From: Bacilli bacterium
GTDB lineage: Bacteria > Bacillota_I > Bacilli_A > RFN20 > CAG-826
Reading direction: 5' to 3'
Assembly (NCBI GenBank): GCA_028705995.1
Contig: JAQWCH010000001.1
Coordinates: forward strand, 4,166 to 68,165
DNA: 64,000 nt
Below the pieces are notes generated by a model. That model was not told where the DNA came from and made no database searches. It was given only the letters and a program-made list of their open reading frames with translations. The translations under genes and the position numbers were made by a program. Positions 1-64,000 of this stretch are shown in pieces. Position 1 is the stretch's first letter, and each line of letters opens with the position of its first letter.

Positions 1-54
1 TACGTGGTCTATAATAAAAAAGTATTTATACATAATTGTTTAGGGGAGGTTTTT

Positions 55-849
55 ATGCAAGAAGTCGTAATCTCGGCGGAGCGTTTATACAAGAGTTTTC
101 AACTCTCACGCAAACAGCAAAAATTAACTGGGACAAATCTAAGAGTAATAAAAGCGGTCGACAATTTATCTTTACAGGTTTTTTCTGGGCAAATCTATGG
201 GTTACTTGGTCCAAACGGCGCAGGAAAAACAACGACCTTGCGGATTCTAGCAACACTAATTAAACCCGAGCAAGGGGATGCGCACATTGCTGGATATTCA
301 GTCAAAACACAGGCCAACAAAGTACGTGAAACAATTGGATTTTTAACAAGTGATTTAAAACTTGAGGACTTTTTTACACCGAACTATCTTTATGATTATT
401 TTAGTGCGCTTCATGGCGTTGATCCCGAAATAAGCAAAGTGCGTAAAGCCAAACTTTTTTCTCGCTTTGGGATTGATGAATTTGCCGAAGTCAAAGTGGC
501 TAATCTCTCGACGGGGATGCGGCAAAAAGTTTCGCTCGTAATTGCGATTGTTCATGATCCGGAGATTATTATTTTTGATGAACCCACCAATGGACTCGAT
601 GTGTTAACCGCAAAAGTTGTTACCGATTTTCTTATTGATTTAAAAGAAGCCGGCAAGACAATTATTGTATCAACACATATTTTCTCCTTGGTTGAAAAAA
701 TTTGTACGCACGTTGGCATCATCATCGAAGGCAAAATGATTGCGGAAGGTGAACTCGCCATAATTAAAGACGGACTCACACTAGAAGATCGTTTCTTCAA
801 TCTTTATGAGGCCTATCAAATAAATAAGGAGGAACAGCATAATGCATAA
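55..849 (+). CDS. ABC transporter ATP-binding protein (NatA-like, ABC-2 exporter type)
   Basis: ORF 4..849. Walker A GPNGAGKTT, signature LSTGMRQK, Walker B IIIFDEPT. The GGGGAGG RBS at 43-49 favours the ATG at 55. Confidence 0.9.
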   Translation: MQEVVISAERLYKSFQLSRKQQKLTGTNLRVIKAVDNLSLQVFSGQIYGLLGPNGAGKTTTLRILATLIKPEQGDAHIAGYSVKTQANKVRETIGFLTSDLKLEDFFTPNYLYDYFSALHGVDPEISKVRKAKLFSRFGIDEFAEVKVANLSTGMRQKVSLVIAIVHDPEIIIFDEPTNGLDVLTAKVVTDFLIDLKEAGKTIIVSTHIFSLVEKICTHVGIIIEGKMIAEGELAIIKDGLTLEDRFFNLYEAYQINKEEQHNA

Positions 850-2044
850 CACGTGGATTGTCTTTAAAAAAGAAATGGCGCGGTTCTTTAAAGATTTTCG
901 CTTGTTTTTTTCCACCGTTATTTTTCCGGGACTCTTACTCTTTATTGTCTATAACGTGATTGGAGTTGGTCTTCAATCATTTATGCAAGGTAGTGAAGAT
1001 TATATTGCGAGTGTCTACACGGTTAATTATCCAGAAACGATTCGCTCCGCGATTGAAATTCAAGACCCGGCCTTAAAAATTACGATTACTGCGATTGAAG
1101 AAGATGAAATTGTCACATATCGCGATTTAGTGCGTGATCAAGAAGTGGATTTACTCATGGTGTTTGAAGATGATTTTGACGCCAAATATGCCGATGTCAT
1201 TAATGGCGTAAGTGGTGCAGAAGCGCCATATGCCAAGCTTTACTATAATTCAACGCGAACAGAAAGCAGTAGCGTTTACACGCAAATTAAAGCAATTATT
1301 GATCATATTGAAGAAATGGCGACACCAGATTTAATTAATCTTAATGAACCAGTCGAAATTTACGACCAAGCGACCGAACGCGATATTGCAAGTTTTGTTT
1401 TCTCCTCGCTTTTCCCCTTCTTAATTCTTATCTTTATCAGTAGTGGAGTGGTTGGATTAACAGCAGAAAGCATTGCGGGTGAAAAAGAACGCGGAACGCT
1501 TGCTACGGTCCTTGTCACACCAATTAGACGCGGCGAATATGCAGTTGGAAAAATCCTTGCGCTCGCAGTTGAAGCGCTCCTCAGTGGTTTATCAAGTTTT
1601 ATCGCCGTATTACTTTCATTTCCACAACTCGCTGGTCTTGAGGGCGGCTTTTCCCTTGTATTATCGAGTTTTAAAATCACTGACTACTTGGGGATTTTAT
1701 TGATGATTATCGCCCTGGTCCTCTTTGTTGTGACATTAATGTCAATTGCTTCCGCTTTTGCGCGTACCGTCAAAGAAGCGAGTAGTTATAGCGCGCCAAT
1801 TTTGATGCTTTTAATGGTGATTGGCGTTACACCACTCCTCACGCAAGGTGGGGCCGCAACAAATGCATTAATCTATCTTATTCCGATTATTGGGCCCCTA
1901 CAGGCCCTCGTAGGGATATTCTCGTTTTCTTCATCATTAATTAATATATTGCTTGCTTTCGGTAGTACGCTCGTCTATGCGACGTTACTTGCCTTTGTGC
2001 TCGTGAAAATGTTTAATAACGAGCGCGTAATGTTTAAGCAATAA
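842..2044 (+). CDS. ABC-2 family permease (NatB-like)
   Basis: 400-aa ORF overlapping the ATPase gene by 8 nt. One N-terminal TM helix, a roughly 140-aa soluble loop, then a cluster of C-terminal TM helices, which is the NatB-type architecture. Confidence 0.8.
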   Translation: MHNTWIVFKKEMARFFKDFRLFFSTVIFPGLLLFIVYNVIGVGLQSFMQGSEDYIASVYTVNYPETIRSAIEIQDPALKITITAIEEDEIVTYRDLVRDQEVDLLMVFEDDFDAKYADVINGVSGAEAPYAKLYYNSTRTESSSVYTQIKAIIDHIEEMATPDLINLNEPVEIYDQATERDIASFVFSSLFPFLILIFISSGVVGLTAESIAGEKERGTLATVLVTPIRRGEYAVGKILALAVEALLSGLSSFIAVLLSFPQLAGLEGGFSLVLSSFKITDYLGILLMIIALVLFVVTLMSIASAFARTVKEASSYSAPILMLLMVIGVTPLLTQGGAATNALIYLIPIIGPLQALVGIFSFSSSLINILLAFGSTLVYATLLAFVLVKMFNNERVMFKQ

Positions 2045-2060
2045 GTTAGTGTAAACAATA

Positions 2061-2096
2061 AAAAAAGCGTGGTTAGTAAATCTAATCACGCTTTTA
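2061..2096. terminator. Bidirectional intrinsic terminator between convergent permease and eno genes
   Basis: 11-bp stem AGCGTGGTTAG/CTAATCACGCT (2066-2076 / 2082-2092) flanked by an A-run and a T-run. Confidence 0.8.
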
Positions 2097-2113
2097 AATT
2101 ATTTAACGACGAT

Positions 2114-3463
<1,350 letters not shown>

Positions 3464-3590
3464 TTACGCGAAACGCAGTAAAAAAACAACATTCGGTAAA
3501 AAAATACCAATCAATTTTATGCTATTTCCATCATTGTGATTAAATAATGTCATAATGGATGATAAAGTTTATAATATATACGAGGAACTT

Positions 3591-3728
3591 ATGCGCAGAT
3601 TTAAAGATATTCGACTAATATTTATTGCTTTATTCTTTTTAGCTTTTGCATTTTATGGCTTGATGGTATATTTTGGCAATAATTTACAAATCGATCTTGC
3701 ACTAATTTTAGCGCATTTTATTTTCTAG
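3591..3728 (+). CDS. Possible small hydrophobic membrane peptide (45 aa)
   Basis: Hand-translated ORF MRRFKDIRLIFIALFFLAFAFYGLMVYFGNNLQIDLALILAHFIF. GAGGA RBS 5 nt upstream. It fills an otherwise empty intergenic gap and has no recognisable homology. Confidence 0.35.
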   Translation: MRRFKDIRLIFIALFFLAFAFYGLMVYFGNNLQIDLALILAHFIF

Positions 3729-3732
3729 GCTA

Positions 3733-4164
3733 ATGAACGACAATCAACCAATAATCGCCGTTGTTGCGGCAATCATTTATCACGATAATAAAATATTTGC
3801 CGCCCAACGCAAAGAATTAGGTGTCCGTTTTAATAAATGGGAATTTCCCGGCGGTAAAATTGAAAAGCAGGAAACAGCAATTGCTGCTCTTTACCGTGAG
3901 TTAGAAGAAGAACTTAATATTCGTGTACATAATCCGCGCTTATTTACGCATATTCAACACGATTATGAGGTATTCATGTTGGAAATGGATGTTTTCTTTG
4001 TTGATCTACTACCAAATGAAACAATTGTTTATCAAGCGCATAAAACTGGTGGTTGGTTTTCCCTCGCGGAGATTCAGGAACTCGATTTACTTCCGGCGGA
4101 CCGTAAAGTCGTTGATCAATTACTTAAGTCAGTGGGAAAGAGGAGTGATGATGGAAAATCTTAA
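3733..4164 (+). CDS. NUDIX hydrolase (MutT-like)
   Basis: Nudix box GGKIEKQETAIAALYRELEEELNI (GX5EX7REUXEEXGU). Confidence 0.85.
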   Translation: MNDNQPIIAVVAAIIYHDNKIFAAQRKELGVRFNKWEFPGGKIEKQETAIAALYRELEEELNIRVHNPRLFTHIQHDYEVFMLEMDVFFVDLLPNETIVYQAHKTGGWFSLAEIQELDLLPADRKVVDQLLKSVGKRSDDGKS

Positions 4165-4759
4165 AAATGAAAAAAAGCCGTTCATATCATTTATCGAAAA
4201 GCTCATATACGGTTGTCTTATATTAGTATTGATATTGATTGTTGTAGCGATAAATGTGGCGCGTACAAGTCAGAACGCACAACTAGAGGAACAATCATCA
4301 CTAGCGACTAATCAACTATACCATCTTGATTTAGCGACCGATGAGGATATAACAAGCAACGGTAATCCCAGTCCAACACTAACCCGCGATTCCGTTTATG
4401 GAGCATTGCAATTTGACGAAAAAAGCGATCAATTCACATTACCAGCTTTAGTAAAATATGATACTTATCAAATCGAGTTAGTTACGGGATATGAATATGG
4501 AAATCTAGCAACTTCAGTATCCACGTCCATTGGTGAAGCTAATCTTATTCTTTCAATTAATGAAAATGAAGAACCCCTTGGTGTCTATGTTCCATTAATC
4601 GATCACACATATAGTTTTTATATTAATCATCCCAGTAGTGAAAGCGCGGTAATTACAATTGCGTTTAATGATTTCATGACAAAAGAAATAGCAGGTCAGC
4701 ATTATAACTTTGAATATATTTCTTTGATGCAAATTACTATTTACGGAATTAATCAATAA
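4148..4759 (+). CDS. Hypothetical membrane-anchored protein
   Basis: Frame of ORF 3923..4759. The part upstream of 4148 overlaps the NUDIX gene. MMENLKNEKK start followed by one TM helix (LIYGCLILVLILIVVAINV) and a soluble domain. Confidence 0.55.
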   Translation: MMENLKNEKKPFISFIEKLIYGCLILVLILIVVAINVARTSQNAQLEEQSSLATNQLYHLDLATDEDITSNGNPSPTLTRDSVYGALQFDEKSDQFTLPALVKYDTYQIELVTGYEYGNLATSVSTSIGEANLILSINENEEPLGVYVPLIDHTYSFYINHPSSESAVITIAFNDFMTKEIAGQHYNFEYISLMQITIYGINQ

Positions 4760-5340
4760 TTATTCTTTTTTAAGTATGCAACAAGTTGAGCGGTGGCTTT
4801 TCCGCGGTGTGAATAGCGATTTTTTTCTTCAGTTGATAATGTTGCAAATGGGGCATTTGCTTCGAAAGAAAAAAATATTGGATCATAACCAAACCCATTT
4901 TTTCCTTGCGGTAAATCAAGGATATACCCAGGGGCGATTCCTTTAAATATTTGCGGTGCTTGAAAGGGTAAAATTAATGCGATTACACAAACAAATTGGG
5001 CGGTCTTATCTTGTTGAGATTTCATCATATTAATGATTTCAAGATTTTTTTCATCATCGCTTGCGCCAAGTAAAAAGCGGTGTGAGTGAAGGCCAGGAAA
5101 ACCATCAAGCGCATTAATCTCAAGTCCAGAATCATCTGCTAGTATCGCTGCATCTATGAGTTTGGCAAGTGCACGTGCTTTGATTAGAGCGTTGTCAGTA
5201 AATGTCTGACCATCTTCAACAAAATTCAAAGGAATATTGACCTCTATTGGGCTAATCGCCTCATAACCAAGTGGAGTCAATATCTGACGATACTCACGGA
5301 TTTTGTTTGGATTCAACGTTGCGATGATGATTTTTTTCAT
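4753..5340 (-). CDS. rdgB: Non-canonical purine NTP pyrophosphatase (RdgB/HAM1 family)
   Basis: MKKIIIATLNPNKIREY N-terminus, FGYDPIF and SHRG motifs, 195 aa. Confidence 0.9.
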   Translation of the reverse strand: MKKIIIATLNPNKIREYRQILTPLGYEAISPIEVNIPLNFVEDGQTFTDNALIKARALAKLIDAAILADDSGLEINALDGFPGLHSHRFLLGASDDEKNLEIINMMKSQQDKTAQFVCVIALILPFQAPQIFKGIAPGYILDLPQGKNGFGYDPIFFSFEANAPFATLSTEEKNRYSHRGKATAQLVAYLKKNNY

Positions 5341-5497
5341 AATGATATCCTAATTTATAAAAGTTATTATTTATTAATCACATAAATTTGAAAGTGGTAA
5401 AATTGCATGATTACATTGTAGTCTTATTAGATTGCTTGCGCGATATTTTTCTTTTTATTTGCTACAATAAACATTATAGCAAGGATCATTTAAGAAT

Positions 5498-5527
5498 AAA
5501 AAAAGCCGATTTTATCGGCGTTTTTTT
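5498..5527. terminator. Intrinsic terminator after the tRNA pair (bidirectional shape)
   Basis: GCCGAT-TTT-ATCGGC hairpin (5505-5519) with a 7-nt A-run upstream and a 7-nt T-run downstream. Confidence 0.75.
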
Positions 5528-5532
5528 ATAGA

Positions 5533-5606
5533 TGGAGCAGGTGACGGGAATCGAACCCGCATAACCAGCTTGGAAGGCTGGTGTTCTACCACTGAACTAC
5601 ACCTGC
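5533..5606 (-). tRNA. tRNA-Gly (anticodon UCC)
   Basis: The reverse complement folds as a cloverleaf. Acceptor GCAGGTG/CACCTGC, anticodon loop CUUCCAA, T-arm GCGGG-TTCGATT-CCCGT, encoded CCA, 74 nt. Confidence 0.95.
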
Positions 5607-5609
5607 ATC

Positions 5610-5685
5610 TGGCGGACCAGATGGGGATCGAACCCACGATCTTCTCCGTGACAGGGAGACATGTTAACCACTACACCACTGGTCC
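5610..5685 (-). tRNA. tRNA-Asp (anticodon GUC)
   Basis: Reverse complement: acceptor GGACCAG/CTGGTCC, anticodon loop CUGUCAC, T-arm GTGGG-TTCGATC-CCCAT, encoded CCA, 76 nt. Confidence 0.95.
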
Positions 5686-5694
5686 GTGCTATGC

Positions 5695-5703
5695 ATTTTA
5701 GCA
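5695..5703 (-). promoter_or_regulatory. Extended -10 element (TGCTAAAAT) for the tRNA-Asp/Gly transcript
   Basis: Reverse complement of ATTTTAGCA, about 10 nt upstream of the mature tRNA-Asp 5' end. Confidence 0.5.
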
Positions 5704-5758
5704 CATTCATTTCGTGAGATAAAGTGGTAAGCGCATAAATTACAAAAAGAAAATTGAT

Positions 5759-5790
5759 AAAAAAAAGAAGGGGTAGGACCCCTCTATTTT
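5759..5790. terminator. Intrinsic terminator downstream of trxA
   Basis: AGGGGT/ACCCCT stem (5769-5783). On the minus strand it is followed by an 8-nt U-run (A-run 5759-5766 on the plus strand). Confidence 0.7.
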
Positions 5791-5800
5791 TAGTTATTTC

Positions 5801-6115
5801 TTATAACCCAAGCCAACGAACAAGCGGGGCCTTTGGCATAAAGCCAATTTGCGTACCAACAACTTGCCCATTTTTGAAATGAACCATCGTTGGAATGGAG
5901 TTGACCCGGAATTGAGCAGCGATAATTTGGTTGCTCGGGGAATCAACATCGACCTTGAGAATGGTCAAACCTGGATGTTCATCAGAAATTGCTTCAAGGA
6001 CGGGACCGATCATTTTGCAAGGTCCACACCATTGAGCCCAAAAGTCAACAAGCACGTGTGGATTTTCGCGCACCTCCACTTGAAATTCGGCGAGTGATTT
6101 GATGTGTTTAATCAT
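5801..6115 (-). CDS. trxA: Thioredoxin
   Basis: 104 aa, WCGPC active site, thioredoxin-length protein. Confidence 0.95.
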   Translation of the reverse strand: MIKHIKSLAEFQVEVRENPHVLVDFWAQWCGPCKMIGPVLEAISDEHPGLTILKVDVDSPSNQIIAAQFRVNSIPTMVHFKNGQVVGTQIGFMPKAPLVRWLGL

Positions 6116-6137
6116 ATTTTTTTTCCTCTCTTAAGCA

Positions 6138-6989
6138 TTAAATTGAAATCAAATATAGTACGAGTGCGATGAGACCAAGATGCAATGGATAGAAAGCGTA
6201 ATTGAATACTTGGAGCCAACGGGCTCGGTAACCAGGACGACCATTATAAATTAAGATAAAGATGGCCGCGAGGAGCGAATAACTTTGTAAGCGCATGTTC
6301 CATGTCATGACTGGCAAAGTTATGTCTAAAATATACCAAATTAAATTCACAGACAAAAGTAAAACGCTTGATAAATAAATATAAAGAGTATGGAACTGTT
6401 CAATGTGGGCTAAAGCTGGTTCATTTAAGTCCTTAATACCGGTTGAACGAGTGATAAAAAGTTTAGCAATCAAATGCGCTAAATAGAAACCAACAAAGAG
6501 TAATAAAGAGAACCAACTGTAATCCGCCAGCATAAATGCCGGTATATATAGAATATTTCCATATACAAGAATTGTTGTGATTATTACATAGACGGTTGGT
6601 AATAGGTAATACCAGTTTTTCTTTTTGGGATGTAAAAAGAAGTAAACCAGCATGACCCCAGATATCAAGTCGATAAAAATGTTTTTTGGCGGAAAAGAAA
6701 TATGTAAAACAAATTCCATCATAGCGATGACAACCGCCATAATCATCACCATCAGCGCCATCCGTCGGACGTACTTATTTATATCACGTGTATAACGCAC
6801 TGCTTCGAAAGCTAAAAAGATAAATAATGGGAGCGCAATGCGTCCGAGAATACGCATTAGTAAATAAACATCAGAATTAATCGGCAGGTTGAAATCAATC
6901 ATTAAGGCGGCTATATGGTCGATGACCATAATTACCATTGCGATAATGCGTAAACCAAGGCTTGATAATATTTGAAAGCGCCGACTCAT
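6138..6989 (-). CDS. TraX family membrane protein
   Basis: Polytopic membrane protein. The N-terminal LRIIAMVIMVIDHIA motif is typical of the TraX family. Confidence 0.7.
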   Translation of the reverse strand: MSRRFQILSSLGLRIIAMVIMVIDHIAALMIDFNLPINSDVYLLMRILGRIALPLFIFLAFEAVRYTRDINKYVRRMALMVMIMAVVIAMMEFVLHISFPPKNIFIDLISGVMLVYFFLHPKKKNWYYLLPTVYVIITTILVYGNILYIPAFMLADYSWFSLLLFVGFYLAHLIAKLFITRSTGIKDLNEPALAHIEQFHTLYIYLSSVLLLSVNLIWYILDITLPVMTWNMRLQSYSLLAAIFILIYNGRPGYRARWLQVFNYAFYPLHLGLIALVLYLISI

Positions 6990-7786
6990 AGGAATAATGC
7001 TCCAAGAAAAATCATGATAAAGCTCAGCAAGTTATTGAAAATATGGGCGGTAATTGAAGTTGCTAGGCCTTCGCGATCATATGCAAAACATAAAACCGCC
7101 CCACCGATAATATATGAGGGCAAGTTGAGAAATTCATTTAGTAAATTCGGGTTTGTAAAATCAAAATGAATTAAACCAAATAAGAGCATTACGGCAATAT
7201 AAGCGAAAATCCGATTTTTTCTTTTAATCATTGAAAATAGTCCAAGCCGATACGTCAATTCTTCAACAATCGGCCCAAGCAGGACAATCCAAATAAATGA
7301 GTCAATTGGTGAATTTAATACAAGTGCGGTAATTGCCGATTGATTTGCGTTATCGCTCACAGTGAGCCCAGTGATATTTAAAATAAAACTATATATGCCG
7401 GAAATAATAATTATCAAGGCGGTGTATCCAAGACCATTAATCCAAACCTTTTTATGCTTGAACGTTGCGATTATATTAGGGATATGATCACTAAGTGGAA
7501 TCATCATCGTGACGATGATAACGAAATATATTAAGCCATTTGTAAGACCAAGAAAATCATCTGTTTGCAGAAAACCAGGATTTATTTGTCCGGGAATATG
7601 GCCAAGTATGAGACGGAAAAAAAGCACAACAAAAAACGAAAAAAAGTTTACACCTAAAAAACCAAGTGCAAAAAGAATAAGATGTTTCTCACTGGAAAAA
7701 GTTAGTGATGGTTGCACATCATTTAAATTTTCTTCAGATGATTTCAATTCAGTTGATTGAGCATCGGGCAACAATTTGTTATTCAT
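6986..7786 (-). CDS. CPBP (CAAX) family intramembrane metalloprotease
   Basis: EELTYRL (EExxxR), FGLIH and ITAHIFNN motifs within TM helices. Its stop overlaps the TraX start by 4 nt. Confidence 0.8.
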   Translation of the reverse strand: MNNKLLPDAQSTELKSSEENLNDVQPSLTFSSEKHLILFALGFLGVNFFSFFVVLFFRLILGHIPGQINPGFLQTDDFLGLTNGLIYFVIIVTMMIPLSDHIPNIIATFKHKKVWINGLGYTALIIIISGIYSFILNITGLTVSDNANQSAITALVLNSPIDSFIWIVLLGPIVEELTYRLGLFSMIKRKNRIFAYIAVMLLFGLIHFDFTNPNLLNEFLNLPSYIIGGAVLCFAYDREGLATSITAHIFNNLLSFIMIFLGALFL

Positions 7787-7864
7787 ACATCAATTATTTT
7801 ACTCGATGAGCAGTGAAGATGGTAGAAAAAGCGTTGAGATAGCGATTAACATTACGTTTACACA

Positions 7865-7873
7865 TGGTAAAAT
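7865..7873 (+). promoter_or_regulatory. Extended -10 (TGGTAAAAT) 7 nt upstream of the yigZ-family ATG
   Basis: Read directly from the sequence. There is no Shine-Dalgarno between it and the ATG at 7881. Confidence 0.45.
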
Positions 7874-7880
7874 ATCTTTA

Positions 7881-8492
7881 ATGAACAAATATCGCATTGT
7901 TAAAACAACTATTTTTGAAAACGTGGTTGAGAAATCACGTTTTATTGCGGTTCTTGTTGCTTTACAATCAGAAAATGATTATAAAGATGAAATTTTAAAA
8001 ATTAAAAAGAGATGGCCGAAAGCCCGCCATTATCCATATGCTTTTGTCTATGATGAGCGCAGTCAAAGTAATGATGATGGCGAACCTTCCGGAACATGTG
8101 GCCGGCCATTATTAAGTTTGCTTGATAATCATCAATTAAATCGGGTGCTGATTGTTGTAGTTCGTTATTTTGGTGGTGTAAAACTCGGCGCGGGGCGCCT
8201 TTTACGCACTTATGTTGATACGGCAAATCAAGCGATTATCCAAGCTGAATTACTTCAAGAAATTAGTGGCTTTCATAGCGAATATGAACTAGATTTTTCC
8301 CAGGCCCAAATAATTCAAAATAAAATTAGTTATTATCCCGATATTCAACTTAAAATGGATTATACTAATAAGGTGCGAGTGCAAATCACAAGCCCAGTTG
8401 ATGTTACGGAGCTGATTAATGAGTGGCTGCAAGGGAAAATTTTGCCTTTGTTTATTGAAAAAACGCTCATGCTTGTACCAAAATCGTTATAA
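7881..8492 (+). CDS. YigZ/IMPACT family protein
   Basis: MNKYRIVKTTIFENVVEKSRFIAVL matches the YigZ N-terminus (..KKSRFI..). GEPSGT and VVRYFGG motifs. The upstream 35 codons of ORF 7776 are rejected. Confidence 0.8.
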   Translation: MNKYRIVKTTIFENVVEKSRFIAVLVALQSENDYKDEILKIKKRWPKARHYPYAFVYDERSQSNDDGEPSGTCGRPLLSLLDNHQLNRVLIVVVRYFGGVKLGAGRLLRTYVDTANQAIIQAELLQEISGFHSEYELDFSQAQIIQNKISYYPDIQLKMDYTNKVRVQITSPVDVTELINEWLQGKILPLFIEKTLMLVPKSL

Positions 8493-8514
8493 AATTATTA
8501 TTTAGGAGATAGAT

Positions 8515-9777
8515 ATGGAAGCACGTGAGTTTAATCTAAGACGAGAAAAATTATTGAGTACAATGCCAGATCATGCGGCGATCATCCTTTTTAGCGGTAG
8601 TGGCGTTAAGTGCTCAGCGGATGAAGAGTATCCATTTGTGGTCAATAAAAACTTTTATTATCTAACTGGTGTTACTCAAGCCAATAGCGCCTTAATTATT
8701 TTAAAAGTTGATAAGGTTGTTACTCCATATTTGTTTATTGAACAACCCGAAGAAATTAAAGAAAAATGGACTGGTCGCCGGCTATCAGTCAATCAAGCTT
8801 ATAAAATTAGTGGAATTGAGAATGTCCTTTTCACTGAGCAAATTGATAGCAAAATTGCCACAGTATTAAGCCCGGACGATAATACTTATGGTCGGATTGA
8901 CTATTTATATTTTGATTTAGAGCTCGGATTAAAAATTCGTGGCGAACAATCGGTTGAACAACTTAAAAACAAACTTGCGCAAAAGTATCCGCATCTTGTA
9001 ATCGAAGATGTTTATCCCAAAATTGTACAGTTAAGAATGCTCAAGTCACCAAACGAAATCGCCGCGATTCGCAAAGCAATTTCTTTTACAAACACGGGGT
9101 TAAAAGCCATGCTTACTCAGCTTAAGCCAGAGATGTTCGAATATCAAGCTCGGGCGCTTTTTGAGTATGTTATCGGCGATCGGCACAACGCTAAACTGGC
9201 GTTTGCCACAATTGCGGCCAGTGGCGTTAATGCAACAATCTTGCATTACCCGACACCAAATGAGCGCATGAAAGATGGTCAACTCTTACTGCTTGATCTT
9301 GGCGCGGCAAATGAATTGTATTCATCAGATATTTCTCGTACTTATCCGGTTAGTGGCCAATTCAATGGATTGCAAAAAGCAATTTATGAAATTGTGCTAG
9401 CGTGTAATAAAGCAGTAATCGAGATGATTAAACCAGGATTAACCTTGCTCGATTTACAAAAATATACGATTGAGTTTTTATCAAATCGTTTATTAGAAGA
9501 AAATTTAATCAAATCTGCTGATGAAATCAGTAAGTATTACTATCATTCAGTTAGTCATCACTTAGGCCTTGATACACATGATCCAGCTGATCGACAACTG
9601 CCATTAGCACCAGGCAATGTGATTACTGTTGAACCCGGTCTTTACTTTAAAGAATACGGTATTGGTGTTCGGATTGAAGATGATGTGCTTGTGACGCTTG
9701 ATGGAAGTGAAAACCTTTCCAAAGCAATCATTAAAGAAGTAAAAGATATCGAAAAAGCTTTAATTCATCGCAAATAA
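8515..9777 (+). CDS. Xaa-Pro aminopeptidase (M24B family)
   Basis: Creatinase-like N-domain plus M24 metal ligand context (DLGA..SDISRT, HHLGLDTHD, EPGLY, RIEDD). Confidence 0.85.
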   Translation: MEAREFNLRREKLLSTMPDHAAIILFSGSGVKCSADEEYPFVVNKNFYYLTGVTQANSALIILKVDKVVTPYLFIEQPEEIKEKWTGRRLSVNQAYKISGIENVLFTEQIDSKIATVLSPDDNTYGRIDYLYFDLELGLKIRGEQSVEQLKNKLAQKYPHLVIEDVYPKIVQLRMLKSPNEIAAIRKAISFTNTGLKAMLTQLKPEMFEYQARALFEYVIGDRHNAKLAFATIAASGVNATILHYPTPNERMKDGQLLLLDLGAANELYSSDISRTYPVSGQFNGLQKAIYEIVLACNKAVIEMIKPGLTLLDLQKYTIEFLSNRLLEENLIKSADEISKYYYHSVSHHLGLDTHDPADRQLPLAPGNVITVEPGLYFKEYGIGVRIEDDVLVTLDGSENLSKAIIKEVKDIEKALIHRK

Positions 9778-9780
9778 ACT

Positions 9781-9806
9781 AAAGGGCAGAAATGCCTTTT
9801 TTTATT
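9781..9806 (+). terminator. Weak intrinsic terminator after the aminopeptidase gene
   Basis: Short GGGCA-GAAA-TGCC(T) stem followed by a T-run. Confidence 0.45.
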
Positions 9807-9867
9807 TGTTATCGAGAACTTTAATGCGTAAAATAATAATATCAATAATTTTAAAAGGAAAAATAAT

Positions 9868-11343
9868 ATGCAGAAATACATTTTAGCTATTGACCAAGGG
9901 ACAACTTCCACGCGGGCGATTTTGTTTTCTAAAGCCGGAGAGGCGACCTTACAAGCACAACGCGAAGTACGCTGTCGTTATCCACAACTCGGTTTTGTCG
10001 AGCAAGATGCGCTCGAACTTTGGATTAGCGTTATTGATGTTATTAATGATGTGCTCGTGCAAGCAAATATTGATTTTACAATGATTGATGCAATTGGAAT
10101 TACCAATCAACGCGAAACAACGATTATTTGGGATAAAAAAACCGGTCGTCCGATTGCCCCAGCAATTGTCTGGCAGAGTCGGCAAAGTGCGGATATTTGT
10201 GATCGATATAACGATAACAAGGAAAAAATTCACAGTAAAACCGGCCTCCTTTTGAATCCTTATTTTTCTGCGAGTAAAATTCGTTATATTTTGGAAAACA
10301 CGCCAGATGCCGAAAAGCGTGCGCTCAATGGCGAACTATTATTTGGAACAGTTGATTCCTGGATTATTTATAAATTAACACAAGGTCAAGTTCATGCCAC
10401 CGATAAGAGTAATGCTTCACGGACAATGCTTTATAACATTTTTGAACAAAAATGGGATGAAGAATTATTAAATCTGTTCGGTGTTGATGCCCAAATGCTC
10501 CCAAAGGTATATCCAAATTCTTATCATTTTGGTGATGCAACATTTTTTGGTGGTAGTGTGCCAATCATGGGGGTAGCCGGCGATCAACAAGCCGCACTTT
10601 TTGGGCAAACGTGTTTCGCGCCGGGTGATATAAAAAACACTTATGGTACGGGTTGTTTTATGTTGATGAATATCGGTGAGAAGCCAATCTTATCTAAACA
10701 TGGATTACTAACAACAATTGCTTGGGAAATAGACGGAAAAACAATTTATGCTTTTGAGGGATCAGTATTTGTTGCCGGTGCCGCTGTTCAGTGGTTGCGC
10801 GATGAAATGAAATTAATTAAAGATGCCCCCGACAGCGAACGTTCGGCGCAAATGATTAACGATTCTGAAGGTGTCTACTTTGTTCCGGCGTTTGTTGGAC
10901 TCGGAACACCATACTGGGATGATGATGTGCGCGGCGCCTTTTTTGGTCTAACACGAGCAACAACAAAATATCACATTGTACGTGCGACATTAGAAGCAAT
11001 CGCTTTTCAAAGCAAAGATGTGATTGAAGTTATGCGTAAAGAGGCTAAATGTCCACTCTTAAATCTTCGCGTAGATGGTGGGGCCACAGCGAACAATTAT
11101 TTGATGCAATTTCAGAGCGATATTCTCAATGTGAACATTCAAAAGCCAGTTGTTCTTGAAACAACAGCGCTTGGTGTTGCCTATCTTGCCGGCTTAGCTA
11201 GTGGCTTTTATCAGGGACTTAGTCACATTGAAAAAATCCATCATTACGCTAAAGAGTTTAAGCCGTTAATGTCTAAAGAAGAAGTAAATCATCGCTATCA
11301 AGGATGGAAGAAGGCAATAAAAGCCGCGCGCATCTTTAAATGA
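9868..11343 (+). CDS. glpK: Glycerol kinase
   Basis: MQKYILAIDQGTTSTRAILF N-terminus, FGGY kinase family, 491 aa, ends with a TGA stop. Confidence 0.95.
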   Translation: MQKYILAIDQGTTSTRAILFSKAGEATLQAQREVRCRYPQLGFVEQDALELWISVIDVINDVLVQANIDFTMIDAIGITNQRETTIIWDKKTGRPIAPAIVWQSRQSADICDRYNDNKEKIHSKTGLLLNPYFSASKIRYILENTPDAEKRALNGELLFGTVDSWIIYKLTQGQVHATDKSNASRTMLYNIFEQKWDEELLNLFGVDAQMLPKVYPNSYHFGDATFFGGSVPIMGVAGDQQAALFGQTCFAPGDIKNTYGTGCFMLMNIGEKPILSKHGLLTTIAWEIDGKTIYAFEGSVFVAGAAVQWLRDEMKLIKDAPDSERSAQMINDSEGVYFVPAFVGLGTPYWDDDVRGAFFGLTRATTKYHIVRATLEAIAFQSKDVIEVMRKEAKCPLLNLRVDGGATANNYLMQFQSDILNVNIQKPVVLETTALGVAYLAGLASGFYQGLSHIEKIHHYAKEFKPLMSKEEVNHRYQGWKKAIKAARIFK

Positions 11344-11371
11344 TTAAAACAAATATATATAATATATATAT

Positions 11372-11401
11372 TTGACGATATTTATATTTTCATGATAAAA
11401 T
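11372..11401 (+). promoter_or_regulatory. Sigma-A-type promoter: -35 TTGACG, 18-nt spacer, extended -10 TGATAAAAT
   Basis: Read directly from the sequence. The -10 ends 6 nt before the addB-like ATG (11408), and there is no SD in between. Confidence 0.5.
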
Positions 11402-11407
11402 TAGGCT

Positions 11408-13774
11408 ATGAATTTTTACGAGTATCTTTACTCATTTGATTATGCAATAATCCCATCCGCATCACGGATGAGCATTTTAAAGGCTAAAAAAGACTATCCA
11501 TTGTCCCATTTAAAAGTTCTCACAAAAGAAGAAATATTTTCATCTTTGGATTTTTCTTCGACACCAGAATGCGAGATTTATTTATACGAAGAAAAAAAAT
11601 ATGCATGGAATTTTATTCCAAAACTTTTATCGAGTCTTAATTTTTTAGTTACGCCCCCACAATTAACGCCGAAACTTCTCGAGTTAATTAATTTAAAAAA
11701 AGAACTATTTGCGCGGCGCCTGATCGTTAAAAATCCTTATTTTCTGCAACAGTTAAATAACAAAAAAATCGCCGTTATCGGCTTTGATGAAGATGACCGT
11801 GAATTAAAAATATTTGCTGATTTACTCAATAGCGAGTTTCAATTTCTCCATTTACCTAATGTTAATCCAAAGCTTGAAGTCAAACATTTTGCGAGTATTG
11901 AAGAAGAAGTCGCCTACTTTTTTAATTATCTTGGTGCGCAGGGCATCCGAGAAAATCAAGATTTGAATAAAGTTAAACTACTTAACCCCCCAGCGGAATA
12001 TGAATTTTGGCTAACAACACTTGCTAATCTGTACCAAATTCCAGTGAATCTCAAATCAAATACCAAGCTTATTGTTTTGCCAATTGTAAAAAAGTTTCTT
12101 AAATACTTTAAAAAAACGCAAAATCTTATGGATGCTTTGCTAATTTTTGAAAATTATCCAGATTTACTCAAAAAAATAACCGCAATTATTAAAACCTATC
12201 CAGCAAATAAATTTAAAGATTATCCATCTTTTTTACAGGAGATATTCGCCGCGATTGATGCACCCGAAAAACACTATGAGGGAGCACTTGAAATCACTGA
12301 GGATATCTTATTTCAATCACCCACAATTTTTGCTTTAGGATTTATTGATGGTCACTACCCAAAAGTATCTAAAGACGAAGATTTTCTCAATGATGAAGAA
12401 AAAAGACTAGTTGGTCGACTTTCATCTGCGGAAATCAACTCGCAAGCGCGAAAGTTTTTAATGGAAAAGATATGTGCCTCGACACAAGTTGTTTTTTCTT
12501 ATAGTGATAAAACAAGCACGGGATCAACATATCCTTCATCAATGATTTCCGAACTCAAATTCAAAGTTGTTGATTTTCCCAACTTAACAACGCAATACTC
12601 TTTGCCGTGGGCACAACTTTATGCAGGTAATTTACAAGATTTGTTTTATAAATATCGGGAATCTCATCAAGACTTGCCCCTTTATCAGCATCTATTAAAA
12701 AGTGCTAATTATCGCGGCTATCAAAATAAAATTACTTTTAAAAAACCAATAAATATTGCCTCTAATCAACGTTATTCGTTTTCTAAATTGGATAGTTTCT
12801 TTAATTGTCCGTTTCAATATTATCTTGAACATGTAGTTCATCTTAATGAACAAGAAGAAATTTTTGCGATTAAATTAGGTCAACTAGTGCACAGCATATT
12901 GGAGGCAAGAATCAGCGATAATAATTTTGTTTATGAACAAGCTTTTGACAAATTTGCCGCTAGCAATAATTTTACTGCGGAAGAAAGTGTCTATCTTGTA
13001 CGAATCAAGCGTGAATTGAGGTTTACATTAGAGTTTATTGAGCAGCACGAAAAATTAATTAATATTGGGCAAATTGTTGTCGAAAAGAAATTTGAAGTGA
13101 ATTTAACAAATAATATTAGCTTAAGTGGTGTCGCGGATAAAATATATCAAATCAATAGCGCCATTGGTCCACTTTATGTTGTGATTGATTATAAGACGGG
13201 GAAAGCACGCTATCACGAAGCATATTTACCATACGGGCTTTCATTGCAATTACCAATTTACGCCTTACTGCTCAAAAAAAGCAAAGAGTTTACTACTGGA
13301 CAAGTTATTGGCTTATATATTCATCCAGTTTTAAACAGCAAAATTTCGCGCGAAGCAGGGTTGAGCACAGAAGAATTTTATCGTAAACAACTCCAACTTG
13401 TTGGTGTTTCAATCAATGATAAAAATTTACTCTCCGCGTTTGATCCGACCTACGAATATTCTAACTTTATTCGTTCCTTAGCGGTGAAAAAAGATGGTGA
13501 CTTTACCGCCCACGCCAAAGTGAAATCCGCGGAAGGTTTTGATGAACTCGCCGCACTAGCAGAACAAAAAGTATTTGAAGCGGATCAATGTATTCGTGAA
13601 CTTGCATTTGATATCGCGCCAATAAAAATTGCAACAAGCGTTGATGCGTGTGCATATTGCCCGTATCGCGATATTTGTTATCGAGATGGGAAAGACTATC
13701 GTGAAATTAAATTAGAAAAGCAAAGCAATAAAAATAGCGAGGATGAGGAAAGCGAGTTTGACGAAGATGAATAA
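11408..13774 (+). CDS. addB: AddB/RexB-like PD-(D/E)XK nuclease subunit (no Walker A)
   Basis: 788 aa directly upstream of and overlapping addA. C-terminal nuclease motif VIDYKTGK. Four Cys arranged as in the AddB Fe-S cluster (FFNCPFQYY ... DACAYCPYRDIC). No GxxxxGK[ST] motif anywhere. Confidence 0.7.
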   Translation: MNFYEYLYSFDYAIIPSASRMSILKAKKDYPLSHLKVLTKEEIFSSLDFSSTPECEIYLYEEKKYAWNFIPKLLSSLNFLVTPPQLTPKLLELINLKKELFARRLIVKNPYFLQQLNNKKIAVIGFDEDDRELKIFADLLNSEFQFLHLPNVNPKLEVKHFASIEEEVAYFFNYLGAQGIRENQDLNKVKLLNPPAEYEFWLTTLANLYQIPVNLKSNTKLIVLPIVKKFLKYFKKTQNLMDALLIFENYPDLLKKITAIIKTYPANKFKDYPSFLQEIFAAIDAPEKHYEGALEITEDILFQSPTIFALGFIDGHYPKVSKDEDFLNDEEKRLVGRLSSAEINSQARKFLMEKICASTQVVFSYSDKTSTGSTYPSSMISELKFKVVDFPNLTTQYSLPWAQLYAGNLQDLFYKYRESHQDLPLYQHLLKSANYRGYQNKITFKKPINIASNQRYSFSKLDSFFNCPFQYYLEHVVHLNEQEEIFAIKLGQLVHSILEARISDNNFVYEQAFDKFAASNNFTAEESVYLVRIKRELRFTLEFIEQHEKLINIGQIVVEKKFEVNLTNNISLSGVADKIYQINSAIGPLYVVIDYKTGKARYHEAYLPYGLSLQLPIYALLLKKSKEFTTGQVIGLYIHPVLNSKISREAGLSTEEFYRKQLQLVGVSINDKNLLSAFDPTYEYSNFIRSLAVKKDGDFTAHAKVKSAEGFDELAALAEQKVFEADQCIRELAFDIAPIKIATSVDACAYCPYRDICYRDGKDYREIKLEKQSNKNSEDEESEFDEDE

Positions 13775-16700
13775 ATTTACACAACAACAACAAAAAGCGA
13801 TTCTCACACGTGGAAGCAATGTCATCGTTAGTGCAGGTGCGGGCAGTGGGAAAACAGCGGTTTTAACTGAACGAGTTTTTCGTCTTATTGTTGATGAACA
13901 TATCCCTTTAAATCGTCTTTTAGTACTCACTTTTACCAATGCAGCAGCCCATGAGATGAAAGTAAGAATAAAAAATCGTTTAGCAAAAGAACAAGCAACA
14001 AAAAGATTTGCCGATGAAATTGAAAATGCGCAAATTACAACTTTTGATGCTTATGCTTATTATTTAGTTCGTAAGTATCATTATTTATTGAAAATTGATG
14101 CCGATGTTTCAATTATTGAAGAAAACCTCATTTCCGTCACTAAACAGCATTATCTCGATGAAATACTGCAAGCGTATTATCAAGAAAAAGAACCGCGGTG
14201 GGTGGAATTAATTACCAACTATACAATTAAAAACGACAGTGCAATCCGCAAACTGATTTTAAGTTTTGATCGTTTAATTGATTTAAAAAATGATGAAAAA
14301 GATTATATTAAACACTATCTAACTAATCATTTTTCTGAACAGTTTTTTGCACAATCATATGAAAATTTTCTGCTGATATGCAAAGATTTTATTTCAAATA
14401 TTCAAAAATATCTTCGCCAAATTGATAATGCCAAAGAGGCGACTAATTTAAATCAGTTTTTCGAACGATATCTTGCCGCGGCTGATATCAATTTAGTCTT
14501 AAATACACTGCGTAATTTTGACGCAAAATTCCCGCGCAAAGTCAATAAATTATCAGAGGAAGACAAAAATTTGCATGATGCAATTAGCAAGGAATTTAAA
14601 GAATTAAAAAAATATGCCGATTTAGGTAGTTATGATGATCTACAAAAACGTTACTTTTCAACTAAAAATGTAGTTAGTGTAATTGTTGAAATCTTAGAAA
14701 AGTTACGGACGAAGATGGACGAGTATAAACACAAATACAATGTATACACTTTTAATAACATTGCAAAAATGGCTTTATCGCTTCTTGATTATGAACAAGT
14801 ACAAAATGAAATTCGCTCACAAATGCAGTACATCATGATCGATGAATATCAAGACACTTCTGATTTACAAGAAGCATTTCTTGCCAAGATTGCAAATAAC
14901 AATCTTTATATGGTTGGCGATATTAAACAAAGCATTTATCGCTTCCGCCATGCGAATAGTGATATTTTCCGTGACAAATATCTTTCTTACCAAGATGGGA
15001 CAAACGGAAAATGTATTGACATGAATGAAAATTTTCGTTCGCGCTCAGAAGTAATTAATGACATTAACTCGCTTTTTTCTCAATTAATGAGTGTTGAATA
15101 TGGTGGAGCGGATTATCGCGCAACGCACCAAATAATTTTTGCTAATAAAGCATATACAACTAACGGACAAGTGGCGAATAATTGTTCAATCGATGCCTTG
15201 ACTTATAACGCAATATCCGACGACGATGACGATAATTTGTCGCGGCAGCAAAAAGAAGGAATCATTATTAGTGATAAAATTTCTCAGTTAATTAGTTCTA
15301 AATATTTAGTGTTTCCGAAAGACGCTAAAGCGCCACGACCAATTGAATATCAAGATATCGCAATTCTTGTTGATCGAAAAACAAATTTTGATATCTACCA
15401 AAAAGCTCTGCAAGCACGGCAAATCCCAGTGAAAATTCATCAAGAACGAACCGTAACAACCGCCCACGTTACGCAAGTACTGCGTTCATTAATTAAACTC
15501 GCTGTAGCGATCGATGAAGATTCTTTAGATTCCAAACAAGCCCGGCATAGTTTTCTTAGTATTGCGCGTAGTTATCTTTATCAATTGCCTGATGATGAAA
15601 CGTATCAAACACTCGCGCAGGAGAAAGATTTTTTTAATCACCCAATTATTTTAAAAATGCACAACTTTTGTAAAAGCACGCGCGATTTACCTTTAAAAAA
15701 GCGAATTGAGCAAATTATATTCGATTTTGATTTGGCGGCAAAACTCCCCTTAATTGGTGAAATTCAAGCAAACTTATATTTGCTAAACTCACTTGTTGAT
15801 GCAGCAACAACGCTGGAAAAACTTGATTATTCGTTGAAGGATTTTAGTGAGTATTTCGAATCAATCACTGACTTTGATTTAGATTTCTCAATACCGGATT
15901 ACTTAGCTCCGCAGAACGCCGTACAACTTATGTCGATTCATAAATCGAAAGGTTTGGAGTTTCCGCTTGTTTTTTATTGCGGACTTGCATCACGGTTTAA
16001 TGTTGCCGACTTAAGAACCGCATTTTTCGCTGATAATCATTATGGCATCCAACTACCAAATATTGATGAAAGCGGTGGCACTAGTATGTTCCGTTATTTA
16101 GTGAATCGAAAAGAAATTCAGGCTGATATATCAGAAAAAATTCGGCTTTTCTATGTTGCCTTAACCCGAGCGCGCGAAAAAATCTTTTTGGTTTTGCCAC
16201 TGCCCAAAGATGGTTACCAAAAGCCAATTTCTCAAGCCAGTTGTCTAGCAGATTTTGTCTACAATTGGGATCTCTTTCCAGAGCGGATCAATCTGATTGA
16301 ACAAGTTAGTGCAACTTTAGAGTCGCAACAAAATATATTGACGATTCCAGCTAACAAAGAAAAAATTGCAATTGGTAAATTCAATTTTGTTTATAAAGAA
16401 AAGCCAGTTACCGTATTTTCTAAGACGATTACGACCGATAGTGATCCCAATGTCCTACGTTATGGAGAAGAATTACATTATTTATTAAGTCTTGTAAACT
16501 TTGAAACAAAAAACATTGATTTTATCGTTGACGATAAACAAAAAAATATTGTTCAAAAAATCATCAATCTCGATTTATTTACTGATGTTAAAGCAAATCA
16601 AGTTTATCAAGAATATTCATTCTATGATGAAGAGTTTAATCGCACCGGTATTATTGATGGTTTTATTGTTTTTGCCGACTATATAACTCTATTTGATTAC

Positions 16701-16856
16701 AAATTAGCAAATATTAACGATATTTCCTATGATCAACAAGTTACGAAATATGCCAAATATCTCGCTTGCACATTTAATAAGCCGATTAGGGCCTACCTGA
16801 TTAGTATTTTAAATGCTGAATATCGTTCAGTGGCACTTCCGAGTCAAATAGCATAA
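13767..16856 (+). CDS. addA: ATP-dependent helicase/nuclease subunit A (UvrD/PcrA-like helicase plus C-terminal nuclease)
   Basis: Walker A SAGAGSGKT, MIDEYQDT (motif II), UvrD-family motifs, C-terminal GIIDGF..LFDYKLA nuclease motif. The start is taken at MNKFTQQQQKAI (13767); the alternative ATG is at 13743. Confidence 0.85.
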   Translation: MNKFTQQQQKAILTRGSNVIVSAGAGSGKTAVLTERVFRLIVDEHIPLNRLLVLTFTNAAAHEMKVRIKNRLAKEQATKRFADEIENAQITTFDAYAYYLVRKYHYLLKIDADVSIIEENLISVTKQHYLDEILQAYYQEKEPRWVELITNYTIKNDSAIRKLILSFDRLIDLKNDEKDYIKHYLTNHFSEQFFAQSYENFLLICKDFISNIQKYLRQIDNAKEATNLNQFFERYLAAADINLVLNTLRNFDAKFPRKVNKLSEEDKNLHDAISKEFKELKKYADLGSYDDLQKRYFSTKNVVSVIVEILEKLRTKMDEYKHKYNVYTFNNIAKMALSLLDYEQVQNEIRSQMQYIMIDEYQDTSDLQEAFLAKIANNNLYMVGDIKQSIYRFRHANSDIFRDKYLSYQDGTNGKCIDMNENFRSRSEVINDINSLFSQLMSVEYGGADYRATHQIIFANKAYTTNGQVANNCSIDALTYNAISDDDDDNLSRQQKEGIIISDKISQLISSKYLVFPKDAKAPRPIEYQDIAILVDRKTNFDIYQKALQARQIPVKIHQERTVTTAHVTQVLRSLIKLAVAIDEDSLDSKQARHSFLSIARSYLYQLPDDETYQTLAQEKDFFNHPIILKMHNFCKSTRDLPLKKRIEQIIFDFDLAAKLPLIGEIQANLYLLNSLVDAATTLEKLDYSLKDFSEYFESITDFDLDFSIPDYLAPQNAVQLMSIHKSKGLEFPLVFYCGLASRFNVADLRTAFFADNHYGIQLPNIDESGGTSMFRYLVNRKEIQADISEKIRLFYVALTRAREKIFLVLPLPKDGYQKPISQASCLADFVYNWDLFPERINLIEQVSATLESQQNILTIPANKEKIAIGKFNFVYKEKPVTVFSKTITTDSDPNVLRYGEELHYLLSLVNFETKNIDFIVDDKQKNIVQKIINLDLFTDVKANQVYQEYSFYDEEFNRTGIIDGFIVFADYITLFDYKLANINDISYDQQVTKYAKYLACTFNKPIRAYLISILNAEYRSVALPSQIA

Positions 16857-16874
16857 AATATAACTAACTGATTT

Positions 16875-18008
16875 ATGCAAAAACCTTCTTCCCGGCTCGC
16901 GCCGATGGCAAAAGAAAAATATCTTCAATTAATTGGCGGATTACATCTACCAGAAAATTTTCATTATGATTTTATTTATGAAATGTATGAAACAGTTCTT
17001 GATGGTCTTGCCGAAGTTGAACAGAAAAGTGATTTGTTAAAAATTGAAATTGTTGATCATCCAACGATTATTTATTACTTAATCGGTGAGCATTACTACA
17101 ACATCTTTGGTGGTAGTTTAGAACGTGTGACACAGCTCGAAGAAAATGAAAAGTACCAATCATTTTTATTGAGCAGTGCCCTCGATAAATATTTGACAAA
17201 TGGTCATCTTGAATATAAACTCGCCAATCGCTATTCGCAGTTTGCTCCTCCAATATCGACACTTGAACTCTATTTAAACTTTACTTTGGGCACATTAACA
17301 CGCTTTAAGAAAAAAGAACCAAACAAAACATTAATTATTGATATTATCACCAAGGGATTAACGCTTGGTAAGGGAATTATCAACCTCTTAAAGAGTGGTT
17401 TTGAAACTGAAGCATTTGTAACTTGGCGCACATTGCACGAAACTGAATGTGTTTTGATTGTGCTTGATCGTTTCCAAGCTCCAGCTATTCAGGCATATCT
17501 GCGCCATCTCAATTATGGTGTCGCTTTCCGTCATGGCATTAGTGATAAGAAGAAAAGCGATGATATTTTTGCGCAAATTAAAGAAGAACTTAAATTGCAT
17601 GGGTTAAAGAGCAAGGATATGAAGCGCTACATCGAATATGGTTGGCTTTATTCTTTACCTAATATTAATTTTGATAATGGTTATAAATTAAACTTCCGTG
17701 ATGGACTCGAGAAAATTGCTGGACTAAGTGCTTATGGTAAGAATTACGAAATGGCGAGTGAAGTCGCCCATTCATCACCAATTCTTATTTATGCGCGTGA
17801 AGATTTATTTGGTACGCTTACGTTAGTTAACCTCTATGAGTCATTCTTTCGGATGGAAGAAATATTCCGGAAAATTTATCTTTCAGTGATTTCGGAAGCT
17901 GAACAAAAGCAGTATGAATTAATGCGCAATATTTATTATCGTAGTATGCACAACATTCATGAGCGTGAAGCGCAGAAGTACTACCGGTTTTTTAATAAAC
18001 AAAAATAA
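16875..18008 (+). CDS. Hypothetical protein (377 aa, predicted all-helical)
   Basis: Long ORF 18 nt after addA, same strand, followed by a strong terminator. I could not recognise a family. Confidence 0.6.
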   Translation: MQKPSSRLAPMAKEKYLQLIGGLHLPENFHYDFIYEMYETVLDGLAEVEQKSDLLKIEIVDHPTIIYYLIGEHYYNIFGGSLERVTQLEENEKYQSFLLSSALDKYLTNGHLEYKLANRYSQFAPPISTLELYLNFTLGTLTRFKKKEPNKTLIIDIITKGLTLGKGIINLLKSGFETEAFVTWRTLHETECVLIVLDRFQAPAIQAYLRHLNYGVAFRHGISDKKKSDDIFAQIKEELKLHGLKSKDMKRYIEYGWLYSLPNINFDNGYKLNFRDGLEKIAGLSAYGKNYEMASEVAHSSPILIYAREDLFGTLTLVNLYESFFRMEEIFRKIYLSVISEAEQKQYELMRNIYYRSMHNIHEREAQKYYRFFNKQK

Positions 18009-18040
18009 AACCGACAGGTATAAAGCCTGCCGGTTTTTTA
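18007..18040. terminator. Bidirectional intrinsic terminator
   Basis: CCGACAGG/CCTGCCGG stem (one mismatch) flanked by an A-run and a T-run, between convergent genes. Confidence 0.8.
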
Positions 18041-18045
18041 ATTTC

Positions 18046-19689
18046 TTAGACGTCTTGGAAGCAACTGCCACCAAGAAATTCTTTCATCAACGAATTGGAA
18101 GGTACCCAAGTATCATCCATATCGACGAAGTATTTTAATAGGCGAAGAAGCCGTTCGGCAACAATAAAATATGGTGATTCGTAAGTGATATTTTTAAGTA
18201 GTGGTAACGCTACTTTGCGCATTACTGGTAATTCATATGGAAGCAAAGAGTTATAAACGAAATCAGCGTCCTCTTGTGTTTCATAAATCCACTTAAATTC
18301 CCCTTTGCGCACACTTGGCCACATTCCCATTGTGAGTTCAGCCGGTGCGTTGCGGAATTTGAAGTCACGAACAATTCGCCGTAGCAACCGTAAATCCGTT
18401 AAAGAAATTGGATTGTGGTTATCAATATTTATTTGCGCCTGTGGCGAAATATAAATTTTGAACTTTTGATGTTTAGGAATTAGCGTTGTCAATTGTTCAT
18501 TTAAAGCGTGAATCCCTTCGACAATAATTGGTTCGCTTTCAGCGATACGTAAAGTGCGACCTTTAATTCGACTGCCAATTTTAAAATCAAAGTGCGGTAG
18601 TGTTACTTCATTACCATTAATTAAATCGAGCATATTTTGGTTAAATAACTCGATATCTAAAGCATGAATTGACTCTAAATCAGGATCACCATTCTCATCT
18701 TTTGGCGCTTGATCGCGCGGAAGATAATAATCATCAAGCGAGATACGAATTGGATTAAGTCCGCGTGACATTAATTCAATCCGCAAGCGGTTAGCAAATG
18801 TTGTTTTTCCTGAACTTGAGGGTCCAGCAATACAGATGAGACGAACATCATCACCATTTTTTTCAATCATATTACCGAGGTCGGCGAGCATCCGATTATG
18901 CCGTGCTTCAGAAATATTGATTAAGTCAACGGTATGACCTTGTAGAATATAATCATTAATTGCGGATACGGAATCCGTTCCTAATGTTTTTGCCGTCTTA
19001 TACGCCTCTTTAAGCGTATGACCATAAGTTGGGGCATCTTCAAATAAAGGAATATTACCCGCGGACTCCGCACGTGGATACTGAACAATAATACCCGGTG
19101 AATACATGATTAAATTATAGCGGCGTAAGTAGCCAGTTGAAGGAACCATGTAACCATACATATAGTTATAGTAACCATCACAATCGTAAAAATGCACAGT
19201 TTTTTCGGGCCGATATTTTAAAATCGCAAGCTTGTCTTCAAAGCCGCGTTCGATGTAAATCTGGCGCGCTTCATCATTTGGAATAACTTTCCGAATAAAT
19301 GGAATATCTTGATTGATTAATAAATCCATCTCGGCTTTGAGGTCATTAAATAACTTACGGTCACTAACAATGCCCGGATTTAAAATTTGCATAAAAATCG
19401 ACCGTGAAACGTTATAGGAGAAACGTATTTCATATTCAGGGTGAATCCGTTCCACTGCCATTGCAACTAAATAGCGCAGCGATGTTTCATAAATACGCAC
19501 CGCTTCGGAATCAGTCGCGTCTAAAAAAATGATTTCAGCATCAAAATATACTTCATAAGTTAATTCGCGAATGCGGTTATTTACTTTCGCGCAAATTAGG
19601 GTTTGATGGTTTTCGGGAAGTAAATCAAGTAAGCGAACCTTCTGGTCGAATTCTTTTTCCTGCCCAAGAAATTTTAGTACAAAGCTCAT
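18046..19689 (-). CDS. Nucleoside (uridine-type) kinase with a long ThrRS/TGS-like N-terminal extension
   Basis: P-loop CIAGPSSSGKTTFANRL in the C-terminal half (PRK/uridine kinase-like). A roughly 270-aa N-terminal domain resembles the N-terminal region of the 550-aa nucleoside kinases of Firmicutes. Confidence 0.7.
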   Translation of the reverse strand: MSFVLKFLGQEKEFDQKVRLLDLLPENHQTLICAKVNNRIRELTYEVYFDAEIIFLDATDSEAVRIYETSLRYLVAMAVERIHPEYEIRFSYNVSRSIFMQILNPGIVSDRKLFNDLKAEMDLLINQDIPFIRKVIPNDEARQIYIERGFEDKLAILKYRPEKTVHFYDCDGYYNYMYGYMVPSTGYLRRYNLIMYSPGIIVQYPRAESAGNIPLFEDAPTYGHTLKEAYKTAKTLGTDSVSAINDYILQGHTVDLINISEARHNRMLADLGNMIEKNGDDVRLICIAGPSSSGKTTFANRLRIELMSRGLNPIRISLDDYYLPRDQAPKDENGDPDLESIHALDIELFNQNMLDLINGNEVTLPHFDFKIGSRIKGRTLRIAESEPIIVEGIHALNEQLTTLIPKHQKFKIYISPQAQINIDNHNPISLTDLRLLRRIVRDFKFRNAPAELTMGMWPSVRKGEFKWIYETQEDADFVYNSLLPYELPVMRKVALPLLKNITYESPYFIVAERLLRLLKYFVDMDDTWVPSNSLMKEFLGGSCFQDV

Positions 19690-19818
19690 ATAAATTATCC
19701 TCTATTTCTAATGGTGATAATCATATTAACAAGTCACGAAAAGTCTTGCAACAAAAGAAAAAAACGCTATTTTTTGTTAAGTTATGATTAAGTGGTTGAA
19801 CGCTTTACTTTTCATCAA

Positions 19819-19848
19819 TTGTCCGATTGAATAAAAAAATGTTATAAT
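19819..19848 (+). promoter_or_regulatory. Promoter candidate for the mscS-like gene (-35 TTGTCC, extended -10 TGTTATAAT)
   Basis: Read directly from the sequence. A GAGGTGG RBS follows at 19869-19875. Confidence 0.5.
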
Positions 19849-19880
19849 TTATTGGATTTAATTTTGTGTGAGGTGGTTAT

Positions 19881-20732
19881 ATGGTGGTCTTATCAGTAGT
19901 TGGTGATTATTTTACCGATTTATGGGCGTCAATTATTACATTTTTTTCGAATAACGGCATGGAAATTGCAACGCGTGCAATTCTTGCTTTACTCGTCATT
20001 GTTGGCGGTCATTACCTAATTAAACTTTTAGTCTTTATCCTACGTAAAGCTGCCCGTATCAATGATCGGCGTGTTGATCGTTCAGCGCGGGCATTTGTGA
20101 TTAATTTATTAAAACTTATTCTCAATGTGATTTTATTCCTTGCTGTTTTGTCAATTATTAAAGTTGATTTATCGGGTTTAGCAACAATCATTTCGGCTGC
20201 TGTTCTCGCAATCGGTTTATCTATTCAAGATGTTATTGCAAACTTTGCAAGTGGTGTGATTGTCTTAAGTACAAAACCCTTTTTAACTGGCGACTGGGTG
20301 GAAATTGATGGCGCAAGTGGAAGTGTTGAAAATGTCGGCATGTTGACAACATCAATTATTACTATTGATCAACAACGCGTGAACATTCCAAATAAAATTG
20401 TCGTGAATACTAAAATTACTAATTACAACGCCAAGCCAACACGGCGGGCGGCGATTACGCTACCATTTGCCTACCAAGTCGACGTCGATCAAGTGCGGGC
20501 GATTGGCTTTGAAATAATCAATGCGGATGAACGCATCCTTCGTTCACCAGATCCAGCAATTGTGATTGATGGTTTCGATGAACGCGGTGTGAAAATTTCC
20601 TTCCGTTTCCATACACGGACGGTGGAATTTTGGGCTGTATTATATGAGTTTAATGAGAAACTTTTAAAAGAATTACAGGCCAAAGATATTACGCCAATGT
20701 ACCGTAAATATCAAATTGAGATGGAAAAATAA
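19881..20732 (+). CDS. mscS: Small-conductance mechanosensitive channel (MscS family)
   Basis: Three N-terminal TM helices. The pore-helix region GLSIQDVIANFASGVIVL is followed by a beta-domain (GDWVEIDG..G.V). 283 aa. Confidence 0.85.
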   Translation: MVVLSVVGDYFTDLWASIITFFSNNGMEIATRAILALLVIVGGHYLIKLLVFILRKAARINDRRVDRSARAFVINLLKLILNVILFLAVLSIIKVDLSGLATIISAAVLAIGLSIQDVIANFASGVIVLSTKPFLTGDWVEIDGASGSVENVGMLTTSIITIDQQRVNIPNKIVVNTKITNYNAKPTRRAAITLPFAYQVDVDQVRAIGFEIINADERILRSPDPAIVIDGFDERGVKISFRFHTRTVEFWAVLYEFNEKLLKELQAKDITPMYRKYQIEMEK

Positions 20733-20749
20733 GCAAAATTATTATTTAG

Positions 20750-21562
20750 TTATTGATTAAATAGCGTTGAGAAATCAGCGCTATTTTCATTATTTAAATT
20801 CAAAGTTGTTTGTTGATTGTCATTATTCCAATAAATCAAACTCGCTCCATAAGATAAATCAACATCATATGTTTGGCTAAGTTGTGACTGTGCTTCACTT
20901 TCAATTAAGAGCCAATCAACAAGGTAGAAATTATCATAATCGGTAATAGTTGGTTTAATTGTTTGAAATAGTGTTACTGCCTCTAACACTTGGTAGTCAA
21001 GAAATAAAACGTGATGACCATTTTTGATTAAATCAGCATTATTATCAGTTGTGAATACGTAGTTAATTGGCACCTTTTTTGTATACCCGGCAATTAGATT
21101 ACTTATTTTATAATAGGTATCCAGGCGTGCAGCGCCAACATGATCATAGGCAATCTTTCCATCATTAAAAAAGAGCAAAGTCGGAGTGCCTAAAAAACTA
21201 TATTGATCAGCATAATCACTCGCAAAAATTTGGGCATCACTATATTCTGATAAATCAAGGTAATAAACTAATGTTTTAGTTCTCGCAATATATTCACGCA
21301 TCGCTGGTCCACTAATTGCACATGCCGAACATGTTACTTCATCTTGTCCGATGTAAAGCAAAAAATCTTCTTTACCGGCAACTAAAAGCGAAAGATGTGT
21401 CAAAGATATTTCAACAGCGTATTCATTCATCGCTTTAGAAGCGTAATCATTACTTTGCGCCGGTGCAGCAAATCGCATTGCTAAATCCACACGTTCGGAT
21501 TCTGGAATACCGCAACTTGTGAGTATTAATAATGGAAGTAGGGTGCTTATTGTATTTTTCAT
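20750..21562 (-). CDS. Lipoprotein with thioredoxin-like CxxC domain
   Basis: Signal peptide and lipobox (LLILTSC). CSAC motif and a downstream LGTPTLLFF cis-Pro-like motif. The start is taken at MKNT (alternative MSMKNT at 21568). Confidence 0.65.
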   Translation of the reverse strand: MKNTISTLLPLLILTSCGIPESERVDLAMRFAAPAQSNDYASKAMNEYAVEISLTHLSLLVAGKEDFLLYIGQDEVTCSACAISGPAMREYIARTKTLVYYLDLSEYSDAQIFASDYADQYSFLGTPTLLFFNDGKIAYDHVGAARLDTYYKISNLIAGYTKKVPINYVFTTDNNADLIKNGHHVLFLDYQVLEAVTLFQTIKPTITDYDNFYLVDWLLIESEAQSQLSQTYDVDLSYGASLIYWNNDNQQTTLNLNNENSADFSTLFNQ

Positions 21563-21568
21563 GGACAT

Positions 21569-21577
21569 ATTATAACA
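21569..21577 (-). promoter_or_regulatory. Extended -10 (TGTTATAAT, minus strand) abutting the lipoprotein start codons
   Basis: Reverse complement of ATTATAACA. ATGs lie 0 and 6 nt downstream, and there is no SD. Confidence 0.4.
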
Positions 21578-21611
21578 TAGGAGCACGGTCATTTAATTAA
21601 GGAGAACTTGA

Positions 21612-22154
21612 ATGAATATTTGGCATGATATTGACCCGCGGCGGATTACGCCGACGGAATTTGACGCTGTTGTTGAAATTAACAAAGGATCAAAAAATAA
21701 ATACGAATTAGACAAAGAAACCGGGCTATTAAAACTTGATCGTGTTCTTTATACTTCAACGCATTATCCACAAAATTATGGATTTATTCCACTTACATGG
21801 GCGGATGATAATGACCCACTTGATGTAATGATTATCACTTCCGAGCCTGTTCTCCCATTAACGCTTGTCCGCTGTCGGCCAATCGGTATCTTTCGGATGG
21901 AAGATAGCGGTGAAATTGATGAAAAAATTCTGGCAATTTGTATTAACGATCCAAGCTACAAGGATATTCAAAATATCGCTGATTTACCAATGCACCTGTT
22001 TGAAGAAATACGGCACTTTTTTCAAGTTTATAAATCATTAGAGGCCAAAGAAACGATTGTCGATCATGTCCAAGATAAAAATCTGGCCGAAGAGACAATC
22101 GCCCGCGCTCTTAAAAGATATAAAGAAAAGTTTTATCAAAAATTTGTTAAATGA
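21612..22154 (+). CDS. ppa: Inorganic pyrophosphatase (family I)
   Basis: 180 aa, with EINKGSKNKYELDKETG and DNDPLDV motifs. Confidence 0.95.
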   Translation: MNIWHDIDPRRITPTEFDAVVEINKGSKNKYELDKETGLLKLDRVLYTSTHYPQNYGFIPLTWADDNDPLDVMIITSEPVLPLTLVRCRPIGIFRMEDSGEIDEKILAICINDPSYKDIQNIADLPMHLFEEIRHFFQVYKSLEAKETIVDHVQDKNLAEETIARALKRYKEKFYQKFVK

Positions 22155-22984
22155 AGACGCGTTTCAATTCGCGTCTTTTTTATTTCGGCAATCGTGACAA
22201 AAATATCTTTTTTAGTTTTTTGATAATAAGCTAACGCCCAGTAGTACCAAAGAAAATCTAAAAACAAGATGTAGCGATTAATAAACGCATAATCAACTAT
22301 GTAATCTTGGCCAAATGCAATATGAAAATATTGTGTGATAAAAGTGCAATCATCTAAATTGTTTTCGCTGAGAAAAGATAAATGATCAAAAAGTTGATCA
22401 TTGAGACCGGCATATTCGTAATCAATGAGGAATAAATGCTGATTGTCAAACAAAAGATTACCGCGAACAACATCGTTATGGCTCACAACAAGTTGACAGT
22501 TTTCAAAGTAATTTCCAAATTCGCTTAATAATTGTTGTTCGATTAAAGGAAGTAATGATGGACAATTAGCTAATTGCTGATACGTCCGATAACGTAACAG
22601 CGGATCAAATTTCCGTAATCGTTTTTTTGGTAGTGTATGTAGTGTGTTAATAGCTGCGACCACAAGGCGAATTTCATCATCAAGCAAAGGTTCGTGTAAA
22701 TAATTAGTGTTTTTAATATAACGGCTGATGCTAATTGCTTTGTCGGAGTCAAAATTAATTAAATTTGGCGCCAGGTGCAAATCCGCCATTAAAGTTTGGC
22801 AATAAATCTCCGCATTCATATCTAAAAAAGGATCTAAACCCAACGTTTTAAGTTTGTAAACATATTCCCCATTTATCAGATAATTAGTGTTTGAAATACC
22901 ATCTTTTAACATTTCAATTGTTAAAATCGGTTGCTTAATCAAGCGCTGAAATTGTGCGCGGAGACTAGATAGGTCTTGTTTCAT
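22136..22984 (-). CDS. Choline/ethanolamine kinase-like phosphotransferase (APH/ChoK fold)
   Basis: Brenner motif HNDVVRGNLLF and IDYEYAG. 282 aa. The 3' end overlaps the ppa 3' end by 19 nt. Confidence 0.75.
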   Translation of the reverse strand: MKQDLSSLRAQFQRLIKQPILTIEMLKDGISNTNYLINGEYVYKLKTLGLDPFLDMNAEIYCQTLMADLHLAPNLINFDSDKAISISRYIKNTNYLHEPLLDDEIRLVVAAINTLHTLPKKRLRKFDPLLRYRTYQQLANCPSLLPLIEQQLLSEFGNYFENCQLVVSHNDVVRGNLLFDNQHLFLIDYEYAGLNDQLFDHLSFLSENNLDDCTFITQYFHIAFGQDYIVDYAFINRYILFLDFLWYYWALAYYQKTKKDIFVTIAEIKKTRIETRLHLTNF

Positions 22985-23057
22985 ACACTTATTATAGTGA
23001 ATTAGATGAAAAAAACGTTGAGAAAGCGTAAAATAAACTAATAAATTGAGGTTAAAA

Positions 23058-23564
23058 ATGTTACATATTGTGCTTTACCATCCAGAAATCCCCCAAAACA
23101 CCGGCAATATACTGCGCACCGCTGCGGCAATTAATGCCCATGTGCATATTATTGGTCCAGTGCCTTTTCGGATTGATGAAAAAAGTTTGAGGCGAGCCGG
23201 GATGGATTATATTGATGAGCGCAATTTCACGCTTTATGACAGTTACGAAGAATTTAATCGTATTCACCCAGCGGATAGCATTTATTATATTACGCGCTAC
23301 GGTCATCACATTTATACGCAAAAAGACTTTAGTTCACCGCTGGAAGATTACTATTTGATGTTTGGGCGTGAGTCAACGGGAATTGATTATGAGATTCTAA
23401 AAGCACATCTTGCCCGCACCTTACGCATTCCGATGCGTTCAACGGCGCGTTCACTTAATCTTGCTAATGCCGTGGCAATTGTATGCTACGAGGCGCTTAG
23501 ACAGCAAAATTTCGCTGGTTTAGCAACGCAAGAACAATTAAAAGGTCCAGATTTTTTAAAGTAG
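23058..23564 (+). CDS. trmL: tRNA (cytidine/uridine-2'-O-)-methyltransferase TrmL (SpoU family)
   Basis: MLHIVLYHPEIPQNTGNILRT N-terminus, GRESTG and LNLANAVAI motifs. About 168 aa from the ATG at 23058. Confidence 0.85.
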   Translation: MLHIVLYHPEIPQNTGNILRTAAAINAHVHIIGPVPFRIDEKSLRRAGMDYIDERNFTLYDSYEEFNRIHPADSIYYITRYGHHIYTQKDFSSPLEDYYLMFGRESTGIDYEILKAHLARTLRIPMRSTARSLNLANAVAIVCYEALRQQNFAGLATQEQLKGPDFLK

Positions 23565-23571
23565 AGGAAAA

Positions 23572-24069
23572 ATGATGAAGATAACTAAATATTTACCAAT
23601 TATGATAAGTGTGCTATTAGCCGGCTGCACACCAAATTCAGAAACCCCAAGTTTTCAAATGGATGTAAGCTATGTTGAAGAAGGCGGTTTAATCGACACC
23701 GATGGTTTTTTTATTAACGAACAAGTGTTGGTTGAAAAAACTAATATTGTTTTTTTGATTGGCATTGAAGAATGTGCGACCTGCGTAACAGCAAAAAGCG
23801 ATATACAACAATATGCTTTTTACAATCATATGAATGTATATTATGTTGATATTAATGGGATTAGCAGCGATGAATATTCCGCTTTACGCCTTGCAACTGT
23901 CGAATATGGCGAAGCCGCTAAAGCCTTACCCGCGCTAATCGAAAATAGTTCAACGATTGCTTTTCCGATGATGTATATTTTTTATCAAGGCGTGGGCTTA
24001 GCCTTTGCTCAAGATTCATTTACAGTAACAATAGACCGTTACGTTAATGTTTTGCCACCCAACGAGTAG
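23572..24069 (+). CDS. Small lipoprotein with thioredoxin-like CxxC motif
   Basis: Lipobox LLAGC, a CATC motif after a beta-strand (IVFLIGIEE), and a later AFPMMYIF motif. Confidence 0.6.
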   Translation: MMKITKYLPIMISVLLAGCTPNSETPSFQMDVSYVEEGGLIDTDGFFINEQVLVEKTNIVFLIGIEECATCVTAKSDIQQYAFYNHMNVYYVDINGISSDEYSALRLATVEYGEAAKALPALIENSSTIAFPMMYIFYQGVGLAFAQDSFTVTIDRYVNVLPPNE

Positions 24070-25573
24070 CATTTTGCCATATTTTTTCAGTTTCCGCTGA
24101 AATGTTTCTGATGTTCATCGTTTGATAATTTAAGACGAAAACGCGGCCGGGGCGGTCGCCTTTTTTTACATGTTTGCGGTCAGTAATTTGGACTTCACCA
24201 CTTGGAAGTCCAGAACTTAATAACGCGATTTGCGCGGCAATTTCAATGATGTTCGCGGGTGGATTATCCGAAAAAATAATTACATGGGCACCTGCGCTTT
24301 GATAAGTATGTAAAAAATAATCCTTGGGGTGCGCGAGGGTAAAAGTTAAATAATCATTTTGTAGATTGTTATGACCAAAAGCAATTCGATAGCCATCTAT
24401 TTCAACAACATAGGGATAAACCGCATTTGGTTTTTTGACATGATGATTAAGTTTTGGCAAGTAACCATTGAGTGCTAATTCGGTTTTAATTTCTTTTAAT
24501 TCATCTTCGGTAGCCATTTTCGAGGAGTGCTGAATTTGAAGAAAATAAGCTAATTCCATCTCGGCTTCTTTTATTTGTTGATCGACAGCGACCAATGCCG
24601 TTTTCGCTTTTTTTGCCTTTTTAAAATAAGCCTGCGCATTCATGAAGACACTTTTTAAAGGATCGAGGGCAATAACTTGATCCGCGAGTATAATACTTGA
24701 AGCATGGGCGGGAATATCATCTTGATAAGTTAAAATTAAATTAGCAATATCAATTAATTTGCTTTGTTTTTCCGCATTAATTAATTCCGTATTTAGCCGC
24801 TTAATCTTATGACTTAATTGTTTGATTTTCTTGTTTGTTAAAGAAAAAACATCTTTAAAAAGTTCATTTTCGCGTTTAGTTTGTATTTGTTGAAACTGTA
24901 GATCAAAGAACTCCTCAGGTGAAATCAATTGACTGCGTTGATCAGCAAAAAAGGGAAACGCTGAATAAAATTGTTCTTCATTAATATATAAATTTTTCTT
25001 GTTTAATAATTCTTTTTCATCTAATTGGTTTTGACTAATAATAGCGCGTTCTTCACGTGAAAATGGCGAAGTCTTTTGTAAGCGCTGGGGGGGCGTGTAT
25101 GTCATATGGATAGCAAGTGGGCGGGCAACATCAAGCGATTTAGAAGGTTTATATAAAGCGATAATTGTTTTATTTTCATCGATAAGAAATATATTTGCCA
25201 TCATTGGAATCAGTTCTAACACAAGGTGATAATGACGTTGTTCGTACGCGGGAGTAACAACATCTAAATCAAAAAAGATAATGCGATCATTATCGTCAAT
25301 TCGCAGGTCACGTATAAAGGCGTTACTCAATTCCTTTTTAAGAACTTGGTAGAAATTGGATGTTTGACCGCTACCGAGTAAATCGCGGTTAGTAAGCGAA
25401 AAATATGGAGTGGCATTATCAAGCGCAATCACAAGTTTTAACGATTTGCTTTTTGAAAGTGAAAAAGAAAAACTTCCTGGTGCAAAGCGAATTATTTTTT
25501 TTAGATAATTATCGCATACTAAAGGTCGGATTTGTTCGACCATTGCGGATAAAAAAGCCTGTGACAACGCCAT
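24044..25573 (-). CDS. rqcH: RqcH / fibronectin-binding protein A family (NFACT) ribosome quality-control protein
   Basis: NFACT-N region with the DR motif (DDNDRIIFFDL), a central coiled coil, and a C-terminal NFACT-R/DUF814-like region (SAGAHVII). 509 aa. Confidence 0.8.
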   Translation of the reverse strand: MALSQAFLSAMVEQIRPLVCDNYLKKIIRFAPGSFSFSLSKSKSLKLVIALDNATPYFSLTNRDLLGSGQTSNFYQVLKKELSNAFIRDLRIDDNDRIIFFDLDVVTPAYEQRHYHLVLELIPMMANIFLIDENKTIIALYKPSKSLDVARPLAIHMTYTPPQRLQKTSPFSREERAIISQNQLDEKELLNKKNLYINEEQFYSAFPFFADQRSQLISPEEFFDLQFQQIQTKRENELFKDVFSLTNKKIKQLSHKIKRLNTELINAEKQSKLIDIANLILTYQDDIPAHASSIILADQVIALDPLKSVFMNAQAYFKKAKKAKTALVAVDQQIKEAEMELAYFLQIQHSSKMATEDELKEIKTELALNGYLPKLNHHVKKPNAVYPYVVEIDGYRIAFGHNNLQNDYLTFTLAHPKDYFLHTYQSAGAHVIIFSDNPPANIIEIAAQIALLSSGLPSGEVQITDRKHVKKGDRPGRVFVLNYQTMNIRNISAETEKIWQNATRWVAKH

Positions 25574-25674
25574 CAGATTACCTCGGGAAAATTATAACAT
25601 AAAACCGGCTTTAGATTGACAAAAGGGGTGATATATATAAAAATAGTACATACCCAAATAAGTAGAGGCATAGT

Positions 25675-26259
25675 ATGAAAACAGGATTACTAATTATCAT
25701 TAGTGGACCATCAGGTGTTGGCAAAGGCACAGTTTTGAAACATGTGATGGCAGATGATAGTCTCAACTTAGCATTTTCGGTCTCAATGACAACACGTCCG
25801 CAGCGGGCACATGAAGTTGATGGTCAAAATTACTTTTTTGTGAGCAAAGATGTTTTTGCCGATTATGTAAAAAAAGATGCTTTTCTTGAGCATGTCGAGT
25901 TTGTTGGAAATAGTTACGGAACACCCCGCGAATACGTTGAGAGTTTACGCAAAAAAGGTATCAACGTCGTTTTAGAAATCGAAGTTGAAGGTGCCAAACA
26001 AGTGATGCGCCGCATTCGCGATCAAAAAGTTGTGACAATATTCTTGATTCCACCAACTTTTGAAGAATTAGAAAAGCGCATTCTCGGGCGCTCGACGGAA
26101 TCCGCTGAAGCGATTAATGAACGTTTAGAAAAAGCCAAACGGGAACTCTCAGAAAAATTCCTTTATCAACATATTGTTTTAAATGATGATCCGCTCCGCG
26201 CCGCTGATGAAATTCGTTCGATTATTCGTAACAAGCTCAACACGCGTATCATTGGCTAA
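25675..26259 (+). CDS. gmk: Guanylate kinase
   Basis: P-loop SGPSGVGKGT and TTRPQR motif, 194 aa. Confidence 0.95.
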   Translation: MKTGLLIIISGPSGVGKGTVLKHVMADDSLNLAFSVSMTTRPQRAHEVDGQNYFFVSKDVFADYVKKDAFLEHVEFVGNSYGTPREYVESLRKKGINVVLEIEVEGAKQVMRRIRDQKVVTIFLIPPTFEELEKRILGRSTESAEAINERLEKAKRELSEKFLYQHIVLNDDPLRAADEIRSIIRNKLNTRIIG

Positions 26260-26273
26260 TTTAAGGAGGCGTT

Positions 26274-28469
26274 ATGCTCCTTGTAAAACTCTTAATTGAA
26301 AGAACCGCCCGTTCACTCGACCGGCCTTTTTCATATCTATACGATGGAAAAGATACGATTGTTGCCGGAGTTCGTGTTTTAGTCGAGTTTAATCACAAGA
26401 CAGTTGTTGGTTATGTAGTCAGCGTGGAAAAGACAAATAAAACAGGCGAAGAATTATCAAAAGAGACCGGTTTTACCTATAAATTTATTGAAAAAGTCCT
26501 TGATCATACACCTTTATTATCAAAGCAATTAATGGCATTAGCCACACGGATGTCTTCTTATTATTTAGCTCCACACATTGCAATTTTACAAACAATGCTT
26601 CCACTTTCTTTACGTCCACGGATGGTTTCTTTGCGTGGACCAAAGGTCGCATATGATGTTTTTTTGTTCGCCAGTAATCAAAATGAAGAAGGTTTAACAC
26701 CAAAGCAAAAAGAACTATTGCGCTACATTATTAATAATCCAGAAGTTAATAAACGCGATTTAAAATCACCATCGATTATTAAAAAACTAATTGAACTCGG
26801 GCGTATTCAAGAAATTCGTAAAGAAAAACGCCGCTACAAATTACCATCTTATCCTGTGAATGATAAACCGGAACTTACGCGTGCACAAAAAGAAGTTGTT
26901 GACGAATTTATTAATTCAAAAGACCAAATATACTTATTAGAAGGTGTAACAGGAAGCGGAAAAACCGAAGTCTATCTTGCACTTGCTGAATACTATTTAG
27001 CTCAAAACAAGACTGTGCTAATGCTCGTCCCAGAAATCGCTTTGACACCGATGATGGTCGCGATGTTTCTTGCCCGTTACGATAAGCAAGTTGCTGTTCT
27101 TCATAGTGAGTTAACACCAGCGGAAAAGTATGATGAGTACCGGCGTATTGCTCAGAAAAAATGCAAAATTGTTGTTGGTACTCGTTCGGCGATTTTTGCC
27201 CCATTAACAAATTTAGGATTGATTATTCTTGATGAAGAACATAGCGATTCATATAAACAAGATCAAATGCCAACTTATCATGCACGGACTGTCGCTATTT
27301 TCCGTAGTGAAATTGAAGGTGCAAAAGTTTTACTTGGTTCCGCGACACCTGCCCTCGAGAGTAAAGCGCGCGCCGCTAAAAACGTCTATCATCAACTAAA
27401 TTTAGCAGAGCGAATAAATAAAAAAGAATTGCCTAAAACAGCAATCATCAATATGCTTGATTATCGTAATATTGATTCTAAATCACTTGTTTTTTCCAAA
27501 CAGCTCCTTAATTCTCTGCGTGAAACACTTAATCGTAACGAACAGGCGATTTTATTAATAAATCGGCGCGGTTATGCTACTTACATTACTTGTCGCAGTT
27601 GTGGGCACGTTTTTCGGTGTCCAAATGATCAAACAACACTTACCTATCATATGAGTGACAATATGTTGAAATGCCACCACTGTGATCATGTGGAAGAGAT
27701 GTCAACTATTTGTCCAGCATGCGGATCAACGCAAATTCGGAAAACTGGCTATGGAACAGAGCTAGTTGATCGTGAAGTCAAAAAGTTTTTTCCGAGTGCC
27801 AGGACGCTACGTTTAGATAGTGATAGTGCGAAAGAGCGCTCGCGCATCGCGAAAACCGTGGAAGCATTTCGAAAACAAGAAGCTGACATTTTAATCGGTA
27901 CGCAGATGATTGCAAAAGGGCATGATTTTCCACTTGTGACGCTGGTTGGAATTGTTAATGCCGATTTAGGTTTATTGGTGCCTTCTTATAAAAGTAGTGA
28001 GCGCACATTCCAATTAATTACGCAAGCTGTTGGCCGCTCTGGACGGGCAAACCGATGCGGCGAAGCGATAATTCAAACTAATTTGCCACAGCACTATGCA
28101 ATTACTCTTGGTGCAAAACAAGATTATCATGAATTTTTTAATCAGGAATTAATTGTGCGTTCCCTTGCACAAAATCCACCTTTTACTTATTTAATTAAAC
28201 TAACGTTAAAGAGTAAAAGTGAGTCGACTGTTGAACGTGTAACAACGCAGTTAGCAATAGAATTAGCGACTAAACTAAATGACAACGCAAGTATTATTGG
28301 GCCATCACTCCCCTTTATTTTTTATGAACGAAACACGTATGCGCGCTATATATTGATAAAATATCGTGACTATGAAATTGTTAAAGCAACATTAGAAAAA
28401 ACTTTAATGCCTTTAATCGCAAAAAGTGATTTTCAAGTCATTATTGATGTTGATGCAGAAGATGTTTGA
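26274..28469 (+). CDS. priA: Primosomal replication restart helicase PriA
   Basis: Walker A GVTGSGKTEVY, DEEH box (LDEEHS), and a Cys-rich zinc region (CRSCGH..CPN..CHHCDH..CPACGS). 731 aa. Confidence 0.95.
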   Translation: MLLVKLLIERTARSLDRPFSYLYDGKDTIVAGVRVLVEFNHKTVVGYVVSVEKTNKTGEELSKETGFTYKFIEKVLDHTPLLSKQLMALATRMSSYYLAPHIAILQTMLPLSLRPRMVSLRGPKVAYDVFLFASNQNEEGLTPKQKELLRYIINNPEVNKRDLKSPSIIKKLIELGRIQEIRKEKRRYKLPSYPVNDKPELTRAQKEVVDEFINSKDQIYLLEGVTGSGKTEVYLALAEYYLAQNKTVLMLVPEIALTPMMVAMFLARYDKQVAVLHSELTPAEKYDEYRRIAQKKCKIVVGTRSAIFAPLTNLGLIILDEEHSDSYKQDQMPTYHARTVAIFRSEIEGAKVLLGSATPALESKARAAKNVYHQLNLAERINKKELPKTAIINMLDYRNIDSKSLVFSKQLLNSLRETLNRNEQAILLINRRGYATYITCRSCGHVFRCPNDQTTLTYHMSDNMLKCHHCDHVEEMSTICPACGSTQIRKTGYGTELVDREVKKFFPSARTLRLDSDSAKERSRIAKTVEAFRKQEADILIGTQMIAKGHDFPLVTLVGIVNADLGLLVPSYKSSERTFQLITQAVGRSGRANRCGEAIIQTNLPQHYAITLGAKQDYHEFFNQELIVRSLAQNPPFTYLIKLTLKSKSESTVERVTTQLAIELATKLNDNASIIGPSLPFIFYERNTYARYILIKYRDYEIVKATLEKTLMPLIAKSDFQVIIDVDAEDV

Positions 28470-28510
28470 TATAATTAACGGCGTTAAAAGAAAGTAGTAG
28501 GAATCTATTT

Positions 28511-29113
28511 ATGGTAACAATCATGGTTCTCGGACTTGATCAATATATTACTGGTCATTTTTCTAGTGAAGCAACACCAATTATTAGCAAAATTCTTGAT
28601 ATTAAAGAAGAAGAAATTTTATTTTATGCTCCGGAAAGCAATCTCTTTTTTAAGGGTGTTGAGCAAACATCATGGCAAGGATTAATTCTTGTGAATTTAC
28701 CCTCAACCTTAGCAAAAAAAGAAGCAGATTTAGCGGAATATCTTTTAGAAGCAACAAGTGATTTTTTGCTTAATCTCGCGGTCGAATTTCATTATTTTGA
28801 AACAAAAAATACTTATGAACGCATTAATGAAGAATATTCAAGATTTATCACCGAAGATCAACTTCGCACTGTCGATGACGATAATGAAGATCAAGAAGTC
28901 GATGATGCAGAAATTTCGGATGATGATGACTTAACAAGTGCCATTTATGGCGGTGATGTGTTTGCTGAATTTGAAACTAAGGCCCGCGCTACTGGTCATG
29001 ATTTAGAAGAAGATAATCACCATCATCACCACCATCCGCATATGGAATGTTGCGAAGGTGATGAATGCGATTGTGAAGATGGCGAATGCGACTGCGAAAA
29101 AGAAAGCAAGTAA
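28511..29113 (+). CDS. DUF1904-like small protein with acidic linker and His6/Cys-rich C-terminal tail
   Basis: The N-terminal ~100 aa resemble the DUF1904/tautomerase-like family as I recall it. The tail reads DNHHHHHHPHMECCEGDECDCEDGECDCEKESK. Confidence 0.6.
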   Translation: MVTIMVLGLDQYITGHFSSEATPIISKILDIKEEEILFYAPESNLFFKGVEQTSWQGLILVNLPSTLAKKEADLAEYLLEATSDFLLNLAVEFHYFETKNTYERINEEYSRFITEDQLRTVDDDNEDQEVDDAEISDDDDLTSAIYGGDVFAEFETKARATGHDLEEDNHHHHHHPHMECCEGDECDCEDGECDCEKESK

Positions 29114-29132
29114 TTACTAGCTTAATTAGAAC

Positions 29133-29160
29133 AAAAGACTAGCGATTTGCTAGTCTTTTT
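29133..29160. terminator. Bidirectional intrinsic terminator
   Basis: AAAAGACTAGC-GATTT-GCTAGTCTTTT hairpin between convergent genes. Confidence 0.85.
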
Positions 29161-29163
29161 CCA

Positions 29164-31584
29164 TTAATAAGTGAAATAAACGTGGTGAATTCCCTCTCCA
29201 TCAAGGGGGATAATATTACCATTTATTACTTTGCCATCAACAATTAATTCGCTTTTATCATGACCAATATTTTCTATTGTAATATTGTATTGACCACCTC
29301 GATAAAACCGATTGACGACAACTTTTTTCATATCTGATGGTAGCGCTGGCGTAATTTTTAGTCCATTAAATGTTGGTATAATACCAAGAATACCTTGGCT
29401 GCTTGCCACAAATGCCCACGAGGCTGTTCCGGTTAACCAGGAGTTTTTTGCGCGGCCAAATTTAACTGATGAACGTCCAGCAATTGTTTGTGAATAAACA
29501 TATGGCTCAGTTTCATGAATCTCGCTAACATCTTCCAAATACGCTGGCGAGAAGCGTTTATACAAATCATAGGCGGCATCGTTAAAGCCATGGCGAGCAA
29601 GGGCAATTACATACCAAGGATTTGTGTGACAAAAAATCGAACCATTTTCTTTATTTCCTGGTGGATAGGAAGAAATTTCGCCAAGTTCAAGGTGATAACG
29701 CGTGTAAGCGGGTGTCAAAAGTTCAAGACCATAATCAGTTCCAAGATATTTAATCCCACACATCAGCGCTTTTTGCGGATAATTAAATTGAAGTCCAATA
29801 TTTGCTAATGAACAAAAAGCTTGCGGTTCGATATAAATCTGACCTTCTTCACATTCTTTACTACCAACTTTATGACCAAAAGCGTTGTAAGCGCGTAAAT
29901 AATATTCGCCATCCCAGCCAAATTTGATTACCGCTTGTTCGAGTTGTTTGATTTTTTCTACTACTAGTTGAGCTTGATCATGTGCGCCGTAGAGTTTGGC
30001 CATTTCAATGTAATCATGACCATAATATATAAACATTGCAGCGATAAAGATGCTTTCAGCCATTCCGTTATCAAAATTAGCTGTTGTTTGAAAACTTTCA
30101 CCAGGTGTCTTTGAAAAACAATTAAGATTAAGACAATCATTCCAATCAGCCCGGCCAATTAGTGGTAGTCCGTGTGGCCCAAGATGCTCAATTGTATAAT
30201 TAATCGATGCCTTCAAATGTTCAAAAAGCGGTTTTTCACTCCCTGGTTCGTTATCAAAAGGAACTAGTTCATTTAAAATTGAAATATCACCAGTTTCTTT
30301 AATGTAACTTGCAACGGCGGCAATAAGCCAAAGAGGATCGTCATTAAATCCGGTTCCAACATCGCCATTTCCGCGCTTTGTTAATGGTTGATATTGATGA
30401 TAGGTTGACCCATCTTTAAATTGAATTGCCGCAATATCGAGAATGCGTTCGCGCGAGCGCGTGGGTATTAAATGGACAAAGCCCAACAAATCTTGACAAG
30501 AATCGCGGAAACCCATTCCCCGTCCAGTGCCACTTTCAAAATAAGAAGCACTACGCGACATATTGAAAGTCACCATGCATTGATATTGGTTCCAAATATT
30601 GACCATGCGATTGAGTTTTTCATCGGGAGTATTGATTTGAAAGCGATTGAGTAAATGCTGCCAATATAATTTTACTTCATCAAGTGCCCGCGTCACCTTC
30701 TCTGATGTATTAAACATTTCCATCATACGATATGCTTTTTCTTTATTAATCTCATTTGGATTAATAAATTTTTCATCTTCAGCATTTTCAATATATCCAA
30801 GAACAAATATTCGCGTTATTGATTCGCCGGGAGCAAGCGTAATATCAGTGCGATGAACGGCAACTGGCGCATTGCCCGCAGCGATACTCATTCCACTGCG
30901 TCCCTCTAAAATTGTCAGTGGATTAGCAAATGAGCGATATGCCCCTAAAAAAGTATCGCGATCTGTATCAAAACCTGCATGAGGCTCATTCATATAATAA
31001 AAAGCAAAGTGATTTCTTCGTTCGCGATATTCAGTTTTGTGGTAAATCGTGTTGGCATCAATCTCGACTTCACCAATATTGAGGTTTCTTTGAAAATTCG
31101 TGTTGTCATCAATAGCATTCCACAAACACCACTCAACCGCTCCATAAAGATTAATTGATTTTTGCTTTGTGCTTTTGTTGGTAAGTTCTATTTTATGTAC
31201 TTCACAATCCGCATTTTGTGGGATAAAACAAGTGAGTAGAACATTAATATCATTTTTTGCACTTTCGAAAATCGTATAGCCAAGTCCATGGCGACAAGAA
31301 TAACGATCAAGTTCAGTTGTTGTCGGCATAAAACCGGGATTCCAAATTGTTTCCCCATCTTTAATATAGTAATAACGGCCACCAAGATCTGTTGGCACAT
31401 TATTATAACGATAACGAGTTAAGCGTCTTAGCTTGGCATCTTGATAAAACGTATAACCACCAGCTGTATTTGAGATTAGACCATAAAAGTTTTGATTACC
31501 CAAATAATTAATCCAAGGAAGTGGTGTGTGTGGAGTCGTAATTACATATTCACGCCGAAGGTCATCAAAATATCCATATTGCAT
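29164..31584 (-). CDS. GH94 disaccharide phosphorylase (cellobiose/chitobiose phosphorylase family)
   Basis: 806 aa. The N-terminus MQYGYFDDLRREYVITTPHTPLPWINYLG...RLRRLTRYRYNNVP closely resembles cellobiose phosphorylases. Substrate is not assignable by eye. Confidence 0.85.
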   Translation of the reverse strand: MQYGYFDDLRREYVITTPHTPLPWINYLGNQNFYGLISNTAGGYTFYQDAKLRRLTRYRYNNVPTDLGGRYYYIKDGETIWNPGFMPTTTELDRYSCRHGLGYTIFESAKNDINVLLTCFIPQNADCEVHKIELTNKSTKQKSINLYGAVEWCLWNAIDDNTNFQRNLNIGEVEIDANTIYHKTEYRERRNHFAFYYMNEPHAGFDTDRDTFLGAYRSFANPLTILEGRSGMSIAAGNAPVAVHRTDITLAPGESITRIFVLGYIENAEDEKFINPNEINKEKAYRMMEMFNTSEKVTRALDEVKLYWQHLLNRFQINTPDEKLNRMVNIWNQYQCMVTFNMSRSASYFESGTGRGMGFRDSCQDLLGFVHLIPTRSRERILDIAAIQFKDGSTYHQYQPLTKRGNGDVGTGFNDDPLWLIAAVASYIKETGDISILNELVPFDNEPGSEKPLFEHLKASINYTIEHLGPHGLPLIGRADWNDCLNLNCFSKTPGESFQTTANFDNGMAESIFIAAMFIYYGHDYIEMAKLYGAHDQAQLVVEKIKQLEQAVIKFGWDGEYYLRAYNAFGHKVGSKECEEGQIYIEPQAFCSLANIGLQFNYPQKALMCGIKYLGTDYGLELLTPAYTRYHLELGEISSYPPGNKENGSIFCHTNPWYVIALARHGFNDAAYDLYKRFSPAYLEDVSEIHETEPYVYSQTIAGRSSVKFGRAKNSWLTGTASWAFVASSQGILGIIPTFNGLKITPALPSDMKKVVVNRFYRGGQYNITIENIGHDKSELIVDGKVINGNIIPLDGEGIHHVYFTY

Positions 31585-31624
31585 AAAATGTCTCCTTGTT
31601 GTGATTATTTATGACGATTAATGA

Positions 31625-31636
31625 ACGAAAACGTTT
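31625..31636. promoter_or_regulatory. Candidate LacI-family operator half/core ACGAAAACGTTT upstream of the GH94 gene
   Basis: 8-bp palindromic core AAACGTTT. The same ACGAAAACG 9-mer recurs at 31849. Confidence 0.4.
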
Positions 31637-31813
31637 GAAATAAGCAAAAACATTATACAATTTGCAATAAAATATTTCAATCCAACAAGAAAAAGTTAAA
31701 AATTAATTAAAATAAGCATCAATAATAAGCGAAAATAGGCAAAAAGAGTCAAAGCACGATATATTTTTTTCTTTTTTGAAAGTTTTTGCTATAAAAAAAA
31801 TTAAACATTGGTG

Positions 31814-31842
31814 TTGACAACGATTTGTAAGCGCTTTAAAAT
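31814..31842 (+). promoter_or_regulatory. Sigma-A-type promoter of the LacI-regulator/ABC operon (-35 TTGACA, 17 nt, -10 TAAAAT)
   Basis: Perfect -35, 17-nt spacer and a good -10, located 38 nt upstream of the ATG at 31880. Confidence 0.65.
31826..31839. promoter_or_regulatory. cre-like / LacI-type palindrome TGTAAGCGCTTTAA overlapping the promoter spacer
   Basis: 12/14 match to the idealised cre TGTAAGCGCTTACA. The core AAGCGCTT is a perfect palindrome. Confidence 0.5.
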
Positions 31843-31848
31843 ATAGTC

Positions 31849-31860
31849 ACGAAAACGATT
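31849..31860. promoter_or_regulatory. Candidate operator ACGAAAACGATT just downstream of the -10
   Basis: Shares 11/12 positions with the 31625 site. It sits between the -10 and the RBS, a roadblock position. Confidence 0.4.
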
Positions 31861-31879
31861 AAGTAAACAGGAGAGCATA

Positions 31880-32923
31880 ATGGTCAAACTAAAAGACATT
31901 GCCGAAATGTGCAAAGTTTCTGTTGCGACAGTTAGTAAAGCACTCAAGGGTGATAAAGAAATTAGTAAGCACACAATTGATCTCGTACAAAAAACGGCGA
32001 AATCAATGGGCTATATTCCTAATGCTAGCGCACGCTCATTAAAAACAAATCGTTCTTATAATATTGGCATCTTGTTTATTGATGAAGCGAACTCCGGTTT
32101 AAAACATGAATATTTTTCAGCAATTCTTAATGCATTTAAAGTCAATGCTGAATCACGTGGCTATGATATTACTTTTATTAGTGAAAGTTTGAAAAACTAC
32201 ACTTCTTATTATGAACATGCGCGTTATCGCAATGTTGATGGTGTTGTAATTGCCTGTGTCGATTTCAAAGATCCCGAGGTGATTCGCCTAGTCGAAAGTG
32301 AAGTTCCCACTGTGACAATTGACTACGTTTATAACAACTCCACTGCCATTATGAGTGATAATGCCCATGGTGTTGAAGAACTGGTGCGATATGCTTATGA
32401 ATTAGGTCATCGTCAGATTGCTTTTATCACTGGCGAAGCTGATAAAGATGTTACAAAAAAACGTCTTGCGGGTTTTTACAAAACAACTGCCGAACTAAAA
32501 TTAAATGTCCCACTCGAATATATAAAACACGCACGTTACATTACCCCAGGTCCTTCTGGCCTTATGACTCGTGAATTACTTGCATTACCAGTTGAAAAAC
32601 GTCCAACTTGTATTCTATATCCTGACGATTATGCGATTCTTGCCGGTATCACAGAGATTGAAAAGCACGGATTAACAGTAGGTAAAGATATCTCAATTGC
32701 TGGTTATGATGGTAGCAACTTATCTAAACTATTTCGTCCAATATTAACGACATATAAACAAAACACTGAAGAAATTGGTCGTCTTGCAAGTGAAAAACTC
32801 ATCGATTTAATTGAAAACCCCCGCCTATTTATCCCCGAACAATTAATTGTTTCCGGAGAAATTCAAAAAGGCAGTACAATTTTGGCTTTAATTGATGCTA
32901 GGGAAGCATCAAAAAGTATATAA
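31880..32923 (+). CDS. LacI family transcriptional regulator
   Basis: N-terminal HTH VKLKDIAEMCKVSVATVSKALKG followed by a periplasmic-binding-protein-like sugar-binding domain. 347 aa. Confidence 0.9.
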   Translation: MVKLKDIAEMCKVSVATVSKALKGDKEISKHTIDLVQKTAKSMGYIPNASARSLKTNRSYNIGILFIDEANSGLKHEYFSAILNAFKVNAESRGYDITFISESLKNYTSYYEHARYRNVDGVVIACVDFKDPEVIRLVESEVPTVTIDYVYNNSTAIMSDNAHGVEELVRYAYELGHRQIAFITGEADKDVTKKRLAGFYKTTAELKLNVPLEYIKHARYITPGPSGLMTRELLALPVEKRPTCILYPDDYAILAGITEIEKHGLTVGKDISIAGYDGSNLSKLFRPILTTYKQNTEEIGRLASEKLIDLIENPRLFIPEQLIVSGEIQKGSTILALIDAREASKSI

Positions 32924-32950
32924 GTGCAATTCACTTGAAGGGAGATAAAA

Positions 32951-34318
32951 ATGCACAAGAAAAGTTTCTACAAAGCAGTCGTCTTTGCGCTTCCGCTTGC
33001 AGCCTTAGCGGGTTGTGGTGGTGGTGGAGCTACTGTGTCCGATGGTGGCGCAGTGCTCAACATTTATTGCTGGAATGATGAATTCCAATCTAGGTTTAGA
33101 GACTATTATCCAGATTATGTTTCCACGAACAAGGCTGGAGATATTGACACCTTAGAAGATGGCACTTTAGTCAAATGGACAATGGTTGCCAACCAAGGTA
33201 GTGCTTATCAGGATGCCCTTGATAACGCTTTGCAAAATCGTGGTTCAGCGGCTAAGGATGATCAGATTGACATGTTCTTGATGGAAGCTGATTATGCCTT
33301 AAAATACGCGAATTCTGATTATACTCTTGATGTTATCAAGGACATTGGTTTAACCACAGCAGATATGGCTAACCAATATCAGTATACCAAGGATATCGTC
33401 ACTGATGAAGATGGTGCAATTAAAGGCTCATCATGGCAAGCGACCCCAGGTCTTTATGCCTATCGTCGTGACATCGCTCTTGAAGTTCTTGGAACTGAAG
33501 ATCCAACTGCAGTTCAAGCTGAATTAAGTGACTGGACAAAGTTTGACGCTGTTGCTGAAGATATGCACACTGCTGGATATAAAATGTTGTCTGGTTTCGA
33601 CGATGCTTATCGGACGTTCTCCAATAATGTGTCAGCTCCATGGGTTGATGCGAACAAGAAAATCGTTCTTGATCAAAACATTCTCAATTGGATTGAACAA
33701 ACAAAAGATTACACAGACAAAGGTTATAATAATCAAACCTCACTTTGGTCCGCCGAGTGGTCAGCTGATCAAGGACCAGAAGGTGAAGTATTCGGTTTCT
33801 TCTACTCCACATGGGGAATCAACTTCACATTACTTGGTAACTCCTTAGCCGATCCTGATGGCGAAAAAGTTGAAGGCAACGGACACTTTGGTGATTGGGC
33901 AGTTTGCCAAGGACCAGAAAGTTATTACTGGGGTGGCACCTGGATTGCTGGTGTTGATGGCACCGACAATATCAGTTTAGTTAAAGATATTATGCTTGAA
34001 TTAACTTGTGATAAAGAAATCATGAAGCAAATTACTCTTGATACTGAAGATTTCACCAATCATAAAGCTGGTATGCAAGAAATTGCTGATGATCCAGAAT
34101 ACGGTAGTGCTTTCTTAGGTGGACAAAACCACGTCGCATTATTTGTTGAAAGTGCTGATCGAATTGATATGAGTAACATTTCACCTTACGATCAAGGTCT
34201 TAACGAAGGAATTCAAACCGCCATGCGCGATTACTTCCTAGGAACTGTTACTTATGAAGTTGCATTAGACAACTTCTACGATGCCGCGTTGACTAAGTAC
34301 CCAGCATTAAGTCGCTAA
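32951..34318 (+). CDS. Carbohydrate ABC transporter substrate-binding lipoprotein (CUT1-type)
   Basis: Lipobox LAALAGC followed by a Gly-rich linker. 455 aa, directly upstream of two MalF/MalG-type permease genes. Confidence 0.8.
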   Translation: MHKKSFYKAVVFALPLAALAGCGGGGATVSDGGAVLNIYCWNDEFQSRFRDYYPDYVSTNKAGDIDTLEDGTLVKWTMVANQGSAYQDALDNALQNRGSAAKDDQIDMFLMEADYALKYANSDYTLDVIKDIGLTTADMANQYQYTKDIVTDEDGAIKGSSWQATPGLYAYRRDIALEVLGTEDPTAVQAELSDWTKFDAVAEDMHTAGYKMLSGFDDAYRTFSNNVSAPWVDANKKIVLDQNILNWIEQTKDYTDKGYNNQTSLWSAEWSADQGPEGEVFGFFYSTWGINFTLLGNSLADPDGEKVEGNGHFGDWAVCQGPESYYWGGTWIAGVDGTDNISLVKDIMLELTCDKEIMKQITLDTEDFTNHKAGMQEIADDPEYGSAFLGGQNHVALFVESADRIDMSNISPYDQGLNEGIQTAMRDYFLGTVTYEVALDNFYDAALTKYPALSR

Positions 34319-34339
34319 TTATTGAGATCAAAAAAGTGT

Positions 34340-34363
34340 GTCTCCCCAGTTCGCTGGGGAGAC
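34340..34363 (+). other. GC-rich intercistronic stem-loop (10-bp stem, TTCG loop) without U-tract
   Basis: GTCTCCCCAG-TTCG-CTGGGGAGAC between the binding-protein and permease genes. Confidence 0.8.
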
Positions 34364-34393
34364 CACTATTAATTATGGCAAGGATGGTCATTT

Positions 34394-35416
34394 ATGCCGG
34401 AAAAGAAATCAAAGAAAGTAAAGCAAAATATCTATGCAAAATGGGGATATTTATTTATCGCACCATTTTTTCTTGTTTTTACTTTGTTTACTTTGGTTCC
34501 TTTATTATCAACCTTTTTTTATTCATTTTTTGAATACTATTCGGACAATTTAGATGTAGTTGGTCCAAACTTTGTTGGTTTACAAAATTATTTTCGTCTT
34601 TTCCAAGAAGGACGGATGTTTCGTTATTTTGGTAACACTTTTGTCATTTGGATTTTGGGATTTGTCCCACAAATCATTCTTTCTTTATTGCTTGCCGTCT
34701 GGTTTACCGACATTCGCTTGAAATTACGCGGATTACGGTTTTGGAAAACGATTATTTACATGCCAAATCTTGTTATGGCAAGCGCTTTTGGGATGTTGTT
34801 TTTAACTTTATTTGCCCAAAATGGTCCAATTCTTTCTTTCCTATTTGAAATTGGAGCTTTGCCGGAAACATTTACAATTGATTCTAGTGTTTGGGGAACA
34901 CGTGGGGTAATTGCCTTTATTAATTTCCTCATGTGGTTTGGTAATACAACATTACTATTAATGGCGGGTGTCATGGGAATTGATAATGAAATATACGAAG
35001 CGGCGGCAGTTGATGGAAGTGGGGCTTTTCGGACATTTTTTCAAATTACAATGCCGTTATTAATGCCAATATTCATTTATGTTTTTATTACTTCGTTGAT
35101 TGGTGGTATTCAACTATTCGATGTCGCGCAAATATTTACACGCGGAAGTGGTAATCCGAATACAACATCAACAACTTTAATTATGTATTTGAATCAATTA
35201 ATCGTGCCATCGAAGAACTACGGCATGGGTGGTGCTTTCTCGACAATTCTGTTTATTGTCACACTTGGTTTAAGTTCAATCGTATTCCGTTATTTAGTTC
35301 CACAAACCACAAGCAAAAAGCAAAAAGCAGGAAGAGTAAAAGATGAAAACCGCTATTTACCGATGAATTTACGGCAATTTAAAAAAGAAAATCGTGATGG
35401 TGAAGTACATGAATAA
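34394..35416 (+). CDS. Sugar ABC transporter permease (MalF/UgpA-like)
   Basis: Six-TM permease with an EAA-type loop (EAAAVDGSGAFRTFFQITMP). Confidence 0.9.
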   Translation: MPEKKSKKVKQNIYAKWGYLFIAPFFLVFTLFTLVPLLSTFFYSFFEYYSDNLDVVGPNFVGLQNYFRLFQEGRMFRYFGNTFVIWILGFVPQIILSLLLAVWFTDIRLKLRGLRFWKTIIYMPNLVMASAFGMLFLTLFAQNGPILSFLFEIGALPETFTIDSSVWGTRGVIAFINFLMWFGNTTLLLMAGVMGIDNEIYEAAAVDGSGAFRTFFQITMPLLMPIFIYVFITSLIGGIQLFDVAQIFTRGSGNPNTTSTTLIMYLNQLIVPSKNYGMGGAFSTILFIVTLGLSSIVFRYLVPQTTSKKQKAGRVKDENRYLPMNLRQFKKENRDGEVHE

Positions 35417-36323
35417 AACAATGAATAGCGAAATGAAAAATATATCACAACCGATTAATAATAAGACCAAAAAGCAAAAAAGTATTAAACGTTCCTTATT
35501 GATTAAACGCATTTTAATTTATGCGGTTTTAATATTCATTACTTTTCTTTGTATCATTCCGTTTTACATCATGATTATCAATGCCACACGCGCTTCGCCA
35601 CAAATTCAACAAGGATTTTCATTTATACCTGGCGATCAGTTAGTTAATAACTGGAATTCAATGATGAGTATGTCAAGTATTCAAGTTGGTCGCGCTGTTC
35701 GCAATTCTTTATTAATTTCTTCAATTACTTCATTTTTGACTACATACTTCTCGGCGTTAACCGCTTATAGCATCTTTATGTATCGCTTTAAAGGTCGTAA
35801 TTTTGCCTTTATGTTTATTCTTTTTGTGATGATGATTCCCAACCAAATTTCGGCCCTCGGATTAGTTGCAATTGCTTATAAAATCAACATGGTGAATACG
35901 ATAATTCCGCTTGTTATACCGGCGATTGCTTCCCCAGTTACCTTTTTCTATATTAAGCAATACATGGAAAGTGTGCTTAATAAAGAACTGATTGAATCAG
36001 CACGCATTGATGGCGCAGGTGAAATACGTATATTTCATCGGATGGTTTTACCGATTATGAAGCCAGCGCTCGCTGTCCAATTCATTTTCGCCTTTGTTTC
36101 TTCATGGAATAATTTCTTTCTTCCATCATTAATTTTAACTGACGCAAGTTATCAAACAATTCCCTTAATTTTTAATTTACTACGGTCAAGTAATCCAGCT
36201 ACGTTTGATTTAGGTCTTATTTACATGTTGCTAACGGTAGCCATTTTACCATTACTTGTTGTCTATCTTTTATTTTCAAAAATGATTATCAGCGGACTAA
36301 CCGCAGGAAGTGTTAAAGGCTAA
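35409..36323 (+). CDS. Sugar ABC transporter permease (MalG/UgpE-like)
   Basis: EAA loop ESARIDGAGEIRIFHRMVLP. The start is ambiguous (GTG 35394, ATG 35397, 35409 or 35421) and overlaps the upstream permease stop. Confidence 0.85.
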   Translation: MNKTMNSEMKNISQPINNKTKKQKSIKRSLLIKRILIYAVLIFITFLCIIPFYIMIINATRASPQIQQGFSFIPGDQLVNNWNSMMSMSSIQVGRAVRNSLLISSITSFLTTYFSALTAYSIFMYRFKGRNFAFMFILFVMMIPNQISALGLVAIAYKINMVNTIIPLVIPAIASPVTFFYIKQYMESVLNKELIESARIDGAGEIRIFHRMVLPIMKPALAVQFIFAFVSSWNNFFLPSLILTDASYQTIPLIFNLLRSSNPATFDLGLIYMLLTVAILPLLVVYLLFSKMIISGLTAGSVKG

Positions 36324-36393
36324 TAATTTGCCACTTGGCTTCGTGCGGTAATTTCACTCCTTTGCCGCTCGGAGCACCGAATGAGGACGAACA

Positions 36394-37737
36394 ATGCAAA
36401 ACTTTTTTTGGGGCACCGCAACATCCGCATTTCAAATTGAAGGTGGCCATAATATAGATGGTCGGAGTCCTTCAATTTGGGATGTTTTTAGTTTACAAAA
36501 TGGGCGCATCAAAAATCATGATGATGGACGTAATGGGATAAATCATTATAAAACATATCAAAATGATCTCACGCATTTAGCGAAACTTGGAGTTAATAGT
36601 TACCGCTTTTCTCTTTCATGGAGTCGCATAATTCCAACGCTTAATGGCGAAGTCAATAAAAGTGGATTAGCATTTTATGATCGAATTCTCGATGAATTGG
36701 AAAAATACAAAATTACCCCGTTTATTACTCTATATCACTGGGATTTACCGCAATATCTACAAGATATCGGCGGCTGGCTTAATCCGAAAACGGTCGAAGC
36801 ATTCGCGCATTATGTTGCAGTTGTTGTGCAACATTTTGGTTCCCGGTGCTTACATTACATCACCTTAAATGAACCACAATGCATCGTAAATCTCGGACAT
36901 CGAACACTAGAACATGCCCCTGGTATTTACTTGAGCGATGAGCAAACGGTAAAAATCGTTCATCATTTGCTGCTCGCCCATGGACATGCGGTTACAGTAA
37001 TCCGCAAATTAAATGTAGGGGCAACTGTTGGAATTGCAAACACATCGACAGTGGCAATACCTGTAGCAAATACCAGCACCAATATTGAATTAGCACGGCG
37101 TCACTATTTTTCATTAGAACGTGGCCGTTTTGATCAAGTAACACTGTTTAGTGATCCAGTTTTTCTGGGGCGTTATCCTCAGGAATTCATTGAATTTTAC
37201 GAACAATTTTTACCTGAGAACTATAAAAAAGATCTTGAAATTATTAGTCAAGATATTGAGTATTGTTATCAGAATTTTTACACCGGCTACTTCATCGCGG
37301 AAGATAAGGCCGGAAATATGAAAATTTTGCCTTATACTAACGAAAATTATACTGGCGTTTTTCCGTGGCTACACTATGTGCCTGAAACGCTTTATTATGG
37401 CCCAAAATTTCTTTTTGAACGCTATCAAAAACCGATTATCATCTCGGAAAACGGAATATCTGTTGTCGATAAAGTGACATCTGATAAAAAAGTCCATGAT
37501 GTATGGCGCATCAAATATTTTTCTGACTATATAAGTGCTTTGCTTAAAATCAAAAAAGAAGGAGTTCCAGTTTTAGGCTATTTCGCTTGGTCATTATTTG
37601 ATAACTTTGAATGGGCTTGGGGGTATCAACCCCGGTTTGGTTTGATTTACATTGACTACTTAACACAAGAGCGGATATATAAAGATTCATTTTATTTTTA
37701 TCAAAACCTGATTAAAACAAAGATGGAGAAAATATAA
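36394..37737 (+). CDS. GH1 beta-glucosidase
   Basis: Acid/base motif TLNEP and nucleophile motif ISENG. N-terminal FFWGTATSAFQIEG. 447 aa. Confidence 0.9.
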   Translation: MQNFFWGTATSAFQIEGGHNIDGRSPSIWDVFSLQNGRIKNHDDGRNGINHYKTYQNDLTHLAKLGVNSYRFSLSWSRIIPTLNGEVNKSGLAFYDRILDELEKYKITPFITLYHWDLPQYLQDIGGWLNPKTVEAFAHYVAVVVQHFGSRCLHYITLNEPQCIVNLGHRTLEHAPGIYLSDEQTVKIVHHLLLAHGHAVTVIRKLNVGATVGIANTSTVAIPVANTSTNIELARRHYFSLERGRFDQVTLFSDPVFLGRYPQEFIEFYEQFLPENYKKDLEIISQDIEYCYQNFYTGYFIAEDKAGNMKILPYTNENYTGVFPWLHYVPETLYYGPKFLFERYQKPIIISENGISVVDKVTSDKKVHDVWRIKYFSDYISALLKIKKEGVPVLGYFAWSLFDNFEWAWGYQPRFGLIYIDYLTQERIYKDSFYFYQNLIKTKMEKI

Positions 37738-38735
37738 TGAGTGAATTAATCAAGGTAAAAAACCGACTAGGAATGGAAGTAACTTTTTCGCCAATAGGAG
37801 CATCAATTTTTGATATTAAAATTCCGACAAAAAACGGCAATATTTCAGTTACGGTTCATCCACAAAATGTTGCAGAGTTTAATGTTTCAACTGGTCATTT
37901 TGGTAAAACCATTGGTCGAAACGCTGGAAGAATACGTCATGGGAAATTTGTTATCAACAAGCAAGAGTATCAAATTGGAGCCGGCGAAAGCGCGGGCTTA
38001 CATGGTGGTAATGATGGGCTCTCATTTAAAGAATTTAATTTTGCCCAACACACGAATATGTTTGCAACTATTATTATATTTTCTTACCTAAGTCCGCATC
38101 TTGAAAGCGGGTTTCCTGGGAACGCGCATATTCAAGTCACATATCAAATTCCGCATCTTATCAATCGAATTGATATTGTTTATCACGCTTTTTCTAATCA
38201 AGATACAATTATGAATTTATCTAATCACGTCTATTGGAATCTGAATGGTGATGACGATATACTCAATCATTTATTAGGTATCAAAGCTTTAAAATTTGCT
38301 GAAGTAGATGAATGCTTATGTCCAAAATCAATTTGCCCGGTCTCACAAGTTATGGATTTTCGGCAACTACATAAAGTTGGCGATTACATAAAAAATCCGT
38401 ATTTAACTCCAACAGATGGCTACAATCATCCGTACATTCTTAATCCTGATGAAAAAGAAGTGCGACCAGTCGCTCAACTTATTGGTGATAAAAGTCACAT
38501 TACGATGACTCTTTATAGCGATTATCCAATTTTAATTTTTTATAGTGGTAATGTTGCAAGTTTAGACATTACAAACCACCATACACCATTTTTAAAACAC
38601 CAAGGATTAGCTCTTGAATGTCAATATTTACCAAATGCGATGAACAATGCATTTGATCAAGAAAAGACCGGCATTTTACCAGCTGAAACAAATTATCATC
38701 AGCAGATCACCTATCTTTTTTCATCGCTTGAATAG
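37737..38735 (+). CDS. galM: Aldose 1-epimerase (mutarotase)
   Basis: 332 aa. GLHGG and the GFPGN..V.V.Y pattern typical of galactose mutarotase-like proteins. TAATG overlap with the GH1 gene. Confidence 0.75.
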   Translation: MSELIKVKNRLGMEVTFSPIGASIFDIKIPTKNGNISVTVHPQNVAEFNVSTGHFGKTIGRNAGRIRHGKFVINKQEYQIGAGESAGLHGGNDGLSFKEFNFAQHTNMFATIIIFSYLSPHLESGFPGNAHIQVTYQIPHLINRIDIVYHAFSNQDTIMNLSNHVYWNLNGDDDILNHLLGIKALKFAEVDECLCPKSICPVSQVMDFRQLHKVGDYIKNPYLTPTDGYNHPYILNPDEKEVRPVAQLIGDKSHITMTLYSDYPILIFYSGNVASLDITNHHTPFLKHQGLALECQYLPNAMNNAFDQEKTGILPAETNYHQQITYLFSSLE

Positions 38736-38755
38736 GCATCTAGAAGAAGAAACAT

Positions 38756-38782
38756 AAGGTCAATATTTATTGACCTTTTTTT
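38756..38782 (+). terminator. Intrinsic terminator closing the beta-glucoside operon
   Basis: AAGGTCAAT-ATTT-ATTGACCTT hairpin followed by a 7-nt T-run. Confidence 0.85.
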
Positions 38783-38835
38783 ATTAACATTTTTACCATA
38801 TCAATGTTAATATAAATATGAGGTTTTATTGATGT

Positions 38836-40134
38836 ATGGATTTTTTAGTTGTTGCTAGTGAAATAATTAAGCAAGTTTATAATGGAGGTCTCCCGTTAGC
38901 GGTTGCCGCACGACGCTATTTTGCTGACGCAGATCTTAATTCCGATGAGCAAAGACGGATTAAGGGTCTTTTGTCTTGTCAGATGCATCATCACTACGCG
39001 ATTGCCGATGTACTGAAACGTGCAAATTTGGAATTTTCAGCTGATTTAAATCCACTTTTGTGGCTTGTGGTAGCGAATGGCGCTTGTTACCATCAATACC
39101 CAGTCGAAGAAGTGATGACTAGTGCGAAAAAAATATTTATATCGGCTGGCGTTGAATTTCCAGAGAGCGAATTGTTGGCTATCATTGAACAATCAACTAA
39201 TCCGCAAAAATTACTGAGTGGTGATTATGACCAAGAATCAAGTGAATATTTATCACTTAGGTATAACACACCAGTCTGGTTAGTGAAAATGTGGCAAAAA
39301 CATCTTGGACAAGCTGTAACGATCAAATTAATGGCCGCTAACCAAAGACGTGTGCAACAAACGCTGCGCCTTAATCCAATGAAAAACAAAACAATTGATG
39401 AAATTTGCATTAGTGATATAGACTTTGTGCCTGGTCCAACTGCTCAAACGCTGATTTATCGTGCGCGCCCGAATATAAAACATCACCCACTTTTCCGCGA
39501 TAAATTTATTTTCCAACAACGTTTGGCCGTTTCGCAAGTTATGGCAGAACTCGAACCCAAAACAATGATTAATTGCTTGATTTATGAAGCAAGACCACAG
39601 GCTATTTATTTAGATCTTGCTGTTTTTTCTGGTGGTGAACTAAAGATTGATATGGCGGTTACGAGTGATCGAAGACGACTCGATGTTGTTAATACCGCTG
39701 CAAGTTTTGGACTAAAAAATGTTCATTCATTTGTCTCAAAGCCATCGGCGATGATTACACATATTCGCGATGAGTACGATCTAGTTGTCGTTATTCCCGA
39801 TTCTTCAAGTTTTGATTTAATTCGCACGGTCCCGGATTTCTTTGTTCATTTTAAGCAAGAGTCAATGGATGAGTTAATTTTCCACCAAAATGAAGCGCTT
39901 CGTGAATGCAGTCAGTTCGTCGCTCCTGGCGGAAAACTTCTTTACGTCATCAACACAGTTTCGCATAAAGAAGGGCATGGCCTTACTGTGGAATTCTTAA
40001 AACAAAATCGTGAATTTAATCTACTCGGTGAGAAACAATATTTGCCGTTTGATCGTTATAATTCAACGTTATATGCCGCCCTCTTAGAAAGAAACACCGC
40101 AGTGGAACAATCGAATGAAACGCAACCTTTATGA
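38836..40134 (+). CDS. RsmB/NOL1/NOP2/Sun-like protein with degenerate catalytic motifs (probable pseudo-methyltransferase)
   Basis: Occupies the rsmB position upstream of rlmN-prpC-prkC-rpe. Aligns by eye to RsmB motifs I, IV and VI, but with DLAVFSGGE, IPDSSSF and YVINTVS in place of DLCAAPGGKT, DAPCSG and ATCS. Confidence 0.7.
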   Translation: MDFLVVASEIIKQVYNGGLPLAVAARRYFADADLNSDEQRRIKGLLSCQMHHHYAIADVLKRANLEFSADLNPLLWLVVANGACYHQYPVEEVMTSAKKIFISAGVEFPESELLAIIEQSTNPQKLLSGDYDQESSEYLSLRYNTPVWLVKMWQKHLGQAVTIKLMAANQRRVQQTLRLNPMKNKTIDEICISDIDFVPGPTAQTLIYRARPNIKHHPLFRDKFIFQQRLAVSQVMAELEPKTMINCLIYEARPQAIYLDLAVFSGGELKIDMAVTSDRRRLDVVNTAASFGLKNVHSFVSKPSAMITHIRDEYDLVVVIPDSSSFDLIRTVPDFFVHFKQESMDELIFHQNEALRECSQFVAPGGKLLYVINTVSHKEGHGLTVEFLKQNREFNLLGEKQYLPFDRYNSTLYAALLERNTAVEQSNETQPL

Positions 40135-41161
40135 TTACGCACGTGAACAACTAAGTGCTTTACTCGTCCTTGAAGGACAAAAACCCTATCGCGCTACACA
40201 ACTATTTAAATGGATTTATCAAAAAAATATCACTGATTTTTCCCTAATGAGTGATATAGCCCAAAACTATCGAGAGCATTTAGCGGATAATTTTTGTTTG
40301 ACGTTACCAAAAATTGCGACAATGCAAAAAAGTGCTGATGGCACGATTAAATTACTTTTAGAACTTGAAGATGGGGCAAAAATTGAAACAGTATTGATGC
40401 GTTACAACTATGGAAATGTCGCTTGTGTTTCTAGCCAAGTTGGCTGTAACATGGGATGTAAATTTTGTGCTTCTGGTTTGTTGAAAAAAAAGCGTAATTT
40501 AACCCCGTCAGAAATGACTGGACAAGTTTTGGTTTTAAATCAGCTTTTATTACTTGAAGAAGTACCAGGTCGTGTTAGCCATGTTGTTGTCATGGGGACG
40601 GGTGAACCATTTGATAACTATGATCATGTGATGACTTTTATCCAAACAATTAATGATCCACATGCCTTAGCAATTGGTGCGCGCCACATTACCGTTTCGA
40701 CATGCGGAATTCCCGATAAAATCCGCCTTTATGGTCAATCAGGTTTACAAATTAATCTGGCGATTTCACTTCACGCACCAAATGATGAAATTCGTAATCA
40801 AATTATGCCAATCAATCAAGCCTATCCACTTAAAGACTTGATGGCGGCCGTTCAAGATTATGAGAAAAATGCTGGTCGGCGAGTCACATTTGAATATATT
40901 CTTCTTTCCGGGATTAATGATCAAGAAGAACATGCTGATCAGTTAGCCAAATTGATTCGTCCAACTTTTGCTTATGTTAATTTAATCCCATATAACGAAG
41001 TTGATGAGCATGGGTTTAAACGCTCGAATGATCGTGCGGTGTCTAAGTTCTTTTCACGCTTAAAAAAACGTGGTGTTAACGTTACAATCCGGCGCGAATT
41101 CGGGTCGGATATAGATGCAGCATGTGGTCAATTACGCGCCAAGGAGGATGCTAAAAAATGA
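40115..41161 (+). CDS. rlmN: 23S rRNA/tRNA adenine-C2 methyltransferase RlmN (radical SAM)
   Basis: CNMGCKFCASG radical-SAM cluster motif and MGTGEP. 348 aa. Confidence 0.95.
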   Translation: MKRNLYDYAREQLSALLVLEGQKPYRATQLFKWIYQKNITDFSLMSDIAQNYREHLADNFCLTLPKIATMQKSADGTIKLLLELEDGAKIETVLMRYNYGNVACVSSQVGCNMGCKFCASGLLKKKRNLTPSEMTGQVLVLNQLLLLEEVPGRVSHVVVMGTGEPFDNYDHVMTFIQTINDPHALAIGARHITVSTCGIPDKIRLYGQSGLQINLAISLHAPNDEIRNQIMPINQAYPLKDLMAAVQDYEKNAGRRVTFEYILLSGINDQEEHADQLAKLIRPTFAYVNLIPYNEVDEHGFKRSNDRAVSKFFSRLKKRGVNVTIRREFGSDIDAACGQLRAKEDAKK

Positions 41162-41901
41162 AACTAATTGGAAATTATTGCACGCGAATTGATCGTGGGC
41201 AAGTGCGTTATTCAAACGAAGATCAAGCACTCATTTTAACCAATCCGCACGGTGATATTTTAATGCTAGTCGCTGATGGTATGGGCGGCCATGCTCAAGG
41301 TGATTTAGCGGCGCGTCTAGCAATTGATACGATAGCCCGGGCTTACCGCAACCGCCCTTATTTTCTTACACGCAAAAGTGCGGAAATGTGGTTAACCAAA
41401 ACGATTCGCCATGCCAATAGTGTGATTTATCGTGAGGCACAAAATAATCCGGATTATCGCGATATGGGTACAACTCTTGTTGCAGCGTTAATCCGCACTA
41501 ATGATTTAACCCTTGTCAATGCTGGTGATTCACGTGCTTACTGGCTAGAAAATGGGCGGTTAAATTTATTAACGGAAGATCAAACACTTGTTTCATATTT
41601 AGCAAAAACCGGGCAAATTCGTCCGGAAGAAAAAAAAACACATCCGCGCCGGCATGTGTTAATCAATGCGCTTGGTGTTGACCCCTCAGTTAGTCTAGAT
41701 GTTTTTAAACTTGATTATCTCGATCAAACTATTTTGCTTTGTTCTGATGGGCTTTATAATCACGTTAATGATGATGAAATCGAAGCCGTGCTTTTGACTG
41801 ATGATAGTGTTGAAGAAAAGGCAACAATGCTTGTCACTAACGCGAATAACAACGGAGGCACCGATAATATTGCCGTCGCTTTATGGGAGCGTGAGTTATG
41901 A
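41158..41901 (+). CDS. prpC: PP2C-family Ser/Thr protein phosphatase (PrpC/Stp)
   Basis: ADGMGGH, GDSR, CSDGL and DN(I/T) motifs. 247 aa. 4-nt overlaps with both neighbours. Confidence 0.9.
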   Translation: MKLIGNYCTRIDRGQVRYSNEDQALILTNPHGDILMLVADGMGGHAQGDLAARLAIDTIARAYRNRPYFLTRKSAEMWLTKTIRHANSVIYREAQNNPDYRDMGTTLVAALIRTNDLTLVNAGDSRAYWLENGRLNLLTEDQTLVSYLAKTGQIRPEEKKTHPRRHVLINALGVDPSVSLDVFKLDYLDQTILLCSDGLYNHVNDDEIEAVLLTDDSVEEKATMLVTNANNNGGTDNIAVALWEREL

Positions 41902-42785
41902 GACCACTTGGTCAAGTAATTGATCAGCGTTATCGGATTACCGCTTTTTTAGGCGCTGGTGGCATGGCCGAAGTCTACGAAGCTAAAGATATTATTATGC
42001 GGCGTTTAGTCGCGGTCAAAATCATCAAAGATGATGTGCTCGATAATCCGCAAAATGTTTTACGTTTTGAACGTGAAGCACGCGCGGCGGCATCACTTGA
42101 TCATCCAAATATTGTCGCTGTTTTAAACTTAGGTAGTGACGATGGTCATCCTTATATGGTTAATGAATTAATTAACGGTGTAAATTTAGGTGCAGCCTTA
42201 GAGACACGCACTCGCTTTACACATCGGGAAACACTTGATATCATCAATCAACTTTGTTCAGCGGTCATCTGCGCACATGAAAATGGTGTTATTCATCGCG
42301 ATATCAAACCAGCAAATATTTATATGACACCTGCTGGGATTATTAAACTTGGTGATTTTGGAATTGCGCAAATTTTAGCTTCCCCAAAAATGACTAATAG
42401 CCAAGATATTATTGGTTCTGCACATTATTTAGCCCCGGAAGTGTCGCAAGGAAAGTCAGCTTCGATTCAAAGTGATTTATATGCAATTGGCGTCACCTTT
42501 TTCGAAATTGCCACTGGTCATTTACCTTATGAAGCAGAAACAAATGTAGCGATTGCCGTCAAGCATATTAAAGAAAAATTTCCAAGTCCACGCAAATATT
42601 TACCGCTTTTTCCCAAAGCAATGGAAAAGATTATGCTCAAAGCATGCAAGAAAAATCCGCGTGATCGATATAAAACTGTGCGTGATTTTCAAAAAGAAAT
42701 TCAAAATCTACTGGCGAATCCAAATTTATTAAAGCCCCGCCAATCATTCTTTGTTCGCTTTTTTGGTTTTGCCACAGATGAATGA
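41898..42785 (+). CDS. prkC: Hanks-type Ser/Thr protein kinase, catalytic domain only (no TM or PASTA region)
   Basis: GAGGMAEVY Gly-loop, VAVK, HRDIKPANI, DFG and APE motifs. Only 295 aa, with no hydrophobic segment after the kinase domain. Confidence 0.85.
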   Translation: MRPLGQVIDQRYRITAFLGAGGMAEVYEAKDIIMRRLVAVKIIKDDVLDNPQNVLRFEREARAAASLDHPNIVAVLNLGSDDGHPYMVNELINGVNLGAALETRTRFTHRETLDIINQLCSAVICAHENGVIHRDIKPANIYMTPAGIIKLGDFGIAQILASPKMTNSQDIIGSAHYLAPEVSQGKSASIQSDLYAIGVTFFEIATGHLPYEAETNVAIAVKHIKEKFPSPRKYLPLFPKAMEKIMLKACKKNPRDRYKTVRDFQKEIQNLLANPNLLKPRQSFFVRFFGFATDE

Positions 42786-42826
42786 GTATAATAAGACTAA
42801 CAGTTGATTAGAAAGTGAGTCAGTTT

Positions 42827-43498
42827 ATGAAAAAGCCATTATCAATCGCCCCATCATTATTATCAGCAGATTTCGCTCATCTTGCTGATGAGATTAATCG
42901 TGTAAGCCAAGCGGGATTACATTATCTACATTTTGATGTTATGGACGGTCACTTTGTGCCAAACATAAGTTTTGGCGTGCCGATTCTAAAAGCAATTAAT
43001 CGTTTAAATTCCGGCTTAATTAATGATGTTCATTTAATGATTAGTGACCCACTTAAATATGCACCCGACTTTATTAAGGCTGGCGCTGATATTATCACTT
43101 TTCATGTAGAGGCATGTGCGACACATGAAGAAGTTATTTCATTAATTAATCTACTCAAAAAGGCTAAAGTACAAATCGGTGTTTCGCTTAAACCAGCAAC
43201 ACCAGTTCAAATTATCGAACGATATTTAGCTATGGTTGACTTAGTGCTTGTGATGAGTGTGGAACCCGGTTTTGGTGGACAAGAGTTTATGCCAAATGCA
43301 TTAGAAAAAATCCGCGAACTAGTAAAAATTAAGCAAGCTAATGACTTACATTTTGTGATTGAAGTCGATGGTGGAATTAATGAAGTGACCGCTCCCTTAG
43401 TCCGCGCATCTGGCGTCGATATTATTGTCGCGGGCTCCTATTTATTTGGACACACCGATTTTAAAAAACGTGTGGAGTTATTACAAAATGACGAATAG
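42827..43498 (+). CDS. rpe: Ribulose-phosphate 3-epimerase
   Basis: IAPSLLSADF, HFDVMDGHFVPN and VDGGI motifs. The start is taken at ATG 42827 rather than GTG 42815. Confidence 0.95.
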   Translation: MKKPLSIAPSLLSADFAHLADEINRVSQAGLHYLHFDVMDGHFVPNISFGVPILKAINRLNSGLINDVHLMISDPLKYAPDFIKAGADIITFHVEACATHEEVISLINLLKKAKVQIGVSLKPATPVQIIERYLAMVDLVLVMSVEPGFGGQEFMPNALEKIRELVKIKQANDLHFVIEVDGGINEVTAPLVRASGVDIIVAGSYLFGHTDFKKRVELLQNDE

Positions 43499-44150
43499 TC
43501 CATTATCCTTTACACTTGTCATCGCTGTTTTCTTGTTTCTAGCAATTGACTTAATTGCCAGTCAAGAAAGTTTTTTTCGGCAACAACAAAGCCGTTTTAA
43601 TTTTTTAAATTCATTACCTTTTGAGCTTTCTCAAGGTGCGCATAAAAGCTTTTTACCGATTCATTTTGGTTTAATCTCACTAAGTATGTTGAGTTATATT
43701 TTATTTCCAATTATTGTACTGCCAAGTGGATCAACCCAATTTTATTACTCCATTATCATTTATGTGATGATGGCGATTTCCGGCTTGATTATTTTATCGT
43801 TATTTATCATTACAATGAACAATTATCGACTTCATTTATTTGCCCTTGCTTTACTTTTTGCGACAACAATTGGGGAGTCAGTTGGACTTACACTTTATTT
43901 GTTGCAATCACCCTTTGGTTCATATCCATTACCACTGGCGTTTTTTGCGGCGGTTCCAGCAATTCTCACTTTAGGATTTGCCTTCAATCCACGCCTCAGC
44001 AAATGGCCGATAATGGATAAGCGCGAACTTCAAGATGGTACTTTGCAAATTCTGCGCCCACGATATTTTGTCCTAGCCTATACAGAATGGGCATTAATAA
44101 TGATTAATCTTATCTTTGTTCTTTACTTTTTCATTGTTAGTGTGCTTTAA
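43488..44150 (+). CDS. Hypothetical polytopic membrane protein
   Basis: About 220 aa with 6-7 hydrophobic helices. Its ATG overlaps the rpe stop region by 11 nt. No family recognised. Confidence 0.6.
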   Translation: MTNSPLSFTLVIAVFLFLAIDLIASQESFFRQQQSRFNFLNSLPFELSQGAHKSFLPIHFGLISLSMLSYILFPIIVLPSGSTQFYYSIIIYVMMAISGLIILSLFIITMNNYRLHLFALALLFATTIGESVGLTLYLLQSPFGSYPLPLAFFAAVPAILTLGFAFNPRLSKWPIMDKRELQDGTLQILRPRYFVLAYTEWALIMINLIFVLYFFIVSVL

Positions 44151-44197
44151 TTTCAACGGTATAACTGCAATATCATATTCTCAAGGAGGACCGAATA

Positions 44198-45160
44198 ATG
44201 ATTACAATCTATCAACAAACTGATGGTAATTTACAAGCAAAAAGCGGCGATATTACCCTTCTTGACGAACTCAGTCCGGGGATGTGGATTGATTTAATTG
44301 CCCCATCTTATGACGACATCATTGCCGTTAGTCAAGCGACGGGAATAAATGCGGAACTGCTCTTAACGACCCTCGATAGTGAAGAAAGTTCACACGTTGA
44401 AAGCGAAGATGGGGATTTACTCATCGTTTTAGACGCGCCACTTATCATTGATGATCACGGACAAAAATATGAAACAACACCAGTTTCGCTCGCCTACAAC
44501 AAAGATTATTTTGTAACGATTGCCGTTCAAGATATTCAAATTATGCCGATGACATTAGCAAAAAACCGCAAGATTAACCCAGCCAATCATGTTCATTTTA
44601 CTTTAATGGTATTTAACCGTTTATCAGCCTTATTTATTTATTACTTAAAGAAAATTGATGGAGCAACACGTGAACTTTCGATTCGGTTACGCTCATCATA
44701 CAAGAACAAAGAACTTTATGAGTTATTAGATTTCTCGACGACGATGGTATATTTTTCAACCGCCTTAAATGCCGATATTGCGACCTTGATGCAATTGAAG
44801 CGCCTGCCAGGTTACAAAAATCAAGAAGAAGAACTTGATTTTATTGAAGACGTTGAAATAGAACTTAATCAAGCGCGGGATATGGCGAATGTGTTCCGCG
44901 ATGTATTATCATCAACAATGGATGCTTTTGCTTCGATTATTTCAAACAATTTAAATATTGTAATGAAAACATTTGCCGTTGTTTCGATTGTGTTAACTGT
45001 CCCGACAATTATTGCAAGTCTTTATGGTATGAACATTATCAATATTCCATTAGCCGATAATCCTGGCGCTTTTTGGATTGTCTTATTAATTTCTGCTGTT
45101 CTAGCAGCGATTAGCGGGGTCTTTTTATTTCTCTATCAAAAGACAATTCGCCGGAAATAA
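44198..45160 (+). CDS. corA: CorA family magnesium/cobalt transporter
   Basis: YGMN signature (LYGMNI) before the last TM helix. 320 aa. AAGGAGG RBS. Confidence 0.9.
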   Translation: MITIYQQTDGNLQAKSGDITLLDELSPGMWIDLIAPSYDDIIAVSQATGINAELLLTTLDSEESSHVESEDGDLLIVLDAPLIIDDHGQKYETTPVSLAYNKDYFVTIAVQDIQIMPMTLAKNRKINPANHVHFTLMVFNRLSALFIYYLKKIDGATRELSIRLRSSYKNKELYELLDFSTTMVYFSTALNADIATLMQLKRLPGYKNQEEELDFIEDVEIELNQARDMANVFRDVLSSTMDAFASIISNNLNIVMKTFAVVSIVLTVPTIIASLYGMNIINIPLADNPGAFWIVLLISAVLAAISGVFLFLYQKTIRRK

Positions 45161-45174
45161 TCAGCAAGTAGATA

Positions 45175-45208
45175 TAAAAAAAGCGTCGCATGAGCGACGC
45201 ATTTTTTG
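45175..45208. terminator. Bidirectional intrinsic terminator between corA and rpmB
   Basis: GCGTCGC-ATGA-GCGACGC hairpin flanked by an A-run and a T-run. Confidence 0.85.
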
Positions 45209-45219
45209 TTTCAGGATAA

Positions 45220-45414
45220 TTAGGCTTTTTTCGCCGTTTTATTTAACGTGCGATAAGCACGTGTCGACATACGGATGGTGCGCACAGTACCATCAATATT
45301 GATCTTAAATGGTTGTAAATTCACATTCCAACTGCGACGGGTCGCCCGTAAAGAGTGCGAACGATTATTACCACTGATTTTATGTTTTCCGGTTACCGGA
45401 CAAACTCTTGCCAT
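45220..45414 (-). CDS. rpmB: 50S ribosomal protein L28
   Basis: MARVCPVTGKHKISGNNRSHSLRATRRSWNVNLQ, 64 aa. Confidence 0.95.
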   Translation of the reverse strand: MARVCPVTGKHKISGNNRSHSLRATRRSWNVNLQPFKINIDGTVRTIRMSTRAYRTLNKTAKKA

Positions 45415-45492
45415 ATTGCCACCTCCAAAAAAAGATTTTGCTTATAGATAATAGCATAAGCACTTAGTGAGAGCAAGAAAAAACATCGGAAA

Positions 45493-46002
45493 TTAGAATT
45501 TCGTTTTTGGATAGCGAATTTGATACTCTTCTTGAGAAATTAAATGCTTACAGCGCTCGATTACCGCTTGATAGATTTTCATTTCACTATCCATCGGTAA
45601 GTAGCGTTCATGGCCTTGTTTTGTATAGAAAAGTAAGACTTTATGTTTTTCGCTATAAACTTGATCAATGTAAAGAATATCACTGTAATAGTAGACAAGT
45701 AATTTATTGCCTTTGTGGTGTGTTAGTGATTTTTTCCCAATCTCATACCAGTTCATTTTAATTCCAAGAATCATTGTAATTAAAGCGATAACAATTGGTA
45801 AGGTCACAAACAAAATATCGCCGGCGAGCGGTGGCCACTTCCACGAACCAAAGGTAAAATAAAAAATTGCCGCCATAACAATACCAGCGATTGTATAATT
45901 TAAAATCGTCTTGCGTGGAGATGCATAAACTTTCATATGGCTAGTATAGCAATTAGGGGCGTAATTTGCACGATTTTTTACCGATTTTCCCTTTAAGCCC
46001 AT
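45493..46002 (-). CDS. Hypothetical small membrane protein (2 TM plus C-terminal soluble domain)
   Basis: ORF 45493..46089. The longest form overlaps the jetA-like start and promoter, so an internal start (46002 or 45936) is more likely. No family recognised. Confidence 0.5.
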   Translation of the reverse strand: MGLKGKSVKNRANYAPNCYTSHMKVYASPRKTILNYTIAGIVMAAIFYFTFGSWKWPPLAGDILFVTLPIVIALITMILGIKMNWYEIGKKSLTHHKGNKLLVYYYSDILYIDQVYSEKHKVLLFYTKQGHERYLPMDSEMKIYQAVIERCKHLISQEEYQIRYPKTKF

Positions 46003-46012
46003 AGTGGAAATA

Positions 46013-46021
46013 TGGTAAAAT
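46013..46021 (+). promoter_or_regulatory. Extended -10 (TGGTAAAAT) upstream of the jetA-like gene
   Basis: Read directly from the sequence. GAGGAGG RBS at 46036-46042 and ATG at 46049. Confidence 0.45.
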
Positions 46022-46048
46022 ATTTTTGAATAGGCGAGGAGGAAAAAA

Positions 46049-47488
46049 ATGAGTTTATTTACGATTATTCCTGATAAATTTTTTTCCATTCTCGCGTCGC
46101 CAAACCGCGAGATTTATGCCGATGCCCTTGTTGTTTTATTTCAATCGCTAAAGACCGATGAACTCGCGATGAAAAAAAGCGACTACGTCCGTACCTTGCG
46201 CGATAAAGCGACTAATGAAATTCTCAAGTTTGATCTTGCTGCTGATGAAGATAGTGAAATGAGTGATGAAGAAGAAGCCAATCAAATATCCAATCAAACG
46301 CTAGCGACGAAAACAGCGGCGATTGTTCGACGCTTAGAAGAAACTGGTTGGATTGATATCCAAATCGACGGTAATGACTTCGAAGAATATATCGCTCTTC
46401 CTTCCTACTCAATTCAGTTTTTAGAACTAATTAATGAAATCATCACAAAACGTGAAGGCGAATATGTTTCGCTAGTTCATGCGACCTATAGCGAACTCCG
46501 GCTTGAAGATGATCATCCCGATGAATTCATGTATGCAACGTTGATGCGCGCTTACGAGAATACGCGGGAATTACGGACCGAACTTGTCACACTTGGTCAC
46601 TCAATTCGAATTTTCCAAAATCGCTTAGGCCGCGTTTTTTCGACAAACTCGATTTTGCATGATTATTTTGATAATTATAAAGACCACGTTTCCGATCGTT
46701 ATTATCACCCTTTAAAAACATTTGATTCGGTCGCTAAATTTAAACGACCAATTGTGATGATTTTGCAACGCTGGTTGCGCGACGAAGAAATTCGGGCGTT
46801 ACTAGTTAATCAAGCTTTAATCTACACCCGGAAAAAATCACCAACCGAGGTTGAACGTGATTTAATTACAAAAATTAACTATATTTGCGATATGTACGAT
46901 ACATTGAGCGAGATGATTAATCAAATCGATGAAAAACATCAAGATTATACAAAGTCTTCAGCAAGCAAAATTCTTTATCTCAATGCTCAAGACAAAACAA
47001 TCAAAGGACATTTGGATAATATTTTCCGCTACTACGCCCAAGGCGTCTTAAGTGGCGTTGGTATTGTTCCATTAGTCCGAGACATGCAAGAAGCAATTGT
47101 GTTAAACCAACAAGGTTTCATTGATACAGATTCAGTTACATTACCGATTGTGCGTCAATATCGCCAAGAGAGTGAACCATTATCGATTATCGATTTTGGT
47201 GATGTTTCTGATATGCTTATGCGCGGCTTTTTGGATGAAACACGGAATGTTTTTACCGATGATCGCGTTTATGATTTTATGGAAACGGCATTTGGTGATT
47301 CCTCAGAAATGCGAATTGAAGAAATTTCATTACCCGACTTTGATGCCTTTATCCTGTTGATTTTAGCTTCGCTTAAGACGAATGATGAAAATTGTTTTTA
47401 TACGATGGAAATGGAAGATGGCCAAATTATCTCACAAGGCTACTCCCTCCCACGTTTTATTTTTAAACGAAAGGAATTGGAAGTTTAA
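46049..47488 (+). CDS. jetA: JetA/MksF-like kleisin-type subunit of an SMC-like (Wadjet/Mks) complex
   Basis: 479 aa. It is the first gene of a coupled 480/210/1125-aa operon whose order and sizes match MukF-E-B and JetA-B-C. The assignment rests on context, size and a helical, acidic-loop architecture, not on a named motif. Confidence 0.5.
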   Translation: MSLFTIIPDKFFSILASPNREIYADALVVLFQSLKTDELAMKKSDYVRTLRDKATNEILKFDLAADEDSEMSDEEEANQISNQTLATKTAAIVRRLEETGWIDIQIDGNDFEEYIALPSYSIQFLELINEIITKREGEYVSLVHATYSELRLEDDHPDEFMYATLMRAYENTRELRTELVTLGHSIRIFQNRLGRVFSTNSILHDYFDNYKDHVSDRYYHPLKTFDSVAKFKRPIVMILQRWLRDEEIRALLVNQALIYTRKKSPTEVERDLITKINYICDMYDTLSEMINQIDEKHQDYTKSSASKILYLNAQDKTIKGHLDNIFRYYAQGVLSGVGIVPLVRDMQEAIVLNQQGFIDTDSVTLPIVRQYRQESEPLSIIDFGDVSDMLMRGFLDETRNVFTDDRVYDFMETAFGDSSEMRIEEISLPDFDAFILLILASLKTNDENCFYTMEMEDGQIISQGYSLPRFIFKRKELEV

Positions 47489-47490
47489 TT

Positions 47491-48120
47491 ATGTTTGAAG
47501 AAGAATTTGTTGCGCTTCCACGCAGCGAACAGGACCAATTTGCCACGGTTGTTAACAGTTTATTATCAAAATCGTTTATCGTGCGGGATTTATTTGATCG
47601 GCGTGAAAAAACGATGAAAATCAATCCACAATTTCGGTTTTTAGAACGCTATTACGATTTAGTTAATAGCTACCTTTCGTTTGCTGGTTGGGAGATGGAA
47701 AAAGATTTAATCAATGGAGTTTTTTCATTGCGAAATACGTATGATCAAAATCGCTATCGTCTTGACCGTGAAGTATCATTAATTGCTTTTGTTTTACGCC
47801 TAATTTATGAAAGCGAAAAAAGTGAAAGCAATCAAACAGGTGAATCAATTTATGTGACGACGCCAACGGTTTTAAAAGTAATGCTCGATCGTGGTATATC
47901 ACTTCCGGGAAAACGTCTTTCAGGACGCTTGATTGGTAAATCCTTACGGGCGCTCAGTGTTTTTAATATCATCGCTCGCGTCAGTGGATCATTTGATGAA
48001 GGCAATGTGGCATTTTATATCACACCAGCGATTATTTACGCAGTCGATAACGACAAAATAGCGGCGATGTCGAATGCTCTCGATGAACTTGCTGCACGTG
48101 AAGGAGGTTCGCAAGAATGA
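47491..48120 (+). CDS. jetB: JetB/MksE-like (KITE, DUF4194-type) subunit
   Basis: 209 aa, starting 2 nt after the jetA-like stop. The pattern FRFLERYYDLVNSYLSFAGWEMEKDLINGVFSLRN resembles the DUF4194 family as I recall it. Confidence 0.5.
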   Translation: MFEEEFVALPRSEQDQFATVVNSLLSKSFIVRDLFDRREKTMKINPQFRFLERYYDLVNSYLSFAGWEMEKDLINGVFSLRNTYDQNRYRLDREVSLIAFVLRLIYESEKSESNQTGESIYVTTPTVLKVMLDRGISLPGKRLSGRLIGKSLRALSVFNIIARVSGSFDEGNVAFYITPAIIYAVDNDKIAAMSNALDELAAREGGSQE

Positions 48121-51100
48121 AACTACTGAAACGGGCGAAAGTAATCAATTGGCATTACTTTTGGAATGAAACAATCGATTTTGAACAAATCGTCTTTTTA
48201 ACTGGTCTGAACGCCTCGGGTAAATCAACGCTGATTGATGCGATGCAAGTCATCCTCTTAGGCGATACAAGCGGACGTTTCTTTAATAAAGCAGCGATGG
48301 ATAAATCAAACCGCACTTTAAGAGGATATTTACGCGGCGAACTCGGTGACAATGTCGAAGGCGGTTTTCATTATTTACGCAATGGACGCTTTACTTCCTA
48401 TATTGCATTAGAGTTTGCTGATCAAAAGTCATTAGAAACATTTACTGTTGGGTGCGTGTTTGATGTTTACGAAGATGGCAGTGAAGAACATCGGTTTTTT
48501 GCCCTAGACTTTGCCATTCCAGAAAATGAATTTATTACGAATAAAATCCCAATGGATTATAAAACACTCGTCGCCTATCTAAATGATACAAATAATGGAA
48601 AATTCACATTTTTTGACTCCAATCGGCAATATCAAGACTATATTAAGCGCCGCTTTGGTGGCCTCAAAGATAAGTATTTTTCCTTGTTGAAGAAGTCAAT
48701 TTCTTTCACACCAATTACCGATATCACAACATTCATTACCGAATATGTTTGTGACCCACAAACAAATATTGACATCGTCCCGATGCAAGATAATATTTTG
48801 CAATATAAAAAATTAGAAAATGAAGCCTTAATTATGAAGGCAAGAGTCGAACGACTCGAAGAAATTTCGCACACGTATAAAATGTTTGAACAACAACGTG
48901 AAGAGATGCAAATTTCATCTTATCAAATTGAAAAAGCTGGTTATTATAACGATAAAAAACGCCTAGATTCATACTATGAACAAATTACTACGGCAAAACG
49001 TCGCCTAATTGATATTGATGTCGATTTAGCAGAAACTGATAAGATGATTGCTGACCTTCAACGCAAAAAAACACGCTATATTCAAGATAAAGCGAACTCC
49101 GATACCTATCGTTTAACCGATGAATTAACTGAGCAAAAACTTGAGGCGGAGAAACGCAAACAAGAATTAACCGCACAAAGTGCACTTGTAGTAAATAATT
49201 TAAATGGCTACCTAGCTAATTTTATCGCTGTTGCGCAAGGCTTAATTGATACGCTTGATGATTTTAACGCTGAGCGCTTAGAAAATGATCAACGTGATGA
49301 ACTGCGCTTGTTAAAAGATAGCGCATTACAAGTACTTAATTTATCAATTAAATTACGTGATCAATATCTTGACCAAATTGAACTACTCGCTGCGGAAGAT
49401 TTGCTCTCTTGGCGTGAAGCATTATCGCTTTTCCAACAACGGATTGCGGCTTTAAGTTTAAGCATTGGGCGTAATGTGACAACACTCGAACAAAAACTAG
49501 CCATGCTCAAACAACAAGAAGTCGATATGCATAGTGGCGGTAAATCTTATGAATGGGCGCTTTCGTCAATCAAAAGAAGTCTTCAAGATGAATTAACAAG
49601 GCGCCACGGCGAAGAAATACCCGTGATGATTTTTGCTGATTTATGTGACATTAAATCACCGAAGTGGGCAAATGCGATTGAAGGTTATTTGTACAATCAA
49701 AAATTTAATTTATTTGTCGAATCCGCTTATTATATGGAAGCTTATAACATTTTGCGGGATTTACTCGATAAAAATCACTATTATGGGACTACGCTGATTG
49801 ACCAAGACCGCATTATCGAACGCAACTTCGAAGCGGATGCTCAATCACTCGCAGAAGAAATCATTACTGACCATCCTGGGGCCCGGGCTTATGCTAATTA
49901 CCTAATTGGCCGACTTCGTAAATGTCAAAATCTCAATGAAGCCCGTAGCTCTGGTAACGGAATTACCGCTGATGGTGATTTATATCGCAATTTTGGCTTT
50001 GGTAAAATTAATCCACGCCTTTACCGCGAGCACATCATTGGCCGTTCGATCGGTCAAGATCAAATTGTTGCTAAACAAGCCGAAATCGCTTTAAATCAAC
50101 AATTACTGACAACATTCCGCACTTTAAATAGCAAAATCAATGATGCTGGGCGCTTAGAAATTATCAATACCAATGAAATTAATAGCATTGTCAATATTCT
50201 TGATAGTCTTAAAGCTCTACCAGGTTTGGAAAAAACAATTGATTATTTAACAAGCGAACTATCTAAACACGATTTAACACAACTCGAATCTTTACAAAAA
50301 CGGATTGATGCGATTGATGAAGATTTGCTTGATTTAGAAAAAGAACGCGCTGGCTATTTCGAGGAAAAAGGACGGCTCAATACACAGATGAATAATCTCA
50401 TTAATGAGCGGATTCCGGAAGTTGAAAAAGCATGTAATACACGGCTTAAAACACTTGAAGAACACTATGATGTATTTCTTGTTAATGAAAAAGCTGAACC
50501 ATTATTTGAAAAGCAAGTGCAAGAAGGTAAGACACCACTGGATATTATTGCTGAATATAATTTAGCATTTTCACATGCGCAATATCTTGTGAATAATCTC
50601 TACTCGCAATTGGTCAAATTACGTAAAGATTACGTGCGTGATTACCGCCTCACTTATGAAACAGATTTAAATGATAACATCCTTTATCAAGCTGAACTCA
50701 ATGACATTCGTGAAGTCCAACTCCCATTATATGAAGGGAAAATTCATGATGCATATGAAAAGGCGATTACCCAATTTAAAAATGATTTTATTGCCAAGTT
50801 ACGTGGGGCAATCGAAACGGTCGAAGATCAAATTGAAGAACTCAATCACGCATTAGGAGCATCGACGTTTGGTAACGATTCCTATCAATTTACCGTGCGT
50901 CCTTCGGCGACATATCGCGCTTACTATGACATGATTACCGATGATCTTTTGCTCGAAATTGATCAAGATGAAACGGCTTTTCTCGCCAAGTATGATCAGG
51001 TGATGAAAGACCTTTTTGCCCAAATTGCTTTAGCCGGTGATAAAGAAAATAATGCTGCAGTTTTAGCCAATGTGGAAAAATTTACTGATTATCGTAATTA

Positions 51101-51494
51101 CTTAGATTTTGATCTTGTTGTGAAAGATAAAGCTGGTAATGAACAACGACTCTCAAAGATGATCAAAAAGAAATCCGGTGGTGAAACACAAACCCCATTC
51201 TATATTTCCGTGCTTGCTTCCTTTGCTCAACTTTACCACGTACAAGATAGTGGTGAACTCAGCAATACGATACGTTTAATTATCTTTGATGAAGCGTTCT
51301 CCAAAATGGATAGTGGTCGGATTCGTGAATCGATTCGCTTATTACGTAAATTCGGCTTACAGGCCATCGTTAGTGCGCCATCAGACAAAGTAGCCGATAT
51401 CTCTGCCCTCGTTGATGAAACGCTTGTTGTCCTTCGTGGCAAAAACGCTTCGCACGTTCGCCTTTATGCCGAAGAAGAAAAAATTAGCGCTTAA
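48117..51494 (+). CDS. jetC: JetC/MksB-like SMC-family ATPase
   Basis: ATGA overlap with the upstream gene. MukB-like N-terminus VINWHYFW...LTGLNASGKST (Walker A at nt 48204-48230), about 800 aa of charged coiled-coil-type sequence, C-terminal SGGETQ signature and LIIFDEAF Walker B. Confidence 0.75.
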   Translation: MKLLKRAKVINWHYFWNETIDFEQIVFLTGLNASGKSTLIDAMQVILLGDTSGRFFNKAAMDKSNRTLRGYLRGELGDNVEGGFHYLRNGRFTSYIALEFADQKSLETFTVGCVFDVYEDGSEEHRFFALDFAIPENEFITNKIPMDYKTLVAYLNDTNNGKFTFFDSNRQYQDYIKRRFGGLKDKYFSLLKKSISFTPITDITTFITEYVCDPQTNIDIVPMQDNILQYKKLENEALIMKARVERLEEISHTYKMFEQQREEMQISSYQIEKAGYYNDKKRLDSYYEQITTAKRRLIDIDVDLAETDKMIADLQRKKTRYIQDKANSDTYRLTDELTEQKLEAEKRKQELTAQSALVVNNLNGYLANFIAVAQGLIDTLDDFNAERLENDQRDELRLLKDSALQVLNLSIKLRDQYLDQIELLAAEDLLSWREALSLFQQRIAALSLSIGRNVTTLEQKLAMLKQQEVDMHSGGKSYEWALSSIKRSLQDELTRRHGEEIPVMIFADLCDIKSPKWANAIEGYLYNQKFNLFVESAYYMEAYNILRDLLDKNHYYGTTLIDQDRIIERNFEADAQSLAEEIITDHPGARAYANYLIGRLRKCQNLNEARSSGNGITADGDLYRNFGFGKINPRLYREHIIGRSIGQDQIVAKQAEIALNQQLLTTFRTLNSKINDAGRLEIINTNEINSIVNILDSLKALPGLEKTIDYLTSELSKHDLTQLESLQKRIDAIDEDLLDLEKERAGYFEEKGRLNTQMNNLINERIPEVEKACNTRLKTLEEHYDVFLVNEKAEPLFEKQVQEGKTPLDIIAEYNLAFSHAQYLVNNLYSQLVKLRKDYVRDYRLTYETDLNDNILYQAELNDIREVQLPLYEGKIHDAYEKAITQFKNDFIAKLRGAIETVEDQIEELNHALGASTFGNDSYQFTVRPSATYRAYYDMITDDLLLEIDQDETAFLAKYDQVMKDLFAQIALAGDKENNAAVLANVEKFTDYRNYLDFDLVVKDKAGNEQRLSKMIKKKSGGETQTPFYISVLASFAQLYHVQDSGELSNTIRLIIFDEAFSKMDSGRIRESIRLLRKFGLQAIVSAPSDKVADISALVDETLVVLRGKNASHVRLYAEEEKISA

Positions 51495-51499
51495 TTTTT

Positions 51500-51522
51500 A
51501 GACCACTATGTGGTCTTTTTTT
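51500..51522 (+). terminator. Intrinsic terminator immediately after the jetC-like gene
   Basis: AGACCAC-TAT-GTGGTCT hairpin followed by a 7-nt T-run, starting 6 nt after the stop codon. Confidence 0.85.
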
Positions 51523-51597
51523 ATCACTTAGAAACAAGTACAATAGTAGTGCACGATGTTTAACAATTTAATGAATAATACTGCATAGGAGGCAACT

Positions 51598-52734
51598 ATG
51601 GCGAATGAGAATGAAGTTGTAGCGATGCTTTTGGCCGGTGGCAAAGGCACAAGACTGAAAGACTTAACAAAAAAGAGTGCGAAACCCGGTGTCCCCTTTG
51701 GTGGTAAATACCGCATTATCGATTTTCCGATGTCCAACATCGCCAATTCTGATATTAACATTGTTGGTGTCATGACACAGTATGAATCGACATTTCTTAA
51801 CTCCTATATTGGTAATGGTGATAAATGGGGACTCAATGGCGTACGCGCGTTAACAGCGACACTAACACCACGGCAAACCGAACAAGGCTCCAATTGGTAT
51901 AACGGTACGGCCGATGCGATTTATCAAAATATTGATTTTCTCGATGAACAAAATCCGCGTTATGTTTTAATTCTTTCCGGAGATCACATTTATAAGATGG
52001 ATTATCGGAAAATGCTTTCTAGTCACATTAAGGCGGAAGCGGATTTAACGATAGCTGTTATCGATGTCTCACTTAAAGAAGCCAGTCGCTTTGGTATTTT
52101 AAAGACTGATGAAAATGGCGATGTAACCGCCTTTATTGAAAAGCCGAAGAACCCGCCATCAACGCTTGCTTCAATGGGAATTTATATCTTTAATTATGAT
52201 GTGCTGCGGCGCGAACTCATTAAAGATGCGAAAAATCCACAATCAAACCGCGACTTTGGTCAAGACATCATCCCCGAAATGTTGAGAAATCAAAATAAAA
52301 TCCATGCTTATACTTTCCAAGGTTATTGGAAAGATGTTGGTACAGTCAACTCGTTATGGGAAGCGAATATGGATTTACTGGCGAGTGGACTCGATTCGGA
52401 AATATACCGCGATCTAGATGGGCTAACCATTTATACAGAAGACACAAAGTCAGTGCCACAATACATTGGAAAAAACGCCAAAGTGATTGATTCAATTGTT
52501 AACCAAGGTGCGATTATTCTTGGTGAAGTTTATCATTCAATTATTTCCAATGAAGTTTTTATTGCCGAAGACGCTACTGTAAGTGATTCGGTAATCATGC
52601 CGAATGTAATTATTCCAGAGGCAGCAACAATTGAATATGCGATTATTGATAGTGAAGCCGTTCTCCACACCGGTGCTAGTTATATCGGTACCGCTGATAA
52701 TATTCTTTTAATTCATGGAAAGGATGGTTTTTAA
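51598..52734 (+). CDS. glgC: Glucose-1-phosphate adenylyltransferase
   Basis: LAGGKGTRL motif, FGGKYRIIDF, 378 aa, AGGAGG RBS. Confidence 0.95.
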   Translation: MANENEVVAMLLAGGKGTRLKDLTKKSAKPGVPFGGKYRIIDFPMSNIANSDINIVGVMTQYESTFLNSYIGNGDKWGLNGVRALTATLTPRQTEQGSNWYNGTADAIYQNIDFLDEQNPRYVLILSGDHIYKMDYRKMLSSHIKAEADLTIAVIDVSLKEASRFGILKTDENGDVTAFIEKPKNPPSTLASMGIYIFNYDVLRRELIKDAKNPQSNRDFGQDIIPEMLRNQNKIHAYTFQGYWKDVGTVNSLWEANMDLLASGLDSEIYRDLDGLTIYTEDTKSVPQYIGKNAKVIDSIVNQGAIILGEVYHSIISNEVFIAEDATVSDSVIMPNVIIPEAATIEYAIIDSEAVLHTGASYIGTADNILLIHGKDGF

Positions 52735-52736
52735 AT

Positions 52737-53858
52737 ATGGATTATCAAAAAGTAATTGGTTTTCTCAACCTCCATCATTCACCATCACTTGGTCCGTTAA
52801 CCGCTGATCGTCCACTCGCATCAACATCATTTCTTGGTCGATATGCTTTTATGGACTTTACTCTTTCAAATTTTACCAATTCCCGGATTGATGAAGTTGG
52901 TATATTAATTCAAACAAAACCCCGTTCAATTCTTAAACATCTTGGATCAAATAATACGTGGAACACGAACACGAAGACGGGTTTTGAAATTATAATGTAT
53001 AACGAAGAAGCAATTGGCAATAAACGTTATAACAACGATTTTGCTAACATTCGTGCAAATGATTGGGTGCTGAAACGCTCGGATGCTGATTATGTTATTG
53101 TGGCGCCGGCACATTTTATTATGGCAATTGATTATCGGGAAGTTTTAGCTCAACATATTGCTTCGCATGCGCAAATCACTTTAGTTTATACTCCGGCGAC
53201 GAATGCCCGTAATCATTTTATTGGTTCCGATGTTTTGACGCTTAATGAAGAAAAACTTGTTAGTGAAATTCGCCCCAATAAAGGGACAGTGAATAAAGCA
53301 AATATTTCGCTCGAAACATATGTGATTAATCGGGCAAAATTTATTGAATTAATGGAGAAGGCCGCGACTATTTCATCATTTTTCTGTCTCCATGATATTG
53401 TTTCTTATACGTGTGGAACAACCGAACGTGTTAATACTTATGCCTATCATGGTTATGTCCGCTGTTTTGATAGTCTAGAACATTATGTCGAATATTCGAT
53501 GGAACTACTTGATTATTCAAATCGGGCAAAACTTTTTAGAGCAGATTGGCCAATTTATACGGTCACCCACGATACACCACCAACACGCTATTTACCAGAA
53601 GCTAATGTCCGTAATAGTTTTATTGCTAATGGTGCTCATATTCAAGGAAATGTCCGCAATTCGATTATTTCCCGTGGTGTTGTAGTCGGCGCTAACAGCA
53701 AGGTGAGCAACGCGATAATATTATCTTCGACTGTGATTGGGGAGAATATTGAAATTGATCATGTGATTATTGATAAATACTGTAAAATTCGTCATGCAAA
53801 ATCGCTTAAAGGCGAGAAAGGTAAGCCACTTTACATCAAACAAGGAGATCAAATTTAA
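52737..53858 (+). CDS. glgD: Glucose-1-phosphate adenylyltransferase regulatory subunit GlgD
   Basis: GlgC paralog lacking the GGxGxRL motif, positioned between glgC and glgA as in Firmicutes. Confidence 0.85.
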   Translation: MDYQKVIGFLNLHHSPSLGPLTADRPLASTSFLGRYAFMDFTLSNFTNSRIDEVGILIQTKPRSILKHLGSNNTWNTNTKTGFEIIMYNEEAIGNKRYNNDFANIRANDWVLKRSDADYVIVAPAHFIMAIDYREVLAQHIASHAQITLVYTPATNARNHFIGSDVLTLNEEKLVSEIRPNKGTVNKANISLETYVINRAKFIELMEKAATISSFFCLHDIVSYTCGTTERVNTYAYHGYVRCFDSLEHYVEYSMELLDYSNRAKLFRADWPIYTVTHDTPPTRYLPEANVRNSFIANGAHIQGNVRNSIISRGVVVGANSKVSNAIILSSTVIGENIEIDHVIIDKYCKIRHAKSLKGEKGKPLYIKQGDQI

Positions 53859-55306
53859 TGCGCATATTAATGGTGGCAAGTGAAGTCAATCCATTTGTGA
53901 AAACTGGTGGTTTGGCCGATGTCGTCTATGCCCTTAGCAAAGAAGAAGCCATCTTACATCATGAAGTAAGTGTTGTTTTACCGCTTTATAATTTGATTCA
54001 AAATAAAAAGCAATTTCCAATGCGGCAAATTGCAAGTTTTGACGTTCATCTTAGTTGGCGTCGCCAAATTGCGACTATTTTCCAAACTTTTGTTGATGGG
54101 ATTACCTACTATTTCATTGGTAATGATTTCTATTTTAATCGTGAAGGAATTTATGGTTATCAAGATGACATTGAACGCTTCGCCTTTTTTAATCGCGCAA
54201 CACTTGCCTTAATAAATTTTTTAAACAAACCATTTGATATTATTCATGCTCATGACTGGCAAGCGGGTATGCTTCCCGTATTAGTGCGGGAAAATGAGCG
54301 GGAAAATTCATTATTTACCGGAACAAAATTTGTTTTAACAATTCATAATCCGGCTTTCCAAGGAATGTTTGATCCTAATCTATTGCCGGATTTATTTGAA
54401 TTGAGTTTTGATTTATATGAAAATGGCGCTGTCCGTTTTCATCAACAAGCGTCTAGTCTTAAAGCAGCAATCATTTACTGTGATAAAATCACCACTGTTT
54501 CACCAACCCATGCCATAGAGCTATTAACGCCAGAAGGCTCAAAAGGCTTAGATGCTGTGATTAATTATCGGAAAGATGATTTTATTGGCATTCTTAACGG
54601 GATTGATTATGCCGAGTTTAGTCCGGAAACAGATTATTTAATTGCGAAAAACTTTTCCTCCAAAAATTATATTAGTGGAAAAAAAGCCTGCAAAGTTGAT
54701 TTACTCAAACACCTTGGTTTACCAAGCGAAAGCGAACAACCGGTTTTTGGTTTAGTTAGTCGTCTAACATGGCAAAAAGGGCTTGAACTTTACCTCCCAG
54801 GAATGGAAATGCTCCTCCAACGTGGTTCGATTGTTATTGCCCTAGGTAGCGGGGAGTATCAATACGAACAAGCACTCGAAAACCTGCGGGCAACCTATCC
54901 AAATCAAGTTGGAATTTATATTGGTTATAATCATGAACTCGCCCATAAAATCTATGCTGGTAGCGACTTTTTCGTAATGCCATCTTTATTCGAACCATGT
55001 GGGTCCGGTCAAATGATTGCCCAACGCTATGCAACACTACCAATTGTGCGTTTAACCGGTGGTTTAAAAGATTCGGTTGTGATTTATGATGGACAAAATG
55101 CTAAACAGGCGAATGGCTTCGGATTCGAAGAATTTCAGCCTTATTGGATGAACTTAACACTCGATTATGCGCATCGCATTTATCGCAATAAACCGGTATT
55201 ACGCCAACTAATGCGCAATGCGTTAAAAGTTGATAATACTTGGCTTCGCTCGGCAACAAAATATCTTGAATTATATGAATCTGCCCTTGGAGGTAAAAAA
55301 TTATGA
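53858..55306 (+). CDS. glgA: Glycogen synthase (ADP-glucose type)
   Basis: MRILMVASEVNPFVKTGGLADV N-terminus, 482 aa. Confidence 0.95.
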   Translation: MRILMVASEVNPFVKTGGLADVVYALSKEEAILHHEVSVVLPLYNLIQNKKQFPMRQIASFDVHLSWRRQIATIFQTFVDGITYYFIGNDFYFNREGIYGYQDDIERFAFFNRATLALINFLNKPFDIIHAHDWQAGMLPVLVRENERENSLFTGTKFVLTIHNPAFQGMFDPNLLPDLFELSFDLYENGAVRFHQQASSLKAAIIYCDKITTVSPTHAIELLTPEGSKGLDAVINYRKDDFIGILNGIDYAEFSPETDYLIAKNFSSKNYISGKKACKVDLLKHLGLPSESEQPVFGLVSRLTWQKGLELYLPGMEMLLQRGSIVIALGSGEYQYEQALENLRATYPNQVGIYIGYNHELAHKIYAGSDFFVMPSLFEPCGSGQMIAQRYATLPIVRLTGGLKDSVVIYDGQNAKQANGFGFEEFQPYWMNLTLDYAHRIYRNKPVLRQLMRNALKVDNTWLRSATKYLELYESALGGKKL

Positions 55307-55971
55307 TTACTTTCAATCCTCTTTATTTACTCGCCTTAATCCCATTTGTCGTAGCCAGCGTCCTCCATTTGATATTTGCATTTCGAGGAAAAGATGGAGC
55401 GCGTGCAATTACTAAATTAATATTAATTCCGGCCTTAAGTATTTATCCGATTGTTGTTGACCGTTCCGCCACTACATTAATCTTAGCCTTATTATTTGCT
55501 TATATGGGCGATATATTTATGATTTATAAAGATAATCGCAAATCACTTTTAGCGGGTTTTATTACTTTTGCCCTCGCGCATATCGGCTATATCACGATTT
55601 TATTATTAAAAATCGGTATTGATAAACTTCCGTCATACCCGTGGATTATTGGTGCCCTCGTGCTGTTATTAGGTGGCAGTTTCTTATTTATTCAACTACT
55701 ATTTAAAAATAAAGCAGGGGCTTTTAAATATGTGATGGTCGCCTATTCATTTTTATTGGTTGCCGAACTTGTCATTGCTGGCTATGGGATGATTCTTGCT
55801 CCAAGTGTCTGGTCAATTTTAATCTTATTTGGCATCATCCTCTTTATCAGTAGCGATACCTATCTTGGTATTACAATCTTTCTTAAACCAAATAAACTCG
55901 ATAATTTTTATGTGATGATTCTATATTTAGCTGCTCAACTAGTAATTGTGATGAGTTTATTACATTATTAA
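55303..55971 (+). CDS. YhhN family (lysoplasmalogenase-like) membrane protein
   Basis: 222 aa with about 8 TM helices. Conserved-looking K..L.P, MGDIF and SD..L positions as in the YhhN family. ATGA overlap with the glgA stop. Confidence 0.6.
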   Translation: MITFNPLYLLALIPFVVASVLHLIFAFRGKDGARAITKLILIPALSIYPIVVDRSATTLILALLFAYMGDIFMIYKDNRKSLLAGFITFALAHIGYITILLLKIGIDKLPSYPWIIGALVLLLGGSFLFIQLLFKNKAGAFKYVMVAYSFLLVAELVIAGYGMILAPSVWSILILFGIILFISSDTYLGITIFLKPNKLDNFYVMILYLAAQLVIVMSLLHY

Positions 55972-56003
55972 GGCGGACTTTTATTAATAATTAATTTAAT
56001 ATG

Positions 56004-56012
56004 TGCTACAAT
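56004..56012 (+). promoter_or_regulatory. Extended -10 (TGCTACAAT) of the leuS leader promoter
   Basis: Read directly from the sequence, about 200 nt upstream of the leuS ATG. Confidence 0.5.
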
Positions 56013-56019
56013 AACAATG

Positions 56020-56205
56020 AATTTAGGCACTAACGAAGAACTTTTTCTTAATAGCGACTACCGAAGGTGAAAGGGTAGAAGAAAATACTTCGATCTCCGC
56101 CACAAACAAATTCTGTCCTGCGCATTAAGCAGATAATGAGTGTCAAACAAATGACAAATTAAGGTGGTACCGCGGCAAAGTCGCCCTTATGTATCACTTT
56201 TTTAT
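56020..56205 (+). promoter_or_regulatory. T-box leader (tRNA-sensing riboswitch) of leuS
   Basis: Conserved T-box core AAUUAAGGUGGUACCGCGG at 56157-56176 and a U-run at 56198-56203. An aminoacyl-tRNA synthetase gene lies downstream. Candidate Leu specifier CUU at 56088-56090. Confidence 0.8.
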
Positions 56206-56220
56206 TTGGAGGAATTAACT

Positions 56221-58629
56221 ATGGGTTATGATTACAAAAATATCGAGCCAAAATGGCAAAAAATATGGCGGGAACGCGAAGAATATCGCGTTGATATGTA
56301 CGACTTTAGTAAGCCTAAATATTATGTGCTGGATATGTTTCCTTATCCATCTGGTCAAGGTTTACATGTTGGTCACGCCGAAGGCTATACAGCAAGTGAT
56401 ATAATCGCCCGAATGAAACGCATGCAAGGCTATAACGTTTTGCATCCAATCGGCTGGGATGCTTTTGGCCTACCCGCCGAACAATATGCGATTAAAACAA
56501 ATCATCACCCCATGGAATTTACCAAACATAACATTGATAATTTCCGTGTGCAAATTCAAAAACTTGGATTTAGTTATGACTGGTCTAAGGAAATCAATAC
56601 AACAGATCCCAGTTATTATCACTGGACCCAGTGGATTTTTAAAAAAATGTTTGATCATGATCTCGCTTATGTTGATGAAAAGCCGGTAAATTTTTGTCCA
56701 GAACTCGGTACCGTGCTGGCTAACGAAGAAGTAATTGATGGTCATTCAGAAGTTGGTGGCTACCCAGTAATCCGCAAAATGATGCGGCAATGGGTGTTAC
56801 GGATTACAAGTTATGCGGAAAAATTACTTGCGGGTTTTGATCAAATCGATTGGCCGGTGTCAACACTGGAAATGCAAAAAAACTGGATTGGTCGCTCGGA
56901 AGGCGCTGTGATTACTTTTCAAGTTGATCACCAGCCGGAATTATCATTTGAAGTTTTTACAACGCGGGTCGATACTCTTTATGGTTGCTCTTATTGTTGC
57001 CTTGCCCCCGAGCATCCATTAGTCCAACAAATTGTGACCCCCGAGCAAGCACGTGCTGTACAAGTTTATATTGCTGAAGTCGGTCGTAAAAGCGATCTTG
57101 ACCGGACAGAATTAAACAAAGATAAATCCGGTTGTTTTTTAGGTGCTTATGCGATTAATCCAATTAACAACAAACGTGTTCCAATCTATATTGCCGACTA
57201 TGTTCTACTGAGCTATGGTAGTGGCGCTGTAATGGCAGTGCCTGCCCATGATCAACGCGATTATGAATTTGCTCATAAATATCAATTACCCCTGATTGCT
57301 GTTCTCGAAGGTGATATTTCATCGCAAGCAATGGTTGATGATGCGCCCCACATAAATTCGGATATTGCCAATGGCTTGTTGATAGCGGAAGCAAAAACGG
57401 TCATTTTAAATAAACTTATTAGTCAAAATGCTGGTCGTAAGTCAATCAATTATAAGCTTCGTGACTGGTTATTCAGTCGTCAACGTTACTGGGGGGAACC
57501 AATCCCAACCGCAACCTATCTTGATACGGGTGAGATTTTTGTGTTACCCGAAGATCAACTGCCATTAGTGTTACCGGACTTAGCCGAATATAAACCATCG
57601 GGAACTGGAGAATCACCACTTGTTCATGCAAAAGATTGGTTGAATTTTTCGCTGGACGGCCGCGCTGCCATCCGTGAAACAAATACAATGCCGCAGTGGG
57701 CGGGATCTTGTTGGTATTACTTGCGTTATCTTGATCCGCATAATGATAAGATGATTGCCGACCCTAGTTTAATTAAACATTGGCTACCAGTTGATTTATA
57801 TATTGGTGGTGCCGAACATGCGGTCTTGCATTTACTGTACGCGCGTTTTTGGCACAAATTTTTATTAGATCAAAAAATAGTCTTTACACCCGAGCCATTT
57901 AAGCGTTTATTCCATCAAGGGATGATTCTTGGTAGCAATGGTGAAAAAATGTCGAAATCACGCGGTAACGTTGTAACGCCCGATGATATTATTGAAAATT
58001 ATGGGGCCGATACGCTACGTGTCTATGAAATGTTTATGGGCCCACTTGAGGCATCATTACCTTGGTCAGATAATGGACTTGATGGGGCTAAACGCTGGCT
58101 TGACCGTGTTGAACGCCTTTTCTCTGATGATGATTTACGTAAAAAAATCGTCAATGAAAATACCCAAGAATTAGACTATTCATACAATTATTTAGTTAAA
58201 AAAGTCACTGATGATTTTGAAAATTTACGTTTTAACACGGCGATTAGTCAAATGATGATATTTATTAATGATTGCTATAAAGCAAATACGATTTACCGCC
58301 AATATTTAATTGGTTTCGTGAAAATGCTTGCATGTATCGCCCCGCATTTAGGTGAAGAACTTTATCAGACACTCGGACATCAAGAGCTCGTTACGTATGC
58401 TCCTTGGCCGACCTATGAAGAAGCGAAACTTGTGCAAAATACGGAGAATATTGCTGTTCAAGTTAACGGGAAACTGCGCACCACTTTAAGCGTGGCGACT
58501 GATAGTACAAATGAAACTTTACAAATGTTAGCACTTGAAGATGAAGCAATCAAAAAACACACAGCGGGATTGACGATTGTAAAAGTTATCATCGTTCCGC
58601 ATAAAATCGTCAATATCGTCGCACGGTAG
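56221..58629 (+). CDS. leuS: Leucine--tRNA ligase
   Basis: HVGH (HIGH-type) and KMSKS motifs. GGAGGA RBS before ATG 56221. The upstream 19 codons of ORF 56164 cover the T-box and are rejected. Confidence 0.95.
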
Positions 58630-58636
58630 GAAATTT

Positions 58637-60775
58637 ATGAATATAAATCTCCAACTCGCGCAAGAATTAGCTCTGAGCGAACAACAAGTTAATACCGTCA
58701 TCAATCTAATCAATGATGGCAATACAATTCCGTTCATCGCCCGTTATCGCAAGGAAATGACCGGTAGTCTTGATGATGAAGTATTGCGCAAATTTGATGA
58801 GCGCTATCGATATTTATTAAATTTTACCCAACGACTTTCAACAATTGAAAAAAGTATAGCGGAACAAGATAAACTTACAGATGAGATTGCCAAAGCCTTG
58901 CAAGATGCTACAACATTAGCGGAACTTGAAGACATTTATCGTCCTTATAAACCAAAACGCGAAACACGTGGTTCAAAAGCACTTGATGCGAACTTAGGGC
59001 CATTAAGTGAAATAATTGAAAAGCAAAACGATCGTCGGCCTTTTAAAGATATTGTCGCGCCATTTATAGATGTAGAAAAAGGTATTAATAATGAAATCGA
59101 TGCATTAGCAGGTGCGCTTGATATCATTGCCGAACGGATTGCTGATGTAGCTAAATACCGGCAACAAATACGATTAATTATTAAACATTTTGGGAAAATC
59201 ACGACTAGTAAAAACGGAAATGACCAAGATGGTGTTTTTCAGATGTATTACGATTATCAAGAAGCTGTTAGCGCAATTCGTCCGCACCGCGTTTTAGCGA
59301 TCAATCGCGGTGAAAAACAAAAAGTTTTAAAAGTTAATATCGTGATTAATGACGATGATGCAGTTGAATTTATTGCTAAACAAGAATTGCTCAGCAATGG
59401 AATATTTAAAGCGGAAATGCAGCGGGCGATAAAAGATAGTTACAAACGCTTAATTTTTCCCTCGCTTGTTAATGAAATTCGTGCGGAGTTAACGGAAATC
59501 TCTGAAGATGCTTCGATGGAAGTATTTCAAGCTAACTTGAAACAATTACTACTTGAAGCGCCACTTGTTGGTAAAACAATTTTAGGTTTTGATCCAGCTT
59601 TTCGGACCGGATGTAAACTCGCGGTGATTGATAAAAATGGCCAAGTGCTTGATAAAACAGTAATTTATCCAACACTTCCGCACCAAGATGTTAAAGGTGC
59701 GCGTGCGAAACTCAAACAATTAATAACAAAATATCAAATCGATTACATCGCTCTAGGTAATGGAACTGCTTCGCGGGAGTCTGAACAATTTTTACGGACT
59801 TTTATCGAAGAAGAGCATCTCACGGTTCGCTATATCATTGTTTCAGAAGCCGGCGCATCAGTTTATTCCGCTTCAAAATTAGGCGCAGAAGAATTCCCAA
59901 CTTATCACGTTGAAGAGCGCAGTGCTGTGAGCATTGCCCGACGTTTACTTGATCCACTTGCCGAGCTCGTTAAAATCGATCCAAAAGCGATTGGTGTTGG
60001 TCAATATCAACACGATATGAATCAAAAGAAATTAGGGGAACGCCTAAGTAGCGTCGTTGAAGATTGTGTGAATAGTGTTGGAGTTAATGTAAATAATGCC
60101 TCAATTTCGCTATTAACGTATGTTTCGGGTATCAGCAAAACAATTGCCCAAAACATTGTTATTTATCGAGCAGAAAATGGCCCTTTCATTAAACGTGAAC
60201 AACTATTAAAAGTCGCAAAACTTGGCCCCAAAGCCTATGAACAGTGTGCGGGATTTTTACGTATTCCAAATCACAATCCGCTCGATAATACCGCTGTTCA
60301 TCCCGAATCATATGCTGTCACAAAAAAACTTTTACAAGTTGCTAATTTAAATATCGATCATATTGCGACCGATCAGTTTGCTACCACCTTAAAAACGCTT
60401 AATCTTAATGCTATAGCTAGTCAATTAAAGGTCGGATTACCTACTTTAAATGATATCGTTAATGAACTATTAAAACCTGGACGCGATCCGCGTTTAGAAG
60501 CAGTTGGAGCGCATTTAAGTCATGAAATTACTGATATCAAAGATTTAAAAATTGGTTTAATTCTTGAAGGAACTGTGCGTAACATTATGGATTTTGGTTG
60601 CTTTGTTGATATTGGTGTTCATGTTGATGGTCTTGTTCATATTAGCGAGATTGCCAACCAATTTATTAAGCATCCACTTGATGCTGTATCCGTTAATCAA
60701 GTTGTAAAAGTCAAAGTGATTGGTATCGATCTTGCCCGTAAACGCATCTCTTTATCAATTAAACAAGCACGCTAA
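58637..60775 (+). CDS. tex: Tex-like transcription accessory protein (YqgF/HhH/S1 domains)
   Basis: 712 aa. N-terminal IPFIARYRKE motif and a C-terminal S1 domain (GTVRNIMDFGCFVDIG..DGLVHISE). Confidence 0.9.
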   Translation: MNINLQLAQELALSEQQVNTVINLINDGNTIPFIARYRKEMTGSLDDEVLRKFDERYRYLLNFTQRLSTIEKSIAEQDKLTDEIAKALQDATTLAELEDIYRPYKPKRETRGSKALDANLGPLSEIIEKQNDRRPFKDIVAPFIDVEKGINNEIDALAGALDIIAERIADVAKYRQQIRLIIKHFGKITTSKNGNDQDGVFQMYYDYQEAVSAIRPHRVLAINRGEKQKVLKVNIVINDDDAVEFIAKQELLSNGIFKAEMQRAIKDSYKRLIFPSLVNEIRAELTEISEDASMEVFQANLKQLLLEAPLVGKTILGFDPAFRTGCKLAVIDKNGQVLDKTVIYPTLPHQDVKGARAKLKQLITKYQIDYIALGNGTASRESEQFLRTFIEEEHLTVRYIIVSEAGASVYSASKLGAEEFPTYHVEERSAVSIARRLLDPLAELVKIDPKAIGVGQYQHDMNQKKLGERLSSVVEDCVNSVGVNVNNASISLLTYVSGISKTIAQNIVIYRAENGPFIKREQLLKVAKLGPKAYEQCAGFLRIPNHNPLDNTAVHPESYAVTKKLLQVANLNIDHIATDQFATTLKTLNLNAIASQLKVGLPTLNDIVNELLKPGRDPRLEAVGAHLSHEITDIKDLKIGLILEGTVRNIMDFGCFVDIGVHVDGLVHISEIANQFIKHPLDAVSVNQVVKVKVIGIDLARKRISLSIKQAR

Positions 60776-60853
60776 TTGTTGTAACTAACAAAAAGCATTA
60801 TAATTTATGTGCACGATACCTAGATTTCTAGGATGGTAGCGGAGGAAAAACAT

Positions 60854-61633
60854 ATGATTTTGACCGTGGATTTAGGCAATACCGCCATCCATTTGGGATT
60901 TTATCAAGGTGATACCTTGGTAAAAACATGGGCGACTTCAAGCGATTTACGTAAAGAAAAGAGCGAATATCTTACGCTCTTTAAACGTTATATCAGTGAT
61001 GAAGGTATCGATCCGACCCAAGTGCAGGGTGGTATTTTATCTTCTGTTGTCCCGCCTTTAACAAATGTAATTAAAGAAGTGTTTGAAAAACTATTTGATA
61101 TTAGAATACAAGTTGTTGGTCGGCGTTTAAAAACTGGATTAGCAATTCATATTGATAAGCCCGATGAACTTGGAGCAGATTTAGTCGCAAGTGCGGTTGG
61201 TGCCAAAGATAAATTCGGTTTTCCGCTTTTAATTATTGATTTAGGAACTGCGAATAAAATTTCGATTATTGATCAAACAGGTGCATTTATCGGAGCTGTA
61301 TTTACTTCCGGTTTACGCGTGTCAATTGATGCCCTTATTGTTAAGACCGCACAACTCCCGCATGTTTCGTTGGAACGTCCAACCCACGTGATTGGAAGAA
61401 ACACGATTGATGCAATGAATTCTGGCGCAACTTATGGTACGGCTAGTATGCTAACTGGTCTAATTGGTAAAATTGAACAAGAACTCGGATATCAAACTAA
61501 ACATATTCTTTTGGGCGGAAATGCTCCGTTTGTTCGCGAACTTTTAGCCGATAATGTGATCTATGCCCCCGATTTACAACATTGGGGATTAAAACTTATT
61601 TATGATAAAAATTTTGGAGAACGTTCTTTATGA
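60854..61633 (+). CDS. coaX: Type III pantothenate kinase
   Basis: MILTVDLGNT N-terminus, IIDLGTA and other ASKHA motifs. GGAGGA RBS before ATG 60854. Confidence 0.9.
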   Translation: MILTVDLGNTAIHLGFYQGDTLVKTWATSSDLRKEKSEYLTLFKRYISDEGIDPTQVQGGILSSVVPPLTNVIKEVFEKLFDIRIQVVGRRLKTGLAIHIDKPDELGADLVASAVGAKDKFGFPLLIIDLGTANKISIIDQTGAFIGAVFTSGLRVSIDALIVKTAQLPHVSLERPTHVIGRNTIDAMNSGATYGTASMLTGLIGKIEQELGYQTKHILLGGNAPFVRELLADNVIYAPDLQHWGLKLIYDKNFGERSL

Positions 61634-62247
61634 GTAACCCGCGGATTCGCGCAATAACATTGGATGCGATGTTTATCGCCATCCTCGCGCTGATGACTTT
61701 TATCCCACAATTTGGTTTCATTTTTGTTAATGCCAATCTATCGTTGACATTAATTCCGTTACCAGTACTAATCGGTGTTTATATTGGTGGTTATAAACGC
61801 GGGATTATTTATGGCACAGCTTTTGGTGTCTTAAGTTTTATTAAAGCTTTATCATCACCAGGAACGGATTCGTTACTTTTCACTAATCCGGTGGTAGCAA
61901 TTGCGCCGCGGATTATTTTTGGTCTTATCGCCGCTTTCTTATTTGCCGTTGTTAAACGTTATTTTAGTGAAAAAAAAGGCTATCTAATTTACCTCGGAAT
62001 CGCAAGTGGCATTGCCTCATTACTACATGGAATCATCACCTTAACATTTGCTGGGATTTTCTTCCCGCAAATTTGGCCATTATTCCTTCTTATTCTTTTA
62101 ACAAATACGACAGTGGAAGCAGCTGTAAGCGGAATCCTTGTTCCAATAATTATTTCCGCTTTGCGAGTGATTTTACTACATTATGATTTAGGTATCACAA
62201 AAACCAATAAACGGGTTTCTCATGATGAAATTACTCCAGAAAAATAG
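61630..62247 (+). CDS. ECF transporter S component (possibly pantothenate-specific, PanT-like)
   Basis: 205 aa, 5-6 TM helices, an N-terminus typical of ECF substrate-capture subunits. 4-nt overlap with coaX. Confidence 0.65.
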   Translation: MSNPRIRAITLDAMFIAILALMTFIPQFGFIFVNANLSLTLIPLPVLIGVYIGGYKRGIIYGTAFGVLSFIKALSSPGTDSLLFTNPVVAIAPRIIFGLIAAFLFAVVKRYFSEKKGYLIYLGIASGIASLLHGIITLTFAGIFFPQIWPLFLLILLTNTTVEAAVSGILVPIIISALRVILLHYDLGITKTNKRVSHDEITPEK

Positions 62248-62273
62248 TAAAATAGACCTTGGAGTTAAAAGTT

Positions 62274-63647
62274 ATGGAAATTGATTATAAAAAACTTGTA
62301 TCGCCGTATATGACCACGGCCATAAATAATCTTGCTGAATGGATTAAAATTCCCTCCGTGCTCGATAATAGCAGTGTAAAAAAAGGTGCCCCATTTGGAC
62401 CTGAAGTGCAAAAAGCTCTTCAATACATCGGTCAATTAGCAGAAAACGATGGTTTTAATGTTGATTATTGCGATGGTTATTGCACAGAAATTTCATTTGG
62501 AAATGGTCCGCGCACAATTGGGATTTATGCACACGCTGATGTTGTGCCTGCGACTGGAAATTGGAAACATCCCGCTTTTGGCGGGCAGATTGATCAAGGA
62601 AAAATGTTTGGCCGCGGGACGAGTGATGATAAAGGGCCAGCGATGAGTGCATATTATGCGCTTAAAGCTTTAAAAGATGGCAATTTAATTAATAATTTTC
62701 GCGTTGTACTCGTAATTGGCGGAAATGAAGAAAATGGTAGTCGGTGTCTTGACTATTACTTTCATATTCTTAAAAAGCCTTATGCTGATTTTGGTTTTAC
62801 ACCAGATGGGAATTTTCCGCTAATTTATGGTGAAAAAGCGATGAGCAATTTCACATTAGAAAGCGACATTGATTTCGCGCCAATCAGCGAAATTAATGCT
62901 GGCTTGGCGGGAAACCTCGTCATTGATCAAGCAATTGCTAAGGTGCAATATGATGAAAACATTTTACCGGCACTCGAAACTAGTGGCTATTCTTACCAAT
63001 TTGTAAAAGAAGGCGCGCGTGCCGTTATTACTATCTTTGGAAAAAGTGCGCATGGTTCAGTGCCCCATCTTGGTGATAATGCCGGTTTAAAACTTTTAGC
63101 TTTTCTTGGTGAATATTATCGTTTATATCCCCTGACTAAAATTGCGCGCTTATTCAAAGATTCTACCGGTCATGAACTTGGTGTATTTTGTGAAAGCGAA
63201 GCACTCCATCAAACAACACTTAATGTGGGTATTATTTCTTATAATAATCAACATTTCTCAATGCTTGTGAATTTCCGCTATCCAGAAATTGTTGAACCTG
63301 TTTCGACGTTAGCAAAGATTCAAGATGAAAGTCAGCCATTTGTGGTGAATTTAAAATCTGAAGCCCCCTATTTGTTATTCAATCCCGAGAGTTCTTTTAT
63401 TAAGACACTTCTTAATGTATATCAAGTTGAAACTGGTGATTATACTCATTTACCAGAAACTATCGGTGGCGGAACTTATGCAAAAGAAGCAAAAAACACG
63501 GTTGCTTTTGGATCGGCTTTTCCTGGAAGAGATGATTTAATTCATTCACCGGATGAACACATTCACCTCAGTGATTTTGAATTATCAATGGCGTTATATG
63601 CCCACGCTATTTATGACTTAGGGAGTAAAGATGCGCTTAAAATATAG
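62274..63647 (+). CDS. pepV: M20 family dipeptidase (PepV/Sapep-like)
   Basis: HADVVP, GRGTSDDKGP and GGNEENG metal and catalytic motifs. About 457 aa from ATG 62274. Confidence 0.8.
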   Translation: MEIDYKKLVSPYMTTAINNLAEWIKIPSVLDNSSVKKGAPFGPEVQKALQYIGQLAENDGFNVDYCDGYCTEISFGNGPRTIGIYAHADVVPATGNWKHPAFGGQIDQGKMFGRGTSDDKGPAMSAYYALKALKDGNLINNFRVVLVIGGNEENGSRCLDYYFHILKKPYADFGFTPDGNFPLIYGEKAMSNFTLESDIDFAPISEINAGLAGNLVIDQAIAKVQYDENILPALETSGYSYQFVKEGARAVITIFGKSAHGSVPHLGDNAGLKLLAFLGEYYRLYPLTKIARLFKDSTGHELGVFCESEALHQTTLNVGIISYNNQHFSMLVNFRYPEIVEPVSTLAKIQDESQPFVVNLKSEAPYLLFNPESSFIKTLLNVYQVETGDYTHLPETIGGGTYAKEAKNTVAFGSAFPGRDDLIHSPDEHIHLSDFELSMALYAHAIYDLGSKDALKI

Positions 63648-64000
63648 ATCGTGGGCGCTCCCCTATTTATTGAGCCATAAAGAAGTCGTATTTGATCGTC
63701 CGGATATTGACACTCCGGAGTTTCTATCCTTGTTTGCGCAACCAGAAACAATGTTAGAAATTGGGGCGGGCAAGGGTGATTTTATCATTGAGATGGGTTT
63801 AAATCATCCCAATCAACGGTTTATTGCTGTAGAAAAAAATCTTAGTGCAGCAGCGATTACTGCCAAGAAAATTGTTGAAAACAAATTGAGTAATGTTTTT
63901 GTCATCTATGAAGATGTTAATAACTTTATTAAAAAAATCCCAAGTGCGAGCATTCAAAAGATTTTTTTAAATTTCTCTGATCCTTGGCCGAAAGTCCGTC
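63631..64000 (+). CDS. trmB: tRNA (guanine-N7)-methyltransferase TrmB (3' truncated by the window end)
   Basis: Hand-translated MRLKYRSWALPYL...LEIGAGKGDF...FSDPWPK. GGGAG RBS at 63621. Overlaps the pepV-like 3' end by 17 nt. Confidence 0.85.
   Translation, partial: MRLKYRSWALPYLLSHKEVVFDRPDIDTPEFLSLFAQPETMLEIGAGKGDFIIEMGLNHPNQRFIAVEKNLSAAAITAKKIVENKLSNVFVIYEDVNNFIKKIPSASIQKIFLNFSDPWPKVR

What the first reader, a model, noticed from the sequence alone, without database searches (positions are those of the whole stretch)
46049..51522. JetABC / MksFEB-like SMC operon with no JetD/MksG nuclease gene, embedded among housekeeping genes
Three genes are translationally coupled, with a 2-nt gap and then an ATGA overlap. 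They encode 479-, 209- and 1125-aa proteins. The large protein has a MukB/JetC-type head. Its N-terminus reads VINWHYFW...LTGLNASGKST (Walker A, nt 48204-48230). About 800 aa of charged coiled-coil-like sequence follows. The C-terminus carries an SGGETQ signature and an LIIFDEAF Walker B. The order and sizes match kleisin-KITE-SMC operons (MukF-E-B, Wadjet JetA-B-C). Described Wadjet/MksBEFG defence operons also carry a fourth gene, the Toprim nuclease JetD/MksG. Here the SMC gene is followed 6 nt later by a strong terminator (51500-51522) and then by glgC. Upstream lie only a divergent 2-TM protein and rpmB. No integrase, transposase or repeat boundary is visible, and by eye the composition looks like the rest of the window. 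Three explanations fit. It could be a nuclease-less Wadjet derivative. It could be an Mks-type condensin recruited for chromosome maintenance in a reduced genome. Or it could be a sensing module that works with an unlinked or novel effector. I consider this the most likely undescribed or atypical system in the window.
Basis: partly seen in the sequence, partly recalled or inferred. Interest (0 to 1): 0.8.

Follow-up and report, generated by a model that had tools for sequence, protein, structure and literature searches.

The report
Nuclease-free Wadjet (JetABC) kept as core operon
This is a three-gene SMC motor of the plasmid-defence "Wadjet" type that has lost its DNA-cutting subunit. A whole lineage of uncultured gut and digester Bacilli has inherited it like a housekeeping gene, so it most likely helps organise the chromosome; that kind of system is already known as MksBEF, and this is a clean new example.

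Summary
jetA (46049-47488), jetB (47491-48120) and jetC (48117-51494) are tightly coupled type I Wadjet genes. They lie between rpmB and glgC, end at a terminator, and have no jetD.

A JetD profile built from three verified JetDs finds nothing in the window or in 79 related loci (1.07 Mb). In those relatives, JetA is 33-84% identical and the order rpmB / jetABC / glgCDA is almost always kept. All 54 complete JetC copies are full length, with invariant ATPase motifs. dN/dS is 0.04-0.06, the same as the neighbouring housekeeping genes, and JetABC divergence tracks theirs.

The jetD-less loci form one clade (99/100 bootstraps). The closest four-gene jetABCD operon found (JetA 38%) is Clostridia-like and sits among unrelated genes. 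The simplest reading is one old loss of jetD followed by vertical inheritance, although only one branch outside the clade was examined.

Nuclease-free "MksBEF" is already a described class, and the literature proposes that it arose from Wadjet by nuclease loss. This is therefore a new member of a known kind, not an undescribed system. It most likely acts as a condensin.

Two things could not be tested: whether these genomes still carry Smc-ScpAB, and whether they carry an unlinked JetD.

The parts
45937..46048 (+). Intergenic region between the divergent 2-TM gene and jetA. It holds the jetA ribosome-binding site (GGAGG). No promoter was established.
   Evidence: Sequence read. The promoter scan was no better than shuffled sequence.
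46049..47488 (+). jetA, the kleisin subunit (479 aa, type I, DUF5716/PF18982).
   Evidence: Pfam JetA 9.7e-89 and PADLOC JetA1 2.5e-123. The AF2 model shows nWHD, helical bundle, flexible middle and cWHD. Its best Foldseek matches are kleisin chains: Wadjet-II JetABC 9qe0_E at 7.6e-6, and MukF in 9gm7, 9gm9, 7nz2 and 3euh. dN/dS is 0.041.
47491..48120 (+). jetB, the KITE subunit (209 aa, DUF4194, MukE-like). It starts 2 nt after the jetA stop.
   Evidence: Pfam DUF4194 4.7e-16 and PADLOC JetB1 1.5e-63. A profile gives weak matches to solved JetB structures 8dk1_E and 8as8_C. dN/dS is 0.044.
48117..51494 (+). jetC, the SMC ATPase (1125 aa). Its start overlaps the jetB stop (ATGA).
   Evidence: PADLOC JetC1 E=0 over the full length; Pfam AAA_29 and SbcC_Walker_B. 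A profile matches solved type I JetC at 1e-35 (8as8) and 1e-23 (8dk2), type II JetC at 1e-13, MukB at 4e-10 and an Smc hinge at 2e-6. All 54 complete copies in relatives are full length. dN/dS is 0.061.
48204..48230 (+). Walker A / P-loop, GLNASGKST (JetC residues 30-38).
   Evidence: G30, N32, G35, K36, S37 and T38 are invariant across 43 distinct JetC sequences; S34 is 98% conserved.
49614..50036 (+). Hinge (dimerisation) region of JetC, about residues 500-640, including the invariant W517-N-A-I-E-G523 motif.
   Evidence: Conservation peaks in this stretch. The profile matches Smc hinge structures 4rsj and 3nwc.
51174..51191 (+). ABC signature motif SGGETQ (JetC residues 1020-1025).
   Evidence: Invariant in the clade, except T1024 at 98%.
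51276..51299 (+). Walker B and D-loop, LIIFDEAF (JetC residues 1054-1061).
   Evidence: IIFDEAF is invariant in the clade.
51500..51523 (+). Intrinsic-terminator-like hairpin plus T-run that ends the operon.
   Evidence: A 7-bp stem with 4 G-C pairs, followed by T7.
45220..45414 (-). rpmB (ribosomal protein L28), the conserved upstream flank.
   Evidence: Translation. It is conserved upstream of jetA in relatives.
45493..45936 (-). Divergent 2-TM protein of about 147 aa, a neighbour of jetA in most but not all relatives. No link to jetABC has been shown.
   Evidence: No Pfam family matched.
51598..55306 (+). glgC-glgD-glgA (glycogen synthesis), the conserved downstream flank.
   Evidence: Translations. 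glgC follows jetC on the same strand in 45 of 48 informative loci.

Best explanation
This is a domesticated, nuclease-free type I Wadjet: a JetA (kleisin), JetB (KITE) and JetC (SMC ATPase) complex whose ancestor probably lost the JetD Toprim nuclease. Since then it has been passed down vertically as a fixed chromosomal operon, between rpmB and glgCDA, in a deep lineage of uncultured Bacilli that sources label 'Bacilli bacterium' or 'Erysipelotrichaceae bacterium'. Shown here: all three genes are intact, the ATPase and hinge motifs are invariant, purifying selection is as strong as on the neighbouring housekeeping genes, there is no JetD in or near the operon, and there are no added nuclease domains. 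Inferred from solved type I Wadjet and MukBEF complexes: JetA dimerises through its N-terminal winged-helix domain and bundle, binds JetB dimers on its flexible middle, and closes JetC dimers into a dimer-of-dimers that uses ATP to extrude DNA loops. Further inferred: without a nuclease, the complex acts on the host chromosome as an MksBEF/MukBEF-like condensin. It would promote long-range contacts and help separate sister chromosomes, either alongside Smc-ScpAB or in its place.
For: Identity: Pfam and PADLOC give full-length type I JetA/B/C hits. The JetC profile is closest to solved type I JetC. The JetA model matches kleisin chains.

No JetD: a three-seed JetD HMM recovers the four true JetDs at about 1e-208 and scores nothing better than E=1.6 in the 1.19 Mb held at the time; the rerun over all loci gave the same four hits at E<1e-3. 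Subunit sizes (479/209/1125 aa) match those of JetD-bearing relatives (487/218/1170 in L077; 474/202/1135 in Cohnella), so no nuclease domain is fused.

Vertical inheritance: of 48 loci with sequence beyond jetC, 45 have glgC next, 1 has an inverted glg cluster, and none has JetD. rpmB lies within 1.5 kb upstream in 46 of 62 loci. These loci comprise 44 JetA clusters at 90% identity, drawn from many metagenomes. JetC identity to the window correlates with that of GlgD, GlgA and GlgC (Spearman 0.93, 0.86, 0.70), and mean identities are similar: JetC 56%, GlgC 60%, GlgA 52%.

Selection: median dN/dS is 0.041 for JetA, 0.044 for JetB and 0.061 for JetC, against 0.042 for GlgC, 0.050 for RlmN and 0.053 for RpmB. 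Walker A, signature and Walker B motifs are invariant.

Phylogeny: the jetD-less group is monophyletic in 99/100 bootstraps. The closest four-gene jetABCD relative found (JetA 38%) sits in a variable, non-housekeeping neighbourhood, and its JetD is 79% identical to that of Caldicoprobacter, a member of the Clostridia.

Precedent: P. aeruginosa MksBEF and M. smegmatis MksB are nuclease-free and act on the chromosome (10.1101/2020.05.18.101659; PMC11329512).
Against: No function was tested, and everything about activity is inferred. Whole genomes of the lineage could not be read, so an unlinked JetD or another effector cannot be excluded. It is also unknown whether Smc-ScpAB is present. All loci were found through JetA, so how often the site is occupied across the lineage is unknown; the GlgC fingerprint test was inconclusive. 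The conserved JetB N-terminal tip (MFEE.F) also occurs in a JetD-bearing relative (MWVEEY). This tip lies where type I JetB carries its JetD-docking IFDR motif, so a docking surface may survive. Strong conservation shows the complex is useful, but it does not show what it is used for.
Confidence: 0.6

Rival explanations
1. It is still a plasmid or mobile-element defence sensor. JetABC scans DNA by loop extrusion and hands small circles to a nuclease encoded elsewhere in the genome, either an unlinked JetD or a non-homologous effector.
For: The proteins sit on the type I Wadjet branch, not the MukBEF branch. The JetB N-terminal tip is strictly conserved and resembles that of a JetD-bearing relative. 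Whole genomes were not searched.
Against: No JetD lies within about 10 kb in any of 79 loci. The three four-gene operons examined here all have jetD directly after jetC. None of the 120 closest relatives of the nearest JetD sits on a contig with this lineage's length fingerprint or carries its taxonomic label (weak evidence). Fixed position, co-divergence and housekeeping-level dN/dS are unusual for a defence system, and the literature attributes the high sequence divergence of Wadjet to its history as a defence system (10.1101/2022.10.04.510915).
Confidence: 0.2
2. It is a nuclease-independent anti-plasmid system. JetABC alone compacts, silences or mis-segregates small circular DNA, by analogy with Smc5/6 restriction of episomes.
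For: The literature discusses passive, non-cleaving inactivation as a possible SMC immunity mode (10.1101/2022.10.04.510915, discussion). The ATPase is intact and highly conserved.
Against: All four subunits are reported to be required for plasmid restriction in tested Wadjet systems (PMC10586767). Nothing in the data points to plasmids specifically.
Confidence: 0.12
3. It is a decaying remnant of a Wadjet island, or an assembly artefact that dropped jetD.
For: None beyond the missing fourth gene.
Against: 54 independent full-length JetC copies, invariant catalytic motifs and dN/dS of 0.04-0.06. The same three-gene layout appears in dozens of independent assemblies. In the window only about 100 nt, containing a terminator, separate jetC from glgC.
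Confidence: 0.02

Closest known systems
MksBEF of Pseudomonas aeruginosa (nuclease-free Muk-like condensin; Petrushenko 2011, Lioy 2020)
   Same: It is a three-gene kleisin-KITE-SMC operon without MksG/JetD. It is thought to derive from JetABCD by loss of the nuclease (PMC10586767). It is chromosomal and acts on chromosome contacts and segregation (10.1101/2020.05.18.101659).
   Different: It comes from a different phylum and a separate lineage. Here the closest four-gene relative found is a Clostridia-like type I jetABCD, so the loss is probably independent. MksBEF is described as scattered by horizontal transfer, whereas this operon is syntenic and co-diverges with housekeeping genes down to 33% JetA identity. 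Its function is untested. Coexistence with Smc-ScpAB is known for Pseudomonas and unknown here.
Type I Wadjet / JetABCD (E. coli GF4-3, P. aeruginosa PA14, C. glutamicum MksBEFG)
   Same: JetA, JetB and JetC belong to the same profile families (DUF5716, DUF4194, JetC1). Gene order, coupling and subunit sizes match, and JetC is the closest solved homologue.
   Different: There is no JetD Toprim nuclease in or near the operon. The locus is a fixed housekeeping position rather than a variable one. Selection and divergence resemble those of core genes.
MukBEF of Enterobacteria
   Same: It shares the overall architecture. The JetA model matches MukF structurally, and the JetC N-terminus weakly matches MukB. 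MukBEF is also proposed to have come from a Wadjet-like ancestor and is vertically inherited as a core condensin.
   Different: It is not a sequence-level member: the Pfam MukB hit is below threshold, and no MukE or MukF profile matched. MukBEF replaced Smc-ScpAB, which is untested here.
MksB-MksEF of Mycolicibacterium smegmatis
   Same: It is a second Mks-type operon with no reported nuclease role, alongside the defence paralogue EptABCD. It follows replication forks and acts on the chromosome (PMC11329512).
   Different: It is actinobacterial and coexists with SMC. No comparable deep synteny has been reported.

Membership tests
Wadjet type I defence system (JetABCD) | JetA kleisin of the DUF5716/PF18982 family | tested here: met
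   Pfam 9.7e-89 over the full length; PADLOC JetA1 2.5e-123. The fold matches kleisin chains.
Wadjet type I defence system (JetABCD) | JetB KITE subunit (DUF4194) | tested here: met
   Pfam 4.7e-16; PADLOC JetB1 1.5e-63.
Wadjet type I defence system (JetABCD) | JetC SMC ATPase with intact Walker A, signature, Walker B and hinge | tested here: met
   PADLOC JetC1 E=0. Profile match to 8as8 JetC at 1e-35. Motifs are invariant.
Wadjet type I defence system (JetABCD) | JetD (aCAP plus Toprim nuclease) encoded in the operon | tested here: not met
   The JetD HMM and phmmer find nothing in the window or in 79 related loci, while control JetDs score about 1e-208. Only about 100 nt, containing a terminator, separate jetC from glgC.
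Wadjet type I defence system (JetABCD) | Restriction of small circular plasmids by cleavage | not testable with these tools
   This needs transformation or cleavage assays.
MksBEF (nuclease-free Muk-like condensin) | Three-gene kleisin-KITE-SMC operon related to MukFEB/JetABC | tested here: met
MksBEF (nuclease-free Muk-like condensin) | No MksG/JetD partner | tested here: inconclusive
   JetD is absent from the operon and from about 10 kb on each side in all loci. No lineage-fingerprinted JetD appears among the 120 closest JetD relatives. Whole genomes were not searchable.
MksBEF (nuclease-free Muk-like condensin) | Acts in chromosome organisation or segregation | not testable with these tools
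   This is inferred only from core-gene-like synteny, co-divergence and selection.
MukBEF | Membership of the MukB, MukE and MukF sequence families | tested here: not met
   The Pfam MukB N-terminal hit scores 21.4 bits, below the 23-bit cut-off. No MukE or MukF hits were found. Only fold-level similarity to MukF was seen.
Smc-ScpAB | Canonical Smc (SMC_N plus SMC_hinge above threshold) with ScpA and ScpB partners | tested here: not met
   SMC_N scores 21.4 bits (cut-off 40) and SMC_hinge 15.2 bits (cut-off 22.5). The partner proteins match JetA and DUF4194, not ScpA or ScpB.

The most novel reading that the evidence does not exclude
This lineage of small-genome Bacilli has lost Smc-ScpAB and relies on the domesticated, nuclease-free type I Wadjet as its only condensin. 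That would be a second, independent replacement of Smc-ScpAB by a Wadjet-derived complex, parallel to MukBEF in gamma-proteobacteria. Here the four-gene defence relatives are still identifiable, so the defence-to-housekeeping transition could be reconstructed step by step.
Probability: 0.15. Interest if true: 0.85.

Novelty: new member of a known kind. Interest (0 to 1): 0.45.

Why it matters
The SMC field has proposed that the chromosomal condensins MukBEF and MksBEF began as Wadjet plasmid-defence systems that lost their nuclease (PMC10586767; 10.1101/2025.03.10.642339). That idea rests mainly on structural resemblance. Here the transition can be followed in sequence data. A monophyletic, jetD-less type I JetABC behaves like a core gene: it has a fixed locus, co-diverges with its neighbours, and has a dN/dS equal to theirs. 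The closest four-gene relative found is still a jetABCD operon in a variable context. This gives matched 'before' and 'after' proteins for tests of what changes when an SMC immune sensor becomes a chromosome organiser. It also matters for annotation. Pipelines label these genes 'Wadjet anti-phage system', and defence-system finders may score them as incomplete defence islands, which is probably misleading for this lineage.

Tried and rejected
As a result, no complete genome of the lineage could be searched for smc, scpA, scpB or an unlinked jetD. This is the main gap.

2. I tried to judge site occupancy by comparing the longest-contig values of the 120 nearest GlgC clusters with those of the JetA hits. 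Only about 10 matched.

3. I tried to map the type I JetD-docking elements. The JetB 'IFDR' motif could not be mapped, because solved JetBs align only from about residue 68, at E = 0.08-0.6. The region around E. coli JetC F919 aligns only to within about 4 residues, next to the clade's conserved F955. The JetB N-terminal tip is the same with or without JetD. None of these discriminates between the explanations.

4. Single-sequence PDB searches with JetA, JetB and JetC gave essentially nothing. Only profiles reached the solved Wadjet structures.

5. The AF2 model of JetB from a single sequence was unusable (pLDDT 35).

6. The whole-window PADLOC summary shows only the top 25 families, so it could not exclude JetD by itself. 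I replaced it with direct HMM searches.

7. The promoter scan around the operon was no better than shuffled sequence. No Rfam family lies near the operon, and no repeats bracket it.

8. I considered the conserved 2-TM neighbour as a possible partner or effector. It is absent from a whole subclade and from the sister group, and it has no recognisable domain, so I rejected it.
Full report
**Observation.** The jetA stop TAA is followed by two bases and then the jetB ATG. jetB and jetC share an ATGA overlap. GGAGG ribosome-binding sites precede jetA and jetC. A 7-bp hairpin at 51500-51516 followed by a T-run begins 5 nt after the jetC stop, and glgC starts at 51598. Operon GC is 38.2% against 37.5% for the window. 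No repeats bracket the operon, and no structured RNA lies nearby. I read the translations of the window's ORFs of 150 aa or more by eye. The surrounding genes are ordinary housekeeping genes: eno, glpK, addBA, gmk, priA, rsmB, rlmN, prpC, prkC, rpe, corA and rpmB on one side, and glgCDA, leuS, tex and coaX on the other.

**Identity.** Profile searches leave no doubt. Pfam gives JetA (PF18982) at 9.7e-89 over the whole model, DUF4194 at 4.7e-16, and AAA_29 plus SbcC_Walker_B for the large protein. PADLOC gives JetA1 at 2.5e-123, JetB1 at 1.5e-63 and JetC1 at E=0 over the full length, all type I Wadjet models. Single sequences barely reach the PDB. A JetC profile, however, matches solved type I JetC from E. 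coli GF4-3 at 1e-35 and from PA14 at 1e-23. It matches type II JetC at 1e-13, MukB at 4e-10 and an Smc hinge at 2e-6. An AlphaFold model of JetA (pLDDT 68) shows the kleisin layout: N-terminal winged helix, helical bundle, flexible middle and C-terminal winged helix. Its only significant Foldseek matches are kleisin chains, from the Wadjet-II JetABC structure 9qe0 and from MukF in several MukBEF structures.

**No JetD.** I took verified JetD genes from four-gene operons on a Cohnella plasmid and a Rossellomorea plasmid. Later I added a closer metagenomic relative, L077, whose product has a Pfam JetD_C hit. These JetDs find each other at 1e-40 to 1e-53. A three-seed HMM scores them at about 1e-208. 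Nothing else in the window or in any jetABC-only locus scores better than E=1.6, in six-frame translation of the 1.19 Mb held at that point. The rerun over all loci gave the same four hits at E<1e-3. The window's subunits (479/209/1125 aa) are about the same size as those of JetD-bearing relatives, so no nuclease domain has been fused on.

**Relatives and synteny.** JetA has hundreds of homologues in uncultured organisms that sources label 'Bacilli bacterium' or 'Erysipelotrichaceae bacterium'. I gathered 79 loci of this jetD-less lineage, 1.07 Mb in total. They comprise 44 JetA clusters at 90% identity and 25 at 70%. They come from gut, digester and other metagenome assemblies. Of the 48 loci with sequence beyond a complete jetC, 45 have glgC next on the same strand, one has the glg cluster inverted, two have other genes, and none has JetD. 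rpmB lies within 1.5 kb upstream of jetA in 46 of 62 informative loci. The full order, rlmN-prpC-prkC-rpe-rpmB / jetABC / glgCDA-leuS, recurs in locus after locus. The jetABC-glgCDA link persists even at 33% JetA identity (L083).

**Core-gene behaviour.** Identity to the window is similar for JetABC and its neighbours: JetC 56%, JetA 56% and JetB 61%, against GlgC 60%, GlgA 52%, GlgD 47%, Rpe 55% and RlmN 64%. JetC identity also correlates across loci with that of GlgD, GlgA and GlgC (Spearman 0.93, 0.86 and 0.70). All 54 complete JetC copies are 1121-1146 aa. Every truncated copy is cut by a contig end, except one on a 2x-coverage contig. Walker A, the signature motif and Walker B/D-loop are invariant. 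Conservation is highest in the heads and hinge and lowest in the coiled coil. On 25 closely related pairs, Nei-Gojobori dN/dS is 0.041 for JetA, 0.044 for JetB and 0.061 for JetC. That is indistinguishable from GlgC at 0.042, RlmN at 0.050 and RpmB at 0.053. A decaying remnant is excluded.

**Origin.** In a library clustered at 50% identity, JetA has 706 representative relatives. A neighbour-joining tree puts all syntenic jetD-less loci in one clade (79/100 bootstraps). Together with a sister group that is also jetD-less wherever it could be checked, they form a clade supported in 99/100 bootstraps. Outside that clade lies P0127 (JetA 38% identical). It is a classical jetABCD operon in an unrelated, variable neighbourhood. 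Its JetD is 79% identical to that of Caldicoprobacter, and the other named relatives are also Clostridia. The simplest history is one ancient loss of jetD from a type I Wadjet, followed by long vertical inheritance. Only one outgroup branch was checked for JetD, so this polarity is an inference.

**Comparison with what is known.** A three-gene MksBEF without MksG has been a described class since Petrushenko 2011, as cited in 10.1101/2022.10.04.510915. [quoted passage not shown] M. smegmatis MksB follows replication forks (PMC11329512). [quoted passage not shown] The arrangement is therefore not undescribed. Three things are new here. The loss seems to be independent and lies in Firmicutes. The operon shows unusually clean core-gene behaviour, whereas MksBEF is usually described as scattered by horizontal transfer. 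And identifiable four-gene relatives survive. An unrelated jetABC-only locus in Agathobacter rectalis suggests that such losses recur.

**Mechanism and rivals.** The best-supported reading (confidence 0.6) is an MksBEF-like condensin: a JetA-bridged dimer of JetC dimers, with JetB on the kleisin, that extrudes chromosomal DNA loops and has nothing with which to cut. The main rival (0.2) is a sensor that works with an unlinked nuclease. Against this rival, no JetD lies within about 10 kb in any locus, and none of the 120 closest JetD relatives carries this lineage's contig fingerprint or taxonomic label. That is weak evidence. In favour of the rival, the JetB N-terminal tip survives unchanged; it lies where type I JetB carries its JetD-docking motif, and a JetD-bearing relative has the same tip. 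Nuclease-free plasmid silencing (0.12) is possible but has no specific support.

**Limits.** I could not read whole genomes of the lineage. Three questions therefore stay open: whether Smc-ScpAB is present, whether a JetD is encoded elsewhere, and how universally the rpmB-glgC site is occupied. [quoted passage not shown] I therefore give the replacement scenario only about 15%. It is the reading that would make this finding important.

**Verdict.** The system is a new member of a known kind and of moderate interest (0.45).

Noticed in passing
window 16875-18008 (+): A 377-aa protein encoded directly after addB/addA (11408-16856) matches only DUF5677 (Pfam 5.9e-10). Its function is unknown, and it gave no PADLOC hit.
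   Followed up: partly
window 28511-29113 (+); also L018 2220-2915 and L030 1395-1976: A 200-aa protein after priA has an acidic tail rich in His and Cys (HHHHHHPHMECCEGDECDCEDGECDCE). A protein of the same kind follows priA in related loci, so it is a conserved, metal-binding-looking gene of unknown role.
   Followed up: no
window 41898-42785 (+): The PrkC-like Ser/Thr kinase is only 295 aa, a kinase domain with no room for the membrane and PASTA parts of full-length PrkC. It produces very strong PADLOC 'PD-T4-6' hits (down to 3e-96), which most likely reflect kinase-domain similarity rather than a defence system.
   Followed up: partly
window 45493-46089 (-): The longest ORF of the divergent 2-TM gene (198 aa) overlaps jetA by 41 nt. 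Its homologues are 146-152 aa, so the real start is probably the ATG at 45936. The gene neighbours jetA in most loci but is missing from one subclade and from the sister group. It has no Pfam family.
   Followed up: partly
L009 (Agathobacter rectalis NZ_CP143948) 2759-8351: A distantly related jetABC (JetC 28% identical) on a 252-kb 'plasmid' also lacks jetD and is followed by a carbonic anhydrase gene. This looks like an independent jetD-less case in a cultured gut Clostridia species.
   Followed up: partly
L003 1-4021 and L004 1-3740: In a divergent subclade, a type I restriction-modification locus (hsdR plus hsdS genes) lies 6-10 kb upstream of jetA. In L003 a phage-type integrase sits between two hsdS genes, a shufflon-like arrangement.
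   Followed up: no
L083 3014-12519; L073 4262-13484: The jetABC-glgCDA adjacency survives at 33% JetA identity even though the upstream genes differ (L083). In L073 the glg cluster is inverted but still adjacent. Whether this is only conserved gene order or a functional link is unknown.
   Followed up: partly
window 29164-38735: This is a carbohydrate-use cluster, read by eye from the translations: a GH94-like phosphorylase, a LacI-type regulator, a sugar ABC transporter, a GH1 beta-glucosidase and an aldose epimerase. It sits between the priA region and rsmB and interrupts the otherwise typical Firmicutes priA...rpmB gene order.
   Followed up: no
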